Source: a virus
Lineage: Duplodnaviria > Heunggongvirae > Uroviricota > Caudoviricetes
Virus record (IMG/VR): IMGVR_UViG_2740892439_000006
Span: 1 to 53,794 of that record
Reading direction: 5' to 3' (one strand)
Length of the DNA: 53,794 nt
Shown: in pieces, positions 1 to 53,794 of the stretch
Numbering within the stretch: the stretch's first letter is position 1
Layout of the letters: each line of letters starts with the position of its first letter
Made by a program: the position numbers and the translations under genes
Notes under the pieces: generated by a model
The model's database searches: none
Told to the model about the DNA's origin: nothing
The model's input: only the letters and a program-made list of their open reading frames with translations

Positions 1-41
1 ATTACCCATCTCTGAATTGTTACCCGTCTTCCTATCCAGAA

Positions 42-467
42 TTGTCCGGGAAGCTGTTAGCTCTATTAGCTAAAGCACCTACGGAATGGTTTAAGCCAGT
101 CGTTATCAATCCACACTTCCTGGATTACGGATCTGTTCGCACTCGTAACGAACTCAAAAACCTACTGGCGCATGGATTCATTCGACACCGTGCCGGGAAA
201 GGCTATCAGTTAGCGATTGCGCCAGAAGAGGCCGTGCGGCTATTCGCATATCGTGACAGCCAGACAAAAGCTCGGGTAATAGCTCAAATACTTCATAACG
301 GCAGCACCTATGCCCGCCAGTTTGGCGGCGACACGTCGCAGTTCTTGCGGGCGGTGCGATCGCTGGAGGCGCAAGGAATTATTGAAAGTTCCTGTCTTCC
401 TGTTCCTACCGTTCCACATATCAAACGTCGGGTTTACACCTTCACGCAGAGAGCTAAAAAACAATGA
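42..467 (+). CDS. hypothetical phage protein
   Basis: 141 aa ORF; stop overlaps start of next ORF (coupling). Confidence 0.4.
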   Translation: MSGKLLALLAKAPTEWFKPVVINPHFLDYGSVRTRNELKNLLAHGFIRHRAGKGYQLAIAPEEAVRLFAYRDSQTKARVIAQILHNGSTYARQFGGDTSQFLRAVRSLEAQGIIESSCLPVPTVPHIKRRVYTFTQRAKKQ

Positions 468-957
468 TTTACGTAAAAGTGAAACGCCTACATCTGGCAG
501 CAAAACTTCCAGCTTATGCCACCTCCGGATCGGCGGCGATGGATTTTGAGGCTGTTGAAATAAAACCATGCGTCGATAGCAATGGTGCAATTTCCTCAAG
601 CTGGTGGGTGTATACCGGACTGGCTATGGAGATCCCGCCCGGCTGGTGTCTGAAACTCTATCCGCGATCCGGATTGGGCTGCAAAAAACATACTCGCCTG
701 GCTAACTGCGTAGGAATTATCGACTCCGATTATCGCGGTGAAATCATGGCAAAACTGATTACTGATCCCGGCGGGGAAGGCGTTTGTCTCAAGCAGGAAT
801 GGCTGTCATGCAAGGAATTTTTGAGCGTGTTGAACAAGTCTCACTAGTCGAGGTTGAGGAACTCAACGAAACGGAACGTGGTGCTGGTGGCTTTGGTAGC
901 ACATCGGAAGGCCACTTTGAAATTAAGCGTTCACCGCTTCAGTACGAAAAGTTATAA
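464..957 (+). pseudogene. dut: dUTP diphosphatase (dUTPase), reading frame broken near 790-800
   Basis: N-part has dUTPase motifs (AYATSGSAAMD, RSGLG, GIIDSDYRGEI); C-terminal motif ERGAGGFGSTS continues in the minus-one frame (808..957); inserting one G in aagca->aaggca restores a single ORF. Confidence 0.6.
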
Positions 958-971
958 GCAGAGAAAAGACT

Positions 972-1649
972 ATGAATAACATGGCAACGAAAGAGCTTTT
1001 TAAGTTCCTTCCCAAATACAAAGCTCACAAAAACGTTAGTGCATCGAAAATCAAAAATGTTGTTATTTTCGGAGTAACTGATGCCCCACTTTGGGGCTGC
1101 ATCGAACTCGTTGAACCAAAAGGGGCAACAGTTTGTGTTGACGCAATGTTTTTACAAAAACACCGACCAAAAACTGGCGGGTATCTGATCGTTTATGAAA
1201 ACGGTTATCTGTTCTATGCCCCGGAGAAACCATTTGAGGAACGCTATGGCCTGGTTAACGACGCCTCCAAAAATGGAACCACGGTCATCATTACGGATGA
1301 CAACGGCGTGATGATTAATCTTACCGGGAGCGTAACTATTTCTGCTGGTGGCATCACCACCCAGCAAGAAGAAATCGACCTTGAAGCAGCCGACTTTTCT
1401 GACGCGCTGATGTGGCTGAAGGATGGCAAGAAAGTTGCTCGACGCGGGTGGAACGGCGAAAACCAATTCTGCTGGCTGGTTCCTGAAGGACAGTACCCGG
1501 CACGAATGGAAGCCATTAAGGGATATTTCCCCGGCGACCTCGTTCCGTATGGTGCTTATTTCGCCTTAAAAAATGCACAAGGTGTAGTTGTTCCGTGGGT
1601 TCCTTCTGTAGGCGACTTACTGGCATGTGACTGGTTTGTAGTGGAGTGA
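972..1649 (+). CDS. phage protein with C-terminal DUF2829-like (Tad2-like) domain
   Basis: C-terminus ...ALMWLKDGKKVARRGWNGEN...DLLACDWFVV matches remembered DUF2829 pattern; RBS gagaaaag upstream. Confidence 0.5.
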   Translation: MNNMATKELFKFLPKYKAHKNVSASKIKNVVIFGVTDAPLWGCIELVEPKGATVCVDAMFLQKHRPKTGGYLIVYENGYLFYAPEKPFEERYGLVNDASKNGTTVIITDDNGVMINLTGSVTISAGGITTQQEEIDLEAADFSDALMWLKDGKKVARRGWNGENQFCWLVPEGQYPARMEAIKGYFPGDLVPYGAYFALKNAQGVVVPWVPSVGDLLACDWFVVE

Positions 1650-1655
1650 TTTGAC

Positions 1656-2099
1656 ATGGAAAGCACCAAAACAATTCAATACCGCTTGCGTAATGGCCTG
1701 CTGGTGGCTGTTAACGCCGACATGTCACTGCCGTTTGACACGATTGAACGCACTATCATGACGTATCTCGGCTTTAATGAAGAGCTGAATGAAGAGCATG
1801 GCGTAGCTATATGGAGTGATGCAGACAGCGGCGTTCGTCGTTACATCACCGCCAGGGGCAAAGACTACTCTCTGGAAGAACTGTTTACCCTTGCGCAGTC
1901 TTTCGAATGTGTAGCATTAGACCTGTTTAATGATCCTGCTATAGCGCAACGACTTATACGCGAGCTTGGGCTATCCGTTACACCAATTATCTTTAAAAAT
2001 GGCAGCCTGACTGGCACATGGCGCGTAGAACGCATCTCAAACTACCTTCCATATAACCGACAGTTAAATGGAGTAATCTCCGGCGTTAATCAGCCGTAG
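1656..2099 (+). CDS. hypothetical phage protein
   Basis: 147 aa ORF, tight spacing with upstream gene. Confidence 0.4.
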   Translation: MESTKTIQYRLRNGLLVAVNADMSLPFDTIERTIMTYLGFNEELNEEHGVAIWSDADSGVRRYITARGKDYSLEELFTLAQSFECVALDLFNDPAIAQRLIRELGLSVTPIIFKNGSLTGTWRVERISNYLPYNRQLNGVISGVNQP

Positions 2100-2131
2100 C
2101 GTGTGAAAATGTAAACCTGGTTGTCGCTGTT

Positions 2132-2431
2132 TTGGCAACCGCATGTCGTGTTATCGGTTTGGCTAAACAGGCATTTATTCATTTCCCAAATGGTGCAGAA
2201 GGTAGCGCAGAGATTATCGCGTGTGATTTCGAATTTACCTGGATGCTACGCGAATATCTGGACCAAACAGTATTCCGTGCCGAAGAACTGGATATGTATA
2301 TCACGTCAACGATTCCAGACGATGTGCGAGCTGAAGCAATCGCTATAGCCAGGGCGAAATGCCGTGCGGCGATTGCAGAACGGGCCAAAGAAGAACAGTC
2401 CAATGATACAGCGGCAGAAGAGGTGAAATAA
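2132..2431 (+). CDS. hypothetical protein
   Basis: 99 aa ORF followed by intrinsic terminator. Confidence 0.4.
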   Translation: MATACRVIGLAKQAFIHFPNGAEGSAEIIACDFEFTWMLREYLDQTVFRAEELDMYITSTIPDDVRAEAIAIARAKCRAAIAERAKEEQSNDTAAEEVK

Positions 2432-2433
2432 CA

Positions 2434-2466
2434 AAAAGCCCGCTTGGTATGGCGGGCTTCTTTTCA
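2434..2466. terminator. bidirectional rho-independent terminator
   Basis: stem agcccgc/gcgggct with A-run upstream and T-run downstream, between convergent genes. Confidence 0.6.
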
Positions 2467-2661
2467 AATACTGGAAGCACTTTGTCTGCTACCAAGCATT
2501 CTCTGTTTAAGCACAACCATTTCCTGACGGCATAACACAGCAATAGCGGTCCTGGCGCCAATTTGCTTACCAATCAGGTATTGCTTTACCTCGCGGCGAC
2601 TCACGCCATCCAGAAGCATCTTTAACGCTTCACGGGACAATTTGTTGTATCTACGTGCCAT
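2464..2661 (-). CDS. small HTH-like protein downstream of doc
   Basis: ATG 4 bp after doc stop; 65 aa from MARRYNKL; track ORF extends further upstream in-frame. Confidence 0.4.
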   Translation of the reverse strand: MARRYNKLSREALKMLLDGVSRREVKQYLIGKQIGARTAIAVLCRQEMVVLKQRMLGSRQSASSI

Positions 2662-2665
2662 TAAT

Positions 2666-3046
2666 CTACTCCGCGGAACCATACAATCTACGTAACGTGT
2701 CGGCAACAGAAGATACAGATATCTCTCCGGTCGCAGCCCCTACGGTAAGGTCTGCCAGTTCAGGTGAATCAAATACCTGCACCCCGTTACGGCGTAGAAA
2801 TAGCAGCGCACTGTTTAGCGCGGTACGCTTATTGGCATCATTGAATATATGCCCTCTCGCTGTAGCCACCAGGTAGGTGGCGGAGACTTCGAAAAGGTCG
2901 GTGATCTCTTCGTAGGCAACTCTGGCCTGAACTCTCCCGATAATGGCCTCTGCCCTACCCGGATCTGACATTCCCGGCAGGCCGCCGTAGCGGTTTATAT
3001 TCGCATCATGAAGCGCAATAAGTTCTTCCGGTGATATATGCCTCAT
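2666..3046 (-). CDS. doc: Doc toxin (Fic/Doc family kinase)
   Basis: 126 aa; [11 protein letters not shown] motif; matches P1 Doc as I recall it. Confidence 0.95.
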
Positions 3047-3267
3047 TATCGGTTAACCAGTTCCTTGTTGGTGGAATCCAGAGTGTCAAACAGAGATGCA
3101 AATTCGGCATCCAGCGCCGCTTTTTTGTAGGCTTCGAAAGTAGCCTTGCTGACAATTACTGCTGGCTCACGGCCTCTGCGGGTGATTTCAACCTCTTCCC
3201 CGGCTTCAACATTGTTGAGCACTTCAGAAAAGTTGCCGCGCGCGGTACGGAAGTTAATGGATTGCAT
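3046..3267 (-). CDS. phd: Phd antitoxin
   Basis: 73 aa from [12 protein letters not shown]...; matches P1 Phd as recalled; stop/start overlap with doc. Confidence 0.95.
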
Positions 3268-3339
3268 AAACACCTCGTGTACTCATTATGTGTACACAAT
3301 TATAAACCTCACAGGCATAAAGCACCAGCACTTTGCAGC

Positions 3340-3729
3340 TTAAATAACCGGACAATCATCAAACTCCCCACTTCGGGCATCATTGATGACATGAGTGATC
3401 ACACCAAAAACAGCATTACTTCCCGTGCATCCATCGTCATCTACTGGTAACGCCTCTTTCTTCCCGGTGCTTAAATCCTCCAGGTGCTGGCGCGGATACT
3501 TCCTGTATCTCTTTATGCGATATTCACCCTCCATAGCGCACACAAGCAGCGAACCATCAACTGGAGTAAGCGAAGAATCAACCACCAGCAAAGCACCCTG
3601 CAATATTCCCTCACGGTGATGGCTGTCTGCCGCCCGCATGAAGTATGTCGCTGATGGATGCCTGATTAGTTGCTGATCAAGAGAAATTCTGCTTTCAACA
3701 TAATCCGCCGCAGGAGAAGGGAAGCCCAT
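3340..3729 (-). CDS. humD: UmuD-prime homolog HumD
   Basis: GFPSPAADYVE..RI.L.QQLI.HPSATYF matches UmuD after its cleavage site; position upstream of phd-doc as in P1. Confidence 0.85.
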   Translation of the reverse strand: MGFPSPAADYVESRISLDQQLIRHPSATYFMRAADSHHREGILQGALLVVDSSLTPVDGSLLVCAMEGEYRIKRYRKYPRQHLEDLSTGKKEALPVDDDGCTGSNAVFGVITHVINDARSGEFDDCPVI

Positions 3730-3748
3730 AGCGTTTTCACCTCAACAA

Positions 3749-3768
3749 TACTGTTCATTTATACAGTA
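3749..3768. promoter_or_regulatory. LexA (SOS) box upstream of humD
   Basis: TACTGTTCATTTATACAGTA = CTGT-N8-ACAG palindrome 20 bp upstream of humD start. Confidence 0.65.
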
Positions 3769-3903
3769 TACATTAAAGAGACACCTTTGGTGCAAACGCG
3801 TTATGTACATCAACCACCGCAGATGATTTTGTGCGCTTTGCTACTATTCATCACCAACGGATCAGCGTAACCTCGTTGCCAATCAGTTAATAAGGAATTG
3901 GCG

Positions 3904-4827
3904 TTAGCCACGGTTAACCTCCTGCGGCGGTTCTGGTAGAGGCATCCAGTGAGTTACTTTCGATGCCGGTTCTTCCCCATCATCAGTAACTGCCCACCAT
4001 TTGTTTCTCGACCAATCGTAATACCCTTCGAAGGTATCGCACTCAGTCCAGGCGTAAGACTTACCCCAACACCAAACATACTGTTTATCGTTCGGCATTC
4101 GCTCACTACAGCTTATCCAACTATCCGGAGTTGCCGGATAGTTGCCATTCACAAGGTCAGCTCGAACATATAGCGTGTCATCATGGTGTTGATTGTGGCT
4201 GCACCACGTTAATTCGCTTAACTCGCCATCTTCTGGCCATACTCCAGCTGTTTGCAGCCAGATATGGGCTGGCGCATCTTGGCAAGGTGTATTAACTGGA
4301 AACTTGTAAGTTTGGCTTACAGGTTGGCTACCCTGAAGCATGGCAGCGTGGCAGGCATACTCAACGCCCTTAACTGCATCTGCGCAGTAGTTATAGCGAT
4401 TGCATTCCACTAATTTCCGTTTGAGTTTTTCAATTGCCTGCGCGACAACAGCCTGTATTGGCGGAACGGCTGTTTGCTCTCGAACGTCATTAGTCGCTAT
4501 CGGTTCTGCTGCCAACTGACTGGCATATTTGTTAATGGTAACGATAAGCTCTTGCTCGGCCTCATCCAGACAATCACCGATACCTCGCCTGTCACCGTCA
4601 AAATCATCGAAATCGGCACGAATCCTGGCAACCTCCCGGATTGCGGACAACACTTCACCAGGAATAAGCGGAGAGTTGCCCGATAGTACATTCTGCTCCA
4701 GTGATGCCAGAGCAATTCGTGCCAGTTCTTCCGCTTCTTCTGCTGGCAGTACAACGTTGCTACCAGGTCCGTATGTTTCGCGCCACTGCTTGATTGTCAG
4801 CAGTCGCTCTTTGGTAATAGTGGTCAT
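3904..4827 (-). CDS. DUF551-like C-terminal domain phage protein
   Basis: 307 aa; C-terminal WISCSERMP...VTHWMPLPEPP pattern; RBS ggagag upstream. Confidence 0.5.
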   Translation of the reverse strand: MTTITKERLLTIKQWRETYGPGSNVVLPAEEAEELARIALASLEQNVLSGNSPLIPGEVLSAIREVARIRADFDDFDGDRRGIGDCLDEAEQELIVTINKYASQLAAEPIATNDVREQTAVPPIQAVVAQAIEKLKRKLVECNRYNYCADAVKGVEYACHAAMLQGSQPVSQTYKFPVNTPCQDAPAHIWLQTAGVWPEDGELSELTWCSHNQHHDDTLYVRADLVNGNYPATPDSWISCSERMPNDKQYVWCWGKSYAWTECDTFEGYYDWSRNKWWAVTDDGEEPASKVTHWMPLPEPPQEVNRG

Positions 4828-4833
4828 AGTTAG

Positions 4834-5067
4834 TTACTCTCCATAGTCTAATTTAACAAGTCGGCATTTGAGATATCCAAAATTCTCTGGCTTGGCATCT
4901 CTTAAATAAAATTCTTCAGGGAGTTTCCCCCTTATTTTTAATCTGCATAATTCTGTAAAAAACAACCCCCTATGATTTACAGGCTCACAACGCGGCATTA
5001 TCACAAACAACCCAATCCTGCTACCTGATATCACAGGACATAACGCGGCATCGTTAATTGTCGACAT
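4834..5067 (-). CDS. hypothetical small protein
   Basis: 77 aa from MSTINDAAL with RBS caggag; track ORF extends upstream from alternative start. Confidence 0.35.
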   Translation of the reverse strand: MSTINDAALCPVISGSRIGLFVIMPRCEPVNHRGLFFTELCRLKIRGKLPEEFYLRDAKPENFGYLKCRLVKLDYGE

Positions 5068-5268
5068 TTGGCGCTCCTGCAAGTTAGCCAGCAAACCATG
5101 TAAAAATAGTTTCCATGATTTAAATGTTGGAATTTTTATCACGTAATGTCGCAAAACTATTACTACACGCGTTGCACCACGCCGGTTAATATAAGCTCGC
5201 CTGAAGTTTGTCACGGTCTAATCTCCACCCTCTGAATCTGACAGAGTTCGCGGTGTGTTAACGCCATA

Positions 5269-5457
5269 TCACTCTCCTTTAGTGCGCAAGTGGTTTTTCC
5301 AGCGGTTTTGCGCCGCGCTGGGCTTTTTGCAACAACTGTAACTCATCACCCCGCAGCACCCCGTCAACCTCACTCGTCTGTTACTAATCCTCAACCACCT
5401 CCAGACCCCAACACCGTTTCTGCGAGCTAACAGAATTTTTGCCTTACGGTTTTTCAT
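5269..5457 (-). CDS. small basic protein
   Basis: 62 aa; ATGA overlap with upstream small ORF. Confidence 0.25.
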   Translation of the reverse strand: MKNRKAKILLARRNGVGVWRWLRISNRRVRLTGCCGVMSYSCCKKPSAAQNRWKNHLRTKGE

Positions 5458-5630
5458 CGTTTTGTTCTCCTGCGTTTCTTTGCTGCGCGCCGTGCAGCTG
5501 CAATACCGGTATGGCGGCGCTTTGGTGCCGGGATGATGTTGTCAGCCATCAGGACATGCGGCTTTGCAATTAGCGCAGAAGCCCAAAAACGAGTCGGATA
5601 CGGTAACAAGCCGATACATGCCACACGCAT
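5454..5630 (-). CDS. small basic protein
   Basis: 58 aa; strong RBS aaaggaggtgagta-ATG; start overlaps stop of upstream gene. Confidence 0.3.
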   Translation of the reverse strand: MRVACIGLLPYPTRFWASALIAKPHVLMADNIIPAPKRRHTGIAAARRAAKKRRRTKR

Positions 5631-6108
5631 TACTCACCTCCTTTGGCGTCAATATTTACAGCCTGGCAAGCCTCGTTGAGCACCCAGTCAACCGCGTCTT
5701 TCCATGCTCCGGTTTCAGCTGGCGGATTCTCACACTTTACCTGTTCATAGAAGCGTACAGCCTTAACCAGTCCGTCCGGCACTGCCTGTACCATCTGCGC
5801 CCTGACCCACGCCACCCGCGACGGTTCATATGGCACATGTTGTTCCTTTTTTCTTCATGGTAATGCCCATTACTCTCGTTAAATGGCAACACCTCATACA
5901 GCCCGGCACTTCTGAAATCAGCGTGTAATTGTTCCAGTGCCGCTTCGCTGGAGGTACCGATTGATGTGAGATAATCGAAAAGATTGGCGCATAAACCATA
6001 ATTTCGAGAAAACACCCCACCTGGTTTCGCCCCATTACTCAGCCACAAATCATAAGCAATATAAAACCCGTAAAGCTGTTTTCTGATATTTTCTTTGGTT
6101 TCTTGCAT
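5630..6108 (-). CDS. hypothetical protein, frame interrupted in an A6 run near 5848
   Basis: Two overlapping ORFs (5737..6108 and 5630..5836) join into one if the A-run is A7. Confidence 0.3.
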
Positions 6109-6143
6109 TATTTATTACCGCCCTTTCGGGCGGCCTCCTGACA

Positions 6144-6356
6144 TTAATCGTTGTGATAACTCATAGCTTCATTTGCAGCATCAACTGGATCAACATCCCA
6201 CCAGCAATAATTTGGGTCGGCTCCTTCAGGTGTCCACGGCTCTAATTCATTTTTTGCCGCATTCTCGTCGCCAGTAATTTTAAAAATCTGCTCAGAAAAT
6301 TTCCTCACCCACTCGTTATATTTTTCCGCATTAATGGTTTTCTGTGTATTTAACAT
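6144..6356 (-). CDS. hypothetical protein
   Basis: 70 aa ORF in leftward operon. Confidence 0.4.
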   Translation of the reverse strand: MLNTQKTINAEKYNEWVRKFSEQIFKITGDENAAKNELEPWTPEGADPNYCWWDVDPVDAANEAMSYHND

Positions 6357-6406
6357 AGATATACCTCCAGTTAATGATTTGATTTTATTTACAGTGCTAA
6401 ATTTAT

Positions 6407-6763
6407 TTATTCAGTTCTGGGTTTTGTCGCCCTGCGTATCCGCGCTTTCGCGTTACGCTCAATCTGAATTAACTTTTCTATATTTTTCCGTCTTTCCTGT
6501 TCCTCCTGGCGCAATAGCCTTACATCATCTGCCAGTCTGGTTTCTCTTTTCGCCACAGAGAGCATCCAGTCAAACGGCTCCACAACTGCACCGCAGATTT
6601 TACAGCGGACCTGACGCTCTTTTTCGTCAACCCGGACAGAAGCGTGATGGCAGTATGGTCTTTCCGATGGCTCATAAAGAAAATTAACCTGATCACGTGG
6701 GTCATCCTCCTTTACCGGAAATAAAACAATATTACTTAACTCATCTTCTGGTTTTATTTGCAT
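6407..6763 (-). CDS. hypothetical Cys/His-containing protein
   Basis: 118 aa from MQIKPEDE; RBS aaggagaggag; CHH...C.IC motif. Confidence 0.4.
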   Translation of the reverse strand: MQIKPEDELSNIVLFPVKEDDPRDQVNFLYEPSERPYCHHASVRVDEKERQVRCKICGAVVEPFDWMLSVAKRETRLADDVRLLRQEEQERRKNIEKLIQIERNAKARIRRATKPRTE

Positions 6764-7241
6764 GCTCCTCTCCTTTGATGCGAATGCCAGCGGCGCGTGG
6801 CACATTAACTTCCACGATGCGCACAGTTGGTTTGTACATCTCAATCGCTGTCAGCCAGTCAGCTCCTGTCATGCGCTTTTCCGCATCGCCATTAGTCCAC
6901 TGAACCGGTACACCAATAGCCTTCATCGCAATTTCTATTTCCCCGGCAATGGCGCTTTTCCCGCAACCAGTAAAACCAGAGACAACGACAAGAACTTCGC
7001 CTTTGGCTGGTTTTATTTCCCGCGCCTCCACCTCTGCAATTCGGCACATAGCATCGATATTTGTGTCTTCCAGGCGTTTAACTTCATCCAATAATGCCAA
7101 CGCGATATCTGGCGAAAAGTGCTTCATAAAATCGTTAAGCGCATTAATTCGCTGATCGAAAGGCATTACAGGCGCTTCACCAGCAATTTTTGTTTTTTCA
7201 GCAATTTCACGAAGCTTTTGATAGTCAATTTTGTTTGTCAT
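6741..7241 (-). CDS. P-loop (Walker A) containing phage protein
   Basis: 166 aa; GFTGCGKS motif. Confidence 0.45.
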   Translation of the reverse strand: MTNKIDYQKLREIAEKTKIAGEAPVMPFDQRINALNDFMKHFSPDIALALLDEVKRLEDTNIDAMCRIAEVEAREIKPAKGEVLVVVSGFTGCGKSAIAGEIEIAMKAIGVPVQWTNGDAEKRMTGADWLTAIEMYKPTVRIVEVNVPRAAGIRIKGEEHANKTRR

Positions 7242-7414
7242 GCCACTACCTCTTCGAATTTCAACTCCAATTGGTCACCCCAGATTTCACATGATTCGGA
7301 ACACGAACCAGTATCAAACCGCTTGGCCTGCACCATCGCCTGATACAAATTTCTGTAGTCGCTGTCGGCATACATTCTGGCAATCCCGTCAAGCGTCAGG
7401 TGACCACGGTACAT
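7238..7414 (-). CDS. small coupled ORF
   Basis: 58 aa; start overlaps end of PAPS-reductase-like gene, stop overlaps ATG of next gene (ATGA). Confidence 0.3.
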   Translation of the reverse strand: MYRGHLTLDGIARMYADSDYRNLYQAMVQAKRFDTGSCSESCEIWGDQLELKFEEVVA

Positions 7415-8115
7415 AACGTCTTTACCTGTTCTGCGATGACCATCCTGACGTGTTTGCCTGTAACCAGTTCATTAAAAACCCGCATCAGACCTGGTTCGTC
7501 TTTACATGCAAGCCCCAGCTTTTGCGTTGACTTTTTGATGCAAAAAACACAGTTCCCGAGGTGCTCCGGGATTTGCAAATCAAAAGGTTGTTTTCGCCAC
7601 CACCGGATAACATCCGACTTATCAAAATCTGACAGCTCGGCAAGATACCGGACGCCCGGTTTCGGTTTCAGCCTACGGGGTTCGTCCGCACGAATACCCA
7701 GCCATGTGATGTAATTCCCTCGCCCAAAATGGTCATCGCAATATTTCGTGAAAGGGGTGAGTTTTAGCCTGTCAGTACAGAACGCGCCGCCGATGTATGG
7801 CGTACCGTACTTTTTAACCATGTCCATAAACGGTTTAAGCACCGGCATTCGCGTCTGAATATCCTTTGGTTCCCATTCCGTATAACCATTTGGCTGCCCA
7901 AGTTCTGGATTTATATCGACCTGCAACACCGTTAGCGGTACATTCCAGAACTTCACAACCTCACGAATAAAGCGATACGTCAGAGGATGTTCACAGCCGG
8001 TATCCATAAAAATGAAATGGACGCTAGCGCCAGCTTTTCGCTGTGCTTCCATCAGATGAACGAGATAAGCCGATGTTCGTCCACCTGAAAAGCTGACAAC
8101 TTGATGCATACTCAC
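7396..8115 (-). CDS. phosphoadenosine-phosphosulfate reductase-like (PP-loop ATPase) protein
   Basis: SFSGGRTS PP-loop motif near N-terminus; 239 aa. Confidence 0.7.
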   Translation of the reverse strand: MSMHQVVSFSGGRTSAYLVHLMEAQRKAGASVHFIFMDTGCEHPLTYRFIREVVKFWNVPLTVLQVDINPELGQPNGYTEWEPKDIQTRMPVLKPFMDMVKKYGTPYIGGAFCTDRLKLTPFTKYCDDHFGRGNYITWLGIRADEPRRLKPKPGVRYLAELSDFDKSDVIRWWRKQPFDLQIPEHLGNCVFCIKKSTQKLGLACKDEPGLMRVFNELVTGKHVRMVIAEQVKTLCTVVT

Positions 8116-8118
8116 GGT

Positions 8119-8811
8119 TTATTCCTGAACGCGCTTAAACTCGATTACCCATACCCACGGGTTAGATAGCCAGTTATCCTGCCCGTAAATACTGCGCCAG
8201 ATATCACCAAAACCAACGCGATAAACAGCTTCCGGCGGCGTAATTTTGTACATCGCCGGAGATGCGCCTTCTGCTTTAGCATCTGCCTCGCTCATATCAC
8301 GCAGCCGTTCCACACGCACGTCGGTAATTTCCAGCAAAATACGCGAAGCCCAGCGCGGCATGTGAATTGATGGACGCCACCCGCCATCAAACTTTTCATT
8401 CACAGTGTGAGGTTTCCAGTCGGCATCATCGGGTATCGACCACAAACCGTAATCACCAGGCTTTTGCTCACAACTGGCCCGATAAATCCTTGCTGCGTTC
8501 TTCTCATCGCCACGACAAAGGTTGTCGTTCCAGTCCACACTGCAACCATCCTCATTGCCTAATATCGCCCACGCCTCACGGACCCATATGCGATCACCAA
8601 CGTTACCGAACGGGCATAAACCATGTTCAGGTGCATCCATAACGTGGGTATAGACACCATTGCGTTTCTTTGTCGGTTTACGGATAACTAGGCAGTTATC
8701 GGCCCTGACATTTTTTACAGGTCGGCGAGTCTGCGTCTTCCTTCCTTCGAGGATGGCCCTGACCATCTCATCGTTAAAAATCATCCCGCGTTCTTTCATT
8801 TTTTGATCCAC
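8119..8811 (-). CDS. ASCH-like domain phage protein
   Basis: N-terminal MVRAILEGRKTQTRR (GxKTxTxR-type motif). Confidence 0.45.
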   Translation of the reverse strand: MDQKMKERGMIFNDEMVRAILEGRKTQTRRPVKNVRADNCLVIRKPTKKRNGVYTHVMDAPEHGLCPFGNVGDRIWVREAWAILGNEDGCSVDWNDNLCRGDEKNAARIYRASCEQKPGDYGLWSIPDDADWKPHTVNEKFDGGWRPSIHMPRWASRILLEITDVRVERLRDMSEADAKAEGASPAMYKITPPEAVYRVGFGDIWRSIYGQDNWLSNPWVWVIEFKRVQE

Positions 8812-8815
8812 CTCA

Positions 8816-9811
8816 TCAGTTATTGAACGTGATCACTCCGCGCTCGATGGCGAAGTCAAAAAGCTGGTTAGCGGCTACGTAAAGGCGTATGCCATGTGCT
8901 TTTTCCCATGCCCGAACATCGTTTTCTGCGCTTCTGGCGCAGTCATCGCAAAGAGGAACAGCCCAGCGGTCGTGTTCGTTTAACGAGCGGGCGCGGTACA
9001 TGAACGGGTGGTTAACTTTGCCACCGCATCCGATGCACGGACGAGAAACCACAAACCGGAGATAAGCCGGGCTTTTACCGAGGACCGCTTTTGGTCGGCG
9101 CATATAAAGCAGGCCGGAATCCTCATCTACAGACAGGTTGACGATCTGCTCTGCGGTTATGTCCACCAGCTCGCGGGTACTGTGCTCCCAGGTGATATCT
9201 GATTCTTTCAGCGTACCGGTAGGGATTTCAGTTTTTGGCTGACAAAATGCAATGCGACCAGCTTCATCAGGCAGTTCGTCTTTAAGATTCCGGCGAATGG
9301 CCCAAAAGGTGAGTTCAACCATGCTCAGATCGCGATCTGGCGGAAGTTTTAACTCGCTGGCAGCCCAGTTCATAATCCAGTTGGCGCGATTCCGTGACAG
9401 TTGGTCTTCCAGCTTGCCGTATCCCTTCATCATGTATTCCGCATCATGCTTCCAGCACAGGCGAACGGCAGAACCGTTATAGAAATGGGTGGTTAGCTGG
9501 TGGCTGCAATCGCGCTTATCATGCGCCTGGCAATCGTGAATGTTGGTGCTAACCCAGTGAACGAGAGAATCCTCACCACCTAACGCGTTAAATACACGCT
9601 CACTTTGAAAAAAGGGTGCCAGTGACTGGTTGGCAACCAGTGAATAATTCAGGTCAACGACACCATCAGGGGTGTTTTCAGCCTGTTCACGCGGCAATGG
9701 GGATATAAGAAAACGGCGTCCTGCGCCGATGTAATTGCTGGTGGGCTTATCTACAGGAAAGACAGCCACACCAGTTTCATTTACGACATATGGGGTGATT
9801 ATTGCACTCAT
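8816..9811 (-). CDS. Cys-rich phage protein (DUF968/HNH-like C-terminus)
   Basis: 331 aa; C-terminal PCIGCGGK...HPFMY...PLCDDCAR motif. Confidence 0.45.
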   Translation of the reverse strand: MSAIITPYVVNETGVAVFPVDKPTSNYIGAGRRFLISPLPREQAENTPDGVVDLNYSLVANQSLAPFFQSERVFNALGGEDSLVHWVSTNIHDCQAHDKRDCSHQLTTHFYNGSAVRLCWKHDAEYMMKGYGKLEDQLSRNRANWIMNWAASELKLPPDRDLSMVELTFWAIRRNLKDELPDEAGRIAFCQPKTEIPTGTLKESDITWEHSTRELVDITAEQIVNLSVDEDSGLLYMRRPKAVLGKSPAYLRFVVSRPCIGCGGKVNHPFMYRARSLNEHDRWAVPLCDDCARSAENDVRAWEKAHGIRLYVAANQLFDFAIERGVITFNN

Positions 9812-9853
9812 AATGCATACCGACTCTGTTTTGTTCCGATCGGTAAAATAATA

Positions 9854-9883
9854 TGTTAGAAAACTAAAATCAATGTTCTAACG
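9854..9883. promoter_or_regulatory. palindromic operator-like site A (TGTTAGA-N16-TCTAACg)
   Basis: Inverted 7-mers with 16-bp spacer in promoter region of the leftward operon starting at 9811. Confidence 0.5.
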
Positions 9884-9909
9884 TGATTTTGAGTGCGTAA
9901 ATGATTTGA

Positions 9910-10602
9910 TCAGACTTTAAGCTGCCCTCCCTTCACCTGCATTAGCGTCAGATTTCCGCAAAAAACCGCGCCCGTGTCTATGTAGTGCTGATTCCAGTAT
10001 GCTTTTGGTCTTCGTACCGGTGTGTGCCCAAAGATAAAGCGATCTGCGCCTGTGATTTCTCCACCAATGCCATCTATCGAATCACCGACGCGACTGCGCG
10101 ACCAGACAACATCAAAAAGCGACACATCCTTACCGAACTGGTACTCTCCACCTGGATAGTCGGCATGGGCTATAACGATAGTTTCATGCCCGGTGTTCAA
10201 CTCAATGATATATGGCAGACGCTTTACCAGCTCCACCAGCGCCCAGGCTAATATTTCCTGATCAGTGTCCAGCATGAAGAACCATTGTCCGCCATTCATT
10301 AGCCAGTTATTCACGTTGCCATCAGGACTTAACGCATCAAGCATCAACCGCTCATGGTTCCCCATTACTGCCCTGAACCAGGGCATCTGCAATAGTTCCA
10401 GACATTCGACATTTTCAGTACCGCGATCGATAAGGTCGCCAACAGATATCAGTAAATCCTGCGCCGGGTCAAAATCCACACGATGGAGTTCGGACATCAG
10501 TCTGGTGTAGCAACCATGCAGATCACCAACAACCCATATGTTTCTGTAGCCAGAACCATCAATACGGCTATATAAATTCACTTCATGCATAGCCTGGATC
10601 AT
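9910..10602 (-). CDS. Ser/Thr protein phosphatase, lambda NinI type
   Basis: [30 protein letters not shown] motifs; start placed at MIQAMHEV directly after upstream stop. Confidence 0.85.
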
Positions 10603-10910
10603 GCGGCAACCTTCTCCCGCAGCCAGATACAAACTGGACCATCTTCAGTGTCATGAATAGAGCCAACAAACCAGCCTTCACCCTCTGGTCGCTCCGGTTC
10701 CCAGGCGGCAATATCGGGACCAGCTGCGTCCAGATCAAAATCATCTTCATCCATACTGCGAATAGTCCACTGAAGATTATTTTCCTTCATCCAGGCGTCA
10801 AATTCCTCAGTGGAAATATATTCACGGCCTGCGCAAAACTTTTCATACTCCGGATGTGTCCAGCAGCCATATTCATCACGTTCTACCGGCATTTCTTTAA
10901 TTGTGCTCAC
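10599..10910 (-). CDS. hypothetical protein
   Basis: 103 aa ORF, stop/start overlap with neighbours. Confidence 0.4.
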
Positions 10911-11131
10911 TCTTCATCCTCCAAGTCGGCAACGGCCTCCATCACATCAGAACCGCGAATAAACTCAAAAGCACGGCAAGCCATTTCAAACACCTGTTGT
11001 TCTTGCGGATGCGGTGACTCCCAATACTTAAAACCAGGTCGATGCTCGTAACCCATCATGGAATAAAAATCGCCAGCAAGTTCAATCGCGGCATCAACAA
11101 GTTCGCTATTTGTCATCGTCTGTTCTGTCAT
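10907..11131 (-). CDS. hypothetical protein
   Basis: 74 aa ORF, coupled. Confidence 0.4.
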   Translation of the reverse strand: MTEQTMTNSELVDAAIELAGDFYSMMGYEHRPGFKYWESPHPQEQQVFEMACRAFEFIRGSDVMEAVADLEDEE

Positions 11132-11403
11132 TTGGTTTTCTCCTGTCTGAACATCACTATCATCAGGTCGCCTTTTGTCGCTATCCTCGCTGTTGTGCCT
11201 GGTTCAATGCTGCCAAGTTCAAATGCGTCATAGAACGCTTCTAATGCCTTCTGGCGTAGTTCCTGTTTGCGCCGTTTTTTCCACTGTTTCAGGAAAATGG
11301 AACCCAGCCATCGCCATGTACGGGACATGATGTAAAGCCAACCGAGAAGTGCCAGACCAGAATTTAGGAGCGTATCGATCGTTATTGTCGTGTCGATATT
11401 CAC
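11128..11403 (-). CDS. hypothetical membrane protein
   Basis: 91 aa, hydrophobic N-terminal segment. Confidence 0.4.
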   Translation of the reverse strand: MNIDTTITIDTLLNSGLALLGWLYIMSRTWRWLGSIFLKQWKKRRKQELRQKALEAFYDAFELGSIEPGTTARIATKGDLMIVMFRQEKTK

Positions 11404-12095
11404 TTGCTGCTTCCTCTTCGAAGCTCATCGGCAAAGTCAGTTGCATGTTCACCGAGTAGTTTCCAGTTATCGCGTATATCAGATGCAAGCGACTGTTCGG
11501 ATTTTGAGTTACATTTCTGTGCAAACATCTCCAATCCCTGCGCCCGGACTTCAGCCAGGAAAGCATCAGTGGTTGGCGTTTCAGGTATCTGTCTCCTCAT
11601 CCGTTCTATTGCATGATTGAACCCGAAGTCTTCCGCGAGAGATACGTCATCCATATTGTCATTGTCATCCTCAATATCCCGTGATTCTGGAATTGCAGAC
11701 TTTATTCCCGCATTCTCCGCCGCCAGCGCCGCGCAATTACCCTCCAGCTCTGCAATGCGCTGTTTTGCGGCATCAAGTTCAATCGATAATTTTTCCAACT
11801 GCTCTTTATGCTTCTTGTATTCCTGATATGCGTGCCAAGACTGACCTTTGCGCACACTATCAGTAATATCAGTAATCTGTTCTGGTGTTAGCGTGGTCAG
11901 TGGCTGTGCTGGAAAAATCATCACTTGCCCGGCATCCCAATCAAAACCCACCTGAATTGACTGAACCTCAACTGATGGTGTTGAACCGATGCGACCAGGC
12001 GAATGAACAACGATCGTTACATCCATATCGCGACGATGGCTGTGGTTGTTGGACAAAATACGATTCACCAACTCAGAAAATTTGGAAAATTTCAT
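11400..12095 (-). CDS. hypothetical protein with central coiled coil
   Basis: 231 aa from MKFSKFSEL; start follows upstream stop. Confidence 0.4.
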
Positions 12096-12454
12096 GCTGA
12101 TTCCCTTTGCTCTTCCTGGATAATGTTGTTGCAATCTTTCACGCACTCGTTGCAGATGAAAACGTTGTCCCCGGCAATTAACTTTTTAACGGTGTGCTGG
12201 GATTTGTTGCAGAAGCTGCAATAAAGCGTTGGACTGACTGATACGGATGGTGCGCCAGATGTCAGCCGCGCGATGTCGTTCTTGCGACGCAATATCACAC
12301 GGCTGCACTCGACCAGTATCTCCGGGGATATCTTCTCCTCCGTAGCGAGCGTTTCTAATCGTTCGAGTATGTGGAAGGCTTTTTCCTGGGTAATCCTGGG
12401 TAATTCAGCGTTACGCTCTGCCAGTTGTGCGGGCGTTAAACCTTCAGACTTCAT
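12092..12454 (-). CDS. protein with C-terminal ClpX-type zinc-binding domain
   Basis: [39 protein letters not shown] matches the ClpX N-terminal ZBD; no AAA+ module. Confidence 0.55.
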
Positions 12455-12761
12455 ACACTCTCCTTTCGAAATAAACGTACTGATTAATCATGCTCAGGGG
12501 CATTTCGAGTTTTTCCGCGATCTCACGGCGGGGAACACCACACTGATGAAGCTGCCGTGCCAGTTCTATATCGCTCTGCCGGTATTTGGCTGACGGATGA
12601 AAGTCTCCTTTCAGAATCATGCTGATCCCCAACTCCCGCGCTTTAGTCCTGACGGCATCACCGGTACGACCGATCAGCTTCCCAATACTCTCGACCGTCA
12701 TAGTTCCGGCGCACTGGCGGAGTATCATGATTTCTGCCCTTCCCCATCCCCGCCAGCTCAC
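12444..12761 (-). CDS. hypothetical HTH-like protein
   Basis: 105 aa ORF. Confidence 0.4.
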
Positions 12762-13369
12762 GCAGAACTCCTTCTAACCAAAAGAACGCCATCTTCAGAA
12801 ACAACGTTGCAGGACTTCAGGTAATTCATTGCCTCTTTCGGTAATGGATTCTTTGGATCGGCGTTTGCCAGGGATTTCGATAACCTCATGATAAATTTGA
12901 TCATTACCTTCTGGCGGAGCTTGTGCTCATGAGATAAAGAAAGGTAATAGGAAATGGTATGGGCTAAACGCTCACGAAGCTGTTCTGTGCCGTGATATAC
13001 AGCAGCGATATCACGCAGTGCATTGACCAGTTCCCGGTAAATATGCGGAGCAACCTGGCATTCAATGTTGGTTGGTGACTCATAAATTACAGTCAGCCCC
13101 AGCTTTTCAGCCAGCGCGTGCTCTGCACGAGCACCAACCGAATCTTCCCATCGATTGAGCAAATAGATCGCATCAGCAGAACGCACCATTGCCAGGCAAA
13201 TATCCATGTATTCACTCTGACAAAGGCCACCAGGTAACACAGCTGGATTCAGAACGATATGCCCTTCAGCCATCAACTCGCTCGCTTTCGCATTAAACGC
13301 CGCACGGTTGTAATCTGGATAACCAGTCATCGGCCCCGCGATGTAAATTTTCAAAACACGTTTCACCAT
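12758..13369 (-). CDS. DUF4406-like (nucleoside 2-deoxyribosyltransferase-like) domain protein
   Basis: N-terminal KIYIAGPMTGYPDYN motif; start at MVKRV coupled to upstream small ORF (TGATG). Confidence 0.45.
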   Translation of the reverse strand: MVKRVLKIYIAGPMTGYPDYNRAAFNAKASELMAEGHIVLNPAVLPGGLCQSEYMDICLAMVRSADAIYLLNRWEDSVGARAEHALAEKLGLTVIYESPTNIECQVAPHIYRELVNALRDIAAVYHGTEQLRERLAHTISYYLSLSHEHKLRQKVMIKFIMRLSKSLANADPKNPLPKEAMNYLKSCNVVSEDGVLLVRRSSA

Positions 13370-13524
13370 CAAAATTTCCCCAGAATCGTGACGCAAAACA
13401 TAAGCACTGCGAAAAGCTCAATACCAAGCTCAAGTAGCGCCAACGCCCCGAAAAACAACACATAGAACAGGCCAATCTCATTCACAGATGGCTGGTGGAT
13501 CGCACTTAAAGCTATAAGCATCAT
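13369..13524 (-). CDS. small membrane protein, first gene of leftward operon
   Basis: 51 aa hydrophobic; RBS tggaggac-ATG. Confidence 0.5.
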   Translation of the reverse strand: MMLIALSAIHQPSVNEIGLFYVLFFGALALLELGIELFAVLMFCVTILGKF

Positions 13525-13563
13525 GTCCTCCAAACATTTATCAGTGATGATATTAATGTTTTA

Positions 13564-13593
13564 TGTTAGAAAATCAATTTTGAATATCTAACT
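13564..13593. promoter_or_regulatory. palindromic operator-like site B (TGTTAGA-N16-TCTAACt)
   Basis: In the divergent promoter region between the leftward operon and ref. Confidence 0.5.
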
Positions 13594-13641
13594 GTTTTGA
13601 TCAATCATAGAAAAATCGTTGAAAAGTAAGAGACTGCCATC

Positions 13642-14220
13642 ATGCAGAAACAGAGTTATTGGGAGAAACAGAGACAAAAAGCCATGCAAAAATTGGCTGA
13701 CCCGGCCTGGCGAGAGGAACAAAGGGCAAAGCGCCTTCAACAAGCTCAACGCCAGCAGCAGCGAGCGAGAGAAAAAGCCGCATCGCCTGAATATCGGCAA
13801 AAGAAAATTGAAAAAGCAAAGCAATATGAACAGCGGAGAAAAGATAAAGCTGTATCCGCTCCGCCCAAAAAAACACGCACGTCACGCGGCCTGAAAGGCA
13901 GATCACTCACAGCCGATGAACGCCGGATACAGACCGCTATCGGTACTCTCCCCTGCATTGCCTGCCATATTCACGGGCAACATAGCCCAGTGGTATCCCT
14001 GCACCATATCTTCGGGAGAACGGCAGAGAACGCGCATAAATATGTCCTCCCTTTGTGTAAATGGCACCACCAATACGCAGCGCCAGCCGAGGTCCGAGAA
14101 CAATATCCCTGGCTGGTCCCTGTTCATGCTGACGGAAAAATAGGCGGAAAAGCAGATTTCATGCGGCACAATGCCGATGAAATGACGTTGTATCAGATGG
14201 CGATTGAATTGATAAATTAG
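13642..14220 (+). CDS. ref: Ref-like HNH endonuclease
   Basis: LADPAWRE, SRGLKGR, LPCIACHIHG, SLHHI, LPLCKWHHQ, APAEVREQYPWLVPVHADG match P1 Ref as recalled. Confidence 0.8.
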   Translation: MQKQSYWEKQRQKAMQKLADPAWREEQRAKRLQQAQRQQQRAREKAASPEYRQKKIEKAKQYEQRRKDKAVSAPPKKTRTSRGLKGRSLTADERRIQTAIGTLPCIACHIHGQHSPVVSLHHIFGRTAENAHKYVLPLCKWHHQYAAPAEVREQYPWLVPVHADGKIGGKADFMRHNADEMTLYQMAIELIN

Positions 14221-14233
14221 TTTTCTAACATTT
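14211..14233. promoter_or_regulatory. operator-like half-site C
   Basis: Reverse complement reads aaaaTGTTAGAAAACTAAtt, same core as sites A and E; no matching second half. Confidence 0.3.
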
Positions 14234-14551
14234 TAAGTTGAATTGTAAATTTCTCCGATGTACATTCACTACCGATTGGCACACCGGTCAACTTTTTGAG
14301 ACAAACTGTTTAGTTTTTCGTATTATTGCCGCCGCTATACCTATGGCGGTGCAATATAGGTGGCTGAAAAGCCCCCGTTGACTCACGGTGTTCCAGCCTT
14401 TATTGCGCCGCCACCAGACCGTGGAACAGTCGATGGCGGCTCCGAAAGCAAGGAGTCACTACACTATGAACAGCTACTGTCTTTTCCCATCACTCGTTGT
14501 CCGCCACTCACGCGATAATCTGCATTCTTTACTCGCGCAGGGGGTGTCAAA

Positions 14552-14719
14552 ATGACCGTTCGCTACCTCAACTTTCAAATCCAGAACATCACTGGCGGTT
14601 GCTATGACTGGTTTGTCACTCTCGGAAAAGAAGTGATCACCGGGAAGCTGGATGAAGTGAAAGCTAAAGCAATGGCCTACGCCTGCAAGCAAGCCCGGAA
14701 GAAATCCGCCAAAGCATAA
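14552..14719 (+). CDS. small hypothetical protein
   Basis: 55 aa; RBS aggggg upstream; preferred over antisense track ORFs on composition only. Confidence 0.3.
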   Translation: MTVRYLNFQIQNITGGCYDWFVTLGKEVITGKLDEVKAKAMAYACKQARKKSAKA

Positions 14720-14821
14720 AATACTGACTGTTGCGCCCTGGCATTATCGTGGGGTATATTTCTACGGCACCTTAGAAAAACGGGTGCCGGGATTGAGACC
14801 CCGGATAATGCAAAAGGCGAC

Positions 14822-14848
14822 ACAGACGCCGAAAGCGTCTTTTTTTGT
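14822..14848 (+). terminator. rho-independent terminator
   Basis: stem agacgc/gcgtct, loop cgaaa, followed by T7. Confidence 0.6.
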
Positions 14849-14895
14849 GTCATGCCATCGCACAGCCATACGTAGCGTATAGCTCCAAGATCAAT

Positions 14896-14971
14896 GGTAG
14901 TGCTGGCTGGGCTGCCGAAAGGCAGGCCGGTTCCCTTTTGCGCCGGTAGTCTCAACCCAGCCAGTGCTACC
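14896..14971 (+). ncRNA. candidate structured RNA (c4-like antisense RNA position)
   Basis: 16-bp stem ggtagtgctggctggg/cccagccagtgctacc enclosing hairpin ctgcc-gaaa-ggcag, about 60 bp upstream of small ORF plus antirepressor. Confidence 0.3.
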
Positions 14972-15031
14972 GCCATTGAGATTGAGACCTCACGCGGTAG
15001 CTCCTTAAATTAGCAAAAGGAGGCTGCCAAT

Positions 15032-15247
15032 ATGGCTACTATCCCTACCCCAACTCATTCTGAATTTATCTGGCGTTTCTATTCCTGCCAAAAGCACCTG
15101 TATATCTGCGTCATGGCTGCTACCGAATCAGAGGCGCGCTCATACCTTCCCGAAGAACCCTGCATTTTTGCTGCTCGCTTCACTCTTGATGCGATGGAGA
15201 TCCTCAATTACTGGAATCTGCCGATGAACTGCGTGGAGGTGCACTGA
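15032..15247 (+). CDS. small protein in Icd-like position
   Basis: 71 aa; RBS aaaggagg; stop overlaps ATG of antirepressor-like gene. Confidence 0.45.
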   Translation: MATIPTPTHSEFIWRFYSCQKHLYICVMAATESEARSYLPEEPCIFAARFTLDAMEILNYWNLPMNCVEVH

Positions 15248-16173
15248 TGAATCTGTCCATCTCTCAAAAAGCGACAATGACAAGTATTGAGATCGCGGAG
15301 CTGGTGGGTAAGCGTCCTGACAACGTTAAACGCACCATTGAACACCTAGCGGAACGGGGCGTAATAACTTTTCCTCAAATTGAGGAAAAGCCCACCGCAG
15401 GCCGCCCGGCGAGCTATTACGTCTTCGAAGGCGAACAAGGCAAGCGCGATAGTATTATCGTCGTCGCGCAGCTCTCTCCCGAATTCACCGCCCGGCTGGT
15501 GGACCGCTGGCGCGAACTGGAGAGTGCCAAAGTACAGTTAAAATCAAAAGCCGAAATCCTAGCTGAAATGGCGCAAATGCATCTTGAGCATGAACGCCGG
15601 ATCAACGCCGTAAATGCCCAGGTAGCCGAGGTATCAGCACAAGTATCGATGGTCGCTGAAACACTCGAGCAAATAAAGAAAGGCAATATTCCGGAAGGCT
15701 ACATTGGCTACCGCCAGCTGGCGGCGAAATGTGGCCTGACTGAAGCCAAATGCCGAAACCTGGTCAACGCTTACCGGATTCCCACCGATACGCATGAGTT
15801 TTTAACTCCCGATGGTTTGCTTGCGCGACGCTCCATTGTGGCCCTGGCCCCCTTCCGGAAAGCCTTTAAGCAGGTGATGTCGGAGGCAGAACCACGCAAT
15901 AAACGCTGGTATCATCCAAAGATGGGGATGTTTCAGGCAATCCACCATCCTGTGCCTGAAAGTCCAAAGGCAAACCTGTCGTTGCATACCGCCAGAGAGA
16001 GGATTAAAACAGGCTATGCAATCGTATGCCGTCGAGCATCCTGGCCTGAAGGTGTATGGGTGTGGCCCGAAGGTGGATCACGAAAGCACTGGCGCACTAT
16101 CCGGGATGGGAAAATCCATGCGATTGATTTAGCTCCAGAGGATGTTGTTGCTACGGACTGGATTGTTAGTTAA
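15247..16173 (+). CDS. Rha-family antirepressor-like protein with DUF2829-like C-terminus
   Basis: N-terminal SIEIAELVGKRPDNVKRTIEHL (Rha-like); C-terminal YAIVCRRASW...DLAPEDVVATDWIV resembles the DUF2829 region of ORF 972..1649. Confidence 0.55.
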   Translation: MNLSISQKATMTSIEIAELVGKRPDNVKRTIEHLAERGVITFPQIEEKPTAGRPASYYVFEGEQGKRDSIIVVAQLSPEFTARLVDRWRELESAKVQLKSKAEILAEMAQMHLEHERRINAVNAQVAEVSAQVSMVAETLEQIKKGNIPEGYIGYRQLAAKCGLTEAKCRNLVNAYRIPTDTHEFLTPDGLLARRSIVALAPFRKAFKQVMSEAEPRNKRWYHPKMGMFQAIHHPVPESPKANLSLHTARERIKTGYAIVCRRASWPEGVWVWPEGGSRKHWRTIRDGKIHAIDLAPEDVVATDWIVS

Positions 16174-16181
16174 TTACTGTT

Positions 16182-16206
16182 GCCCCGGCCTGTCCGGGGC
16201 TTTAAC
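16182..16206 (+). terminator. weak terminator-like hairpin
   Basis: gccccgg/ccggggc stem followed by ttt. Confidence 0.35.
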
Positions 16207-16232
16207 TACTAAATAACCGGATTCTCCGCACG

Positions 16233-16517
16233 ATGAAGAAAATAGATTTCACTTACTCTGCTGCCACAATCCAGCGACGTTTCAGTCTCATAAGGGAAGT
16301 GGAACTATCAAAAAACTACTATCAAATTCTACTGGATGAAGAGTTTTCACTGATGGTTATAGCAGAAAAATTGGCTATGCCGAATGACCGGCACAAGGTC
16401 ATAGCCAGCCTGGATCTGGTGACAAACAGATACTGGGAATACGAGGAACTACTTGAAGTTGGCTTGATACGCGAGATGATAGAACAGGCTGTTCCCCTCC
16501 ACTTACAGCAACCATAA
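16233..16517 (+). CDS. hypothetical protein
   Basis: 94 aa ORF at start of AT-rich island. Confidence 0.4.
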   Translation: MKKIDFTYSAATIQRRFSLIREVELSKNYYQILLDEEFSLMVIAEKLAMPNDRHKVIASLDLVTNRYWEYEELLEVGLIREMIEQAVPLHLQQP

Positions 16518-16653
16518 TTGAAAGATCTTAACGATAGTCTGCCACGAATAGTTACTTCCACTGCCTAAAGTTATTTAATTGCATTACAAAGTGTAAATTA
16601 GTAACATTAGAATCTCACACAGCACTATAACTATATGTTTTTTATGTAAAAGG

Positions 16654-17013
16654 ATGATAATCGTGGCTACTAAAATTAAACTTGAAAACCCTCAAACTGG
16701 CGAATCAATCACCGGTTTTTATGGTTTTTCCTGGACTACATTCTTGTTTGGTGCTTTTCCAGCTTTGTTCAGGAAAGACTTTATAACTTTTATTGGGGTA
16801 TTTGTAGTTATGCTGATACTGGCATTCCTCACAGCCGGAATTGGCCCGTGGATTGCCTCATTTATCTGGGCGTTCATGTATAATAAATATTTCACCGTAA
16901 ATAAGATAAAACAAGGCTTCATTTTTGCTGGTTCTCACACAGAAAATGAGTTGGCTGCTAGCAAGCTAGGATTGTCATTAAATCAAAACAACTGCAAAAC
17001 TATTACCGAGTAA
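16654..17013 (+). CDS. hypothetical inner-membrane protein
   Basis: 119 aa with two hydrophobic segments. Confidence 0.4.
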   Translation: MIIVATKIKLENPQTGESITGFYGFSWTTFLFGAFPALFRKDFITFIGVFVVMLILAFLTAGIGPWIASFIWAFMYNKYFTVNKIKQGFIFAGSHTENELAASKLGLSLNQNNCKTITE

Positions 17014-17052
17014 AACCAAAAAGCAGGCTTAATAGTAAGCCTGCTATGTCAA

Positions 17053-17886
17053 TCACGAATCTCTCTGACAATTCAGAAACATAAACGCCCGCTTGTCTGT
17101 TAAATCCGTAACATAATACTCTCTCATGCCTGTAGGTTTTATTCTACGAGCATATACAAACTTATGAACTGGTTGTTTTTCCCCATAACTTACATCAGTC
17201 CTAAATTCATCAACCACGCTACCATCTTTTTCAGTTTCCTTTCTCACTAGCTGATTTTCTAATACAGGCTTTGATTCGTCCATGCCACTAAAAGCATCCT
17301 GACCTGTGCTGTTGCCTCGGTTTCCGCGTGGCAAATCCCATGAAAAATAAGTGCCATAGTCAGTAATCACACGATCCCATGTTCCGGAATCCCCCATATA
17401 GTTAGAACGCTCCCCCTTGTAAGTTACAGCCACCTTACAGGCATACGTTTCACCATTATTTTTTTTATCATGTCCAGCCATGCTTGCAGGAGTTGCAGGG
17501 GAATTATGAATAGATGCGCTTACATCATCTTGCGTTAATTCCTCAACTGGAGCAAATTCATATATGGGTGTGCCGAGGCTATTTAAATATAACTTATATC
17601 TAACCCTAAGCGCACTTCCATCTGAGAATTCATACGTTCCCAGGCATTGGAGCTTATTGTTTTCTCTTATCTCATTGATCTGATTATAAGCATCAATTAC
17701 AGAGATTGCTTCCTGCTCGTCCTTCAGCAGTTCATTATAATCATCGATTAACATCTGCCTAGTTTTAGGGGAATTGCAGTCAATTTTGCTAAAATCATAA
17801 GCAAAGGTGAGTGTGGGAACAAAAAGAGCAACAACAGTAGCTAGTATTGTTGAGGAAAATCTTTTTCCATTTTTTATAAAAAACAT
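17053..17886 (-). CDS. putative secreted protein (moron)
   Basis: Start at MFFIKNGKRFSSTILATVVALFVPTLTFA (signal-peptide-like) with RBS ggag; AT-rich. Confidence 0.45.
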   Translation of the reverse strand: MFFIKNGKRFSSTILATVVALFVPTLTFAYDFSKIDCNSPKTRQMLIDDYNELLKDEQEAISVIDAYNQINEIRENNKLQCLGTYEFSDGSALRVRYKLYLNSLGTPIYEFAPVEELTQDDVSASIHNSPATPASMAGHDKKNNGETYACKVAVTYKGERSNYMGDSGTWDRVITDYGTYFSWDLPRGNRGNSTGQDAFSGMDESKPVLENQLVRKETEKDGSVVDEFRTDVSYGEKQPVHKFVYARRIKPTGMREYYVTDLTDKRAFMFLNCQRDS

Positions 17887-18175
17887 TTCATTAACTCCAT
17901 ACCTTACCATCTTAGCCGCGAGCGCGGTCCCTAAAACCATTAACTTCACTGCACCGTCCTTCATGCAATCAAAATGACTTTTATGTTATAAAAATAATCA
18001 GCCAAATCAACATGATTTAGGCCAAATTTCTGTCAATAAATAAAATCCACAAAAAGTGGTTGACACTATTTTGGAAATCACAAACTGCACATAATCCATC
18101 GCGCTAACGGCTCCCGTTGAAGGTTCTTTTGACGATTAACTTTCAGCCGAAGCGCGGTAGGGAGTCATAACGCCA

Positions 18176-18206
18176 AAGCAGGCCGCCATGTGCGGCCTTT
18201 TTTTTG
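18176..18206 (+). terminator. rho-independent terminator
   Basis: stem ggccgc/gcggcc followed by T8. Confidence 0.6.
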
Positions 18207-18232
18207 TATCCGTCATCCGTGGAGGAAGGACA

Positions 18233-18886
18233 ATGGAAAAGATCGCAATATTCAGCCTGACCACCAGCAAGCCTCAAATGCTCACTGCAATACTGAAAGA
18301 CGGTGCTCTCATTATTAACGAAGTAAAACCCCTTCCCGCGTCAGCATTGGAGCAAAAGCAAAAAATTCCTCCAGCTATAGCAGCCCTGCGGAAAAGCAAA
18401 TTTAAGGTACTGGTAGACGAAATTACGCCAACGATCTCCGCTGGCACCGGAGCAAGCCAGGTGACTCTCAAGACCCGTCATGCCGATGGTAGAGCAGCAA
18501 TCATCGTCGGGATGGAAAGATACAGAGAGTTAAAACTCCAGAAGCTATTATCCCTGCCGCAAAATAACAAAGGTGCTTTCGAAATCCCTGACTCCATCGT
18601 TGACACCGAATACAACGGTAACGGAGAAGAAGTCTACCGGGTGAACTGGCAGGATATCAGGCCGGAACATATTCTGATGGTCCTGTGTTGTTACGCGACC
18701 GTATACCACAACGTTGCCAGTGCGGATTACGTAGAGCAAATGACCGGTACAGTCGAGAAAGAGCAAAAAACAGGCATACTCGCTTCGTTCCTTTCCATTA
18801 TTGGGCATGAAAAAGTTAAAGCAGGCACCTCCCAGCCAAAGTCACTGGCTGGGAAAGAAGTTGATGAAGATACCGTGATACTTTGA
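18233..18886 (+). CDS. hypothetical protein
   Basis: 218 aa from MEKIAIFSL; RBS ggaggaagg. Confidence 0.45.
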   Translation: MEKIAIFSLTTSKPQMLTAILKDGALIINEVKPLPASALEQKQKIPPAIAALRKSKFKVLVDEITPTISAGTGASQVTLKTRHADGRAAIIVGMERYRELKLQKLLSLPQNNKGAFEIPDSIVDTEYNGNGEEVYRVNWQDIRPEHILMVLCCYATVYHNVASADYVEQMTGTVEKEQKTGILASFLSIIGHEKVKAGTSQPKSLAGKEVDEDTVIL

Positions 18887-19214
18887 TCACATTAGTAGCT
18901 TTGTTAACTCCCTCAATACCAGGTAGAAGAGTAACAAAAATATTAACGCGAGTATTTGAGTGGTCAATGAAGCGTTCATAAACAGATCAATTAGCATTAA
19001 TAATTCGAAGATAACATCCATGTCATTCACTCCGTTTAATTTTTAATCTAATGCCAGCAAATGAAGCTGGCCCCCGCATAAAGATTAATGAAAGTCACTT
19101 GTCACCAGTGAGGGGATTTATGAACCACATCCCCCTGAACTGGTGGCCTGTCTGTTTCTCGCATTTCACACCCTGCATACAGTTTCCCCTAAGTTATGAC
19201 TGAGAGGCTTTGTT

Positions 19215-19544
19215 ATGGGCTATAGCAGACTCGACGATAGGTACATTGAAGACGATATTTTTCGTGCGCTGTTTCACCAGGAAATGATTAAGCGGGTATC
19301 GGAGTATCACTCTGATAATTTCCAGTACACGATAAAGATTGATGAAGTATATCGTTCAGACCTTGCAGCCTACCGGGCGTATGGCAATGCAGATTTACGC
19401 TGGGTATTCCGGGTGCTGGTGGGCCATGAGTCAGAAATGGAAGAAATGCCCGCAGGGACCACATTAACTCTTCCTGATGTGGCATGGCTGAGGAACAAGA
19501 TCCGTGATTACGCGAGCGCGGAACCGGAGATAGAAAATGCCTGA
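19215..19544 (+). CDS. hypothetical protein
   Basis: 109 aa; stop overlaps next start. Confidence 0.45.
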   Translation: MGYSRLDDRYIEDDIFRALFHQEMIKRVSEYHSDNFQYTIKIDEVYRSDLAAYRAYGNADLRWVFRVLVGHESEMEEMPAGTTLTLPDVAWLRNKIRDYASAEPEIENA

Positions 19545-20730
19545 TTTCCTGAAAAACCAAGACGGGCGCTATATCACTGATGGCCTGTCCTCTAAGGACT
19601 TCACACGTTTATTCGACCTTATCAGTAAAGAACAAACCCGTAAGCGCCGACAAGCTCACCGGACGCTGACGCCCGGCAGACTGAGGAACAAATCCGCCGA
19701 AGATATTCTCAAGTTGGGGAAGAAGAAAGGCGGCACATTCTTTACGCGAGACGATCTGAAAGGTTTCGAAAAGCTACGGAGTAAAACGCGCGAAAAATAT
19801 GACAGTAAGACGGCAGGCATCACATACGCCCAGCTGGTGGCATCCAGCCAGGCAATCGATATTAAGCGTGCAAATAACGCCGTGGATGACGGATCTGGTA
19901 TCAAAAGAGCTACACCCGTCTCTCTTCGCCACAATGTGATTAATATCCGCGTAGAAGCATCGGATATATCCGTCCACCAGCACCATATCGTCCGGATACG
20001 CTTTGAAGAATGGGATCAGATGGTTGATGACATCGCAGAAGACGATAAATCAGCTCTGAAAATCACTAAATCACTGTGCGCCGGGCGAGTGTCTTTCGAT
20101 TGTGACTGTGGTCGTCATCAATACTGGTATCGTTACATCGCTACTGCGGGTAACTTTGCCCTGGCCCCGCCAAAAGAATACGCCTATCCAAAAGTCCGTA
20201 ACCCTAAGCTACAAGGCGTCGCCTGTAAACACGTGATCCACTCAATGACGCGGTTACAATCCGCAAGTTGGCAAATGAGTATTGCTCGTGCACTACAAAA
20301 GGCTGCAACGCAAATTGCATTTGGTGACGATCGCCGACGTACAACCAAACACTTCTCAAAAGAAGACGAGAAGGAGTTTAATCGCAATCGTAGCAGTAAA
20401 ACGAACGTTGAAGCCGCCAAACGCGAATGGAGACTCTATCAGAAGCGCCAGGCAGCTTTAAGTACAAAACTGGCAAAGGACAACGGCAAGATCGACAAGC
20501 TACGTGACCAATTGACCAGGGCCAGAAAGTTGTCAGACGCACAGAAAAAACGGGCGGCTGCAAAAGAAGCGGCCTTGCAACGTGAGAAACAGAAAAATAA
20601 GGAACTTCAGCAACGCCTTGCCGATCAGTTCGCACTGAAGAAGCAGGCGTTCATTGATGCGCTTGTCATGGCTGGAACGCCACAAGAACAGGCTGAGAAG
20701 ATGTTTATAGAGTACGTGAAAAAAGCATAA
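19537..20730 (+). CDS. SWIM-zinc-finger-like protein with C-terminal coiled coil
   Basis: FDCDCGRH...(n)...CKHV fits CxCxnCxH; basic coiled-coil tail. Confidence 0.5.
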   Translation: MPDFLKNQDGRYITDGLSSKDFTRLFDLISKEQTRKRRQAHRTLTPGRLRNKSAEDILKLGKKKGGTFFTRDDLKGFEKLRSKTREKYDSKTAGITYAQLVASSQAIDIKRANNAVDDGSGIKRATPVSLRHNVINIRVEASDISVHQHHIVRIRFEEWDQMVDDIAEDDKSALKITKSLCAGRVSFDCDCGRHQYWYRYIATAGNFALAPPKEYAYPKVRNPKLQGVACKHVIHSMTRLQSASWQMSIARALQKAATQIAFGDDRRRTTKHFSKEDEKEFNRNRSSKTNVEAAKREWRLYQKRQAALSTKLAKDNGKIDKLRDQLTRARKLSDAQKKRAAAKEAALQREKQKNKELQQRLADQFALKKQAFIDALVMAGTPQEQAEKMFIEYVKKA

Positions 20731-20775
20731 ACCACACATAGCCTAGTAGTTTATGCTGGGCTTTCATTTTTTTGA
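20717..20775. terminator. bidirectional terminator between convergent genes
   Basis: stem agcataaac/gtttatgct flanked by A-run and T-run. Confidence 0.5.
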
Positions 20776-21492
20776 AAGATCAATTCCAGTATTATCAAAT
20801 AAACTGGAAATATCAGACACCAATTTATTAAAATGCTTGTCATCATTATAGAATGATGTGCTTTTTATAGCGACTATAAAATCACATAAATCTTGCGGAG
20901 ATTCAATGCTAACACCCTTATTTTTATATAGTTCAATAATACTGCCAACATCAGTATGCAATAGTTTTATCGCGCCACAAATTTCTCGCTGTTTCGTAGT
21001 TAGGTCATTAAGTTTATTTTCATTTTCATATAAGATTTGTTTTGAATATTTAGCATCATTGGTTGCTTGATTTAACTTTGTTTTCTTTCTTTGCAATTCT
21101 ATTCTTTTATCATAATCAGCAACTTCATCTAAATATCTTATTTCAGTGTATAATTTACTTGTTAGCTTAGATATCTTCAGTGTGAGAAAAGGAGCTAATA
21201 CAGATGCAAATACTCCATAAATAAATGGAATTACAACGTGATAAACCCACGGGGATACAATCCAATTATCAAAGAACGGGACATTACCACCAACAAAAAC
21301 AATAGATAATGTATATAGGATGTCGTCCTTTGACTTTAATATAATTAAAATATCCTTCCAGTTAATGATTAGAAAAGAAATGACAACATATGCAAAAACC
21401 TTGTTAAATATTTTATCTTTTATAATCTCAGAAAATGATTTTAGTTCTGTTTCATTTATAGACGGATTATCTTTAACTTTTTCTGACATCAT
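20764..21492 (-). CDS. membrane protein with cytoplasmic coiled coil (Abi-like candidate)
   Basis: 242 aa, very AT-rich codon usage, hydrophobic N-terminal half. Confidence 0.45.
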   Translation of the reverse strand: MMSEKVKDNPSINETELKSFSEIIKDKIFNKVFAYVVISFLIINWKDILIILKSKDDILYTLSIVFVGGNVPFFDNWIVSPWVYHVVIPFIYGVFASVLAPFLTLKISKLTSKLYTEIRYLDEVADYDKRIELQRKKTKLNQATNDAKYSKQILYENENKLNDLTTKQREICGAIKLLHTDVGSIIELYKNKGVSIESPQDLCDFIVAIKSTSFYNDDKHFNKLVSDISSLFDNTGIDLSKK

Positions 21493-21513
21493 AGCTTATC
21501 CTGATTACTTTTA

Positions 21514-21714
21514 TTATGGATAGTTAAAAGATTCAACAGGTGATGGTGGCTGAATTGGGTAATGTTTCTTCTCGTACTCCTCAATGAGAAGACTCATAAC
21601 CTCAAAGAAATCACCTTCCGGAGTATTCATTTCCGGTTCGTTATCGAACATCGGTTCGACAGCACGCAGTGCGGCCTCATAATCTTGTTCTGTACGGATA
21701 GGTTTAATGTTCAT
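21514..21714 (-). CDS. HigA-like N-terminal domain fragment (no HTH)
   Basis: 66 aa; TEQDYEAALRAVEPMF...EPEMNTPEGD resembles N-domain of two-domain HigA antitoxins. Confidence 0.4.
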   Translation of the reverse strand: MNIKPIRTEQDYEAALRAVEPMFDNEPEMNTPEGDFFEVMSLLIEEYEKKHYPIQPPSPVESFNYP

Positions 21715-21726
21715 TAATTACAAAGG

Positions 21727-21758
21727 AAAGCCCACTTGCTAAGTGGGCTTTTTGTATG
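21727..21758. terminator. terminator-like hairpin
   Basis: stem agcccactt/aagtgggct followed by ttttt. Confidence 0.35.
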
Positions 21759-21770
21759 TGTTTTACTATA

Positions 21771-22109
21771 TCAGGCTGCTTTTTTATTCAGGTTCCGCTG
21801 AGAAATAAATTTTTCAGCAGTATTGATACGACTTAACTCTTCCTGAACGCGCATATCATTTTCGACTTCCCACAGGTCTACTGCGGTCTGAAGATTAATC
21901 CAAAAATCTACAGAAGTATCGAATGCTTTTGCCAGGCGATATGCCATATCCATCGTTAGCTTACGATTATTATTAACAAGAGCACTTACGGTGTTACGAT
22001 GAACATGAAGTATTTCTGCTAACTCGTTGATCTTCAGCTCTAACGGCTCCAGGTATTCGTACAGCAGGATATCACCTACGGTCGTCGGTTTTCTGGTTGC
22101 CTGTTTCAT
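21771..22109 (-). CDS. higA: HigA-family antitoxin (XRE HTH)
   Basis: VGDILLYEYLEPLELKINELAEILHVHRNTVSALVNNNRKLTMDMAYRLAKAFDTSVDFWINLQ matches HigA family pattern. Confidence 0.7.
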   Translation of the reverse strand: MKQATRKPTTVGDILLYEYLEPLELKINELAEILHVHRNTVSALVNNNRKLTMDMAYRLAKAFDTSVDFWINLQTAVDLWEVENDMRVQEELSRINTAEKFISQRNLNKKAA

Positions 22110-22179
22110 TTTTTGCCCTTACTAGCGTGCGTATTAAGTGGACTCTGGTCAGAACCCGGTCCGTAACCGGGTATCTGTT

Positions 22180-22482
22180 TTAGTATTTGTGAGGGTCGAG
22201 ATACAAGTCCTCGGCCTTTCCGTTAACCCACTTAAAAATTAACCTATATTGCTTATTCACCCTTACTGATGAATAGCCATTTAGCTTCCCTGACAGTTCC
22301 TCATACCGATTACCTGGTGGTGATCTTAAATCCTTACAGGTAGTTGCGGCATTGATAATGTCCAACTTCCGTGACAATGTCATATGAATATCAGGAGGTA
22401 TCTTTCTATGTGGTGTTGAAAATTCAAAAAAATCATCAAGCCACGCATCCCTGAAATCCTTTATGTTAATTTTTTTGGTCAT
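22180..22482 (-). CDS. higB: HigB-family toxin (RelE/ParE superfamily)
   Basis: LRSPPGNRYEELSG...YSSVRVNKQYRLIFKW matches HigB pattern; upstream of higA. Confidence 0.7.
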   Translation of the reverse strand: MTKKINIKDFRDAWLDDFFEFSTPHRKIPPDIHMTLSRKLDIINAATTCKDLRSPPGNRYEELSGKLNGYSSVRVNKQYRLIFKWVNGKAEDLYLDPHKY

Positions 22483-22632
22483 TAGTCATTTGATCCTCCG
22501 TGATGATTACCGAATGCCATAACTATAGCGCACCGTTGCACTGTGCGCAAGTGCATTTTATGAATTCCCCCTCCTTCATCCAAAATCACAATCTCCAGAA
22601 AATCTTCCTTTCGATACCTGACAGATCGACCT

Positions 22633-23436
22633 TTGAGGATGCTTATGGGCCGTTTTGACGAATGGTTTGCTGACGATGCAAACCTGGCAAGTAAGGAGTC
22701 AGAACATGACAGCACGCAGAGAGAAACGCCAGCGCCGATTGAAGCGAATGCAGGAGGCGCGCCGGAACATGGCAATACAGGTTCGGATTCATTCAGCATT
22801 CTGGAAGAGCAACCCGCCGCCAAAGCTGATAGCCATGATAATTTTGCTGATAGCAACGGTGGCCTTACTCCGGATGCTGGCGAATCAGATATAGCCATAC
22901 TTCCATCTTCCCTGGCTGGCAGAGAACCGACTCCACAGTTAAAAGCACGCTATAACGGGCATAAAGCCTTTAACGACCAAATCCGCGCAGACTGGATGCT
23001 GATTATTGAATCCAGCCCAGACGCGTTTCAGGCTCTCTTATATCGACCAGATGTTGGCACATATGGGGTAGTCAGCGACGAAACAGGAGAAGAGTCATTC
23101 ACTGAACTGGATAACAACCAACGCGAACTGACTTACCAGGAACCTGAAATCGTTTATGTGCTGGATAACCCTGACGGGCGTGACTCTTTCCATGCGATTG
23201 ACGCAGACGGTGAGCAGGATGGCTTAACCGATGATGTTCTGATTCTGCGTATTGCAGCAAATAACGTCCCCGTCGGCTCAATTCTTGAATGGAATGAAGA
23301 GATGGTAAACGGCGTAGCGCGCCGCTGGTGGTACGTGCACCGTATTTTTAGCTACGGCACACAGCATGTTGGTTCGCTTTACTACTGCATACCTGCCAGG
23401 AATTTTGATACGACTCAAAACGGAGTGATCGAATGA
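22633..23436 (+). CDS. hypothetical acidic protein (start uncertain)
   Basis: 267 aa track ORF; 3-prime end coupled to next gene (ATGA); N-terminal part overlaps an SD-preceded small ORF in another frame. Confidence 0.35.
   Translation: MRMLMGRFDEWFADDANLASKESEHDSTQRETPAPIEANAGGAPEHGNTGSDSFSILEEQPAAKADSHDNFADSNGGLTPDAGESDIAILPSSLAGREPTPQLKARYNGHKAFNDQIRADWMLIIESSPDAFQALLYRPDVGTYGVVSDETGEESFTELDNNQRELTYQEPEIVYVLDNPDGRDSFHAIDADGEQDGLTDDVLILRIAANNVPVGSILEWNEEMVNGVARRWWYVHRIFSYGTQHVGSLYYCIPARNFDTTQNGVIE
22706..22894 (+). CDS. small basic protein with C-terminal transmembrane helix
   Basis: Strong RBS taaggag 7 nt upstream of ATG; 62 aa, R/K-rich N-terminus then hydrophobic stretch. Confidence 0.35.
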   Translation: MTARREKRQRRLKRMQEARRNMAIQVRIHSAFWKSNPPPKLIAMIILLIATVALLRMLANQI

Positions 23437-24200
23437 CTTCAAATAAAACCCTCCTGGCGCGAACAGGTGAATGGCAAACCTCACGCACAGGAAAATTCCA
23501 GACCACGGGCTTTGAAAACGTGGATAACGCGTTTGCGACGCTAATCAGCAACATTTTTTCTGATATCTTACTGGTGGCCCCCGCGCCGGAAGAAAAACGC
23601 TTTGCGTCATTCCTGAATCGTCCACCAGCAGAGCGTGTCTATGTGGCCCGTTTCGACAATGCGATCGAGTTTCTTAAAGCAGTTCGTCGCGCAAATGCCG
23701 GGCAAGGGAGAAAACCTGAAAACCAGAACATTAACCGGGATGCTCTCCCCCTGGTCAATATCTCACGCACTATGGATATCAATTATATCAACGATGATCA
23801 GCAGATTGACCGCAAAAAAGTAGCCAGTTTTTGCGAACCGGATACCGGAATGCCTTTAGCAGAACTGGAATACACCCAGGCCATTCTGACGTATGACGTT
23901 ACGTTAATGGCAACTGATAAAGCGACCATGAGTCTGATGTGTAATTCGCTGGGCGCACGCCTTCGCCTGATGACAGGTACACAATTTGAAGCAACCACTC
24001 ACCTTGTTCGTGTCCCGGTCCCGCTGATTTGCTCGATACAGGATTCCAAAGAAGTCGGCTTTACGGATGTTTCAGCACCAATTGGAGAAGAGCGTATTTA
24101 TGCCACACAAGCGCCGATAAGTGTGATTGCAGACGTGATCACAGCATGGGAGTTGGACGCAAAACGTATTATTACCGAAACCTCGATATCTATGGGGTGA
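23433..24200 (+). CDS. putative tail/baseplate structural protein
   Basis: 255 aa; translationally coupled series leading to spike-like gene. Confidence 0.4.
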   Translation: MTSNKTLLARTGEWQTSRTGKFQTTGFENVDNAFATLISNIFSDILLVAPAPEEKRFASFLNRPPAERVYVARFDNAIEFLKAVRRANAGQGRKPENQNINRDALPLVNISRTMDINYINDDQQIDRKKVASFCEPDTGMPLAELEYTQAILTYDVTLMATDKATMSLMCNSLGARLRLMTGTQFEATTHLVRVPVPLICSIQDSKEVGFTDVSAPIGEERIYATQAPISVIADVITAWELDAKRIITETSISMG

Positions 24201-24203
24201 TAA

Positions 24204-25184
24204 GTGGCCCAGGAGTTACAACAATATTTTCTACAGTCAGTGCTCATTAACGATAACAAAGTGCCACGAGACTGGATTTTTACCGCAGTATATGTAGAAA
24301 AAACCAGCCTCAAAGCCCCTTTGCTAAAACTGGAAATTCATGACGCTACCGGCACCGTAATTGATGACTGGAAAGCCAAATACGGTGCATCGCTGGTGGC
24401 TGAAATGGGCGATCCAAACGGTAATGCAGGCACTTTTAAAACAGATTTCTTTGTTACGTCTGCAATGCTGGCTGGTGATGTTGTTACCGTTATTGCTGTC
24501 AGTGAAGACGTGCGCAGGTTTAAGATCCCCTCCCCGCGCACAAATTTACATACCAACAAAACACCAGACGCTATATTCAAGGCATATTCCGGCAAGCTTA
24601 AAATTACCAGCAGCGTGCTAAAACGCGCAGTTACATATCATCTGAATGCCGGTGACAAACCGTCAAAAATGCTTTCGGAGATAGCGCGAGACAAAGGTGC
24701 ATTATGTTGGGTATGCCGGGGGGAATTTAACTTTTACACCCTGGCTGATCTGATGAAGCAAACGCCATCATTTACCTACGAGGGGAATAACCCTAAAGCA
24801 GAATACACTTTGTCCAAAATGCGCCTACTCCAACAGGAACATGCGACAACAGCAAAGAATCAATATCGTTTTGTTGGGTATTCCATGACCGATGGCTACG
24901 TCGAATATGGCGATAGCTCACTCCCAGTGCGTTATATATCCGACTCTGATATGGAAACTCTTCGCAATATGCAGCTGTCTCTCGTCCCCAAAATGGATAT
25001 AGAAGTCGCAGGCAATCCTGATATAAAACCGGGGATGGTGATAGAGATTATCGTATACCGCTATGACCAGGAAAACCGCATTGATGAATCAATGCCCCGT
25101 AAGCTGATAGTAAAAAATGTTGCGCACTTTGAAGACCGCGTAGGCTACACAACACGAATGATATTGGGAGTGCCGAACAAATGA
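24204..25184 (+). CDS. putative baseplate structural protein
   Basis: 326 aa; GTG start after upstream stop; coupled to next gene. Confidence 0.4.
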   Translation: MAQELQQYFLQSVLINDNKVPRDWIFTAVYVEKTSLKAPLLKLEIHDATGTVIDDWKAKYGASLVAEMGDPNGNAGTFKTDFFVTSAMLAGDVVTVIAVSEDVRRFKIPSPRTNLHTNKTPDAIFKAYSGKLKITSSVLKRAVTYHLNAGDKPSKMLSEIARDKGALCWVCRGEFNFYTLADLMKQTPSFTYEGNNPKAEYTLSKMRLLQQEHATTAKNQYRFVGYSMTDGYVEYGDSSLPVRYISDSDMETLRNMQLSLVPKMDIEVAGNPDIKPGMVIEIIVYRYDQENRIDESMPRKLIVKNVAHFEDRVGYTTRMILGVPNK

Positions 25185-25834
25185 AGCGTAGAGCGCAAAT
25201 TGTTGGAACTGTGCACCCGGCAGGGCTTATGCGTGCTCAAGTCCGTGTTTTACCTGACTGGAATGGCGTTCCTGATGACGATCTACCCTGGGCGGAATAC
25301 CTGTTACCCATCGGAAACGCTTTTGTACCCACAGTCAAAGGTGACCTGGTCTGGGTAGAGTTTCCTTATTTAGATGTTAACGGTCGAATAGACACCAGAC
25401 GCCCAATGATAGTTGGTGCCGCTCAGGATGCACCGGGAGGAATTCCAAACGTTGCACCAGAAGCATCTGGCAAAGGCAACGGCTGGACGCCGCCGGAAGT
25501 AGATGGAGCACCTCCCCGCCCCCAAATCTCAGCAACGAAAGACTTCGTTATTCACCGCAACAATATTCTTGAAGTACGAACTGCTGGTGGCGGCTATGAA
25601 ATTGCCAATACGGCAGCAGGCTCAAGGATTGGCATGAATGAGTCCGGGCAGATATATATCATTGGTCCGGCTGATGTAATCGTGAATGCAGGAGGGAGTG
25701 TTAACGTCAAATCAGCCAACAACATCAATGTTAAAGGGGAAAATATTGCTGTCACCGCTAACGGAGACATAGCTTTCAAGGCAGGAGGAACCTTTCAGGC
25801 CACTGCTAGCAACTTCGATTTCAAGAAAGGATAG
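25181..25834 (+). CDS. baseplate spike / gpV-like protein
   Basis: N-terminal OB-like region (GTVHPAG..AQVRV...GDLVWVEFP) and C-terminal Gly/Asn-rich beta-helix-like repeats. Confidence 0.5.
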   Translation: MKRRAQIVGTVHPAGLMRAQVRVLPDWNGVPDDDLPWAEYLLPIGNAFVPTVKGDLVWVEFPYLDVNGRIDTRRPMIVGAAQDAPGGIPNVAPEASGKGNGWTPPEVDGAPPRPQISATKDFVIHRNNILEVRTAGGGYEIANTAAGSRIGMNESGQIYIIGPADVIVNAGGSVNVKSANNINVKGENIAVTANGDIAFKAGGTFQATASNFDFKKG

Positions 25835-25843
25835 AAAATGCAC

Positions 25844-25887
25844 CCATTTGTGTTAGATAATTAATATGTATTTTCTAACACAAATGG
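25844..25887. promoter_or_regulatory. palindromic operator-like site D (perfect 14-bp arms, TGTTAGA-N16-TCTAACA core)
   Basis: ccatttgtgttaga ... tctaacacaaatgg immediately upstream of rdgC start. Confidence 0.55.
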
Positions 25888-25893
25888 TGAGAC

Positions 25894-26799
25894 ATGAGAT
25901 CAGTCGCTTTCAAAAATATCTTCATCTATCGTCTTTCACGCGAAGTTAGCTGGGATACTGCAGAAGTAAATGCAGCCCTTAGCAAGTTTGTGTTTACCCC
26001 ATGCGGTTCTCAGGATATGGCTAAAGCTGGTTGGACCCCCGTTCTTGGCGACAACCTCACCCATGAATACCAAGGTTTTCTTCTGATACAGCATAAACGA
26101 GAGGAAAAAATCCTACCCTCTCAAGTGCTCAAAGAAGAGTTACAGAAAAAAATCCTGACACTTGAAGAAGAGCAAGACAGAAAGCTGAAGAAGACTGAAA
26201 AAGATTCGCTGAAGGATGAAGTGCTTCACTCTCTGCTTCCTCGTGCTTTCACGAGAAAATCAGTCGCTAAAATCCTGATAGACCGAAGCAATCATCTGGT
26301 TTTTGTCGAGGCCAGCAGTGCTAAAAAAGCAGAGGATCAGCTGGCTTTGTTACGGAAATCGCTTGGCAGCTTGCCCGTTGTCCCCTTCTCTCCGAAAGAC
26401 CCATTAGAACTGACCATCACTGGCTGGATTAAAAATGGCTTCCCGAACGGTTTCCGTGCCGGTGAGGAAGCGACCTTAAAAGCATTGCTTGATGATGGCG
26501 GCGCGGTCCGCTGCAAAAAAGTGGACCTGCTATCCGACGAGATCATGAGTCATATAGAAGCTGGTAAGGTTGCAACCACAGTTGCGGTTAACTGGCAAGA
26601 CCGTGCATTTTTCAGACTGAATGACGATATGAGTATCAAGGCTTTGTCGTTCAGCGACGAATTGTACGACCAGAACGACGATATTGATCGAGAGGATGTT
26701 GCGCAACGATTTGACGCTGACTTTATCCTGTTTACTGCTGAATTATCCGCGATGTTCACTTCGCTGGTGGAGGCCGTTGGTGGTGAAGCAGAACGTTAA
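25894..26799 (+). CDS. rdgC: recombination-associated protein RdgC homolog
   Basis: [76 protein letters not shown] match E. coli RdgC as recalled. Confidence 0.85.
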
Positions 26800-26812
26800 C
26801 AATAGACCTCTG

Positions 26813-27463
26813 ATGGTGAGTCTTTGTGATTTCACGGGGAAAATGGTCGCCCCCTGGCTGGAGCATGGTATAGATGCTGTTATCGTCGATCCACAACACG
26901 CAGAGACCAGAGATGAGCTGATGCAATCAGGCGCAGTTCTGACACGTATCAGTGCGATTATCGATAGTGATGAAGTTTATGCTTTTCTCCGAAATAATTT
27001 ACAACGTATTGTGTTTTTAGCTGGTTTTCCGCCGTGCACGGACCTTGCTGTTTCCGGTGCGCGCTGGTTTGCGCATAAGGCTGACAAAGATCCGTTTTTC
27101 CAGTTCAAAGCGATGCAGGTCGTCTGGCAGTGTTACGATATTGCAAAGATGATTGGTTGCCCGTACATGATTGAAAACCCGGTCAGCCAAATATCGACAT
27201 TCTGGCGTAAACCTGATCACATCTTCCATCCTTACCACTTCACTGCATATTGCAAGGAAGACAATTACACCAAAAAAACATGCCTCTGGAGCGGGCAAGG
27301 CTTTGTCATGCCTGATGCCCTAATGGACGAATCATTAGGCAAGCCAGATAACAGAATCCATACCGCGCCACCTGGACCTGAAAGGGCTAATTTTCGAAGT
27401 GCTACTCCGCATGGATTCGCAAAGGCAGTTTTCGAAGCGAATAAGGGGGTGCTCTATGAGTAA
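26813..27463 (+). CDS. C5-cytosine methyltransferase-like protein (short, no obvious TRD)
   Basis: FLAGFPPCTDLAVSG (PC motif IV-like) and MIENPV (ENV motif VI-like); start at ATG 26813 just after rdgC stop. Confidence 0.4.
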   Translation: MVSLCDFTGKMVAPWLEHGIDAVIVDPQHAETRDELMQSGAVLTRISAIIDSDEVYAFLRNNLQRIVFLAGFPPCTDLAVSGARWFAHKADKDPFFQFKAMQVVWQCYDIAKMIGCPYMIENPVSQISTFWRKPDHIFHPYHFTAYCKEDNYTKKTCLWSGQGFVMPDALMDESLGKPDNRIHTAPPGPERANFRSATPHGFAKAVFEANKGVLYE

Positions 27464-28361
27464 ATCTATAGCAAGCATAGCCATAGAAAAACAGGATACG
27501 ATGGCTGAAATTAGCTATATGCGCACCATTCGGACTCAGGATGAATATGAGCGCCCGATCTTCAAATGGGTAGGCGGTAAATTCTCAGAGTTGCCTACAG
27601 TGCTTGAGCATCTACCACACGGCAAGCGGTTAATAGAACCATTCGTTGGTGGCGGTTCCGTATTTACAAATGCAGGATTTCGCCACAACCTGCTTAATGA
27701 TATTAACGGTGACCTGATTAACTTCTATCAGACATTGCAGCGAGAAGGACATTCGCTCGTCACGCTGTCATATAGTTTTTTCCAAAATTACAACAACGCT
27801 GACGCTTACCTCGAAGTGCGTGAGGCATTTAACAGAGGAAAGTATGACCAGCTACATCATGCTGCCGCCTTTTTGTACCTTAATCGGCACTGTTTTAATG
27901 GCGTAACGCGGTACAACCAAAATGGCGAGTTCAACGTGGGGTATGGCAAATACAAAGCGCCCTACTTCCCACATGCAGAGATGGAGGCATTTTTGGCTGA
28001 TGACGTACTCAAAAACACGTCCTTTGTATCAGGTGACTTTGCTGGCGTCATCGAGGCGGCTGGTGAAGGCGATGTGATTTTTTGCGATCCGCCGTATGAA
28101 CCGCTGCCGGATACAGAAGGGTTTACCAGTTATTCAGGAAATAGCTTCCGTTTCGACGAACAGAAACGGCTGGTATCTCTATTGGTGGAAGCCCACCAGC
28201 GCGGCGCTAAGGTAGTGATAACAAATAGTGGTGCGCCAAACATCCGTGAACTATATGAAGGAAACGGGTTTAAAGTACATCATATGGCAGCCAGACGGTC
28301 GGTGTCCTGCAAGGCGTCAACACGTGTAGTTGCTAACGATATAATTGCAATAATGAAGTAA
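27456..28361 (+). CDS. dam: DNA adenine methyltransferase (Dam family)
   Basis: FKWVGGK, EPFVGGGSV, FLYLNRHCFNGVTRYN, CDPPY motifs; start at MSKSIASIA with RBS aggggg overlapping upstream stop. Confidence 0.8.
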   Translation: MSKSIASIAIEKQDTMAEISYMRTIRTQDEYERPIFKWVGGKFSELPTVLEHLPHGKRLIEPFVGGGSVFTNAGFRHNLLNDINGDLINFYQTLQREGHSLVTLSYSFFQNYNNADAYLEVREAFNRGKYDQLHHAAAFLYLNRHCFNGVTRYNQNGEFNVGYGKYKAPYFPHAEMEAFLADDVLKNTSFVSGDFAGVIEAAGEGDVIFCDPPYEPLPDTEGFTSYSGNSFRFDEQKRLVSLLVEAHQRGAKVVITNSGAPNIRELYEGNGFKVHHMAARRSVSCKASTRVVANDIIAIMK

Positions 28362-28393
28362 AAAACGCCGCAGTAGCGGCGTTTACTTTTTTA
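28362..28393. terminator. bidirectional rho-independent terminator between dam and glnS
   Basis: stem cgccgc/gcggcg, loop agta, A5 upstream and T-run downstream. Confidence 0.7.
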
Positions 28394-28409
28394 TGTGGCG
28401 AAATACCTA

Positions 28410-30071
28410 TTAACCTAACTTCGCCCAGGTATCACGCAGCCCAACGGTGCGGTTAAATACCGGTTTTTCCGCCGTGGAATGGCGGCTGTCGAGGCAGAAA
28501 TAACCTTCACGCTCAAACTGGAATGCTTTACCCGCTACCGCGTCTTTCAGCGACGGTTCAGCAAAACCCTGTTTGATCACCAGCGATTCCGGGTTAATCA
28601 CCGACAGGAAATCATCCGCAGCACCTGGGTTCGGCACGCTGAACAGACGATCGTACAGGCGGATTTCAACCGGCAGCGCATGTGCCGCGCTCACCCAGTG
28701 AATAACGCCTTTCACTTTACGACCATCTGCCGGATCTTTGCTTAAGGTGTCGGCGTCATAAGTACAGAAGATGGTGGTGATATTGCCTTCGGCATCTTTC
28801 TCCACGCGTTCAGCCTTAATGACGTAAGCATTACGCAGACGCACTTCTTTACCCAGCACCAGACGTTTGTACTGCTTGTTAGCTTCTTCGCGGAAATCGG
28901 CGCGGTCGATCCAAATCTCACCGCTAAACGGCACCTGACGGCTACCCATTTCCGGTTTGTTTGGATGGTTCGGCATGGTGACCATTTCGCCTTCGCCCTG
29001 GTAGTTTTCGATAACCAGTTTCACCGGATCGATAACCGCCATTGCGCGCGGGGCATTTTCGTTGAGATCTTCACGGATGCAGGATTCCAGCGACGCCATT
29101 TCAATGGTGTTGTCCTGCTTGGTCACGCCGATGCGTTTGCAGAACTCACGAATAGAAGCCGCAGTGTAACCACGACGACGCAGACCGGAAATGGTCGGCA
29201 TACGCGGGTCATCCCAGCCTTCAACGTGCTTGTCGGTCACCAGCAGGTTCAGCTTACGCTTGGACATCACAGTGTATTCCAGATTCAGGCGCGAGAATTC
29301 GTACTGGCGCGGGTGAACAGGAATGGTGATGTTGTCCAGTACCCAGTCATACAGACGACGGTTGTCCTGGAACTCAAGCGTACACAGAGAGTGCGTAATA
29401 CCTTCCAGCGCATCGCTGATGCAGTGGGTAAAGTCGTACATCGGGTAGATGCACCACTTGTTACCAGTCTGGTGGTGTTCAGCAAATTTAATGCGGTACA
29501 GCACCGGATCGCGCATTACGATAAATGGCGACGCCATGTCGATTTTCGCACGCAGGCAGGCTTTACCTTCTTCAAAACCACCGGCACGCATTTTTTCGAA
29601 CAGCGCCAGGTTCTCTTCAACGCTGCGGTCGCGGTACGGGCTGTTTTTACCCGGCTGCGTCAGGGTGCCACGATATTCGCGGATCTGTTCCGGCGTCAGT
29701 TCATCAACGTACGCCAGGCCTTTATTGATCAGTTCAACAGCATAGGCATGGAGTTTGTCAAAATAATCGGAGGAGTAACGGATGTTGCCAGACCAGTGAA
29801 AACCTAACCATTCAACGTCGTTTTTAATCGACTCGACGTACTCGATATCTTCTTTTACCGGGTTAGTGTCGTCGAAACGCAGGTTGCACTGGCCTTTATA
29901 GTCCTGGGCGATCCCGAAGTTCAGGCAGATAGATTTCGCATGACCAATATGCAGATAGCCATTCGGTTCCGGCGGGAAACGGGTATGTACTGTGGTGTGC
30001 TTACCACTGGCCAGATCTTCATCGATGATCTGACGAATAAAGTTAGTCGGGCGGGCTTCTGCCTCACTCAT
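28410..30071 (-). CDS. glnS: glutaminyl-tRNA synthetase
   Basis: 553 aa; N-terminus [24 protein letters not shown] and HIGH-type motif region match E. coli GlnS as recalled; extreme C-terminus reads ...DTWAKLG. Confidence 0.95.
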
Positions 30072-30260
30072 TGTGGATTCCTCAAAGCGTAAACAACGTA
30101 TAACAGCGTATGATCTTATAAGCCGAATAGGCTGACAACCACTAGTTGATTAGAAATTGCTTTCTATCGTTATTTCAATAATGAGCTTTTTCATGAAGCC
30201 CACTTTTGCGCATAAGTAAATTAATGACAAATGGTACACAATTGGAACCAAAAAGGATGT

Positions 30261-30298
30261 AAAGGTGCACCAAATTAGTGGTGTATTGGTGCACCTTT
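30261..30298. promoter_or_regulatory. 12-bp perfect inverted repeat between glnS upstream region and partition operon
   Basis: aaaggtgcacca-N14-tggtgcaccttt; no adjacent T-run, so operator rather than clean terminator. Confidence 0.4.
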
Positions 30299-30339
30299 GG
30301 TTCAAGACTTTTTAAGTTCTAAAACCAACCTGAAAGACT

Positions 30340-30627
30340 TTATTTTGCTTCCTCAGACTCCGCTAACATGAGGATAGCATGGCGGATCATATTCAATTTG
30401 CTGCGATTATGCTTTTTACTTAACGCATCAAGTACTTGGTACTCGTATTCATTGAAACCAACACGAATAGATTTAAAATCACGTGGAGCGTCCTTATCGA
30501 GCACTTTGTTGTCTTCTGGTTGCTCACCCGGCACCAAATCAGCCTTACTGGCAAAATCCTCAATTCGGCGTTCAAGATCGGGGTCTTTTACTTCGGGGGC
30601 TTTTACCGATTTACGAGGCTTAATCAC
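30340..30627 (-). CDS. partition RHH protein (ParG-like)
   Basis: 95 aa; downstream of and overlapping small ParA; C-terminal MIRHAILMLAESEE ribbon-helix-helix-like. Confidence 0.5.
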   Translation of the reverse strand: MIKPRKSVKAPEVKDPDLERRIEDFASKADLVPGEQPEDNKVLDKDAPRDFKSIRVGFNEYEYQVLDALSKKHNRSKLNMIRHAILMLAESEEAK

Positions 30628-31261
30628 TTAATAACTCCTTAACCAACATCTGGATTTCACCTTTAGCTTTCCCGTTGTCCATCTCAACAACGCCCTTCCC
30701 TTCAGCCATGCAATCGCGGTAAACCTTACGATCACGAATGATGGTTTTCAGCAACTTCAGTTGCGGATATTCAGCCAGGTACTCTTTGGCCTCATTGGTT
30801 TCATTCACAACCGGATTGGATGGGGCCATTGTTAAGACTGCGAACGCCTTAATGCTAGGATTAGGCATCAGGTCCAAAGCCTCTTCAAACACTTCAACAA
30901 AGTGTGCCAGCGTGTCTAAATCTGGTTGAGATGGTCTGAATGGGACCAACACAATATCTGCAGCGGTTATGCCTGTACGCATCTCTTTGCTATCGCGCCC
31001 GGCTGTATCAACAACTACAAATTCATAACGCTTATCCAGATCGAGAAGTGTTTCTCGAATATTACCAAACTTCTGGACACAATGAATTACAGGAGAAACC
31101 TCTGCCGTGTTACGGTCAGCTGCCCAGCGGGCAGCTGTTCCTTGCTTGTCTGCATCTAGTAACACTACATCCTTATTTGCGCGGGCAAGCTCCGCACAGA
31201 TGTTTACGCTTGTGGTTGATTTTCCACAGCCACCTTTTTGGCTGACTACCAATATAATCAT
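30620..31261 (-). CDS. parA: small ParA-type partition ATPase (type Ib)
   Basis: Deviant Walker A VVSQKGGCGKST; start at MIILVV with RBS gagg. Confidence 0.7.
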   Translation of the reverse strand: MIILVVSQKGGCGKSTTSVNICAELARANKDVVLLDADKQGTAARWAADRNTAEVSPVIHCVQKFGNIRETLLDLDKRYEFVVVDTAGRDSKEMRTGITAADIVLVPFRPSQPDLDTLAHFVEVFEEALDLMPNPSIKAFAVLTMAPSNPVVNETNEAKEYLAEYPQLKLLKTIIRDRKVYRDCMAEGKGVVEMDNGKAKGEIQMLVKELLSD

Positions 31262-31504
31262 ATCCGTTCCTCGGTGTGATTTTGGTATCAAAACGGTTCC
31301 AGATAAGAGCCTTTTTGATGCGGGACAGGCTCTATAATGGAGTCATTAATGTTTGGCAAAGTATAACATCAATCAGACCAAATACACCTTATATTGCATC
31401 CTATTTAACACGAAATCAGCCCAAAATTGGAACCAGATACAAAATAACCCCATAACAGCACCTAAGTGGTACCAAACAAACACTAATTAGACACCATTAA
31501 GGCA

Positions 31505-31535
31505 TAAAAAAGGCTGCAATTTGCAGCCTTAAACC
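31505..31535 (-). terminator. rho-independent terminator after parR
   Basis: stem aggctgca/tgcagcct with A-run on plus strand (T-run on minus). Confidence 0.5.
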
Positions 31536-31548
31536 AGCACATCTTCTG

Positions 31549-31893
31549 TCAATCAGGTAGAGAGTCAGCTAGATTGCGCGCCGACGCGCTTTTGGCTACA
31601 AATTGCTCCTTCACTGGCTCAATGGAGGCAGGGCGCTCCTCAACCGCAGCTGGTAGTTCCAGGAAGGATGCCAGCATTTTTCGGATCAGCTCCGGGTTAT
31701 TGTCTTCGGTCAGCAGGGAAGCCAGTAATCCTGGAAGCCTGCTATCGACTTCTCCCAGCGCAAGCCCTGCCAACAATGCAGTTCTTGCCATATCGCTATG
31801 TTTTTTTATCTTCTCGCTCGCCGCCTTTTCATTGGCATAAGCCTCTGGGCGAAGATAAATCATCACTTTCTTACGTTCCTGAGACATGGACAT
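31549..31893 (-). CDS. parR: ParR-like centromere-binding protein
   Basis: 114 aa immediately downstream of parM; RTALLAGLAL resembles R1 ParR as recalled. Confidence 0.6.
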   Translation of the reverse strand: MSMSQERKKVMIYLRPEAYANEKAASEKIKKHSDMARTALLAGLALGEVDSRLPGLLASLLTEDNNPELIRKMLASFLELPAAVEERPASIEPVKEQFVAKSASARNLADSLPD

Positions 31894-31899
31894 ACCTCG

Positions 31900-32879
31900 T
31901 TAACCGATTGCTTTCAGGCCATGAACAAGAGCAAGTTGCGGGTCATCCGCCACGAAGAAACGGTCATCACGAATATTAACTTGCACGCGAATTGCATCTG
32001 CCACCAGCGGTGCGCCACCACCGATCACCATGACATGCGTATATCCTTTAAAGTCGCCAATCACATCAAGAACGCGGGTACGCAGACGGTCAATGCTTGC
32101 GGCAATGGCCTTTTTCACATCACCAATCGCTGATGGGTCATTGATATTGTCGTTCAGATAATCTTCATCGTGGCGGTTAATAATGAGCTGATCCACATTG
32201 TAATTTGACGTTTCGGTATTGGCCCTTGCAAGTGCTTGCCTTACTTCCCTGGTGACCAGTGATACACCAAGATTCGAATCGCCAAAAACACGGGAAACTG
32301 CCGTCATTTGTCCAGCGACCATTGAAACATCAAGGTAGTTCCACCCAAATCGACGATAAGAACAGAGTGGGCAGGGTTCAGATTGTCGCACAGGCTAATT
32401 CCCGCCGGGATAGACTCCGGGCGTACCGTAACTTTCTTAATAGTGAATACATTGCCTTTATTCAGCGTGACGGGGCGCATAAGACTGGCTTTCTTGCGCT
32501 CGATGTTATCGAGATTGTATTGCGCGTCGTCGTCGTAAAACTCTGCCAGAGGCAGCGTGACCACAATTTCTACTTCCTGCGGCTCAATACCGCTTGTCAG
32601 CAGGGCATGGTGAACAGCCAGGACGTTAAGCGGGCTGTATTGCCATTCCACATTATTCGTCGGCAGAACATCTGGCGATATCAAGTCGTATGAATACTTT
32701 TCGTCGTCAATGACATAGTTAAACGGCTTGCCCGCACCAAATGTTGCTGACCATCCGCGCTTAAAGCTGTTAGGGCTGATGTGAGTGCGAGTTTCCCCGT
32801 CGTGCTCCCACAGCATTTTGATATTGGTTGAACCATCATCGATAAAAATGCGCATCTTCTTGCTCCACTTCTGAGACAC
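31900..32879 (-). pseudogene. parM: ParM (StbA) actin-like segregation ATPase, frame broken after DLGGTTL
   Basis: Two ORFs (32304..32879 and 31900..32391) each match R1 ParM halves ([11 protein letters not shown]; GYTHVMVIGGGA); frame restored by ttgatg->ttggatg. Confidence 0.75.
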
Positions 32880-33060
32880 ATTTGAGAATCAAAATGTAAT
32901 TTTAAAAGAGAAGCACCCAAAAATCCACACCAAACGAGATAAAAAAGAGCGCTTGTTGAGTTTATTTTGAGAATATCTTAATCACCCACTGAATGATGGT
33001 CTGATGGTGAGATTTATTTGAGAATGAATTGAGAATACAAAAATATTCCGAAATTTAACT
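32880..33060. repeat. parC-like centromere region with direct TTGAGAAT repeats
   Basis: At least five ttgagaat copies upstream of parM. Confidence 0.45.
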
Positions 33061-33121
33061 CTCCGTTTGAATGACGAAATAACAAAGTGATGACAATAGG
33101 AGGATAACCAGGAGGTGAAGA

Positions 33122-33406
33122 ATGAGCGCAATAGCCACCAGCGACACCCTTTGTTCTGGTCACGGAGGATTTCCGCCGCGACTGGTAGCTGAAACCGTTC
33201 CCTGGTTCACCGTTAACGGTAAGCCAGTTGTTGTAGATGGTGCCATGTTTCCCAGTCACACTGACGGTAACAGTGCACATCCAGGGGCAGCTGTATCGAC
33301 GCGAGTATGGTTTTCGATAGGTGGAAAGGGAGTTGTCTGTGTAGGCGATCCGCTTTCTTGTGGTTCTGTTATCGCCAACGGCGAGGATATTTTTCAGGTT
33401 GCATAA
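33122..33406 (+). CDS. PAAR-like spike-tip protein (tentative)
   Basis: 94 aa, Gly-rich, GKGVVCVGDPLSCGSVIANGED motif; RBS aggagg. Confidence 0.4.
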   Translation: MSAIATSDTLCSGHGGFPPRLVAETVPWFTVNGKPVVVDGAMFPSHTDGNSAHPGAAVSTRVWFSIGGKGVVCVGDPLSCGSVIANGEDIFQVA

Positions 33407-34212
33407 TGCTTGATTCAATAGGTGAAGTTAAAGCCTTCAAAATTCTGTCAGATGCCGGTATCTCTACACCAGAATCTATAACCATAAGCCGGGCAGCTTC
33501 TGTAAAAGCCTCATCGCTCGCCAGCGCCATACAGGGAATAGTTCACGCCGATAAAACCTATCCTGATTCTGTTTCGGCCTGGACTACTCAATTGCTTGGC
33601 TTTTCTGAACAGCTCAATGAGGCCAGCAAAGCGTCTTCATTACTGGCTGATTCTCTTTCCCCATACACCAAGCCATCAGAGCTGTTACAGATGAAGATTG
33701 GCTGGGAATGCTACGCAAAAGGTAACGAGCTGACCCCCATACCTGCTTTCGCCCTTGTTGAGGGAATGGGGAATGTTTCCATTCCGCAATCCCTAACGGA
33801 CGCATTGACGGCGCTAAAACTTGATGCTCTGAAAACCGCCATGAACGCCATTAACGCAAAAATTGAAGCTGCCGGAAGTGCTGGTGGTGGTGAAAGCGAT
33901 GGTGGACAGGGTGGTGCTGGGGGCGCTCAGGCTCCAGTCATTACTCAGGATGAAATTGATGCTTTACGGGAAGCAGTGACAGCCGCCGAAGTTTTACTCT
34001 CCGAAATTAACTCAGCAAGTGAGGGTGTCGTAGCCCTTACAGGTCGCATTAAAACGTCAACCACTCAGGCAACCAAAGGTTTAGAGAACGCTGTCGCCAT
34101 CACGTTAACTGGTTCTCTACTGGATAATGCAGTAATGAGTCCGGCAATCAGTTTAATCATGCCACAAGGCGTTATCGATGCGCTCCAAAAGAACACCAAA
34201 AAGGAACCATAG
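33406..34212 (+). CDS. hypothetical virion-associated protein
   Basis: 268 aa from MLDSIGEV, TAATG overlap with upstream stop; Gly-rich linker. Confidence 0.4.
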   Translation: MLDSIGEVKAFKILSDAGISTPESITISRAASVKASSLASAIQGIVHADKTYPDSVSAWTTQLLGFSEQLNEASKASSLLADSLSPYTKPSELLQMKIGWECYAKGNELTPIPAFALVEGMGNVSIPQSLTDALTALKLDALKTAMNAINAKIEAAGSAGGGESDGGQGGAGGAQAPVITQDEIDALREAVTAAEVLLSEINSASEGVVALTGRIKTSTTQATKGLENAVAITLTGSLLDNAVMSPAISLIMPQGVIDALQKNTKKEP

Positions 34213-34267
34213 AAACACTACTTAGGCACACAATAGGATGTAAATTGGTACATATTTAACACCAAAA

Positions 34268-34741
34268 ATGAACCTGAAGAGGATGGTTTTGAAAAAGATA
34301 ATTTTGATTGTAATTGCGCTTTTAGCCATTTCTGGAATTTACCGAACAACGACGGCAGTTATCGAACACATCAGGTATGTCCGATCGCTTGAAGACTCAA
34401 AATCACAACTGGAAAGCACGAACAACACGCTTTCTACCGCATTACAGTTAAGTGAGAACGCTCGCTCAGCCATGCTGACCGAAAACGAAAGAATTAAAGC
34501 ACTGGAAAAGGAGTACCAGCGCAAAACAGCAGAACTGAATGCCAACCTAATCAAACAACGAGAGGAAAGCCAGAATGAAATCACTCGCCTTGAAAATGCG
34601 TTACGCCGTGCTGGGATTAACGATGTGCGTGTGCCTGATGACGTTATCAGGATGCAGCGGGAACGGGCAAAAGCCATCAACCAGCGTGCCAGTGAAAATT
34701 ACCGTAGAAGCCACCAGCAAGCCGCAGGCAAATCTGATTGA
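34268..34741 (+). CDS. Rz-like inner-membrane spanin
   Basis: N-terminal TM helix then long coiled coil; embedded out-of-frame lipoprotein ORF. Confidence 0.55.
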   Translation: MNLKRMVLKKIILIVIALLAISGIYRTTTAVIEHIRYVRSLEDSKSQLESTNNTLSTALQLSENARSAMLTENERIKALEKEYQRKTAELNANLIKQREESQNEITRLENALRRAGINDVRVPDDVIRMQRERAKAINQRASENYRRSHQQAAGKSD

Positions 34742-34907
34742 TTACTCCCCTTGTTTAGTGCCAGAGGACACGCCAGTGCTGTTAAACAAGTATCCGACAT
34801 ACGCTGAACAGTTATTCAGCACGATCGACGAATGCAACCAACGAAACGCACTGAATAACCAAAGAAACAGGGAGATTTGGGAAGGGAAGGGGGATCAAGG
34901 CTCCTGA
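34575..34907 (+). CDS. Rz1-like outer-membrane lipoprotein spanin
   Basis: Lipobox LSGC after signal peptide; overlaps Rz-like gene in another frame. Confidence 0.5.
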   Translation: MKSLALKMRYAVLGLTMCVCLMTLSGCSGNGQKPSTSVPVKITVEATSKPQANLIDYSPCLVPEDTPVLLNKYPTYAEQLFSTIDECNQRNALNNQRNREIWEGKGDQGS

Positions 34908-35353
34908 AGCCAGATGTCCTGGCTGTCAGCTTCTTCGAAACCGTGACAGACGTTAAAGTCACTCAAGCGATACTGACGCTGACGGCCTCTATTTCGCTCA
35001 TGCCAATGCATATATCCACCAGCAAATGCCAGCGGACAATCACTATAGTCTATGTAACCAATACCATTCCCCAAACGTGCTTCGCGCGCACCGGCTTTCC
35101 AGGACAGTAGAAAAGAGTCACGATCCGCCAGCATAACAACAAAATCGTCCGGATCTCCGATACAGTGAAGAATACCTGCCTTACATAACTGCTTGAGCGC
35201 TTTGGACTGGCTCAGGATGTCTTCTCCGTAATACTGAAAACAATCATCAACAACAGCGGGATAGCCTGCCGGGGGATTCAGGCTGGTTGGTATAGCTGAC
35301 GCGATCGACAGCATTAAGCGATATTGTGTTTTTGATGGGTTAACGTGGCTCAT
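34895..35353 (-). CDS. hypothetical protein
   Basis: 152 aa ORF. Confidence 0.4.
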   Translation of the reverse strand: MSHVNPSKTQYRLMLSIASAIPTSLNPPAGYPAVVDDCFQYYGEDILSQSKALKQLCKAGILHCIGDPDDFVVMLADRDSFLLSWKAGAREARLGNGIGYIDYSDCPLAFAGGYMHWHERNRGRQRQYRLSDFNVCHGFEEADSQDIWLQEP

Positions 35354-35369
35354 TTTGTCCCTTGTTTAC

Positions 35370-35762
35370 TCATTGTCGCCATGCGTTTTTTAACTCAGGA
35401 ATATCTGCCATTTCAATTAACTTGCGAAGTCCAGCACTGACTTTCCCATTACCAACCATAGCAAGCCAATCTCTTACTGCTTTCGGCATGTAGAGCGTTG
35501 CTGTTACCGGCTCTTCAACCCTGGCAGGACATCCGCATACAGGCCATTTAATTGATTCCATAACTTCGGAGGCTGGGGTGAGGGCGGGGACATTGAGTAT
35601 ATCTCTACCAGAAAACTGGATAACGATCCGTTCAGCTAGCGAGAGTATCTCACTTTCGGCAAGAATTGATGCCAACTGCGCCTCAACAAGAAAGCGACTT
35701 GTTGTGTTCAGAGAGTGGCTCTTAGCGCCATTTTTATACGAAACAAAGATTCGATACGCCAT
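35370..35762 (-). CDS. hypothetical protein
   Basis: 130 aa ORF. Confidence 0.4.
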   Translation of the reverse strand: MAYRIFVSYKNGAKSHSLNTTSRFLVEAQLASILAESEILSLAERIVIQFSGRDILNVPALTPASEVMESIKWPVCGCPARVEEPVTATLYMPKAVRDWLAMVGNGKVSAGLRKLIEMADIPELKNAWRQ

Positions 35763-35777
35763 AACTCTAATGATTTG

Positions 35778-35808
35778 TGTTAGAAAACTAAAATTAAATC
35801 ACATAACA
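35778..35808. promoter_or_regulatory. operator-like site E (good left half, degenerate right half)
   Basis: gTGTTAGAAAACTAAAAT shares 17-bp core with site A; sits between divergent genes upstream of structural operon. Confidence 0.35.
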
Positions 35809-35919
35809 ACATGCGTGTTAATATATTTTATTTTACTAAGCCTATTGACTAAATCACAAAGTATGTATTGTTAGCACGTCAAAAGAACCTTCACGCCGCG
35901 CCCGAATTTAGGCTTAACC

Positions 35920-37617
35920 GTGAATAAAAACATTCAGCCAGCTCGTGATCGCGAGCGCGAGATTATGAATCGGGCGGCAAGCGTCATGGCTATGACCGTC
36001 GATCCGACCACCGATGCAGCAGGCAACATGATTGCTGACCAGGCAGTAATGATGGAAAACCTGGATAAAGCAATCCAGAAAGTGCCTATGTTTGAAGGCG
36101 TAAATCCAGAGGTCGCTCGTCAGATCACTGGTGGGTGGGCTATGTCTCTGCATGAGTATAAACGTCAACATGGTCATTACCCGGCAAGTGACATCCTGGC
36201 GAACGCACACATGGCTCTTGAACGCCTGATGACTGAATGTGCCAGTGATACCCATGAAGGCACGGGTAAGGCAATGTTTGAGTCTGTCGCGCAATCAATG
36301 CGTAGCTCTGACGGCGTAATGAAAGTTGCTCAATATGCTGCTCTAATTCTGCCTGCCTCTCTGGGCGCTGCTACCAGTGATGCCTGTACTTTTGTTCCTT
36401 GTGATCGTGACGAGTCAAATATTTATGAACTGGTCAACGTAGCAGGCACAAAATTCGGCACCTTCAAACAAGGTGACGAACTGAATATGCAGTCAGCTGG
36501 TGTTTATTCTCAAATGAAGCGCCTGTATACCCTTTCCACTAAAGGGGATGGCAGCACCAAAACCTTCCAGTTCGACATCCAAAATTTTGAGGGACAATCC
36601 TGCCCGCTTCGCGCTGGTTATAACAAACTGCTGATCAACCGCAAACCGTCCAAAGTTGACGACGGCGATGGCAACCTTTATTTCAATGCTAAAGACAGCA
36701 AAGGTAATGCTTTCTCAGCGACTGCCAAAGTTGCCTATGACACTGGTGTCATTGACATTACATTTACCCAGGCTCCGCCAGAAGGTACTGAAATTGCTGT
36801 TCAGGTCGAAATTAACATCGAGCGCAATCCAAGCCTGATTCCGGTGATCAACCAGGCTATGCGTAAGTACGAAGTTCGTCCGTCCCAGTACGTAATTGCT
36901 TCCGAACACACGGTAATGTCCGCATCCGATTTAAGCCGTGAGCACGGCCTTGAATTAGCGGCACTTCAGTTCTCCGCGATGCGTAACTGGATCTCCCATG
37001 AAACCGACATCATGCGTCTGCGCACCCTGGTATTCCATACCGTTTATGGTCGTGAATTTGATGTGGCTCTGCCGGAAGCTCAAAACTATGAGTCCTGGGT
37101 CGGCCTCCTGCGTCACGTAGTAAACGCTCTGTCTCAAGAAATGGCAAATCGTACCCTGACAACGGGTATTCGTGGCGGCTTTGCTGGTGGTGACGCCGCG
37201 AACTTCCTGCGCTCTCTGCCTCCACAGCACTTCCAGATCGCACCAGGTTACGTTCAGTCGCCGTATGTACAGTACATCGGCACCCTGTTTGGCACGATTC
37301 GTATTTACGAAGTGCCGCAACCTGTCTGTGAGCAATTCCAGGCACAGGGATATGACTTCGGGCTGGATGACATCTTCTTCTATGGGCGTGGCGAAGGCAT
37401 CGGTAAAGCCGGTCTGATTGCTGGTGATGCAGTCCCAGCAATCCCTTACGTGCACGAAACCAATCCGTCTCTCGTTAACCGTACCACTCTCTGGGGCAGT
37501 GCCATCAACGAAGTACATCCTCGCAACGGTGAAAACTACTTCACCCGCCTGCGTCTGACTCGTGCCAAAGAAGGTGCTATCGACATGCTGACAGGCAAGG
37601 TTAACGAAAAAAAGTGA
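35920..37617 (+). CDS. large structural protein (putative major head protein)
   Basis: 565 aa; GTG start; position directly upstream of Ig-like and sheath genes. Confidence 0.4.
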   Translation: MNKNIQPARDREREIMNRAASVMAMTVDPTTDAAGNMIADQAVMMENLDKAIQKVPMFEGVNPEVARQITGGWAMSLHEYKRQHGHYPASDILANAHMALERLMTECASDTHEGTGKAMFESVAQSMRSSDGVMKVAQYAALILPASLGAATSDACTFVPCDRDESNIYELVNVAGTKFGTFKQGDELNMQSAGVYSQMKRLYTLSTKGDGSTKTFQFDIQNFEGQSCPLRAGYNKLLINRKPSKVDDGDGNLYFNAKDSKGNAFSATAKVAYDTGVIDITFTQAPPEGTEIAVQVEINIERNPSLIPVINQAMRKYEVRPSQYVIASEHTVMSASDLSREHGLELAALQFSAMRNWISHETDIMRLRTLVFHTVYGREFDVALPEAQNYESWVGLLRHVVNALSQEMANRTLTTGIRGGFAGGDAANFLRSLPPQHFQIAPGYVQSPYVQYIGTLFGTIRIYEVPQPVCEQFQAQGYDFGLDDIFFYGRGEGIGKAGLIAGDAVPAIPYVHETNPSLVNRTTLWGSAINEVHPRNGENYFTRLRLTRAKEGAIDMLTGKVNEKK

Positions 37618-37764
37618 TGGTGGCGAACGTGTCGGTATCACCAACGTCACTTGACGTAGATGAAGGTGAAACTATCGCCGCGAACACTTCAAAGGCACAG
37701 AAAAAAACAAAGCAGAAGTAAGGCAAAAACACGCCCCTGAATAAGGGGCGTTCAGGAGAAAAGA

Positions 37765-38043
37765 ATGGCAAACATTCAAGTAACTATCACGCCATCTGAC
37801 GCAACAGACAAATCTTTCACTGTTGAGTCAGATCACCCTGAAATTGTCCAGGTTGATGGCACTACATGTACCGCTCTTAAGGCCGGGCAGGCAGTGCTGA
37901 CAATCAAAACAAATGACGGCAATAAAACCGCACAGTGCACAGTCACTGTTAGGGAGGCACCTAAAAGCGTAAGCGCCGTCAGTGTTGAACCAACTACGAA
38001 AGAAGTAACCGTAGGCGACAACTTCACGGTAAGCGAATCCTGA
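37765..38043 (+). CDS. bacterial Ig-like (Big_2) domain protein
   Basis: TALKAGQAVLTIKTNDGNKTAQCTVTV typical Big_2 signature. Confidence 0.55.
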   Translation: MANIQVTITPSDATDKSFTVESDHPEIVQVDGTTCTALKAGQAVLTIKTNDGNKTAQCTVTVREAPKSVSAVSVEPTTKEVTVGDNFTVSES

Positions 38044-38110
38044 TCAGAGGCTGCCCATTAACCGTGGGTAGCCTTGCCTCGTTCTCTCGCTTTAGAGGAT
38101 AAGAACCAGC

Positions 38111-39769
38111 ATGAATAAGATTAGTTTTTCGGTAGGGCAGGCAGCTGGCGTTGCTGTAATGTCAGTAAATGCTGACGCTACCCTCACCAATACCAGCGGT
38201 GGCGCATCCGTCTTTGCTGGGCTTGTAATATCGCGTCGTGGCGCACCGGGTAAGGTACTGAAAGTTGACGATACGACTTATCAAAGCGTATTAGGTTCAC
38301 CGATTCACCCTCGCCAGGGCGCGGCATTTGAACCATATCGCCACGTGGAGCGTGCAGTAAAAGGCGGCTCTGGATATGTCGTTCGAGTTTGCGCTAAAGA
38401 CATGAAGGTGCCGGGTATTTCTGTTTCCGTTGTGGGCAAAGCAAAAGCGGCAAAGGCGAGCAAAGAACTTTCCGTTGAACCTACTGAAACCACAGTAAAT
38501 CCAGGTGACACATTAAGCGTTGGTGTTGCTTCAACTGCAACGACTCAATCAGTGTCCTTCACACCCAAAGAGACGCCCCAGATTAAAGGTGAAGAGAAGG
38601 CATTATTCTTCATCAAAGATGGTGATGCATCTCAAAATCGCACGTTATCACTAACTCGCGATGATGAAGAAAGCGAACTCTTTACGCTGACGCTGAAAGA
38701 AAAACAAACCGATGGGTCCATTGAGGTGCTGGAAAGCCACCAAGTGTCTTTCAATCCAGAAGGCACTAACGACATGGGCCAACCAGCATGGATTCCGACA
38801 CTGCTTGAAAGCCAGTCCACTCGCATTGGTGCCGTACTGGCAGATAATGCAGAAGCATCCGCTGCTCAACTCATTTTTGAGGATGTAGCTTTTGAAGGTG
38901 GTACTGATGGAGATCTGTCCGAAATTGACACTGAAGACTATCTGGAAGCATTAAAGGTTCTCGAAGCTTCAGAGGTTAATTACACCGCATTGCTGTCACT
39001 GGGTTGTTATGACGCATCCGCCTTAGCCGCAATCAAAAAGCTGGCTGAAGATGTTCGCGTAGACATGTTCTATGACCTGAAGGGCAACCAGACACCTGAA
39101 AACGCTATTTCAGAAGCGAAAAGCCATAGTTTTGGCGGCTCACATCAACCAAGCCGTTACTACTTCCCGCTCTCCTGCCGAGATACTTTCACTGGAATGA
39201 ATGTCGTCTATGGCATTAGCTGCGACGCATTCGTAGCGAAAGCAAAAGGAGTGGCGCTGGTACCGGATGTTGGTGGTTGGCATTACGCACCGGCAGGTAT
39301 ATCACGCGCGATTATTGATCGACAGAACATTGCCCGAATTCCAAATATCGGTGCAGTTGATCGTGAAGCGTTCGTTCTTGCGCGCATTAATCCAGTTTCA
39401 GTTGCTGCTGACGGGTCCGTTTACATTGACGACTCTTTAACAACTTACAGCAAAAACAACTATCTGCGATTCCAGCATGTGTCTTCCTTGATGAACGCCA
39501 TCGCCAGAGATTTCTATGAAGTAGCTCAGGCGATTAAGCACGAACCGGATGGCATTACCAAAGAAACGCTAATGAAAGCAATGACTGAATTGCTTGACCG
39601 TTACGTTGCAGCCGGTGCGCTGGTTACTCCACGTGACAAGTCCCAGGGTGAAGATCCATATGTTGTTCAGGTTGTCCAAAAGGACATCGATCTGTGGGAA
39701 GTGTCCTGGTCTGTTTGTCCGACCGGTACAGCTCGCCGAATCGTCGGTAAGCCAATTCTGATGCGCTGA
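38111..39769 (+). CDS. contractile tail sheath protein
   Basis: 552 aa; C-terminal GWHYAPAGISRAII and LRFQHVSSLMNAIARDF resemble conserved sheath segments (T4 gp18 WMSPAGYNRG / VRRLFNM). Confidence 0.6.
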   Translation: MNKISFSVGQAAGVAVMSVNADATLTNTSGGASVFAGLVISRRGAPGKVLKVDDTTYQSVLGSPIHPRQGAAFEPYRHVERAVKGGSGYVVRVCAKDMKVPGISVSVVGKAKAAKASKELSVEPTETTVNPGDTLSVGVASTATTQSVSFTPKETPQIKGEEKALFFIKDGDASQNRTLSLTRDDEESELFTLTLKEKQTDGSIEVLESHQVSFNPEGTNDMGQPAWIPTLLESQSTRIGAVLADNAEASAAQLIFEDVAFEGGTDGDLSEIDTEDYLEALKVLEASEVNYTALLSLGCYDASALAAIKKLAEDVRVDMFYDLKGNQTPENAISEAKSHSFGGSHQPSRYYFPLSCRDTFTGMNVVYGISCDAFVAKAKGVALVPDVGGWHYAPAGISRAIIDRQNIARIPNIGAVDREAFVLARINPVSVAADGSVYIDDSLTTYSKNNYLRFQHVSSLMNAIARDFYEVAQAIKHEPDGITKETLMKAMTELLDRYVAAGALVTPRDKSQGEDPYVVQVVQKDIDLWEVSWSVCPTGTARRIVGKPILMR

Positions 39770-39806
39770 TTTATAACCCCCGCTAAATGATGCGGGGGAG
39801 AGAGGT

Positions 39807-40547
39807 TTGAATATGAAAAATTATACTGCTGATCCTTTTATGCGTGCGATTTTCGGTTCTGGCTGCTTTGAAAGCGGTGATAAATCCACGCAGGACAATA
39901 ATGATAACGCCATGCTGGAAAGCGCAGGACAGAAAGGAAAGGACACTCAACCAAAGCCCAAAGACGACATTGAAACCGCGATGATGGAAGCGGTTGAATC
40001 CCGTGCACAAGGTGATATGCGCAGCCTGGCAGCTTCCATGCTTGCTGGTTGGGTTGAAGATGGTGATCCGGAGGCTGACTCATTTGATGCATTAGCAATC
40101 ACTATGGCTGGCCTGGCTGATATCGATGAAGACACCGATTTCACCGATGAGCAAATCGATGCTTATAACGATGCTCTCGCAGCTCTTGCTGATGCAGCTG
40201 TTGCGCTTGGCGCTGATCAGGACGATGTAACCGAAATGATCGACGATGAAGATGACTCAGCTGCCGAACGTGTTTATGACGCTCTTTCCGAAAGCGACAC
40301 CGACATGATGGAAACAGCTATTGCCATTTACACCGTTGCTGGTGGTGATAGCGCAATGCTGGAAGCGGTACGTAAAAAAGTGGTTCGTGATGGCAAGGTT
40401 ACCATCATCCGTAAACGCCCGCGTCCTCGCCGCATGACGTCATTGCAAAAACAGGCGCTGAAAAAAGCACGCCGCAAAGCACATACATCCGTAGCGAATA
40501 TCAACCGCAAAAAATCAATGCGCATTCGCAAAAAACGCGGTTTGTAA
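39807..40547 (+). CDS. acidic protein with highly basic C-terminus
   Basis: 246 aa; D/E-rich body, R/K-rich tail. Confidence 0.4.
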   Translation: MNMKNYTADPFMRAIFGSGCFESGDKSTQDNNDNAMLESAGQKGKDTQPKPKDDIETAMMEAVESRAQGDMRSLAASMLAGWVEDGDPEADSFDALAITMAGLADIDEDTDFTDEQIDAYNDALAALADAAVALGADQDDVTEMIDDEDDSAAERVYDALSESDTDMMETAIAIYTVAGGDSAMLEAVRKKVVRDGKVTIIRKRPRPRRMTSLQKQALKKARRKAHTSVANINRKKSMRIRKKRGL

Positions 40548-40596
40548 GTGACATAGGCCGCCTGCAAAGGTGGCCTCTACCTGGGAGAAATAGCGT

Positions 40597-41187
40597 TTGA
40601 TTTGCGGCGCGATAATGCCTGACGGAATAAGTCCGTTAATGAAGGTTTATATCCTCTCTTCAGAGGATATGGTCGTCGGTTATATCGGTGAAGGATCTAC
40701 CGCAGAACTGTCATCAATGTGGCAATCACCATTTGAAAACCAGTCAGTAGGAGGTTTGCTTGGCGGTATTAGCGCTGCGGCTGGCTCTCTTGCAGATACG
40801 CTTCAGACCGCAACCGGCGTAACAACAAAAACCCTCTTCAACTCAATGCTTGTTTGGGAAGGTCAGCAACCGCCTGAATTTAATCTGGTAATTGATTTCA
40901 TGGCGACAACGAACGCGCAACTTGAAGTGAACGCAGCCATTACAGCATTGCTGAAGATGGAATCGCCGGAACTGAACAATGTAGCGCCATTCGGTCGTCG
41001 CCCGGAGACAGTAACGTTAAACATAGGTAGGAACATAGCCCTTACCGACGTTGTTATCAAAAGCGTGAGTTACCAACTGGACGCCCCGCGCACACCGGAA
41101 GGCTATTTCACTCATAACACGGTAACCCTGCAATGCAGCGGTAACACATCGATCAACCGTAGCAATATCTCATCTGTTTTTGTGTAG
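40597..41187 (+). CDS. tail tube-like protein (tentative)
   Basis: 196 aa track ORF between sheath and tube-like gene; true start uncertain. Confidence 0.35.
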   Translation: MICGAIMPDGISPLMKVYILSSEDMVVGYIGEGSTAELSSMWQSPFENQSVGGLLGGISAAAGSLADTLQTATGVTTKTLFNSMLVWEGQQPPEFNLVIDFMATTNAQLEVNAAITALLKMESPELNNVAPFGRRPETVTLNIGRNIALTDVVIKSVSYQLDAPRTPEGYFTHNTVTLQCSGNTSINRSNISSVFV

Positions 41188-41195
41188 GAGTATTT

Positions 41196-41687
41196 ATGTC
41201 CGGTTTTGCAAATACAAAAGCCGATATGGCCTTTCTAAAATCCCGGTTTAATAAAAACCTGGCTGCAGGCGAAAAACTTATTGGTTCTGAATATTGGATG
41301 ACCATTAAGGGTTACGAACATCTGTCTGTACTAGTTCGTACAGCTCAGTTACCAGAAATGACACGTGAAGATGTGGAGGATTACGCCCCTGGTGGCATGA
41401 AATTCAACCAGCACGGACCATTACGCAACTCTGGTGAATTTCAGGTCACATGCGCGGAAACTATCGAAGGCGCAGTTCTCGCCGCTGTAAAACAGATGGT
41501 ATACGGAAAAGAATATCTGGAAATTACCTTACAGGCGGCGGCTGAATCGAATAGCGGTAACCATAAAGGTCTGATCCGCACATATTTTCATTGCAAAGTG
41601 TATTCCGACGCCGTGGACTTCTCATCCGAAGACGTAACGGCGGTCGTTAAACCTTCCCTGCGCATTGTTTACAACTGGGCGGAATAA
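41196..41687 (+). CDS. tail tube protein (gp19-like)
   Basis: 163 aa; size and position downstream of sheath; GEFQVTCAET segment resembles T4 gp19 region. Confidence 0.45.
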   Translation: MSGFANTKADMAFLKSRFNKNLAAGEKLIGSEYWMTIKGYEHLSVLVRTAQLPEMTREDVEDYAPGGMKFNQHGPLRNSGEFQVTCAETIEGAVLAAVKQMVYGKEYLEITLQAAAESNSGNHKGLIRTYFHCKVYSDAVDFSSEDVTAVVKPSLRIVYNWAE

Positions 41688-41741
41688 TCCCTATCCCGCC
41701 CTTGTGGCGGGAACATCCTTGTTATTGAGTTGTAGGCAACA

Positions 41742-42140
41742 ATGACACCAATTGAATTATTAGAAAGCGTTAAAGAGCGATTTAATCCGCTGCTTGTGCG
41801 TGAAGAAGAAACGTTGAAAGCATTCCTGATCAAAGCTCTGACCACGTATCAGGACAGGGCAGGGGTAGTGAAAACGTTAAAACTTGAAAAAGCTGGTGGT
41901 ACTGCAATCCCGTTGCCAGAAGATTATCTCTCTCTGGTTCATGTTACCGACAACAACGGCTTGTTGGTCTATTCGGATGAATTATCCGGATTTATTGAAT
42001 TAGAGCTAACAGGTTCAGAACGCTGGCCTTTTCGAATGCTGTATCTGGTTAATCTACGCGACAGAGAGCTGGATGAATGGCAAGTGCTCCTGCAATCATT
42101 GGAATGCTGGAGGAATATCTGGAGGCGCTTATCAATGTAA
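41742..42140 (+). CDS. hypothetical protein (possible tail assembly chaperone, frame 0)
   Basis: 132 aa; overlaps next ORF by 64 bp in minus-one frame. Confidence 0.35.
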   Translation: MTPIELLESVKERFNPLLVREEETLKAFLIKALTTYQDRAGVVKTLKLEKAGGTAIPLPEDYLSLVHVTDNNGLLVYSDELSGFIELELTGSERWPFRMLYLVNLRDRELDEWQVLLQSLECWRNIWRRLSM

Positions 42141-42292
42141 GAAATGTCGCCCGGCAGCGTAGAGCGTCCATCGACGGGAAATTTGACTACTCCGATCTGC
42201 CCGATGAAGCCACGCTATATGCCCGCGTGCAGGAGATTGAGGAAAAAATGTCCTCAAACCGGGCCATTATTCCGGGGGCTACCATTTTTTAA
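42077..42292 (+). CDS. hypothetical protein (possible minus-one-frame extension)
   Basis: 71 aa; frame 2 relative to upstream ORF frame 0. Confidence 0.3.
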   Translation: MASAPAIIGMLEEYLEALINVRNVARQRRASIDGKFDYSDLPDEATLYARVQEIEEKMSSNRAIIPGATIF

Positions 42293-42307
42293 CGCTGGAG
42301 GCGCAGA

Positions 42308-43015
42308 GTGAGTATTTTCAGCAGCGTTGGTAGAACGTTGACCACCGCATTGTCATTTAACACGAAATCATTCACCAGCAACCTCATTAGCGACATTCTT
42401 GATAAAGCCATATCAGGCGGCGGGGTAAGCGGGAATTACAGTAGCGATATTGCCTACGGGAAAAATATTGTTGCTGCCGCTATGCGTATCCGTTACGCCC
42501 AGGGGTGGCAGTGGACCGTTGAAGTGGATGGCCTGAACGGCTTCGATATGTTCGTGAAGGATATCACCTACAGCAGTGGAAACATTGAGACAGAAAGCAA
42601 GGTGATCGGCAGCGTAGAATTCAGCAAGCCAACCTATGTTAGCGCCGGACCGGTCACTATGACCGTGAGGGATACCGAAGATGGCAAGATCATGGACTGG
42701 TTCAAAGAGCGTCGTTCTCGTGTAACAAATCCTGATGGAACAATAAACCTTCCTCCTGAATATCTGATGAAAATCCGTGTCTACCGGGTGACTCAGGACG
42801 GCGGAAAAGAACTGGAAGAAGAAATGCGCGTATTTCCTACGCAACTTGGGGAAATCACACGCTCACGTGATCAGGTGTCAGAGTTCTTGTCATACCCAAT
42901 CACTTTCCAGAAATACACATCCGCAGGCTCAGGTGTTTCTGCTTTGGTCAACGGTGCCGCTGGCATGGCTACAAGTGCGTTAAAGGGGGCTGTGAGTGGA
43001 GTGATCAAATTCTGA
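42308..43015 (+). CDS. hypothetical structural protein
   Basis: 235 aa; GTG start. Confidence 0.4.
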   Translation: MSIFSSVGRTLTTALSFNTKSFTSNLISDILDKAISGGGVSGNYSSDIAYGKNIVAAAMRIRYAQGWQWTVEVDGLNGFDMFVKDITYSSGNIETESKVIGSVEFSKPTYVSAGPVTMTVRDTEDGKIMDWFKERRSRVTNPDGTINLPPEYLMKIRVYRVTQDGGKELEEEMRVFPTQLGEITRSRDQVSEFLSYPITFQKYTSAGSGVSALVNGAAGMATSALKGAVSGVIKF

Positions 43016-43029
43016 ATAGCTTTAATTAT

Positions 43030-43400
43030 GTGTGCTGGAGGGTTGCTCATTTCCCGTCAGCACCCACGCCCTCAACGATAGCGGGTAGGGAAGGTAGCGC
43101 AATTTTGAGGGCATTTTTTACATCATCAATTCATCTGTAATGAAGGCATTCTTTACACATTTCAATAATATCAATCAGTTAACACAGTGAATGATAATAA
43201 AAAAGCGCAATAAGAATGCACGATACGCACGATATTGGTTGAGGGCGATTTTTACATAGTCCTTACATATCAATACGTTATATAAAAACACAACTTGCTA
43301 ATAACAAGATACATGCAATTAAGATGTAAAAATTGCCCTCAATTGCCGATCGTTAAGGGCAAATTCTACACCTTGAGAGGGGTGTAAAAATTGCCCTTAA
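43030..43400. repeat. incA-like iteron array downstream of repA
   Basis: Copies of tgagggca(a/t)ttttacatc in both orientations (around 43103, 43238, 43323, 43352, 43381). Confidence 0.6.
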
Positions 43401-44152
43401 GACTGCTGATAGGTAAATTTTATCCTGGTAACTTTGCCGCCTTCCGTCACCTCTGAGAAGACTATTTTCATTTTTGTATTTTTTTCAATCTCTGCTACAG
43501 CCTTCGTTAAAAAACTTCTCTTAAATTCGGCATACCGCTGATAGCTTTTTGGTAACCCATAACGCTCCCGCATCCATTCGACGCCAAGTATGGCAAAGCC
43601 GCTTCCATCATCCTTCCTGTACTGGCATAAGGACTCATAAAGCCGCATAGAATAAGGATTTGTAAGGCGAGATACTTCGGTAAAATTCAGCCTTGTGAAT
43701 CTCTTATCAAGCAGAGTAAAAAACGGCATGAGATATGGATTAAGATGAATAATGTAAGTCCCGCGCCGTGGTGAATAGGCATCCTTAATCATCCAAGGAT
43801 AAGACTCATAACTGTCTTCTGATTCGGTCGATTCATCAGGGTTATATATCGTAACTTTCTTCTCGCTAAGCCCTGAAATGGCCTTACGAATATCCTTGCT
43901 GGCTTCAGCAGAGGGCAAATTATACATCTCTGCATATTCGTTGACCGTCAACTCACAGGCACCTGAACCAAGAACGCCATCCTTAGAAGCATAGCGAAGT
44001 CTTCCCACCACAATAAACAACAGTCGCTTTTGGTCGCGAGTCAGGTGATAAGCAGCCTCCGTGATCTCATTGGCTTGTGCCAAACTACGACTAATAGGTG
44101 TCGCTGACTCAATCAGGCTGACGGCTTTTGCTGTTAATTCCGCTCTGTTCAT
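43397..44152 (-). CDS. repA: iteron-binding replication initiator RepA (Rep_3-like)
   Basis: Gene flanked on both sides by 19-22 bp iterons; start at MNRAELTAK chosen by RBS; family from context and size. Confidence 0.8.
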   Translation of the reverse strand: MNRAELTAKAVSLIESATPISRSLAQANEITEAAYHLTRDQKRLLFIVVGRLRYASKDGVLGSGACELTVNEYAEMYNLPSAEASKDIRKAISGLSEKKVTIYNPDESTESEDSYESYPWMIKDAYSPRRGTYIIHLNPYLMPFFTLLDKRFTRLNFTEVSRLTNPYSMRLYESLCQYRKDDGSGFAILGVEWMRERYGLPKSYQRYAEFKRSFLTKAVAEIEKNTKMKIVFSEVTEGGKVTRIKFTYQQS

Positions 44153-44174
44153 AACCCTGTGTGATCCTTCAAAT

Positions 44175-44293
44175 GGTGAGGGCAATTTTTACATCACTTT
44201 GAGGGCAATTACTACACCTTTTGAGGGCAAATCTTACACCTTTTGAGGGCAAATCTTACACCGATCGTATTTAATTGAGGGCAAATCTTACAC
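44175..44293. repeat. origin iterons (five direct repeats, about 22-bp phasing)
   Basis: tgagggcaa(a/t)tcttacacc at 44177, 44200, 44222, 44244, 44275. Confidence 0.7.
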
Positions 44294-44329
44294 CAGCCTC
44301 CTCTACAGCCCGCGCCACTACTGGCTCCA

Positions 44330-44440
44330 GCGACGCCTAAAAAGGATCTAAAAAGGATTAAAAATGGAAAAAGGTTTATAAAAATACTCTGTGGATATGT
44401 GAGTAGCGTCACTTAAGGTGTAAAAATCACCCTCAATAAT
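44330..44440. other. AT-rich origin flank with DnaA-box-like site and inverted iteron
   Basis: taaaaagga x3; tgtggatat (8/9 to DnaA box) at 44390-44398; inverted iteron at 44417-44436. Confidence 0.4.
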
Positions 44441-44540
44441 CGCTTCTCGACCAGCAAAGATCTTCATTCAATCCCCATCGCAAATCACACACTCCCTATC
44501 CTCTGGAAAATGAACAGATACCTGCTTTTCGGAGGAATAA

Positions 44541-45362
44541 TTGAACATTCCAAAATTCCCATTGCCTTCCCGTCCTGAGACAGAAATTCAGTTCCACGCC
44601 CCTACCGTGAAGGATGCGCTGAAATATTCTGACCTGAACCCGGCAGAAGATGAGGCAACTACTACAGAGTACCTTAACTCTATGCAGGATGGTGAAATTA
44701 ACGACAGTGCTAACTGGACAGTTCAGGATCGCAGAACTGCTCTTTGGTGGATATTTGTTAATTCGCGCCCCGATGCAGTAATGACCTACTCCTATGAGTG
44801 CAGTCACTGCGGTAATACGCATCATGCAGATATTAACCTGAGCGACCTGGCCCAAACAGTAGAAATACTCACTGTACCTCCTTACGTGAAAACCAACGTA
44901 CCAGTAAATGGAGTACCAACTGACTGGATACTTAAACCATTAACCGGGAAAGGCGCGGAACTCCTTGAACGAATGCGAGCGTCACTTCCTGATATGAAAA
45001 GCCCCGAATACAGTGCAGGCGTGGCCCGTATGCGCATTGCAGAACTCGCTTTATGCACGGCACTGGACGACGATCCGGAAGACTTCACTCAAGCAGCTAA
45101 CCGACGCTTCGACATCATTGAAAGCATGGCGCTTGAAACCGAGTTTACACCGCTTGTGGCTCGCATACAGCTTATGCAAAAAGACCTACGCCACGGCCTG
45201 AAAATGTCTATTGAGAGAGGCACAAGCCGACTGATCCTGCCTCCGCAACATTGCAAAAACGCTAAGGAGGGTGCAGATGTGACAACCACACTGTACGTCC
45301 CCTTTCTCAATAGAGAGTTTATCCCATCAATTAGATCTGAATGGATGGCTAACCATTATTAA
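44541..45362 (+). CDS. hypothetical protein
   Basis: 273 aa ORF downstream of origin. Confidence 0.4.
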   Translation: MNIPKFPLPSRPETEIQFHAPTVKDALKYSDLNPAEDEATTTEYLNSMQDGEINDSANWTVQDRRTALWWIFVNSRPDAVMTYSYECSHCGNTHHADINLSDLAQTVEILTVPPYVKTNVPVNGVPTDWILKPLTGKGAELLERMRASLPDMKSPEYSAGVARMRIAELALCTALDDDPEDFTQAANRRFDIIESMALETEFTPLVARIQLMQKDLRHGLKMSIERGTSRLILPPQHCKNAKEGADVTTTLYVPFLNREFIPSIRSEWMANHY

Positions 45363-45376
45363 CAACCTGACTCTAT

Positions 45377-48300
45377 ATGGATATCAGCCCGTTAGCGACG
45401 TTGAACAATTACCGCAATGGCGAGCACTCCATATGTCAAAAGCCCTGGAAGAAAAATACAAAGCTCAAGCCGGGAAACGTTGATCGCGCTGGTAAAAGAG
45501 AGGTTATTTTGAAAGAGAATAAAGACCGTATCGCAATAATTGACGCTATTCAGGAAGCGAGCACAAACGAACTTAAAGCTCTTGCTGAGGTAAAAGACGC
45601 CATTCTTTCTGGGGCAAGCACCATAACTCAACAGGACGAAAGGCAAGGCAGAGTTAGCAACAGACTATCACGCAGGCGTAAAGACTACGAGCAAAGTACA
45701 TCTGATAGCGTTAGAGATGTCCAAACTAACCCATATAAAAAACGTCTCCCTGCTAAAAAGGAAAGGGCACCGATAAACCAAACCGTGGACCGCTCTATCG
45801 TTGCAACGAACACACCAGAAAGTGTTCGCTCCGTGCAATCACGTCAGACCATCCGAAAACCGGACGGTTTTATACCGGTAGCTGCTAATTCAGCCCCTCT
45901 TGAACCACAATCCCCCCAAAGTCTAAAAGGCCCGCTGCGGGATAGTAGTGGACGTTTTGTATCCCAAAAAAGCAATGAGGATGTAGCCAGAAAAAAAGAA
46001 TTGCAGAACGCACGTAAAGCCGACGCAAAATTACAAGCTGGCTTTCTCAGAAAGCTAGGTTCCATTATGGGGGTAGATGGCAATCAGTCTTCCAGTGAAG
46101 AGTCTTTAACAAATGCAGCTGGTGTCGGTGCTGGTGGGCCGTTATGGATGGCGGCTCGTGGCATGTACGACATAACTAAAGAGATCACAGGTAAAGCAGA
46201 ATCTCTTAAAGAATGGGTAGAAAAGGGGAAAAAAGAAACATCAACCTCGAAAGCGATATCACCAGTAATTACTTATCCGGCGGTGGTGAATTCTCAAAAA
46301 GCAACATCTGCAAAAGCGTTCAATAACGCTGTTGAGACAAAATCTGCACAAGCAGTAGAAGAGCAAACCAAAATCCTTCAGACCAATGACAACAAAATAA
46401 TTGATGGTCTGGAAAATGTTTCTGACGAGATACTTAAGCTTCGGAAATCAGTGTCTTCTGGAAATAAGTTCGGATTAAGTGATCTCTGGAAAAATCGAGC
46501 AAGCAGAAGAAATAAAATCAATATTGGTGATCAGACGGGAAAAAATAAACGGAACAAATCGAAAAGGAAAGGCCGCAATCTTGGAAAAAAAGCACTCTCC
46601 GCTGGCGAAAAAGTTGCTGCCGGTAGCGCTGCGGCTGGCACTGGTGTCGGAGCAGCAAAAGTAGTTAAAAATAAGATCAGCAAACCCAAAGATGTAAGCA
46701 CTATCAGCGATACATCAAAGGGGATTGCAAAGGAAACAAAAAATACTGCTAAGGCCGTGAAGTCAGCTGGTGTTGTGGCTGAAGATGCCACCATTAAAAC
46801 CGGCGAAGCCATTGCAAAGAAAAAAACTGAATCTGTAGCCCTCAAAAGTGCTGCAAAAATAGGTGTTAAATCAGCAGCATCCACAGCGGCAAGAGCGGTC
46901 CCTATCATCGGTTCGCTGGCAATGGCTGGATATGACGCCATAGATGGTTACACAGATACAGAGGCGCAAAAGGCAGCCTTTGGTTTAAGTGACGATGATG
47001 CTGTATCCGAACAGCAAAAAACGGCTTACGCAACAGCTAATGTGCTCGATATGGGGGGCTTGGTGTCGGGCGCAACGAACTTGATAGGGAAAGGAATTTC
47101 TGCGCTAGGATTTGAAAGAGCAGGTGAAAAACTTCAGAATTTTGATACCGGAGATATTGCTCGTGGTGTTAACGGCGCGGTAGATATCACCAAATCTGTT
47201 TTTGGTAGCCTTAAGGATACATTTTTATCCACTGACGAAAACACGAAACAAGTAAAAAAAGCTGTTGAAGACGGCACCAAAAAAACTGTCGATGCGATTC
47301 ATTCTCTAGGTGAACAATTACAAGGTGGGCGTAATGGCGAGGATGGAGTTGGTGAGCACGGGTATACTTCTCCAACTGAATTTAGTGCACCTGCCAACAA
47401 CACCATTGCAGCGGATCTGAATATTGGCGGCAGCAACGCTAAAAACCGCAATTACCGAAATAATAATCTCGGCAATCTTGTTTTTGCCAACCAGGAAGGG
47501 GCGACGTTGGAATCGCCAAATGCAAAAGGTGAACAACGTTTTGCGCGATTTAACACGCCTGAAGAAGGGATCAGGGCACTGGCAAACCAGGTTTCCAGCT
47601 ATTACAACGGCACCAGTGCTGCAGCGGGATATCAGAAGTTACAGACGGTATCCAGCATCATTTCAAAATGGGCACCGCCAAATGAGAACAATACTAACCA
47701 ATATATTGATAACGTCAGTAAATATCTTGGTGTATCGCCTAATGAAAAAATAGATGTCAGCAACCCAGAGGTTATGACGCAATTAGTTCGTGCAATTGCG
47801 ACGAAAGAAGGCGGAAATCCGGCAGTTAATAATGAGTTCATTAAGAATGCACTTGGAGCATTTAACACAAACACTGGTCGATGGGAGGGACAATTCTCTG
47901 ACGAAACATTGGCGCGGATTAATAAAATTCAGAAAGAAAATGGTGGTCAGCTAATTGCCCGCGATTCGCAATATAGTGTTGGTCGCAAGGTAAAATATGC
48001 TAATGGAAAATCTCCAGCTCATCCAGTTTTGAATGCCGTTCCGACAGCAACACAACAGCCAATTGAGGTTGCACAACATGCCCAGGCAGTCAAAAAGCCA
48101 CAAAAAACAGGCAATCAATCGCAACCGATTAATCCAGAGAATGTTGATGTTAATACTGGCTCGCCATCAAGTCTGCTTGAGAGATTAATCGCTATAAATG
48201 ACAGCGGGGTAGGTAATTTATTTGGAGGTGCAGCTACCAGCCTTGCTGGTACAAGCCTTGGCCTGATTAAGGATTTTGCGTCGGCGACTTCGTTTGGTTC

Positions 48301-48790
48301 TATATCTTCGCTTTCCGAAAAAGCGAAAGGAATGGATCAGGCTCTTACTGAAAAGATATCCAGCTTAACCGGTAAATCTTTTGGATTTCAAAAAGCAAGC
48401 CAGGTAACTGATATAAGAGACGCTTTACAAAAAAGACCAAAAGCTGAACGCGATATGCCTTCAGTGGATCTTCTCTCCGGTGTTTCTTCGGCAAGTGAGA
48501 GTGAAAAAATCTCTGTAAACTCAAGGGGGATTCCAGTTTATGACAATGGATACAAGGTAATTGATGGTGAAGATAAGGGGGTGCTTGGCTCTTTGTTTGA
48601 CTCGTCATTAACAGGTCTGAAACGTATTAGCTCTGCTGTGTTACCTGCAATTGGCGATAACGTTTCACAACTTATTGGTGGGGTAGATGGCACAGGCATT
48701 GTTAATGATTTGGTTTATCAGGCTACTGGGCAGAATTCAACAATTGCCAGGCTATTAGCCCGCTTACCAGGAGCGCCGGTAGTTGGCTGA
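45377..48790 (+). CDS. large virion protein (tape-measure / Sit-like)
   Basis: 1137 aa, Ala/Gly/Lys-rich low-complexity centre; position after tube/chaperone-like genes. Confidence 0.45.
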   Translation: MDISPLATLNNYRNGEHSICQKPWKKNTKLKPGNVDRAGKREVILKENKDRIAIIDAIQEASTNELKALAEVKDAILSGASTITQQDERQGRVSNRLSRRRKDYEQSTSDSVRDVQTNPYKKRLPAKKERAPINQTVDRSIVATNTPESVRSVQSRQTIRKPDGFIPVAANSAPLEPQSPQSLKGPLRDSSGRFVSQKSNEDVARKKELQNARKADAKLQAGFLRKLGSIMGVDGNQSSSEESLTNAAGVGAGGPLWMAARGMYDITKEITGKAESLKEWVEKGKKETSTSKAISPVITYPAVVNSQKATSAKAFNNAVETKSAQAVEEQTKILQTNDNKIIDGLENVSDEILKLRKSVSSGNKFGLSDLWKNRASRRNKINIGDQTGKNKRNKSKRKGRNLGKKALSAGEKVAAGSAAAGTGVGAAKVVKNKISKPKDVSTISDTSKGIAKETKNTAKAVKSAGVVAEDATIKTGEAIAKKKTESVALKSAAKIGVKSAASTAARAVPIIGSLAMAGYDAIDGYTDTEAQKAAFGLSDDDAVSEQQKTAYATANVLDMGGLVSGATNLIGKGISALGFERAGEKLQNFDTGDIARGVNGAVDITKSVFGSLKDTFLSTDENTKQVKKAVEDGTKKTVDAIHSLGEQLQGGRNGEDGVGEHGYTSPTEFSAPANNTIAADLNIGGSNAKNRNYRNNNLGNLVFANQEGATLESPNAKGEQRFARFNTPEEGIRALANQVSSYYNGTSAAAGYQKLQTVSSIISKWAPPNENNTNQYIDNVSKYLGVSPNEKIDVSNPEVMTQLVRAIATKEGGNPAVNNEFIKNALGAFNTNTGRWEGQFSDETLARINKIQKENGGQLIARDSQYSVGRKVKYANGKSPAHPVLNAVPTATQQPIEVAQHAQAVKKPQKTGNQSQPINPENVDVNTGSPSSLLERLIAINDSGVGNLFGGAATSLAGTSLGLIKDFASATSFGSISSLSEKAKGMDQALTEKISSLTGKSFGFQKASQVTDIRDALQKRPKAERDMPSVDLLSGVSSASESEKISVNSRGIPVYDNGYKVIDGEDKGVLGSLFDSSLTGLKRISSAVLPAIGDNVSQLIGGVDGTGIVNDLVYQATGQNSTIARLLARLPGAPVVG

Positions 48791-48873
48791 ATAATGGTAT
48801 TCAACAAACCGCAGATAGCATTAGAGGTATATCAAACGAAGCCAATAATGCCATATTTGGCTCTGCGTCAGCC

Positions 48874-49158
48874 GTGCAAGAACCTTTTCTTGCTTTGCCA
48901 CCACAGCTTCCTACTGTAACAGATCTCGCACGAAGCGGAATAAGACAACCATTAACTACTGACACTATAAATAACGATCCTGCTATGTTGAAGGCGCTGG
49001 ATAACATCTGCTCTATCCTGAACGATCTTCTGAATGTGAACAAGAACAATACAAAAGGCGATCCGGATAAGGTTGTCAAAACATCGCAGCCGCAACCGCG
49101 ACCACGTGCTAGCACAACTATTAATGACCCGTCGCTGGATGCTCTGCTTGAGGATTAA
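48874..49158 (+). CDS. possible minus-one-frame C-terminal continuation of the large virion protein
   Basis: Frame 1 is open from 48721 through 49158 overlapping the end of the frame-2 ORF; no RBS before the GTG start. Confidence 0.3.
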   Translation: MQEPFLALPPQLPTVTDLARSGIRQPLTTDTINNDPAMLKALDNICSILNDLLNVNKNNTKGDPDKVVKTSQPQPRPRASTTINDPSLDALLED

Positions 49159-49163
49159 TACAG

Positions 49164-49538
49164 ATGCTTTATGAAATAGACGCAAGACTTCAAACGAATG
49201 AGAGCGGTGTCATTATTGCAGAAGGAAGTACCGCAGCATGGATGGCCCGACTTGACGAGTGGCTACGAACCCCTGAAGGGAGTGTTTATGGTTTACCCTC
49301 TTGGGGGAATCCAATGGAAGAATTTAAGCATGAACCATTCGGCTCTGAAACTTCGCACATAGTTGAAGTGGCTATTGAAGGGAGAATGATGAAAAAACTA
49401 CGACAAGACTTGCCAGGTTTGGATGTGCAGGGGATTCGTTGCACATCAATTTCTGAAGATTCTTTATTAATTAGTTTTTATGCGAAAGGTGGGAGCATGG
49501 ATATTGTTATGCAGAAATCAAGTGGGGTGGGCGCGTGA
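49164..49538 (+). CDS. small baseplate protein (gpW/gp25-like, tentative)
   Basis: 124 aa, RBS, coupled to following baseplate gene. Confidence 0.35.
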   Translation: MLYEIDARLQTNESGVIIAEGSTAAWMARLDEWLRTPEGSVYGLPSWGNPMEEFKHEPFGSETSHIVEVAIEGRMMKKLRQDLPGLDVQGIRCTSISEDSLLISFYAKGGSMDIVMQKSSGVGA

Positions 49539-50963
49539 CGATTACAGAATTACTGGACAAATTTAATGCCAAGTTAAATGAAAACACATGGTGGTCACGA
49601 TTTGTAAATAGTCAGTTTGTGCAGATGCACGCTATATTCGGATCACAGCTTATTTATATTGCCCGTACATTTGCAAGCCGCGGCCTCACTGAGGGACTTA
49701 TTTCAACGGCTACGCGCCGCTCAAGTATTTTAGCGGTTGCTGAAGACCGTAGCTACGTAGGGCGATTTGTTAGTGCTTCATACGGAACAACGTCTATAAC
49801 CAATAAAACTGATCGGGATATTACGTTACCAGCCGGGGCTGAATTGCTTGCCAATGACCAAACACCTTTGGCAATTATTAACAGTGTTGTAATTCCTGCT
49901 GGAGGAACTGTTTCTGGCGTAGAACTAAACAGCATGAAGCTGTTAGCGTTACATTTGATATTGAGAAGGAAACTTTATTTCTGACATTGTTGCTTTCCAG
50001 AGAGTTAACAAAAGAAGTCTCTAGCCTTGATGTTTATGTTATTACAGATGGCGTAGAAGAAAAATGGACATATAACCCATTATTTAGAATGTCCAGAGAC
50101 AAGAGTAAGCACTATTCATTGGCATATAAACCTACAGAACAACTTGGAGTCAAGTTTGGTGATGGTTCTATGGGTATGATGCCTCCAGCAGGCTGTCAGG
50201 TTCGAATCGATGTTATGGCTAGCTTGGCGACTATACTTTGGCTGAAGGACAAAAGTTAGAACCGGCTGGAAATATCGCTCAATATGTGGAGTCACTAGAG
50301 TTTAAAATTGATTCGATCATTACCGGTGGTAGTGGTATGGAAACTACAGAAGAAACTCGAAATCGTGCTCAGTATTATGTTGCATACGATGAACAAGTGG
50401 TATGGGGCGGTGATTATCGCCAATTCATTCAGAATGTTGTTCATGGAACTTCATGGTTGAACGTTTGGGGCGAAGCGTTACAAGAGAAAATAACTGGGTT
50501 TGACGTTCGAAACATCAACAAAATTTTCTTTTGCGGACATAAGCCGGGTGTAAGCCAGGCTCAGCTAAAATCAGAAATACTGAAAGCTCTAGAGAATGTT
50601 CCAAATGAGTTGAACAAGCGGTTCGAGTATGTAGATACAAATGAACAGCCATTTACTATAAATTTTATAGGTATTGCACGTAAAAATGTTCTGATAGACG
50701 ATGCTCAAAATGCTATTAAAGCAGCGTTGGAAGATAATTTTGGCCGTGATTCGTCATCATTCAGTTTATTACTACAGAGTGATGATGATTCCCAGCAATG
50801 TTATGCACAGGTAAAAGTTAAAGATATTTGGCGAGTAATAGAGTCTCTGGATATGTTTCTGTCTTACGACATAACAATACAAAATATGAAAGATGCTGTT
50901 TACTTTAATGACTTCATTTATCTTGACGTGAAATCTTCAACGTTCAGCATTTCTTACCCGTAA
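49535..50963 (+). pseudogene. baseplate J-like protein split into three consecutive ORFs by two minus-one frame changes
   Basis: ORFs 49535..49984, 49987..50259, 50238..50963 in frames 2,1,0 with no RBS for the second and third. Confidence 0.4.
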
Positions 50964-50973
50964 TGAGGTTAGC

Positions 50974-51819
50974 ATGAAAGATAATTGGCTTAAGGAACGA
51001 TTAACTAAAGTAAAACAGGATTCCCATCTCTGGAGTGCCTTTATAGACGCTTTGCAAGATGTCTGGAATGAGGCAGTAGAACCAATATTAACAAGAATAA
51101 GTAACAGAAAATCCTTCTTCACTATGGACAGTGAGGATATGGATGCCCGCATTGCTGAATACGGGCGTTTTTTCGTTATCACTGAAAAAGATAAGGCCCG
51201 TAGGCCAATGCTGCTGGCGCAACGTTTAGATGAAGTGCACTTTAAAGGCACTATCTTGCCTATTGAGCAGACATTCTGGCGTGAATTCGGTTGTATTCCT
51301 GTTAGTTGGGAACCGCTATATGCACCTGTAAATATAGAAAAACACCCCTATGGTTCATATTTTGCGACCGAAATAGAAATACCTACGGCACAGGCTCAAT
51401 TCGGTGAGTTCTTCCTGACATCAAGGGGGCTGGTCGTTGTTGATCAGAACAAGCTATATCGCTCATATGGAGAGCAGGATAAAGAAGCCGCTGTGCAGAA
51501 ATTGTTATCTGACTTCGAAACAGTAATAGCCCCTTTGTTGCCATTGCATATTGTTTTTGATGGCGTCTCGTTTCGGCTTAGTGCTGTATTCCCTGAAGTG
51601 GCAGAAATACTAAATTGCTTGTCTACGGATGTTTCGGTAATTGAAGGTGTTTATGTTACTGAGAGTATGGCTGATATGCTATCCCGTAGTGATACCTCCT
51701 GCCAGGTAGACAATATTTCTCTTAACGCCATACCGAACCGAACGGCAGAAAAGCAATTACATCTTGATGTAACCCCACTCGATGCGTGGCCTTTGGATTA
51801 CCACCTTCAACCTGTTTAA
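50974..51819 (+). CDS. baseplate/tail protein (gpI-like, tentative)
   Basis: 281 aa downstream of J-like gene. Confidence 0.4.
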   Translation: MKDNWLKERLTKVKQDSHLWSAFIDALQDVWNEAVEPILTRISNRKSFFTMDSEDMDARIAEYGRFFVITEKDKARRPMLLAQRLDEVHFKGTILPIEQTFWREFGCIPVSWEPLYAPVNIEKHPYGSYFATEIEIPTAQAQFGEFFLTSRGLVVVDQNKLYRSYGEQDKEAAVQKLLSDFETVIAPLLPLHIVFDGVSFRLSAVFPEVAEILNCLSTDVSVIEGVYVTESMADMLSRSDTSCQVDNISLNAIPNRTAEKQLHLDVTPLDAWPLDYHLQPV

Positions 51820-51822
51820 TAA

Positions 51823-51848
51823 TTCTTCCCCCGCATTTGGGGGAAGAA
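51823..51848. terminator. perfect 10-bp hairpin without T-run
   Basis: ttcttccccc-gcattt-gggggaagaa. Confidence 0.3.
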
Positions 51849-51913
51849 CAACGGAAATCACAAACTGAGCATACTCTCCTTTGGTTCATTGCTTATGAAG
51901 GGGCTATGTTCGT

Positions 51914-52360
51914 ATGGCTGAAAATTTAAAGGCAAGAGATGGTAACCGCCTGTATAAGGCGCAATTGCTTTCCTACTATTATTCACGCCGCGCTGAGTCG
52001 GCGATCGGCAAAGGTGCGCGTTTTGTTATCTCTAAGGCGTATTGGTGCAAATCTAGTCTGGTAACTGCTAATGGTGCAGGAGGCTGGAATATAGCTGACA
52101 TTCCACTCGATTTTAAATTGAGTGATGCTCAACAGTTTGCAGTGTCCGATCTGATATTGTCCAGTGTGGATGGGATTATCACTATCAATGCAGCCTTCCC
52201 TCAAGAAAGAATGCCGGATAACACGCCTTACGACTTTAACACGCTTGTGCTTGTTGATGCTGAGGAACAGGCTTTTGGTGTGCTTTGCACCCAGCAAGAT
52301 ACCCTCTATAAAGGTAAACGTTACAGTATTCTCATGACAATCGAGCAAGTTGAGGGTTGA
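51914..52360 (+). CDS. hypothetical tail-associated protein
   Basis: 148 aa directly upstream of tail fibre gene. Confidence 0.4.
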   Translation: MAENLKARDGNRLYKAQLLSYYYSRRAESAIGKGARFVISKAYWCKSSLVTANGAGGWNIADIPLDFKLSDAQQFAVSDLILSSVDGIITINAAFPQERMPDNTPYDFNTLVLVDAEEQAFGVLCTQQDTLYKGKRYSILMTIEQVEG

Positions 52361-52362
52361 TT

Positions 52363-53794
52363 ATGGGGGCTGATAAAACGAACAACATAATGACACTATC
52401 CTCTGGTGTCTCACAGCCGTTGCTTGCTGATGTTCAATATTTCGAACTCTATAGTAGTTCGGCTCTTAACAGAAAACTTAAAAATATTGTTTTGCCTGGC
52501 TTTTACTGTGGATTTGAACCAGTTCCCGGCACAGGGTTGAGCGTCCGTATAACTTCTGAAAACTCAGAAGGTAAAGGGGCTGCTTCAGTAGATGTAAATA
52601 ATGTTCAGATATCCGTTCAGCAAATAGAAGATGTGACTGTCTTGGTAAAGGCTGGGGCTACCAACATTATTGTGCTGGAAGCCAATTTTGAACATGGTGT
52701 AAAAACGACACAGGTAGATAGCGCATCTTCTGTCAGCGCTGCAAGAATTTACGCGCGTACGGACAATACTATTGGGCAGAATCAAATTGAATTATGTCGA
52801 GTTATCGTGCCTAGCGGCGCAACGGCTGTGACTAAAGAAATGATTGTGCTTAAATACCGAGTTAACCGTGCTGTTGGTGTCGAATTCTCTAATGAAATAA
52901 GCAGTACAGAAGAAAGAAAAGCGGCTACACCTCTGGCTGTCAAAACTCTACATGATTTGGTTGATACAAAAGCACCGCTCGATAGTCCGCATCTGTCAGG
53001 TACGCCGACTTCGCCAACACCTGAACCCGGTACAAACAACACACAGATCGCAAATGCGGCCTTTGTCTATGCTGCTATAAATGCGCTTATCAATGGTGCT
53101 CCGGGAACGATGGACACGCTGAAAGAAATTGCAGCAGCCATCAATAACGACCCAAAGTTCAGCGAAACTATCAATAACGCACTGGCTCTTAAAGCTCCTT
53201 TGGCAAGCCCGGCGTTTACAGGTACGCCGACAGCGCCTACGGCCTCACAAGGCACAAATAGCACGCAGATTGCAAATACAGCCTTTGTTAAGGCAGCTAT
53301 AACGGCACTTATCAACGGTGCGCCTGGCACATTGGATACGCTGAAAGAAATAGCGGCTGCGATCAATAACGATCCGAATTTCAGCACAACTATCAACAAT
53401 GCCCTGGCTCTCAAAGCGCCTTTGGCAAGCCCTGCATTAACGGGTGTCCCTACTGCGCCGACCGCAGCACAGGGCACAAATAATACGCAGATTGCTACGA
53501 CCGCTTATGTAAGAGCTGCCATATCCGCATTGGTTGGTTCATCACCAGAAGCTCTTGATACCCTGAATGAGCTTGCCGCAGCACTTGGCAATGACCCGAA
53601 CTTTGCGACAACAATGACAAATGCGCTGGCAGGCAAACAGCCTCTGGATGCAACTTTAACCGCGCTCGCTGGCCTTGCGACTGGTGCAAACAAACTGCCT
53701 TATTTCACCGGTAAGGATACGGTAGCGCAGACTGATTTAACGTCAGTCGGTCGCGATATTCTGGCTAAAACAAGCACACTAGCCGTTATCCAAT
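52363..53794 (+). CDS. tail fibre protein (partial, runs off window)
   Basis: Repeated PAFTGTPTAPTA..GTN.TQIA.TAFV and GAPGTLDTLKEIAAAINNDP motifs typical of phage tail fibres; no stop before window end. Confidence 0.7.
   Translation, partial: MGADKTNNIMTLSSGVSQPLLADVQYFELYSSSALNRKLKNIVLPGFYCGFEPVPGTGLSVRITSENSEGKGAASVDVNNVQISVQQIEDVTVLVKAGATNIIVLEANFEHGVKTTQVDSASSVSAARIYARTDNTIGQNQIELCRVIVPSGATAVTKEMIVLKYRVNRAVGVEFSNEISSTEERKAATPLAVKTLHDLVDTKAPLDSPHLSGTPTSPTPEPGTNNTQIANAAFVYAAINALINGAPGTMDTLKEIAAAINNDPKFSETINNALALKAPLASPAFTGTPTAPTASQGTNSTQIANTAFVKAAITALINGAPGTLDTLKEIAAAINNDPNFSTTINNALALKAPLASPALTGVPTAPTAAQGTNNTQIATTAYVRAAISALVGSSPEALDTLNELAAALGNDPNFATTMTNALAGKQPLDATLTALAGLATGANKLPYFTGKDTVAQTDLTSVGRDILAKTSTLAVIQ
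52970..53634 (+). repeat. three tandem ~222-bp (74-aa) repeats inside tail fibre gene
   Basis: Units begin KAPLDSPHLSG / KAPLASPAFTG / KAPLASPALTG. Confidence 0.6.

Follow-up and report, generated by a model that had tools for sequence, protein, structure and literature searches.

The 53,794-nucleotide stretch of viral DNA analysed here (the window) carries a short gene (26783-27463, plus strand) that probably encodes an active orphan C5-cytosine methyltransferase (C5-MTase), a member of a minimal phage family without a recognition domain, co-expressed with a Dam-type enzyme as a DNA-marking and anti-restriction cassette. The homology, fold, motif conservation, purifying selection and gene context on which this reading is based were computed here. 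The formation of 5-methylcytosine (5mC) is taken from the literature on a 37% identical homologue, and we infer the activity, target and timing of the window protein.

Annotations of the family already exist in the record of phage D6, in PHROGs and in the BASEL phages, and one of its members has been the subject of functional work. For the window the result is mostly confirmatory, in that it bears out the proposal made for this gene by the D6 annotators in GenBank. Very many phages carry the family, yet it is invisible to Pfam, NCBIfam and PADLOC, and the copies of the gene on E. coli plasmids are entered in RefSeq as 'hypothetical protein', so that methylome and restriction-evasion analyses can miss it. 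As a natural C5-MTase stripped of its recognition domain, the protein (the short MTase) turns target choice into an experimentally tractable question of enzymology, and raises the question of whether the clade of D6, with its CDxTG motif, behaves like the clade found in Drexlerviridae.

Start Codon and Reading Frame of the Short MTase Gene

The frame at 26813-27463 on the plus strand is a real open reading frame in the window, and the two motifs named in the original prediction lie where it had placed them, FLAGFPPCTDLAVSG being encoded at nt 27014-27058 and MIENPV at nt 27167-27184. The short frame thus stood, while the length of ~217 aa given for it did not, as translation from ATG 26813 yields 216 aa. 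Moreover, the true start is probably GTG 26783, from which the protein has 226 aa. This start is the likelier one because GGAGG is located at 26769-26773, 9 nt before the GTG; because phage D6 reads GTT, not ATG, where the window has ATG 26813; because the codons preceding that ATG (N-R-P-L) show only synonymous changes compared with D6 and are therefore translated; and because gene callers independently predict a protein of 226 aa (P0001, 151 member sequences). A gene beginning at GTG 26783 shares 17 nt with the end of the rdgC/hrdC gene upstream, including its stop codon.

Comparison of the short MTase gene with its D6 orthologue gave a dN/dS of 0.09 which, together with the conservation described below, is, judged from the sequences, the mark of an enzyme under selection rather than of a protein in decay or with a structural role only. 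An A7 homopolymer at 27272-27278 encodes the conserved Lys-Lys pair of the short MTase, and a 179-aa variant (P0006; 10 sequences on 4 contigs) is frameshifted exactly at this run. The closest E. coli plasmid assembly, NZ_CP031917, contains frameshifts in rdgC, the short MTase gene, Dam and glnS, which makes sequencing error as likely as real slippage at the A7 run.

A Widespread Family of Short Phage Proteins

The short MTase matched PHROG 757 ('DNA methyltransferase') with an E value of 8.9e-78, residues 2-214 aligning with profile positions 18-222 of 247. Its homologues fall into 6,933 clusters at 90% identity and are represented by 2,621 sequences at 50% identity (E <= 0.001). Given this profile match, the 6,933 homologous clusters and the dN/dS of 0.09, the homology is far beyond chance. 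Matches to the family were found in 1,573 of 50,697 phage records, mainly Drexlerviridae of Escherichia and Klebsiella, including most Drexlerviridae and the Klebsiella Webervirus, with rV5-like phages, D6-like phage-plasmids and further phages as other carriers; homologues in Arthrobacter phages are 54% identical to the short MTase. Nearly all members are 200-280 aa long, which makes the short length normal for the family and not a sign of truncation, and homologues from phages of Proteobacteria, Actinobacteria and others keep the same length and both termini. Restriction digests reported for a Webervirus that has a family gene tell us nothing about specificity, and our literature search returned no methylome or biochemical data on the family beyond the retron work described below, nor any on the D6 clade.

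The short MTase matched nothing in Pfam or NCBIfam, and nothing in PADLOC, including its models of restriction-modification (RM) methyltransferases. PDB sequences likewise yielded no significant match, whether the query was the short MTase itself or either of two family profiles. The original prediction had proposed an HMM search with PF00145 and a structure prediction as checks. The HMM search was negative at threshold for the short MTase, with no match even at E <= 1; across the family PF00145 is the commonest sub-threshold Pfam match, found in 8 of 129 members with a best E value of 0.0039. Structure prediction returned the fold of a C5-MTase catalytic domain, as described below. Sequence HMMs alone would, given the negative PF00145 result, have led us to reject the methyltransferase idea wrongly.

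Some relatives depart from the usual size. The family member P0218 (548 aa) contains an intein-like insertion of ~330 residues at the catalytic Cys (GFPP/C...HN/CTNLSVSG, with slashes at the junctions), a typical position for inteins directed at essential active sites. Two proteins of uncultured phages in BFVD, A0A6J5SE15 (1397 aa) and A0A6J5NPY6 (1126 aa), one of them annotated as a helicase/UvrB N-terminal protein, contain a domain that matches the short MTase structurally (Foldseek E ~3e-07), suggesting that the MTase core also serves as a module in giant multidomain phage proteins.

Conserved Motifs and Predicted Fold

To describe conservation we use an alignment of 129 diverse family members and residue numbers of the 216-aa form; the motif coordinates below are all on the plus strand. 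C75, E121 and P123 are invariant (129/129), and at least 90% conservation is seen at G19, D26, P73, G82, K89, N122, F138, P140 and Y152 as well as at K154, T156, W159, P167, R195, P199, G201 and A205. The putative catalytic Cys75 (Cys85 in the 226-aa form) belongs to motif IV, G-F-P-P-C (27023-27037), and is the counterpart of C82 in Dcm of phage K42, the studied homologue. Motif VI reads E-N-P (27173-27181), the equivalent of ENV, to which it aligns in E. coli Dcm; its Glu and Pro are the invariant E121 and P123, and the Glu corresponds to E128 of K42 Dcm. The longer stretches GFPPCTDLAVSG and IENPV are likewise present and family-invariant, and align with GFPCQPFSLAG and LENV of Dcm.

Motif I is degenerate, as the original prediction had it. 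At 26822-26839 the short MTase has L-C-D-F-T-G, aligned by hhalign to FAGIGG of Dcm, in place of the canonical F-x-G-x-G; C-D-F-T-G keeps only the last Gly, and a bulky residue replaces the first. Family-wide, the first position of the motif is F in 55, C in 45 and Y in 24 of the 129 members, and the position of the first Gly is variable. The Asp of motif III seems to be displaced, position 48 being Ala in the short MTase versus Asp in 87 of 129 members, with D51 present in the D6 clade. As motifs I and III are both degenerate in the D6 clade, cofactor binding is not guaranteed. The residues of the putative cofactor pocket (L4, C5, D6, T8, G9, P14, W15, G19, D26-P-Q-H and D51) show little or no variation within the clade.

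Motif VIII, QxRxR, is absent from the short MTase, and the equivalent strand reads Y-T-K-K-T-C-L-W. The T-K-K-T of this strand (27269-27280) marks the start of strand β7 at the position equivalent to motif VIII, with K154 conserved in 126/129 and T156 in 125/129 members, and its K154/K155 pair is the counterpart of K175/K176 in K42 Dcm. Near the C terminus, R-S-A-T-P-x-G-F-A-x-A-V (27395-27430) contains R195, P199, G201 and A205, all among the positions conserved at 90% or more, and includes a helix (residues 200-210) that in the model looks like a collapsed motif IX/X.

The AlphaFold2 model, built with 25 homologues, has a mean pLDDT of 86.8 and a pTM of 0.85, with confidence dipping only at the loop after PPC (residues 71-90) and at residues 181-200. 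It is a complete, compact domain with the C5-MTase catalytic-domain fold. The best structural matches are DNA enzymes and not RNA enzymes, with DNMT3A/3B the best: DNMT3B gave a match figure of 12.5, the prophage enzyme 3g7u 12.1, the C5-carboxymethyltransferase 8yf3 11.6, DNMT3A 10.9, DNMT1 10.2, M.HhaI 10.1, M.MpeI 9.6 and M.HaeIII 9.2. In hhalign comparisons of the family profiles with Dcm and with a small alignment of Dcm and P1 Dmt, motifs I, IV and VI were colinear, but at a probability below 1%; the pairs with Dcm (LCDFTG/FAGIGG, GFPPCT/GFPCQ and IENPV/LENV) are, at this probability, no evidence alone. A search seeded with the C5 domain of P1 Dmt returned only near-identical P1-type Dmt proteins.

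Canonical C5-MTases (PF00145) thus share with the short MTase the colinear order of motifs I, IV (PC) and VI (EN) and the PCxxxxxxG signature that follows the catalytic Cys. They have PC and ENV where the short MTase has PPC and ENP, QxRxR where it has T-K-K-T, and separate motifs IX and X where it has one collapsed C-terminal helix, and the degenerate motif I is a further difference. In length, the 226 aa of the short MTase compare with 472 aa for E. coli Dcm and ~470 aa for the P1 C5 domain. Another difference concerns the slot of the recognition domain, and the original prediction was right that no such domain is obvious: between TKKT and RSATPxGFAxAV the short MTase has ~40 residues, compared with 120-175 in E. 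coli Dcm and P1 Dmt, and in the model this segment has low pLDDT and forms no regular domain.

A Homologue Reported to Trigger Retron Ec86

The family member studied functionally is Dcm of K42, a KarlJaspers-like phage of the Drexlerviridae. K42 mutants that escape retron Ec86 disrupt the 711-bp dcm gene, and expression of K42 Dcm in vivo raised 5mC in Ec86 msDNA as measured by LC-MS, whereas a C82A/E128A/K175A/K176A mutant gave no 5mC rise in msDNA (preprint 10.1101/2023.08.16.553469). Expressed alone from a plasmid, K42 Dcm was enough both for the 5mC rise and for triggering the retron; its CCWGG specificity was assumed from the host Dcm, with support from msDNA mutations only, and the phage Dcm was itself toxic (preprint 10.1101/2023.08.16.553469). 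That this retron is activated when a phage cytosine methyltransferase methylates msDNA is stated again in a paper of 2026 (PMC12916289).

We relate the short MTase to K42 Dcm through phage FritzSarasin, whose bas04_0049 product ('Dcm-like') has 236 aa from an internal ATG, in a gene of 711 bp as published for K42, and carries C82, E128, K175 and K176 at exactly the K42 Dcm numbering. KarlJaspers was not among the best 60 records of the megablast search, so the K42 link rests on the length of the FritzSarasin gene and on this residue numbering. Full-length alignment of the short MTase with the 236-aa FritzSarasin protein gives 37% identity (E 2e-43), and the residues changed in the K42 Dcm mutant are all four conserved in the short MTase, as C75, E121, K154 and K155. 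The two proteins belong to the same family (phrog_757) and size class (236 versus 226 aa) and have FPPC, ENP, KK-T-C-L-W and R-S-x-T-P-x-G-F-A in common. In contrast, motif I of the Drexlerviridae protein is canonical (L-F-D-G-S-G), where the D6 clade has LCDFTG; the Drexlerviridae proteins have an insertion of ~14 residues before KK and another loop in the slot of the recognition domain; the Drexlerviridae gene stands alone among small early genes, whereas the window gene is coupled to rdgC and Dam; and the Drexlerviridae member is the only one with tested activity. As the homologue is a reported trigger of retron Ec86/Eco1, D6-like phage-plasmids may be sensed via the short MTase gene.

Gene Neighbourhood in D6-like Phage-Plasmids and in P1

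Its sequence identifies the window as a D6-like E. coli phage-plasmid. The short MTase is 91% identical at the amino acid level to orf64 of phage D6, a P1-like plasmid prophage of E. coli (D6 GenBank record), and the gene order tail, baseplate, hrdC, orf64, Dam orf63, glnS is shared with D6. Orf43 of ECO1230-10 is 59% identical; the methyltransferase calls for D6 orf64 ('putative DNA-cytosine methylase') and for Orf43 are at the level of annotation only. A 2.7-kb region of the window is 97-99.6% identical at the nucleotide level to plasmids of 91-96 kb and is carried by 87 complete E. coli genomes.

The first gene of the cluster (25894-26799, plus strand) encodes an rdgC/hrdC-like recombination-associated protein (PF04381, E 4.8e-102; phrog_724), the counterpart of D6 orf65, 'similar to P1 hrdC'. 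Downstream of the short MTase gene, a Dam-type (D12 class) N6-adenine DNA methyltransferase is encoded at 27456-28361 on the plus strand (PF02086, E 1.6e-56; TIGR00571). Its ATG at 27456 lies within ATGAGTAA and overlaps the stop of the short MTase gene by 8 nt, and a Shine-Dalgarno sequence, AAGGGGG, is found 6 nt upstream of the start. A bidirectional terminator-like hairpin (28363-28384) between Dam and the convergent glnS closes the cluster. No restriction endonuclease gene is adjacent to the short MTase gene, its neighbours being rdgC, Dam and glnS. We therefore rejected membership of an RM system and consider the short MTase an orphan; the best PADLOC match of the window Dam is likewise an 'orphan methyltransferase'. 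The glnS gene (28410-30071, minus strand) is a full-length glutaminyl-tRNA synthetase gene, as is D6 orf62. More than 5,000 E. coli genomes have a chromosomal glnS that matches its 3' end with 95-99% identity, which suggests that the gene was captured from an Escherichia host.

The P1 operon uhr-hrdC-dmt is preceded by the C1 operator Odmt and by Pdmt, a promoter under C1 control (P1 record). P1 Dmt joins a canonical C5 domain (PF00145) to a Dam domain (PF02086, D12), and it occupies the slot directly after hrdC, as does the short MTase in the window. Residues 478-753 of P1 Dmt are 69% identical to the window Dam, and both cassettes combine a C5-type with a Dam-type methyltransferase. The C5 part of P1 is a ~470-aa PF00145 domain with a recognition domain in one polypeptide with Dam, whereas the window has separate genes, and between the short MTase and the N-terminal half of P1 Dmt there is no detectable sequence similarity. 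The short MTase is thus a non-orthologous replacement of the P1 C5 domain in the same slot, and the presence of a different C5-type enzyme in that slot argues for an equivalent function.

Pairing with another methyltransferase occurs elsewhere in the family. P0121 (563 aa; L006, 218-1909) joins an N-terminal domain of the short C5-like family to a C-terminal D12 Dam domain, a fusion that mirrors P1 Dmt and is known from one 2-kb contig only, and in Arthrobacter phage Coral the family gene overlaps an N6_N4 methyltransferase gene. Such a partner is not obligatory, as the family gene stands alone in ECO1230-10, a Pseudomonas prophage, FritzSarasin and other Drexlerviridae.

Proposed Mechanism and Alternative Readings

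Most likely, all that the PHROG 757 family retains of a C5-MTase is the catalytic Rossmann-type domain. By analogy with C5-MTases, S-adenosylmethionine (SAM) would bind to the N-terminal strand-loop formed by LCDFTG and D26 of VDPQH, and the target cytosine would be flipped out; the Cys of FPPC would then attack C6, the Glu of ENP would protonate N3 and the methyl group would be transferred to C5. A loop of ~30-40 residues would replace the large target-recognition domain, in which case selectivity must come from that loop and the catalytic loop, and is probably short or relaxed. Translational coupling to rdgC/hrdC upstream and to Dam downstream would make the three genes a methylation cassette. 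Its expression is probably turned on during lytic growth or establishment, from a promoter under repressor control, and the likely role of the cassette is to mark the phage DNA and protect it against restriction.

The original prediction had left open whether the protein is a minimal enzyme, a truncated one or a non-catalytic protein with a methyltransferase fold. The family-norm length, the invariant Cys and Glu and a homologue with reported 5mC formation favour the first and leave the other two unsupported. A stricter form of the first, in which the D6 clade is a catalytic core of ~190 residues with a CDxTG loop, no QxRxR and no recognition domain, and with a selectivity that is very short, relaxed or provided in trans, is possible but rather doubtful in our estimate. 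If true, no smaller architecture for DNA cytosine methylation would be known, and the enzyme would be a broad-spectrum anti-restriction tool unseen by the current Pfam, NCBIfam and RM HMM sets. More remote is the idea that the altered cofactor loop reflects a cofactor or transferred group other than the methyl of SAM.

Among the competing explanations, the one that survives best, although we consider it unlikely, is a C5-MTase fold that serves another substrate or chemistry: single-stranded or structured DNA, RNA m5C as in Dnmt2, or a non-methyl group from a modified cofactor. The missing target-recognition domain and the degenerate motifs I and III of the D6 clade would fit, as would the only demonstrated substrate of the homologue, msDNA, which is a small single-stranded stem-loop DNA. 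The toxicity of the phage Dcm also points this way, since we would not expect it of pure CCWGG methylation in E. coli. However, the product detected for the homologue is 5mC in DNA, the gene occurs in cassettes with Dam or N6_N4 methyltransferases and at the place where P1 has its C5 domain, and DNA enzymes, not RNA enzymes, are the best structural matches.

Somewhat less probable is an enzyme that is competent but non-autonomous, targeted by the co-translated Dam-type methyltransferase or through self-association as in DNMT3 oligomers. The 8-nt overlap with the Dam gene, the natural fusion P0121, the joining of C5 and Dam in one P1 protein and the overlap with the N6_N4 gene in Coral are all consistent with a Dam-type partner, and the structural similarity to DNMT3A/3B, which work as oligomers, with self-association. 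Against this, many members (those of ECO1230-10, the Pseudomonas prophage, FritzSarasin and other Drexlerviridae) have no methyltransferase neighbour, and the P0121 fusion is confined to a single 2-kb contig. K42 Dcm, moreover, raised 5mC and triggered the retron when expressed alone from a plasmid (preprint 10.1101/2023.08.16.553469).

It is very improbable that the short MTase is a non-catalytic protein, acting in DNA binding, regulation or as a decoy after loss of cofactor binding. The D6 clade lacks the first Gly of motif I and has a displaced motif-III Asp, and no methyltransferase HMM in Pfam, NCBIfam or PADLOC recognises the short MTase, as might be expected of such a protein. Yet the nucleophilic Cys and the ENP Glu are kept in 129/129 members, the putative cofactor pocket is (nearly) invariant within the clade, the dN/dS is 0.09 and P0218 has its intein-like insertion precisely at the catalytic Cys. 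In the homologue, in addition, mutation of the active site abolishes function (preprint 10.1101/2023.08.16.553469). Finally, a truncated remnant or pseudogene of a normal-length C5-MTase that has lost its recognition domain is hardly credible: the short MTase is far shorter than the canonical enzymes (472 aa for Dcm, ~470 aa for the P1 C5 domain), but thousands of homologues share the 200-280 aa length and both termini, a family-wide distribution that rules truncation out, and the conserved C-terminal motif, strong purifying selection and complete, compact model all speak against decay.

A Candidate Operator Upstream of rdgC

For the preferred reading, an active orphan C5-MTase co-expressed with Dam, a possible control element is located in the 59-nt gap upstream of rdgC. 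There, an inverted pair with 14-bp arms, CCATTTGTGTTAGA and TCTAACACAAATGG, surrounds a -10-like GATAAT (25844-25887). The pair is conserved at the same place in phage D6; the element is also recorded at L001 3034-3073. In P1 the equivalent place is taken by the C1 operator and promoter, and we propose 25844-25887 as a candidate repressor operator and promoter of the rdgC/C5-MTase/Dam operon. The P1 C1 operator consensus has no match within the window. The exact 12-mer core of the arms, TCTAACACAAAT, is present in three copies in the window compared with 0.36 expected, and by analogy with P1 Odmt it is a candidate operator of a D6-type immunity repressor. The third copy (35771-35785) is intergenic and lies upstream of the ORF at 35920-37617, which is one of several long ORFs in the window with no Pfam match at E <= 0.001, the others being 33307-34212, 34895-35353 (minus strand) and 38111-39769.

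Follow-up and report, generated by a model that had tools for sequence, protein, structure and literature searches.

The window, a stretch of 53,794 nucleotides (positions 1 to 53,794 of IMG/VR virus record IMGVR_UViG_2740892439_000006), contains a complete gene for glutaminyl-tRNA synthetase (GlnRS), glnS, between a dam methylase gene and a plasmid partition module. The following features were annotated at this locus.

27399..28361, plus strand: dam, encoding a D12-class N6-adenine methylase (Pfam PF02086, E=2e-56), convergent with glnS
28363..28384, unstranded: bidirectional intrinsic terminator hairpin AAACGCCGC-TACT-GCGGCGTTT, from a terminator scan of both strands
28385..28409, minus strand: spacer of 25 bp from the glnS stop codon to the terminator, unalignable to E. 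coli chromosomes
28410..30071, minus strand: glnS coding sequence, intact and ATG-initiated, for a 553-aa class I glutaminyl-tRNA synthetase
29722..29867, minus strand: relic segment (nucleotides 205-350 of the coding sequence, codons 69-117), which carries I97, K106 and V112
30072..30159, minus strand: captured 5' leader with promoter and Shine-Dalgarno sequence (GAGGA), 30159 being the limit of homology with the E. coli chromosome
30110..30138, minus strand: native glnS sigma-70 promoter TTGTCA-17-GATCAT, from a promoter scan; its -10 hexamer contains a Dam site (GATC)
30160..30339, unstranded: intergenic region from the glnS promoter to orf61, defined by comparison with other D6-like plasmids
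30340..31291, minus strand: orf61 (95 aa) and a small ParA-type ATPase gene, upstream of glnS and co-directional with it

The window belongs to a P1-related plasmid prophage of the D6-like type. Positions 20000-40000 are collinear with phage D6 (99% coverage, 97.1% identity), and capsid, sheath, baseplate, RdgC, Dam, ParA-like and StbA/StbB proteins are annotated across the matching region in the D6 record and in a near-identical plasmid. Rfam identified a P1-type immunity region, with a C4 antisense RNA at 14890-14977 (76 bits) and isrK at 14767-14845, and no RNA elements close to glnS. Searching 5,426 complete E. coli genomes for the D6 par region resulted in 103 plasmid places and 0 chromosomal places in 101 genomes; the element is maintained extrachromosomally, as a D6-like plasmid prophage is. 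The module next to glnS, composed of orf61 (no match in a Pfam search), the ParA-type ATPase gene and stbB/parM, serves plasmid maintenance. The G+C content is 51-52% in glnS and 43-47% in its flanks, and there are no tRNA genes in the window, tRNA-Gln included.

Based on its domains and motifs, the ORF is assigned to the glutaminyl-tRNA synthetases (class Ib aaRS, GlnS). Complete profile coverage was obtained for PF00749 (E=6e-130), PF03950 (7e-34) and PF20974 (6e-26), which represent the catalytic Rossmann-fold domain and the two anticodon-binding beta-barrel domains, the class I motifs HIGH (..YLHIGHAKS..) and MSK (..VMSKRK..) are present in the translation, and the ORF aligned end to end with PDB chains of E. 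coli GlnRS (1o0b_A), in agreement with the full-length 553-aa enzyme proposed in a preliminary description of this DNA. The protein is >99% identical to E. coli chromosomal GlnRS and differs from K-12 GlnS by four amino acids and by being one residue shorter: the internal substitutions are V97I, Q106K and I112V, and the C-terminus reads ...DTWAKLG* (553 aa) versus ...DTWAKVGE* (554 aa) in K-12, exactly as given in that description. The KLG* ending can be reached in frame via the point changes GTA>TTA and GAG>TAA. The GlnRS tail varies naturally (...DTWVG* in Kluyvera, ...KVEG* in an E. fergusonii plasmid), and several deposited chains lack it (1nyl_A aligns with query residues 9-547 and 1euq_A with 1-548). 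Among plasmid copies the three to four differences from the host enzyme, all conservative, are not fixed, and a new enzymatic property is therefore not apparent. A drug- or toxin-resistant GlnRS variant was also considered and is unlikely, given that the three internal substitutions are of this kind. At the nucleotide level, BLAST homology with the K-12 chromosome covers 28414..30159 at 95.7% identity, starting 87 bp upstream of the glnS start codon and fading in the final three codons.

Comparison with chromosomal and plasmid sequences shows that a whole transcription unit was captured, from the native promoter to the native terminator hairpin. The alignment to the chromosomal context proposed in the preliminary description yielded the order nagE...glnS...chiP in the chromosome and dam...glnS...orf61 in the window. 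On the 5' side, the identical promoter sequence is found upstream of chromosomal glnS in all aligned E. coli alleles, and the captured leader is 88.5% identical to K-12 and 99-100% identical among the E. coli-type D6-like copies compared. The glnS promoter has been described as repressed by Dam (Plumbridge & Soll 1987, as cited in PMC11741368), and this repression was reproduced in a dam deletion, where glnS had a log2FC of +1.08 (PMC11741368). From 30160 to ~30240, the intergenic sequence is present only in glnS-bearing D6-like plasmids, and this 80-bp 5' flank matched nothing else; from ~30240 to 30339, it is backbone with GGTACAC/GGAACCAAAA-type repeats that glnS-less relatives also contain. 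On the 3' side, a hairpin of the form AAACGCCGC-N4-GCGGCGTTTTT is placed 25 bp beyond the plasmid glnS stop codon, and the same stem is found downstream of chromosomal glnS in E. coli, E. ruysiae, Salmonella, Citrobacter, Enterobacter, Kluyvera and Pseudescherichia, at a stop-to-stem distance of 10-26 bp where a REP element is absent. At the position of the 25-bp spacer, which is 98-100% identical across all error-free D6-type copies compared, E. coli chromosomes carry REP-containing spacers of 60-198 bp. These features identify 28363..28384 as the native glnS terminator, now also positioned to terminate convergent dam. The preliminary description had placed glnS between a dam terminator and the par genes; dam and orf61/ParA are indeed the flanks, but the hairpin belongs to glnS. 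As a terminator of dam's own it was rejected: P1 lacks a hairpin of this type after dmt, and glnS-less D6-like plasmids carry a different one (AAAGCCCC-N4-GGGGCTTTT).

The range first described, 28362..30340, corresponds to the whole space from the dam stop codon to the orf61 stop. The dam coding sequence is homologous with dam of glnS-less relatives through its stop codon (the 3' ends encode AIMK* in the window, ATMK* in locus L005 and ATLK*/ATLN* in the empty-site plasmids), which sets the cassette boundary at 28361/28362, and since the captured unit runs through its native terminator, the true 3' junction lies directly at the dam stop codon. The previously suspected recombination within the final codons of glnS was rejected on account of the native terminator beyond those codons and of this dam homology. 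With its own promoter and terminator, its location between the convergent dam and orf61-parA operons, its absence from syntenic relatives and its G+C content atypical of the flanks, glnS has the attributes of a moron.

The arrangement dam-glnS-orf61-parA recurs in D6 and in about 100 complete, independent plasmids; the contiguous dam-glnS-parA block was found in 97 of 135 matching PLSDB plasmids and in 69 E. coli genomes, and a base-by-base examination of about 20 independent loci gave the same two junctions, the deposited D6 genome record included. This recurrence bears on the possibility, raised in the preliminary description, that assembly wrongly placed a chromosomal glnS in a plasmid contig. 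A near-identical repeat of 1.75 kb shared by plasmid and chromosome could mislead assemblers, and in one metagenome contig (L118, OFLS01000123.1) glnS does connect the par genes of D6 with chromosomal chiP/chiQ; this hybrid contig may itself be a chimera. The same junctions nevertheless recur irrespective of laboratory, host and sequencing platform, and the glnS flanks, spacer, C-terminus and 5' haplotype of the window are plasmid-specific and occur in no sampled chromosome. Recurrence of the junctions in D6 and about 100 plasmids excludes an assembly chimera, the probability of which we regard as practically nil.

That both junctions are common to all examined copies indicates one old capture. 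The 5' junction (GAAAGCAATTTCTAATCAACTAGTGGTTGTCAG) and the abutment of terminator and dam are kept even in an E. fergusonii-type plasmid whose backbone genes flanking glnS are only 70-90% identical. The empty site is represented by the D6-like plasmids NZ_CP173545 and NZ_CP022228, in which dam is followed by its own hairpin, 135-144 bp and orf61; in P1, the ban operon directly follows dmt. At least two D6-like lineages thus lack glnS, so the phage-plasmid life style does not require the gene. A donor search of genome contigs resulted in no E. coli, E. fergusonii, E. albertii or E. marmotae chromosomes among the matches listed, and a 41-mer specific to the relic segment was found in only three contigs of the metagenome collection, all D6-like.

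Having located the plasmid copies, we examined the chromosomal gene in their hosts. The 5,426 complete E. coli genomes contain 5,428 chromosomal and 81 plasmid glnS places; matches were obtained in at least 5,419 chromosome records, and each of the 5,425 genomes with a match has a place covered to >=80%. Almost every E. coli carrier retains chromosomal glnS and is hence merodiploid, so that the earlier proposal of a host essential gene captured by a mobile element holds, given D6 and the ~100 plasmids. Integration of the plasmid at chromosomal glnS was rejected, as 0 chromosomal D6 par regions occur in the 5,426 genomes. These counts weigh on an essential-gene takeover, in which the plasmid copy would be the main source of GlnRS, the chromosomal copy down-regulated and the plasmid stabilised through poor growth upon its loss. 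Such a role has a tested precedent in cysS on pBT1 (PMC6333337) and has already been proposed for D6-like glnS (PMC6799933); glnS also adjoins the partition module in the same direction, and a Citrobacter plasmid of the pBT1 family has independently gained glnS beside cysS. Against this, essentially all E. coli carriers retain chromosomal glnS, with no loss or degradation of it, the trace that a takeover might leave, found in carriers among the 5,426 complete genomes. In addition, the plasmid and chromosomal promoters are the same in sequence, GATC included, leaving selective silencing of the chromosomal copy without an obvious basis, and D6-like plasmids already carry two toxin-antitoxin systems (PMC6799933). 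We therefore consider a takeover distinctly unlikely. Chromosomal loss is not strictly required for one, the chromosomal cysS of strain D23580 being identical to that of strain 4/74.

Being 96-98% identical to E. coli chromosomal glnS, the plasmid copies repeatedly exchange sequence with the host gene through homologous recombination, and the plasmid alleles are mosaics of exchanged tracts, with the exception of the diverged 5' segment. Left of about nucleotide 740, the D6 allele is plasmid-type at 32 of 32 sites, and to the right it is O157-chromosome-type at 25 of 29 (p=0.0005); the allele of locus L090 has the converse pattern (p=0.001). The relic segment differs by 13-15 mismatches per 146 nt from each chromosomal allele of E. 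coli and E. ruysiae compared, and its haplotype was found in no sampled chromosome. Values of dN/dS range from 0.007 to 0.05 across all glnS comparisons. Among the plasmid alleles, the low dN/dS is partly inherited from chromosomal tracts brought in by conversion. Variants private to the plasmid copies, defined against only six chromosomal alleles as the reference, comprise 43 synonymous and 7 nonsynonymous changes (pN/pS 0.047, p=2e-21), indicating that the plasmid copy is under purifying selection. The only two disrupted copies were evaluated as genuine pseudogenes and set aside, as their disruptions look like, and probably are, long-read indel errors: glnS of NZ_CP031917 has five scattered 1-bp deletions, with neighbour genes likewise flagged as frameshifted, and that of CP088384 has one additional A within a homopolymer run.

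Repeated conversion is clearly evident, and it raises the alternative of an unselected passenger that confers no benefit and stays intact through gene conversion from the chromosomal copy and through its harmless position between convergent operons. The absence of glnS from some D6-like lineages and the near identity of the protein to the host enzyme would fit this account as well. Purifying selection nonetheless persists in unconverted segments: the relic segment has about 3 nonsynonymous changes among its 14 differences, and the E. fergusonii-type allele, which is 5% diverged from every sampled allele, has 75.5 synonymous versus 6.5 nonsynonymous changes. The excess of synonymous private variants likewise argues against a passenger, as do the Salmonella copies, which are intact although the chromosomal glnS there is only 84% identical, a divergence at which conversion should be rare. 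An unselected passenger is thus unlikely.

The reading we favor, and consider probable from the sequence comparisons, is that glnS is a complete unit captured once and kept by purifying selection as a moron that supplies lysogens with a second source of GlnRS. The unit, a segment of about 1.8-1.9 kb (from 28362 to about 30240 in the window) containing promoter, leader, coding sequence and terminator, would have passed from an Escherichia-type chromosome to an ancestor of the D6-like prophages, inserting at the junction of the convergent dam operon and the partition module and replacing dam's own terminator. Transcription would start from the native Dam-sensitive sigma-70 promoter, and glnS is presumably expressed in the plasmid state. 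What lysogens most likely gain is an additional GlnRS nearly identical to that of an E. coli host, and selection keeps the plasmid gene intact; this extra or backup enzyme may benefit the element. A P1-type plasmid is low-copy, and the gain in dosage would then be only about twofold.

Expression could instead matter in the lytic cycle, with extra GlnRS raising tRNA-Gln charging during phage protein synthesis, in the manner of P1-type tRNA genes. P1 encodes tRNAs for Asn, Thr and Ile, and pYU39_89 for Asn, Thr, Ser and Met (PMC6799933); phage DNA that has just replicated and is under-methylated would also be expected to derepress a Dam-sensitive promoter. The element proteome is not Gln-rich, however, at 3.9% Gln, the window lacks tRNA-Gln or any other tRNA, and the gene lies in the plasmid-maintenance region behind a host housekeeping promoter and no phage late promoter, making a lytic helper very unlikely. 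A special glutamine demand of phage proteins was examined and not seen, on the same proteome and tRNA data. A further reading, to which we give little weight, joins two roles, a main GlnRS supply like cysS of pBT1 and a portable patch of homology. Loss or inactivation of plasmid glnS would then impair growth, the adjacent phage Dam could act on the -10 GATC to tune the gene between lysogenic and replicative states, and the 1.75-kb patch, on an element packaged in virions and crossing species, would keep swapping essential-gene alleles with its hosts. Occasional integration at chromosomal glnS might occur as well, if the hybrid metagenome contig is real.

Essential housekeeping genes are rare on mobile elements, raising the question of what the element gains. 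D6-like phage-plasmids, whose glnS has been noted in print as a curiosity, occur commonly in E. coli, Shigella and Salmonella of human, livestock and food origin. The details added here, namely a native transcription unit with a Dam-sensitive promoter beside a phage dam gene, a single capture, an empty site, purifying selection and ongoing allelic exchange with the host gene, lead to testable hypotheses and show a temperate phage as a vehicle for essential-gene alleles across strains and species; they do not alter the conclusion that this glnS is a known and genuine feature.

The gene is already annotated in Escherichia phage D6 (MF356679 / NC_050154), where orf62 is a glutaminyl-tRNA synthetase, and glnS in D6-like genomes such as pYU39_89 was reported in 2019 and regarded as a moron (PMC6799933). 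D6 orf62 occupies the same position (dam, glnS, orf61-parA-stbB-stbA), is 97.5% identical to the window in nucleotide sequence, and shares the ...AKLG* end, spacer, terminator and 5' junction; in the 3' half of the gene, D6 is K-12/O157-chromosome-type, whereas the window resembles RIVM/CB209-type chromosomal alleles. Chromosomal glnS of E. coli (b0680) has a homologous promoter with the -10 GATC, leader, coding sequence and terminator stem, but differs in its REP-containing 3' spacers, its ...KVGE* end and the lack of the plasmid haplotype at nucleotides 205-350. In Salmonella Typhimurium D23580, cysS(pBT1) is required while chromosomal cysS is down-regulated (Canals et al. 2019, PMC6333337). 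Like D6 glnS, it is an essential class I aaRS gene on a low-copy plasmid with the chromosomal copy intact, and a role in plasmid maintenance has been proposed; unlike D6 glnS, which is 96-98% identical to E. coli glnS and recombines with it, cysS(pBT1) is 79% identical to the host gene, and it resides on a conjugative plasmid and was tested experimentally, whereas glnS resides on the D6 phage-plasmid and is known here from its sequence. A plasmid-borne glnS is also found on p.S175-1.4 of Citrobacter cronae (NZ_CP060445), a conjugative plasmid of the pBT1 family with adjacent cysS and glnS, the latter unique among the pBT1-like plasmids found. This glnS resembles that of the window in being full-length, with a promoter region and a terminator-like hairpin, but represents an independent capture: it is Citrobacter-type (89.9% identical to C. 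murliniae and 86% to the window), encodes a GlnRS of 555 aa with an ...AKAGE* end, and lies on a MOBP/MPF_I backbone unlike that of D6.

The 553-aa ORF matched three GlnRS/GluRS Pfam domains, each profile being covered in full, and aligned over its whole length with crystallised GlnRS of E. coli. Relative to K-12 GlnS (NC_000913 b0680), the plasmid enzyme carries V97I, Q106K, and I112V and ends in ...AKLG* instead of ...AKVGE*, so the ORF and the chromosomal C-terminus were both described correctly at the outset. The G+C content is 51–52% over glnS versus 43–47% in the flanks. Over positions 20000–40000, the window matches Escherichia phage D6 with 97.1% identity and 99% coverage; D6 is a plasmid prophage related to P1. 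A P1-type C4 antisense RNA was identified with Rfam at 14890–14977 (+ strand, 76 bits). The D6 record describes orf62, which lies between a dam-type methylase and a ParA-like/StbAB maintenance module, as "glutaminyl-tRNA synthetase, similar to E. coli GlnS". The 4-kb dam-glnS-parA block has matches in 135 PLSDB plasmids, with a single place covering at least 80% of the query in 97 of these; most of the carriers are plasmids of around 90 kb, classed as "non-mobilizable", from E. coli, Salmonella, and Shigella. Among complete E. coli genomes, 69 also have the block in one piece. A 2019 study reported glnS in all D6-like genomes, termed it a moron, and speculated that its role resembles that of cysS of pBT1 (PMC6799933). 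The feature is therefore real and already known; the assembly chimera considered in the preliminary description is dismissed, and its alternative, a captured host gene, is upheld. What is added here is the anatomy of the captured unit, its empty sites, its mosaicism, and its selection signature.

Homology to the K-12 chromosome (BLAST) covers 28414..30159 of the window at 95.7%, from 87 bp 5' of the ATG and excluding the last codons, and the captured segment starts shortly upstream of the native glnS promoter. The ORF list and the promoter scan gave the following features:
28410..30071, minus strand: glnS ORF, 553 aa, ATG start
30138..30110, minus strand: native glnS promoter, TTGTCA-17-GATCAT, with GATC within the -10 hexamer
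A passage of PMC11741368 citing Plumbridge & Soll 1987 states that Dam methylation represses glnS, and the same paper reproduced this repression (log2FC +1.08 in a dam deletion); the plasmid copy may be regulated through such Dam coupling. Base-by-base comparison located a hairpin, AAACGCCGC-TACT-GCGGCGTTTTTT, 25 bp 3' of the plasmid glnS stop codon; it is scored as a terminator on both strands, and its T-run adjoins the dam stop codon. An identical stem lies 3' of chromosomal glnS in E. coli, E. ruysiae, Salmonella, Citrobacter, Enterobacter, Kluyvera, and Pseudescherichia; its distance from the stop codon is 17–26 bp, except in E. coli and E. ruysiae, whose REP insertions extend it to 60–198 bp. 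No such hairpin is present 3' of dmt in P1, where the ban promoter comes directly. Since the hairpin is native to chromosomal glnS and missing after P1 dmt, the captured unit carries its own terminator, which moves the 3' junction out of the last glnS codons, where a recombination junction had been proposed. KLG* is obtainable from KVGE* by in-frame point changes, and the GlnRS C-terminal tail is naturally variable, several deposited GlnRS chains ending before it.

The D6 partition region was found in 101 E. coli genomes, on plasmids in every case, a count exceeding the ~80 plasmid glnS places; no chromosomal integration of the D6 element was found in complete E. coli genomes. Two D6-like plasmids, both diverged, supply the empty site for the glnS cassette: NZ_CP173545.1 (6045–7286) and NZ_CP022228.3 (4881–6149). 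Their order is dam, a terminator hairpin of their own (AAAGCCCC-N4-GGGGCTTTT), 135–144 bp, and orf61-parA, without glnS, and the published claim that all D6-like genomes carry glnS thus needs qualifying. Homology of dam to the window runs through the stop codon (ATLK* or ATLN* in the glnS-less plasmids, AIMK* in the window, ATMK* in the E. fergusonii plasmid, a glnS-bearing relative with a diverged backbone), placing the cassette boundary at 28361/28362. About 80 bp at the other end (30160 to about 30240) occur only in glnS-bearing D6-like plasmids, with 0 matches in the sampled chromosomes. Both junctions are identical in about 20 independent loci, including the E. fergusonii plasmid, whose adjoining backbone genes share only 70–90% identity with their E. 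coli-type counterparts (dS from 0.57 up to saturation), versus 95% for glnS. We read this pattern as one old capture, followed either by glnS homogenisation or by movement of the cassette between mosaic backbones.

Several further features of the backbone were observed. The intergenic region 3' of orf61 (30240–30339) contains the motifs GGTACAC, GGAACCAAAA, and GGTGCACC, with an inverted repeat among them; the glnS-less relatives have similar ones, and these repeats may serve the ParA/orf61 system as an operator or as a partition site. The rdgC/cytosine-methylase/dam segment (25800–28420) is only 91.3% identical to D6, versus the 97.1% average of the surrounding 20 kb, and backbone genes are strongly mosaic among D6-like plasmids, parA of pKOr024_2 and NZ_CP173545 being 99% identical and stbB only 62%. 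The window parM/stbA (31900–32879, minus strand) lacks 1 bp of a C-run at ~32336 when compared with the intact pKOr024_2 gene (957 bp) and is thereby broken into two ORFs of 191 and 163 aa, reflecting a true frameshift or a sequencing error. An isrK match (Rfam, 59 bits) together with C4 marks 14767–14977 (+ strand) as a P1/P7-type immunity I region.

Plasmid glnS alleles are at most 3.4% apart, and the nearest chromosomal allele differs between them. Their mosaic structure was analyzed with a polymorphic-site table and maximum chi-square tests. The D6 allele is plasmid-type left of about nt 740 (32/32) and O157-chromosome-type to the right (25/29, p = 0.0005); the allele of locus L090 is CB209-chromosome-type on the left (23/27) and plasmid-type on the right (10/12, p = 0.001). 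In most plasmid alleles, CDS nt 205–350 form a relic that differs from every E. coli and E. ruysiae chromosome compared at 13–15 of its 146 nt; among E. coli chromosomes, the overlapping segment nt 210–350 shows 0–3 mismatches. The relic is nearest to the E. fergusonii-type plasmid allele, other genera being more distant, in a donor comparison where Escherichia was represented, among the genome-scan matches listed, by E. coli and E. ruysiae at most. In a metagenome collection, the only contigs matched by a probe specific to the relic were D6-like. Together, the distances and the probe suggest that the donor was probably an Escherichia lineage other than E. coli and E. ruysiae.

Every glnS pair has a dN/dS of 0.007–0.05, and the plasmid-private variants comprise 43 synonymous and 7 nonsynonymous changes (pN/pS 0.047, p = 2e-21, against only six chromosomal alleles). 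A passenger gene held intact via gene conversion is an unlikely account of the plasmid copy. Two unannotated or "frameshifted" glnS copies, examined as possible genuine pseudogenes, look like indel errors of long-read assemblies. Across 5,426 complete E. coli genomes, glnS was placed 5,428 times on chromosomes and 81 times on plasmids, with at least 5,419 chromosome records matching; chromosomal places roughly equal the number of genomes despite the plasmid copies, indicating that carriers retain the chromosomal gene and are merodiploid, as had been proposed. In Salmonella hosts, the plasmid gene encodes an E. coli-type enzyme with 84% nucleotide identity to the resident glnS. One of the 5,426 "complete" genomes has no glnS match by megablast, and a few chromosomes may have two copies, as the chromosomal places exceed the minimum number of matching records.

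Judged from sequence, plasmid glnS is most likely a functional cargo gene that would supply extra GlnRS from its native promoter in the plasmid prophage state. Read-through from the co-directional par operon may contribute, since a terminator scan of the minus strand gave no hit between orf61 and glnS. A special glutamine demand is unsupported, the element proteome containing 3.9% Gln, as is a variant enzyme, the substitutions being conservative and unfixed among plasmid copies. No tRNA accompanies glnS within the window.

Other glnS carriers were also encountered. Metagenome contig OFLS01000123.1 (2768–11635) is a hybrid in which glnS connects chromosomal chiQ/chiP (97.6% to K-12) with D6-type orf61/parA/stb (98.4% to window 28414–35158). 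It either is a short-read chimera formed over the 1.75 kb of glnS that plasmid and chromosome share or records a Campbell-type integration, at chromosomal glnS, of a D6-like plasmid. Further IMG/VR viral contigs (IMGVR_UViG_2713897121_000001, 3001–4656, and loci L097–L099) encode GlnRS homologues, with 85% amino acid identity on a 26-kb contig and 48–55% on contigs of 36–159 kb; these could be prophage host flanks or true phage-borne glnS.

A takeover of the chromosomal function by plasmid glnS, following the precedent of cysS on the Salmonella D23580 plasmid pBT1 (PMC6333337), appears quite improbable, and gains some support from a pBT1-family Citrobacter plasmid that independently has a Citrobacter-type glnS beside cysS. 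In this conjugative plasmid of Citrobacter cronae (NZ_CP060445.1, 3331–7155), glnS follows cysS in tandem ~320 bp on. Its cysS region is 95–96% identical to those of the pBT1-like CP022036, CP022141, CP022136, and NC_019335, but these four lack that glnS; its presence in the Citrobacter plasmid represents a second capture of the gene by a plasmid, independent of the D6-type one.

Follow-up and report, generated by a model that had tools for sequence, protein, structure and literature searches.

Pairs that combine a type I system carrying a ribbon-helix-helix (RHH) ParB with a type II partition system are common on the plasmids in PLSDB, where 971 of them carry both (PMC13245405). The adjacent arrangement is already known from pB171, in which the type II locus par1 (ParMRC) and the type Ib locus par2 (ParA, ParB, and the sites parC1 and parC2) share a single regulatory region (PMC6519299); parC1 lies upstream and parC2 downstream of the par2 genes (PMC4270457). 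In the ParFG system of TP228, the parH site consists of short degenerate boxes with AT-rich spacers and is located upstream of the ATPase gene (PMC3130281). Genes of the locus described here have also been annotated in relatives: at the same locus (orf58-orf61), the record of Escherichia phage D6 lists StbA-type and StbB-type proteins and a "possible ParA partitioning function," and a re-annotation of the D6-like plasmid pYU39_89 names its partition genes as cop, parA, stbB, and parM (PMC6799933).

The window, by which we mean the whole stretch of viral DNA that was analyzed (IMGVR_UViG_2740892439_000006; 53,794 nt), is a D6-like (P1-related) phage-plasmid. Over the par stretch it is 99.1% identical to D6, in which parM is intact and not frameshifted as it is in the window, and 99.9% identical to the E. 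coli phage-plasmid CP157128. D6-like phage-plasmids are present in 83 of 5426 complete E. coli genomes (~1.5%) and also occur in Salmonella. Very probably, two partition cassettes are present here, each complete and independent of the other, one of type II and one of type Ib; they are placed in tandem on the minus strand with a terminator between them (Table 1). Read along that strand, the order is parC-like iterons, parM, parR, an intrinsic terminator, box arrays, parA, the overlapping orf61, a hairpin, and glnS. Only 287 nt separate the stop of parR from the start of parA, and within them the terminator parts parR from the box arrays of parA; it is kept in all eight of the D6-like loci that make up our alignment, with variation confined to its loop. 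Protein matches bear out the original prediction that partition systems of two types, a type II ParMRC and a type Ib ParA/RHH system, lie side by side. They do not flank the upstream region of glnS, as had been proposed: both cassettes are on one side of that gene, and only the 3' end of the parA operon adjoins it.

Table 1. Positions of the partition features, counted from the first nucleotide of the window.
Feature	Coordinates	Strand	Basis
parC-like iteron region	32872..33040	-	Repeat counts and positional conservation
-10-like hexamer TAAAAT, between the distal and proximal iteron groups	32899..32904	-	8-locus alignment
parM (stbA), actin-like segregation ATPase	31900..32856	-	Pfam and R1 ParM match
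parR (stbB), putative centromere-binding adaptor	31549..31893	-	PF10784, E 3e-11; pB171 ParR (2jd3), E 1e-6
parMR intrinsic terminator	31510..31530	-	AAGGCTGCAA-A-TTGCAGCCTT followed by TTTTTAT
Distal box array, five 11-bp units	31442..31496	-	Box positions, k-mer enrichment
Second box array, with three units (-174, -163, and -152) in an 11-bp register	31403..31435	-	Box positions
Putative parA promoter	31360..31389	-	Alignment and box positions
Two proximal boxes, TGGAACC (-40) and TGATAC (-29), just upstream of the parA RBS	31285..31301	-	Box positions
parA, 213-aa type Ib partition ATPase	30620..31261	-	Motif, Pfam, ParF alignment
orf61, 95-aa candidate centromere-binding protein	30340..30627	-	Relatives' profiles, AlphaFold, Foldseek
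Downstream box cluster overlapping the inverted repeat	30231..30304		Densest TGGTRY interval in 53.8 kb

The locus resembles the double par region of pB171 in several respects: the two types are directly adjacent, the ParR proteins are related (Table 1), a small ParA is paired with a small RHH-type partner, and candidate sites lie on either side of the type Ib genes, much as parC1 and parC2 flank par2. The pB171 par loci are divergently transcribed. Unlike the central regulatory region shared by those loci, the operons of the window run in the same direction, with parC upstream of parM and the terminator intervening, and the host element is a phage-plasmid. By homology with the ParMRC systems of R1 and pB171, ParFG of TP228, and par2 of pB171, both cassettes would be expected to bind DNA, regulate their own expression, and act in segregation.

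The type II cassette resembles ParMRC (StbAB) of R1/R100. Intact ParM, which is 318 aa long in D6 and CP157128, matches PF06406 (StbA_N; E 9e-70) and PF21523 (ParM C-terminal domain; E 2e-54) and aligns with R1 ParM over its entire length (E 1e-111), with the catalytic DLGGTTLD motif kept. The parR open reading frame (112 to 114 aa) begins 7 to 13 nt past the parM stop; the start in the D6 annotation lies 6 nt downstream (31887). On the coding (minus) strand, the parC-like boxes read (A/T)TTCTCAAAT. Four of the seven copies of TTGAGAAT in the whole window fall within 32882-33036, and two of the core spacings are exactly 11 bp. The TCTCA cores are at -178, -167, -156, -116, -31, and -20 from the parM ATG, which gives a triplet and a pair at 11-bp spacing, and degenerate nnnCTCnnnnn units share their register. 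Despite divergence of the surrounding sequence, L006, L007, and L010 retain these core positions. The clustering and the positional conservation support a parC-like iteron region, and together with the ParM and ParR matches they agree with the ParM/ParR module and parC-like direct repeats of the original prediction.

A block reading ttttaaaat is conserved in 8/8 loci, and its TAAAAT is a putative promoter element of parMR; the -35 is weak. Promoter assignments here rest on conservation because a consensus promoter scan called neither operon's promoter. As in R1/R100, parM is preceded by iterons at 11-bp intervals, with a -10-like element among them. R1 parC has 10 iterons; fewer are recognizable in the window, with about six strong ones plus degenerate units. 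A tblastn search with D6 ParR (E cutoff, 1e-3) recovered D6-like elements at 57 to 100% identity, followed at about 40% by plasmids of Providencia, Proteus, and a few others, and no R1/R100-type (IncF) record was among the matches listed. ParR would bind the TTCTCAAAT iterons, several of them 11 bp apart, and repress the promoter embedded among them; the resulting complex of ParR and DNA would capture ATP-ParM filaments by their ends, and filament growth would push sister plasmids apart.

In the window itself, parM carries a 1-nt deletion near 32333-32335 (CC for CCC on the coding strand), which splits it into reading frames at 32304-32879 and 31900-32391 and falls in the counterpart of the R1 ParM motif to which D170 belongs. 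None of the 83 complete E. coli genomes that carry the segment shares the deletion. Similar 1-nt deletions are found in dut, an isaA-like gene, a pmgC-like gene, sit, and a baseplate gene (two deletions); by our tally, six genes of the window besides parM are frameshifted. The frameshift is most likely a sequencing error because these six other genes carry 1-nt deletions of the same kind, and we rejected on the same ground the notion that it signals redundancy between the two par systems. The split of parM had gone unmentioned in the original prediction.

The ATPase of the second cassette has a deviant Walker A motif (SQKGGCGKST, residues 7 to 16) and no N-terminal DNA-binding (HTH) domain. 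It aligns over its full length with ParF of TP228 (4dzz and 5u1g; E 1e-18), from which it has clearly diverged, and matches the Pfam families AAA_31, CbiA, and MipZ. The closest model is NCBIfam NF041546 (ParA_partition), which it matches across positions 1 to 203 of 203 with 162.6 bits, short of the equivalog cutoff of 180 bits. VirC1 models are also matched (PF07015, E 3e-12; PRK13849). Homologues of this ParA are found in at least 5000 plasmid records.

The partner gene, orf61, shares 8 nt with the 3' end of parA. Its product has a basic N terminus (MIKPRK), a helix at residues 16 to 29, and a C-terminal RHH domain at about residues 50 to 92. The AlphaFold model (pLDDT 89) places an extended segment at about residues 50 to 59, followed by helices at 60 to 72 and 77 to 92, and almost all of its Foldseek matches are RHH proteins, with CopA, CopG, ParG, TacA, and Arc at the top. 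The compact matches have rmsd values of 1.2 to 1.9 Å and target-normalized TM-scores mostly of 0.7 to 0.83; ParG (1p94) is fifth in the list, with a probability of 0.57. At the sequence level, orf61 itself gave no match in Pfam, NCBIfam, or PDB sequences beyond a faint RelB-like one (E 0.055). A word-indexed homology search reached only relatives of at least 76% identity, and an exhaustive search went further; among 84 relatives scanned against Pfam, 24 matched NikA-like, 15 RHH_1, and 5 TraY families. The family consensus begins MxKxR and includes a conserved IExFAxxAD helix. Whether by profile or by fold, the matches to RHH proteins have weak E-values (0.1 to 0.7) because the domain is small. 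ParG was not found in the PDB with phmmer or with the orf61 family profile, so the likeness to it is at the level of fold, with a flexible or helical N-terminal part and a C-terminal RHH domain in both. The RHH fold of orf61 is confirmed by its relatives, AlphaFold, and Foldseek, and with the ParF alignment this upholds the earlier description of a small deviant-Walker ParA with a 95-aa RHH partner.

Candidate DNA sites of the ParA system had been proposed as repeated GGAACCA-containing motifs around 30241, 31290, 31426, and 31466. Boxes do exist at the cited places, but the exact word is present at only two of the four (30244 and 31429), the others being the variants CGGTTCCA (31294) and TGGTACCA (31467), and GGAACCA is not enriched in the whole window (8 found against 5.7 expected, only 2 of them in the region). 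The local signal is carried instead by a looser box, TGGTRY, which often takes the form TGGNNCCA and recurs at 11-bp spacing. Overall, TGGNNCCA is likewise unenriched (11 copies against 13.6 expected); 5 of the 11 lie within 1.2 kb. With TGGTRY, a motif that was refined after inspection of these same regions, the two densest 250-nt intervals in the 53.8 kb are the two flanks of parA-orf61, and across loci there are 4 to 8 boxes per ~285-nt upstream region, against ~0.6 by chance, and 0 to 3 in 920 nt of coding sequence. De novo k-mer enrichment in the diverged loci recovered GGTAC six times (p ~3e-7) and TGGTGC four times. The upstream boxes of the window itself are degenerate, with only four exact TGGTRY, and neither iteron array was detected by Tandem Repeats Finder because of their degeneracy.

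Read on the coding strand, the units of the distal array are TGGTGTCTAAT, TAGTGTTTGTT, TGGTACCACTT, AGGTGCTGTTA, and TGGGGTTATTT, and the array takes in the TGGTACCA site proposed near 31466. The second array contains TGGTTCC, which is the GGAACCA at 31429. At the equivalent positions (-176, -165, and -154), locus L007 has exact TGGTRC boxes at all three, and L008 and L010 have exact boxes at the first two and a one-mismatch box at -154. Closer to parA, the extended -10 of the putative promoter (TGTTATACT; 31360-31368) is invariant in all eight loci, and the boxes AGGTGTA and TGGTCT (31375-31389) cover its -35 position, which makes them a likely operator if the promoter is placed correctly. 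The two proximal boxes correspond to the site proposed near 31290; the one at -40 is kept in 8/8 loci, and the one at -29 is missing from L008 and L010.

Downstream of the operon, the cluster consists of TGGTAC, TGGAACCA, GGTGCACCAA, TGGTGT, TTGGTGCACC, and TGGTTC, and a cluster persists in loci where the downstream sequence is nonhomologous (L005, L006, and L010). TGGTRY boxes recur beside distant homologous parA-RHH operons on Rahnella, Arsenophonus, and Aeromonas plasmids. Palindromes of the TTGGTACCAA type adjoin such operons as well, those of Rahnella and Aeromonas being beside replication genes. Judged from their enrichment on both flanks, 11-bp spacing, and recurrence at distant operons, the TGGTRY/TGGNNCCA boxes are the likely centromere/operator of the ParA system, a role for which the GGAACCA-like boxes of the original prediction are plausible in this modified form. 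Ahead of the ATPase gene, the short and degenerate boxes with their AT-rich spacers are reminiscent of parH in TP228; the differences are that the boxes here are TGGTRY hexamers or TGGNNCCA palindromes 11 bp apart, that further sites may lie downstream of the operon, and that the partner has no sequence-level match to ParG. We infer that dimers of the orf61 protein bind these arrays ahead of parA, the boxes over the promoter among them, and probably those immediately past the operon as well. Through such binding the partition complex would assemble and the parA operon would be repressed. By analogy with ParG, the basic N-terminal tail of orf61 would stimulate the ATPase of nucleoid-bound ParA, so that plasmids would be distributed evenly along the nucleoid.

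The 3' end of the operon has a perfect inverted repeat, which had been described as a perfect 12-bp palindrome at 30261-30298; the perfection stands, and the arms are in fact 13 nt long (30261-30273 and 30286-30298) with 12 nt between them. As RNA, the repeat folds at -31 kcal/mol (z -3.1), a T-rich tail follows the stem, and Rfam returned only a chance miRNA-hairpin match. It is probably mainly an RNA terminator hairpin of the parA operon, because pairing is kept through compensatory and G-U changes: the arms of L007 carry three compensatory pair changes, and one-sided C-to-T changes in L003 and L008 create G-U pairs. An alternative hypothesis is that the repeat is, as a DNA palindrome, the ParA centromere and that the scattered boxes are chance matches or mere operators. 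Each arm does hold TGGTGC/GCACCA boxes and an 8-bp palindrome (GGTGCACC), a similar inverted repeat (GCACCAGT-N6-ACTGGTGC) lies downstream of the Arsenophonus operon, the Aeromonas plasmid has a 28-bp palindrome centered on TTGGTACCAA upstream of its parA, and par2 of pB171 also has a downstream centromere, parC2 (PMC4270457). However, TGGTGC is absent from the compensated arms of L007, the changes in L003 and L008 preserve the RNA helix and not the DNA palindrome, and the glnS-less relatives L005, L006, and L010 lack the segment although they retain the parA operon. With the T-rich tail, these patterns fit an RNA hairpin, and we regard a palindromic centromere at this place as unlikely. A partition protein may nevertheless bind the repeat arms, which contain boxes.

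Two further readings concern the origin and role of the genes. The original prediction held that dual systems suggest a cointegrate or the replacement of one system, and the split parM of the window could be taken for the decaying remnant of a recent replacement. In the same vein, the cassettes differ strongly in synonymous divergence: between L002 and L008, dS is 0.13 for parM and saturated for parA, and between L002 and L006 it is 3.1 for parM and 0.36 for parA. Such inequality within one pair of loci indicates that the cassettes were exchanged independently by recombination. A cointegrate would require a second plasmid replication module, and none was found in the fetched D6-like records or the D6 annotation; the latter has one Rep_3-type plasmid gene (orf42, ~10.5 kb from the par genes) and the lytic repL, and all nine fetched D6-like plasmid records are of a single replicon type, rep_cluster_1704. 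The order parM-parR-parA-orf61 is common to 7/7 annotated D6-like elements fetched, a count that leaves out two further loci without usable annotation (L004 and L009). For parM, parR, parA, and orf61, dN/dS ranges from 0.01 to 0.29 in the comparisons that allowed its calculation and does not exceed 0.15 where divergence is appreciable, so none of the four genes is decaying in the lineage; the deletion in parM, absent from the 83 E. coli genomes with the segment and accompanied in the window by others of its kind, also speaks against a remnant. We therefore hold a cointegrate or replacement origin to be very unlikely. It could also be argued that the ParA-like ATPase and its RHH partner are a VirC1/VirC2-like or NikA-like DNA-processing pair or a Cop copy-number regulator, given the VirC1 matches of ParA, the NikA-like and TraY matches among the orf61 relatives, and the name cop given to one gene of the set (PMC6799933). 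RHH families generally cross-match one another, however, and the best full-length matches of ParA are ParF and the ParA_partition model. Moreover, D6-like elements are classed as nonmobilizable by MOB-suite, no relaxase was seen in the D6 annotation, and the homologous pairs of Rahnella and Aeromonas adjoin replication initiator genes in a classic rep-par layout. A nonpartition role is, in our judgment, highly improbable.

Two independent partition cassettes in tandem imply nothing conceptually new, and the practical value of the comparison lies in annotation. All annotated D6-like records inspected label orf61 a "hypothetical protein" and mark neither a centromere nor an operator or terminator. 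This gene can now be named as the candidate RHH centromere-binding partner of the D6-type ParA, and annotation can be extended to the two terminators and the candidate centromere/operator boxes. Knowledge of the maintenance modules of D6-like phage-plasmids helps to predict incompatibility and stability.

The downstream box cluster sits on the terminator hairpin, 160 to 230 nt upstream of the captured glnS. We speculate, while considering it quite unlikely, that orf61 and the boxes could couple the expression of glnS, or read-through into it, to the level of the partition protein or that the two cassettes could be specialized by host, temperature, or coresident plasmids. Either, if true, would explain why both cassettes are kept under selection despite their independent recombination.

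Over 30000-33200, the window shares 99.1% identity with Escherichia phage D6 (MF356679), a P1-related phage-plasmid, and 99.9% with Escherichia coli plasmid pUTAK-19-1 (CP157128). Of 135 matching plasmid records, mostly of ~90 kb and drawn from Escherichia, Salmonella, and Shigella, 133 are typed as non-mobilizable. In the D6 annotation, orf58 and orf59 are StbA-type and StbB-type plasmid stability proteins, orf60 has a "possible ParA partitioning function," orf61 is hypothetical, and orf62 is a glutaminyl-tRNA synthetase. For the D6-like plasmid pYU39_89, "cop, parA, stbB and parM" are named as partition genes in a re-annotation (PMC6799933), and the gene content of the locus is therefore already on record. 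The original prediction held that two partition systems of different types lie side by side here. That observation was largely right, its interpretation partly right, and the novelty is low; our additions are the assignment of orf61 as a ribbon-helix-helix protein, the 11-bp-spaced box arrays, two putative terminators, and a caution over frameshift errors in the source.

Genes of the double partition locus and its flanks
Gene	Position	Strand	Remark
glnS	28410-30071	minus	
orf61	30340-30627	minus	95 aa
parA	30620-31261	minus	213 aa
parR	31549-31893	minus	
parM	31900-32856	minus	
PAAR-domain gene	33122-33406	plus	P1 upfC-like; divergent from parM

The parM-parR cassette is of type II. Intact ParM proteins of relatives align end to end with R1 ParM (E 1e-111) and retain the DLGGTTLD motif, and ParR matches PF10784 and the pB171 ParR (2jd3; E 1e-6). 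Four of the seven window copies of TTGAGAAT fall within 32882-33036, upstream of parM. On the coding strand, TCTCA cores lie at -178, -167, -156, -116, -31, and -20 from the parM ATG, forming one triplet and one pair with a spacing of exactly 11 bp, and a conserved TAAAAT separates the distal and proximal groups. Of seven relatives in the comparison, six retain the core positions and the most diverged, the Escherichia marmotae element L006, retains only part of them; the flanking sequence has diverged in L006 and in two other D6-like loci, L007 and L010. A centromere/operator bound by ParR would be expected to look like this. The iterons lie in a 265-bp intergenic region between parM and the divergent PAAR-domain gene, whose expression might also be affected by the predicted ParR binding.

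An intrinsic terminator directly follows the parR stop codon (31530-31510, minus strand, then TTTTTAT). All eight aligned loci share it, and in all of them TGTTATACT, an extended -10 upstream of parA, is invariant. The parM-parR and parA-orf61 cassettes are separate operons.

ParA, the ATPase of the type Ib cassette, carries the deviant Walker A motif SQKGGCGKST, matches the families AAA_31, CbiA, and MipZ, and resembles TP228 ParF along its whole length (4dzz; E 1e-18); it scores 162.6 bits against the NCBIfam ParA_partition model, which has a cut-off of 180. Its partner, orf61, alone has no sequence match in Pfam or PDB and, at the sequence level, is not a member of the family of TP228 ParG. 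An exhaustive phmmer search returned 101 relatives of 55 to 130 aa, with the alignment consensus K-x-I-x-V-P-F-N-E-Y-E-Y ... G-R-S-K-L-N-x-I-R-x-A-I. Among 84 aligned members (the query and 83 relatives), 24 had NikA-like matches and 15 matched RHH_1; others matched TraY, RHH_7, TacA1, or RHH_5, all of them ribbon-helix-helix (RHH) families. The best PDB matches of the family profile were nearly all CopG-family RHH proteins (E 0.2 to 0.7). An AlphaFold model (pLDDT 89) has an N-terminal helix (16-29), an extended segment (~50-59), and helices at 60-72 and 77-92, and its top Foldseek matches were CopA, CopG, ParG, TacA1, and Arc (rmsd 1.2 to 1.9 Å over ~42 residues). The original prediction of an RHH partner is therefore confirmed for orf61 at the fold level.

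The candidate centromere/operator of the ParA system had been described as repeated GGAACCA motifs. As an exact word GGAACCA is not significant in the window, but all four sites cited (30243, 31294, 31428, and 31467) are instances of a looser box, TGGTRY or its relatives, that emerged from an alignment of diverged D6-like loci whose ParA operons are 78 to 95% identical. When k-mers were counted de novo upstream of the operon in these loci, the most enriched words were relatives of GGAAC: GGTAC six times in L007 and in L008 (p ~3e-7) and TGGTGC four times in L010. For TGGTRY, a motif refined after these regions had been seen and hence somewhat circular, the two densest 250-nt windows on both strands of the 53.8 kb are 30191-30480 and 31251-31530, exactly the two flanks of parA-orf61. 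Across eight loci there are 4 to 8 boxes per ~285-nt upstream region (~0.6 expected by chance), 0 to 3 in 920 nt of coding sequence, and 2 to 4 within ~110 nt downstream. In the window's close relatives the upstream boxes lie, on the coding strand, at -235, -224, -213, -202, and -191; at -174, -163, and -152; at -128 and -119, adjoining the -10; and at -40 and -29. Within each group the register is 11 bp, and the diverged group has boxes at the corresponding positions. Five of the 11 window copies of TGGNNCCA fall within 30243-31474.

Distant homologous operons provide the most independent check on the motif. Those of Rahnella pRAHAQ02, Arsenophonus paApi_AU1, and Aeromonas pAsa5 match parA at ~66 to 68% nucleotide identity and encode partners clearly homologous to orf61; the Rahnella and Aeromonas operons adjoin a replication initiator gene. 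All three have TTGGTACCAA-type palindromes or TGGTRC boxes right beside the operon. In Aeromonas salmonicida pAsa5 (~2171-2198), a perfect 28-bp palindrome, GGAACCTTTTTGGTACCAAAAAGGTTCC, centred on TTGGTACCAA, lies ~100 nt upstream of the operon, adjoining repA.

An inverted repeat downstream of orf61 had also been proposed as centromere/operator. It has perfect 13-nt arms (30261-30273 and 30286-30298) and a 12-nt spacer, lies 42 nt beyond the stop codon of orf61, and has a T-rich tract after it; the RNA folding energy of the region is -31 kcal/mol (z = -3.1). Among four glnS-context variants, three stem pairs are changed with compensation in L007, and C-to-T changes produce G-U pairs in L003 and L008, a pattern that fits an RNA helix on the transcript, as in a terminator, better than a protein-bound DNA palindrome. 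In relatives lacking glnS the whole segment is absent, yet boxes lie directly after the stop codon. We therefore read the hairpin as a probable transcript terminator. The boxes around it could possibly form a second, parC2-like site, by analogy with pB171 par2 (PMC4270457). A 51-aa open reading frame (30150-30305, minus strand) that overlaps both the hairpin and the box cluster downstream is probably spurious, since it lacks a Pfam match and no relative has it annotated.

The neighbouring glnS is variable cargo. It is absent from L005 (NZ_AP027678), L006 (NZ_CP056699), and L010 (NZ_CP122510), where homology to the window stops precisely with the orf61 stop codon. Beyond that point lies a long Dam-family methylase gene (L006) or a hypothetical-protein gene (L005 and L010). 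The first ~88 nt upstream of glnS (30073-30159) match enterobacterial chromosome-like records at 88 to 90%, which suggests that the gene's own leader or promoter was captured along with it; at 30138-30110 (minus strand) there is a promoter-like TTGTCA-17-GATCAT.

The presence of two systems had been taken to suggest a cointegrate or the replacement of one system by another. Neither idea is supported. All seven annotated D6-like elements fetched (L004 and L009 have no usable annotation) have the four par genes in the same order, both with glnS (D6, L003, L007, and L008) and without it (L005, L006, and L010). All nine D6-like plasmid records fetched carry replicon type rep_cluster_1704 alone. 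Besides the lytic repL, D6 carries a single Rep_3-type gene at a distance of ~10.5 kb, and no annotated par genes beyond the four. Pairwise dN/dS is 0.01 to 0.29 for parM, parR, parA, and orf61 wherever computable, and ≤0.15 in appreciably diverged pairs, including pairs with dS > 1; selection is therefore maintaining both systems. The two cassettes do recombine independently: between L002 and L008, parM dS is 0.13 and parA is saturated, whereas between L002 and L006, ParR is 57% identical and dS is 3.1 for parM and 0.36 for parA. Such exchange could reset incompatibility. Relative to the window (31549-33121), L006 (3706-5300) has a different type II allele with a 121-aa ParR and a rearranged parC region, along with a close ParA cassette; L008 has the reverse pattern.

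In pB171, a type I and a type II locus are adjacent and have one common regulatory region (PMC6519299), whereas the tandem cassettes here have a terminator between them as insulation. Shigella pINV also has two functional systems (PMC6519299), and PMC13245405 cites R27 as another case. Among PLSDB plasmids with any recognisable partition system, a survey counted more than one in ~19%, and type I RHH-ParB and type II occur together in 971 accessions (PMC13245405). The locus, though uncharacterised, is therefore an ordinary representative of known kinds.

Compared with D6 and CP157128, one G is missing from the window's parM near 32333-32335, a deletion found in none of 83 complete E. coli genomes carrying the segment. 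Single-nucleotide deletions relative to CP157128 occur at 794, 2095, 14721, 22046, 32335, 35912, 42087, 48751, 49924, and 50223, in short homopolymer or dinucleotide runs, and split parM, dut, isaA-like, pmgC-like, sit, and a baseplate gene (two deletions). Frameshifts across several genes suggest either that the source was missequenced or misassembled or that the prophage is decaying; for parM, error rather than biology is the simplest reading. The capsid gene and glnS are intact.
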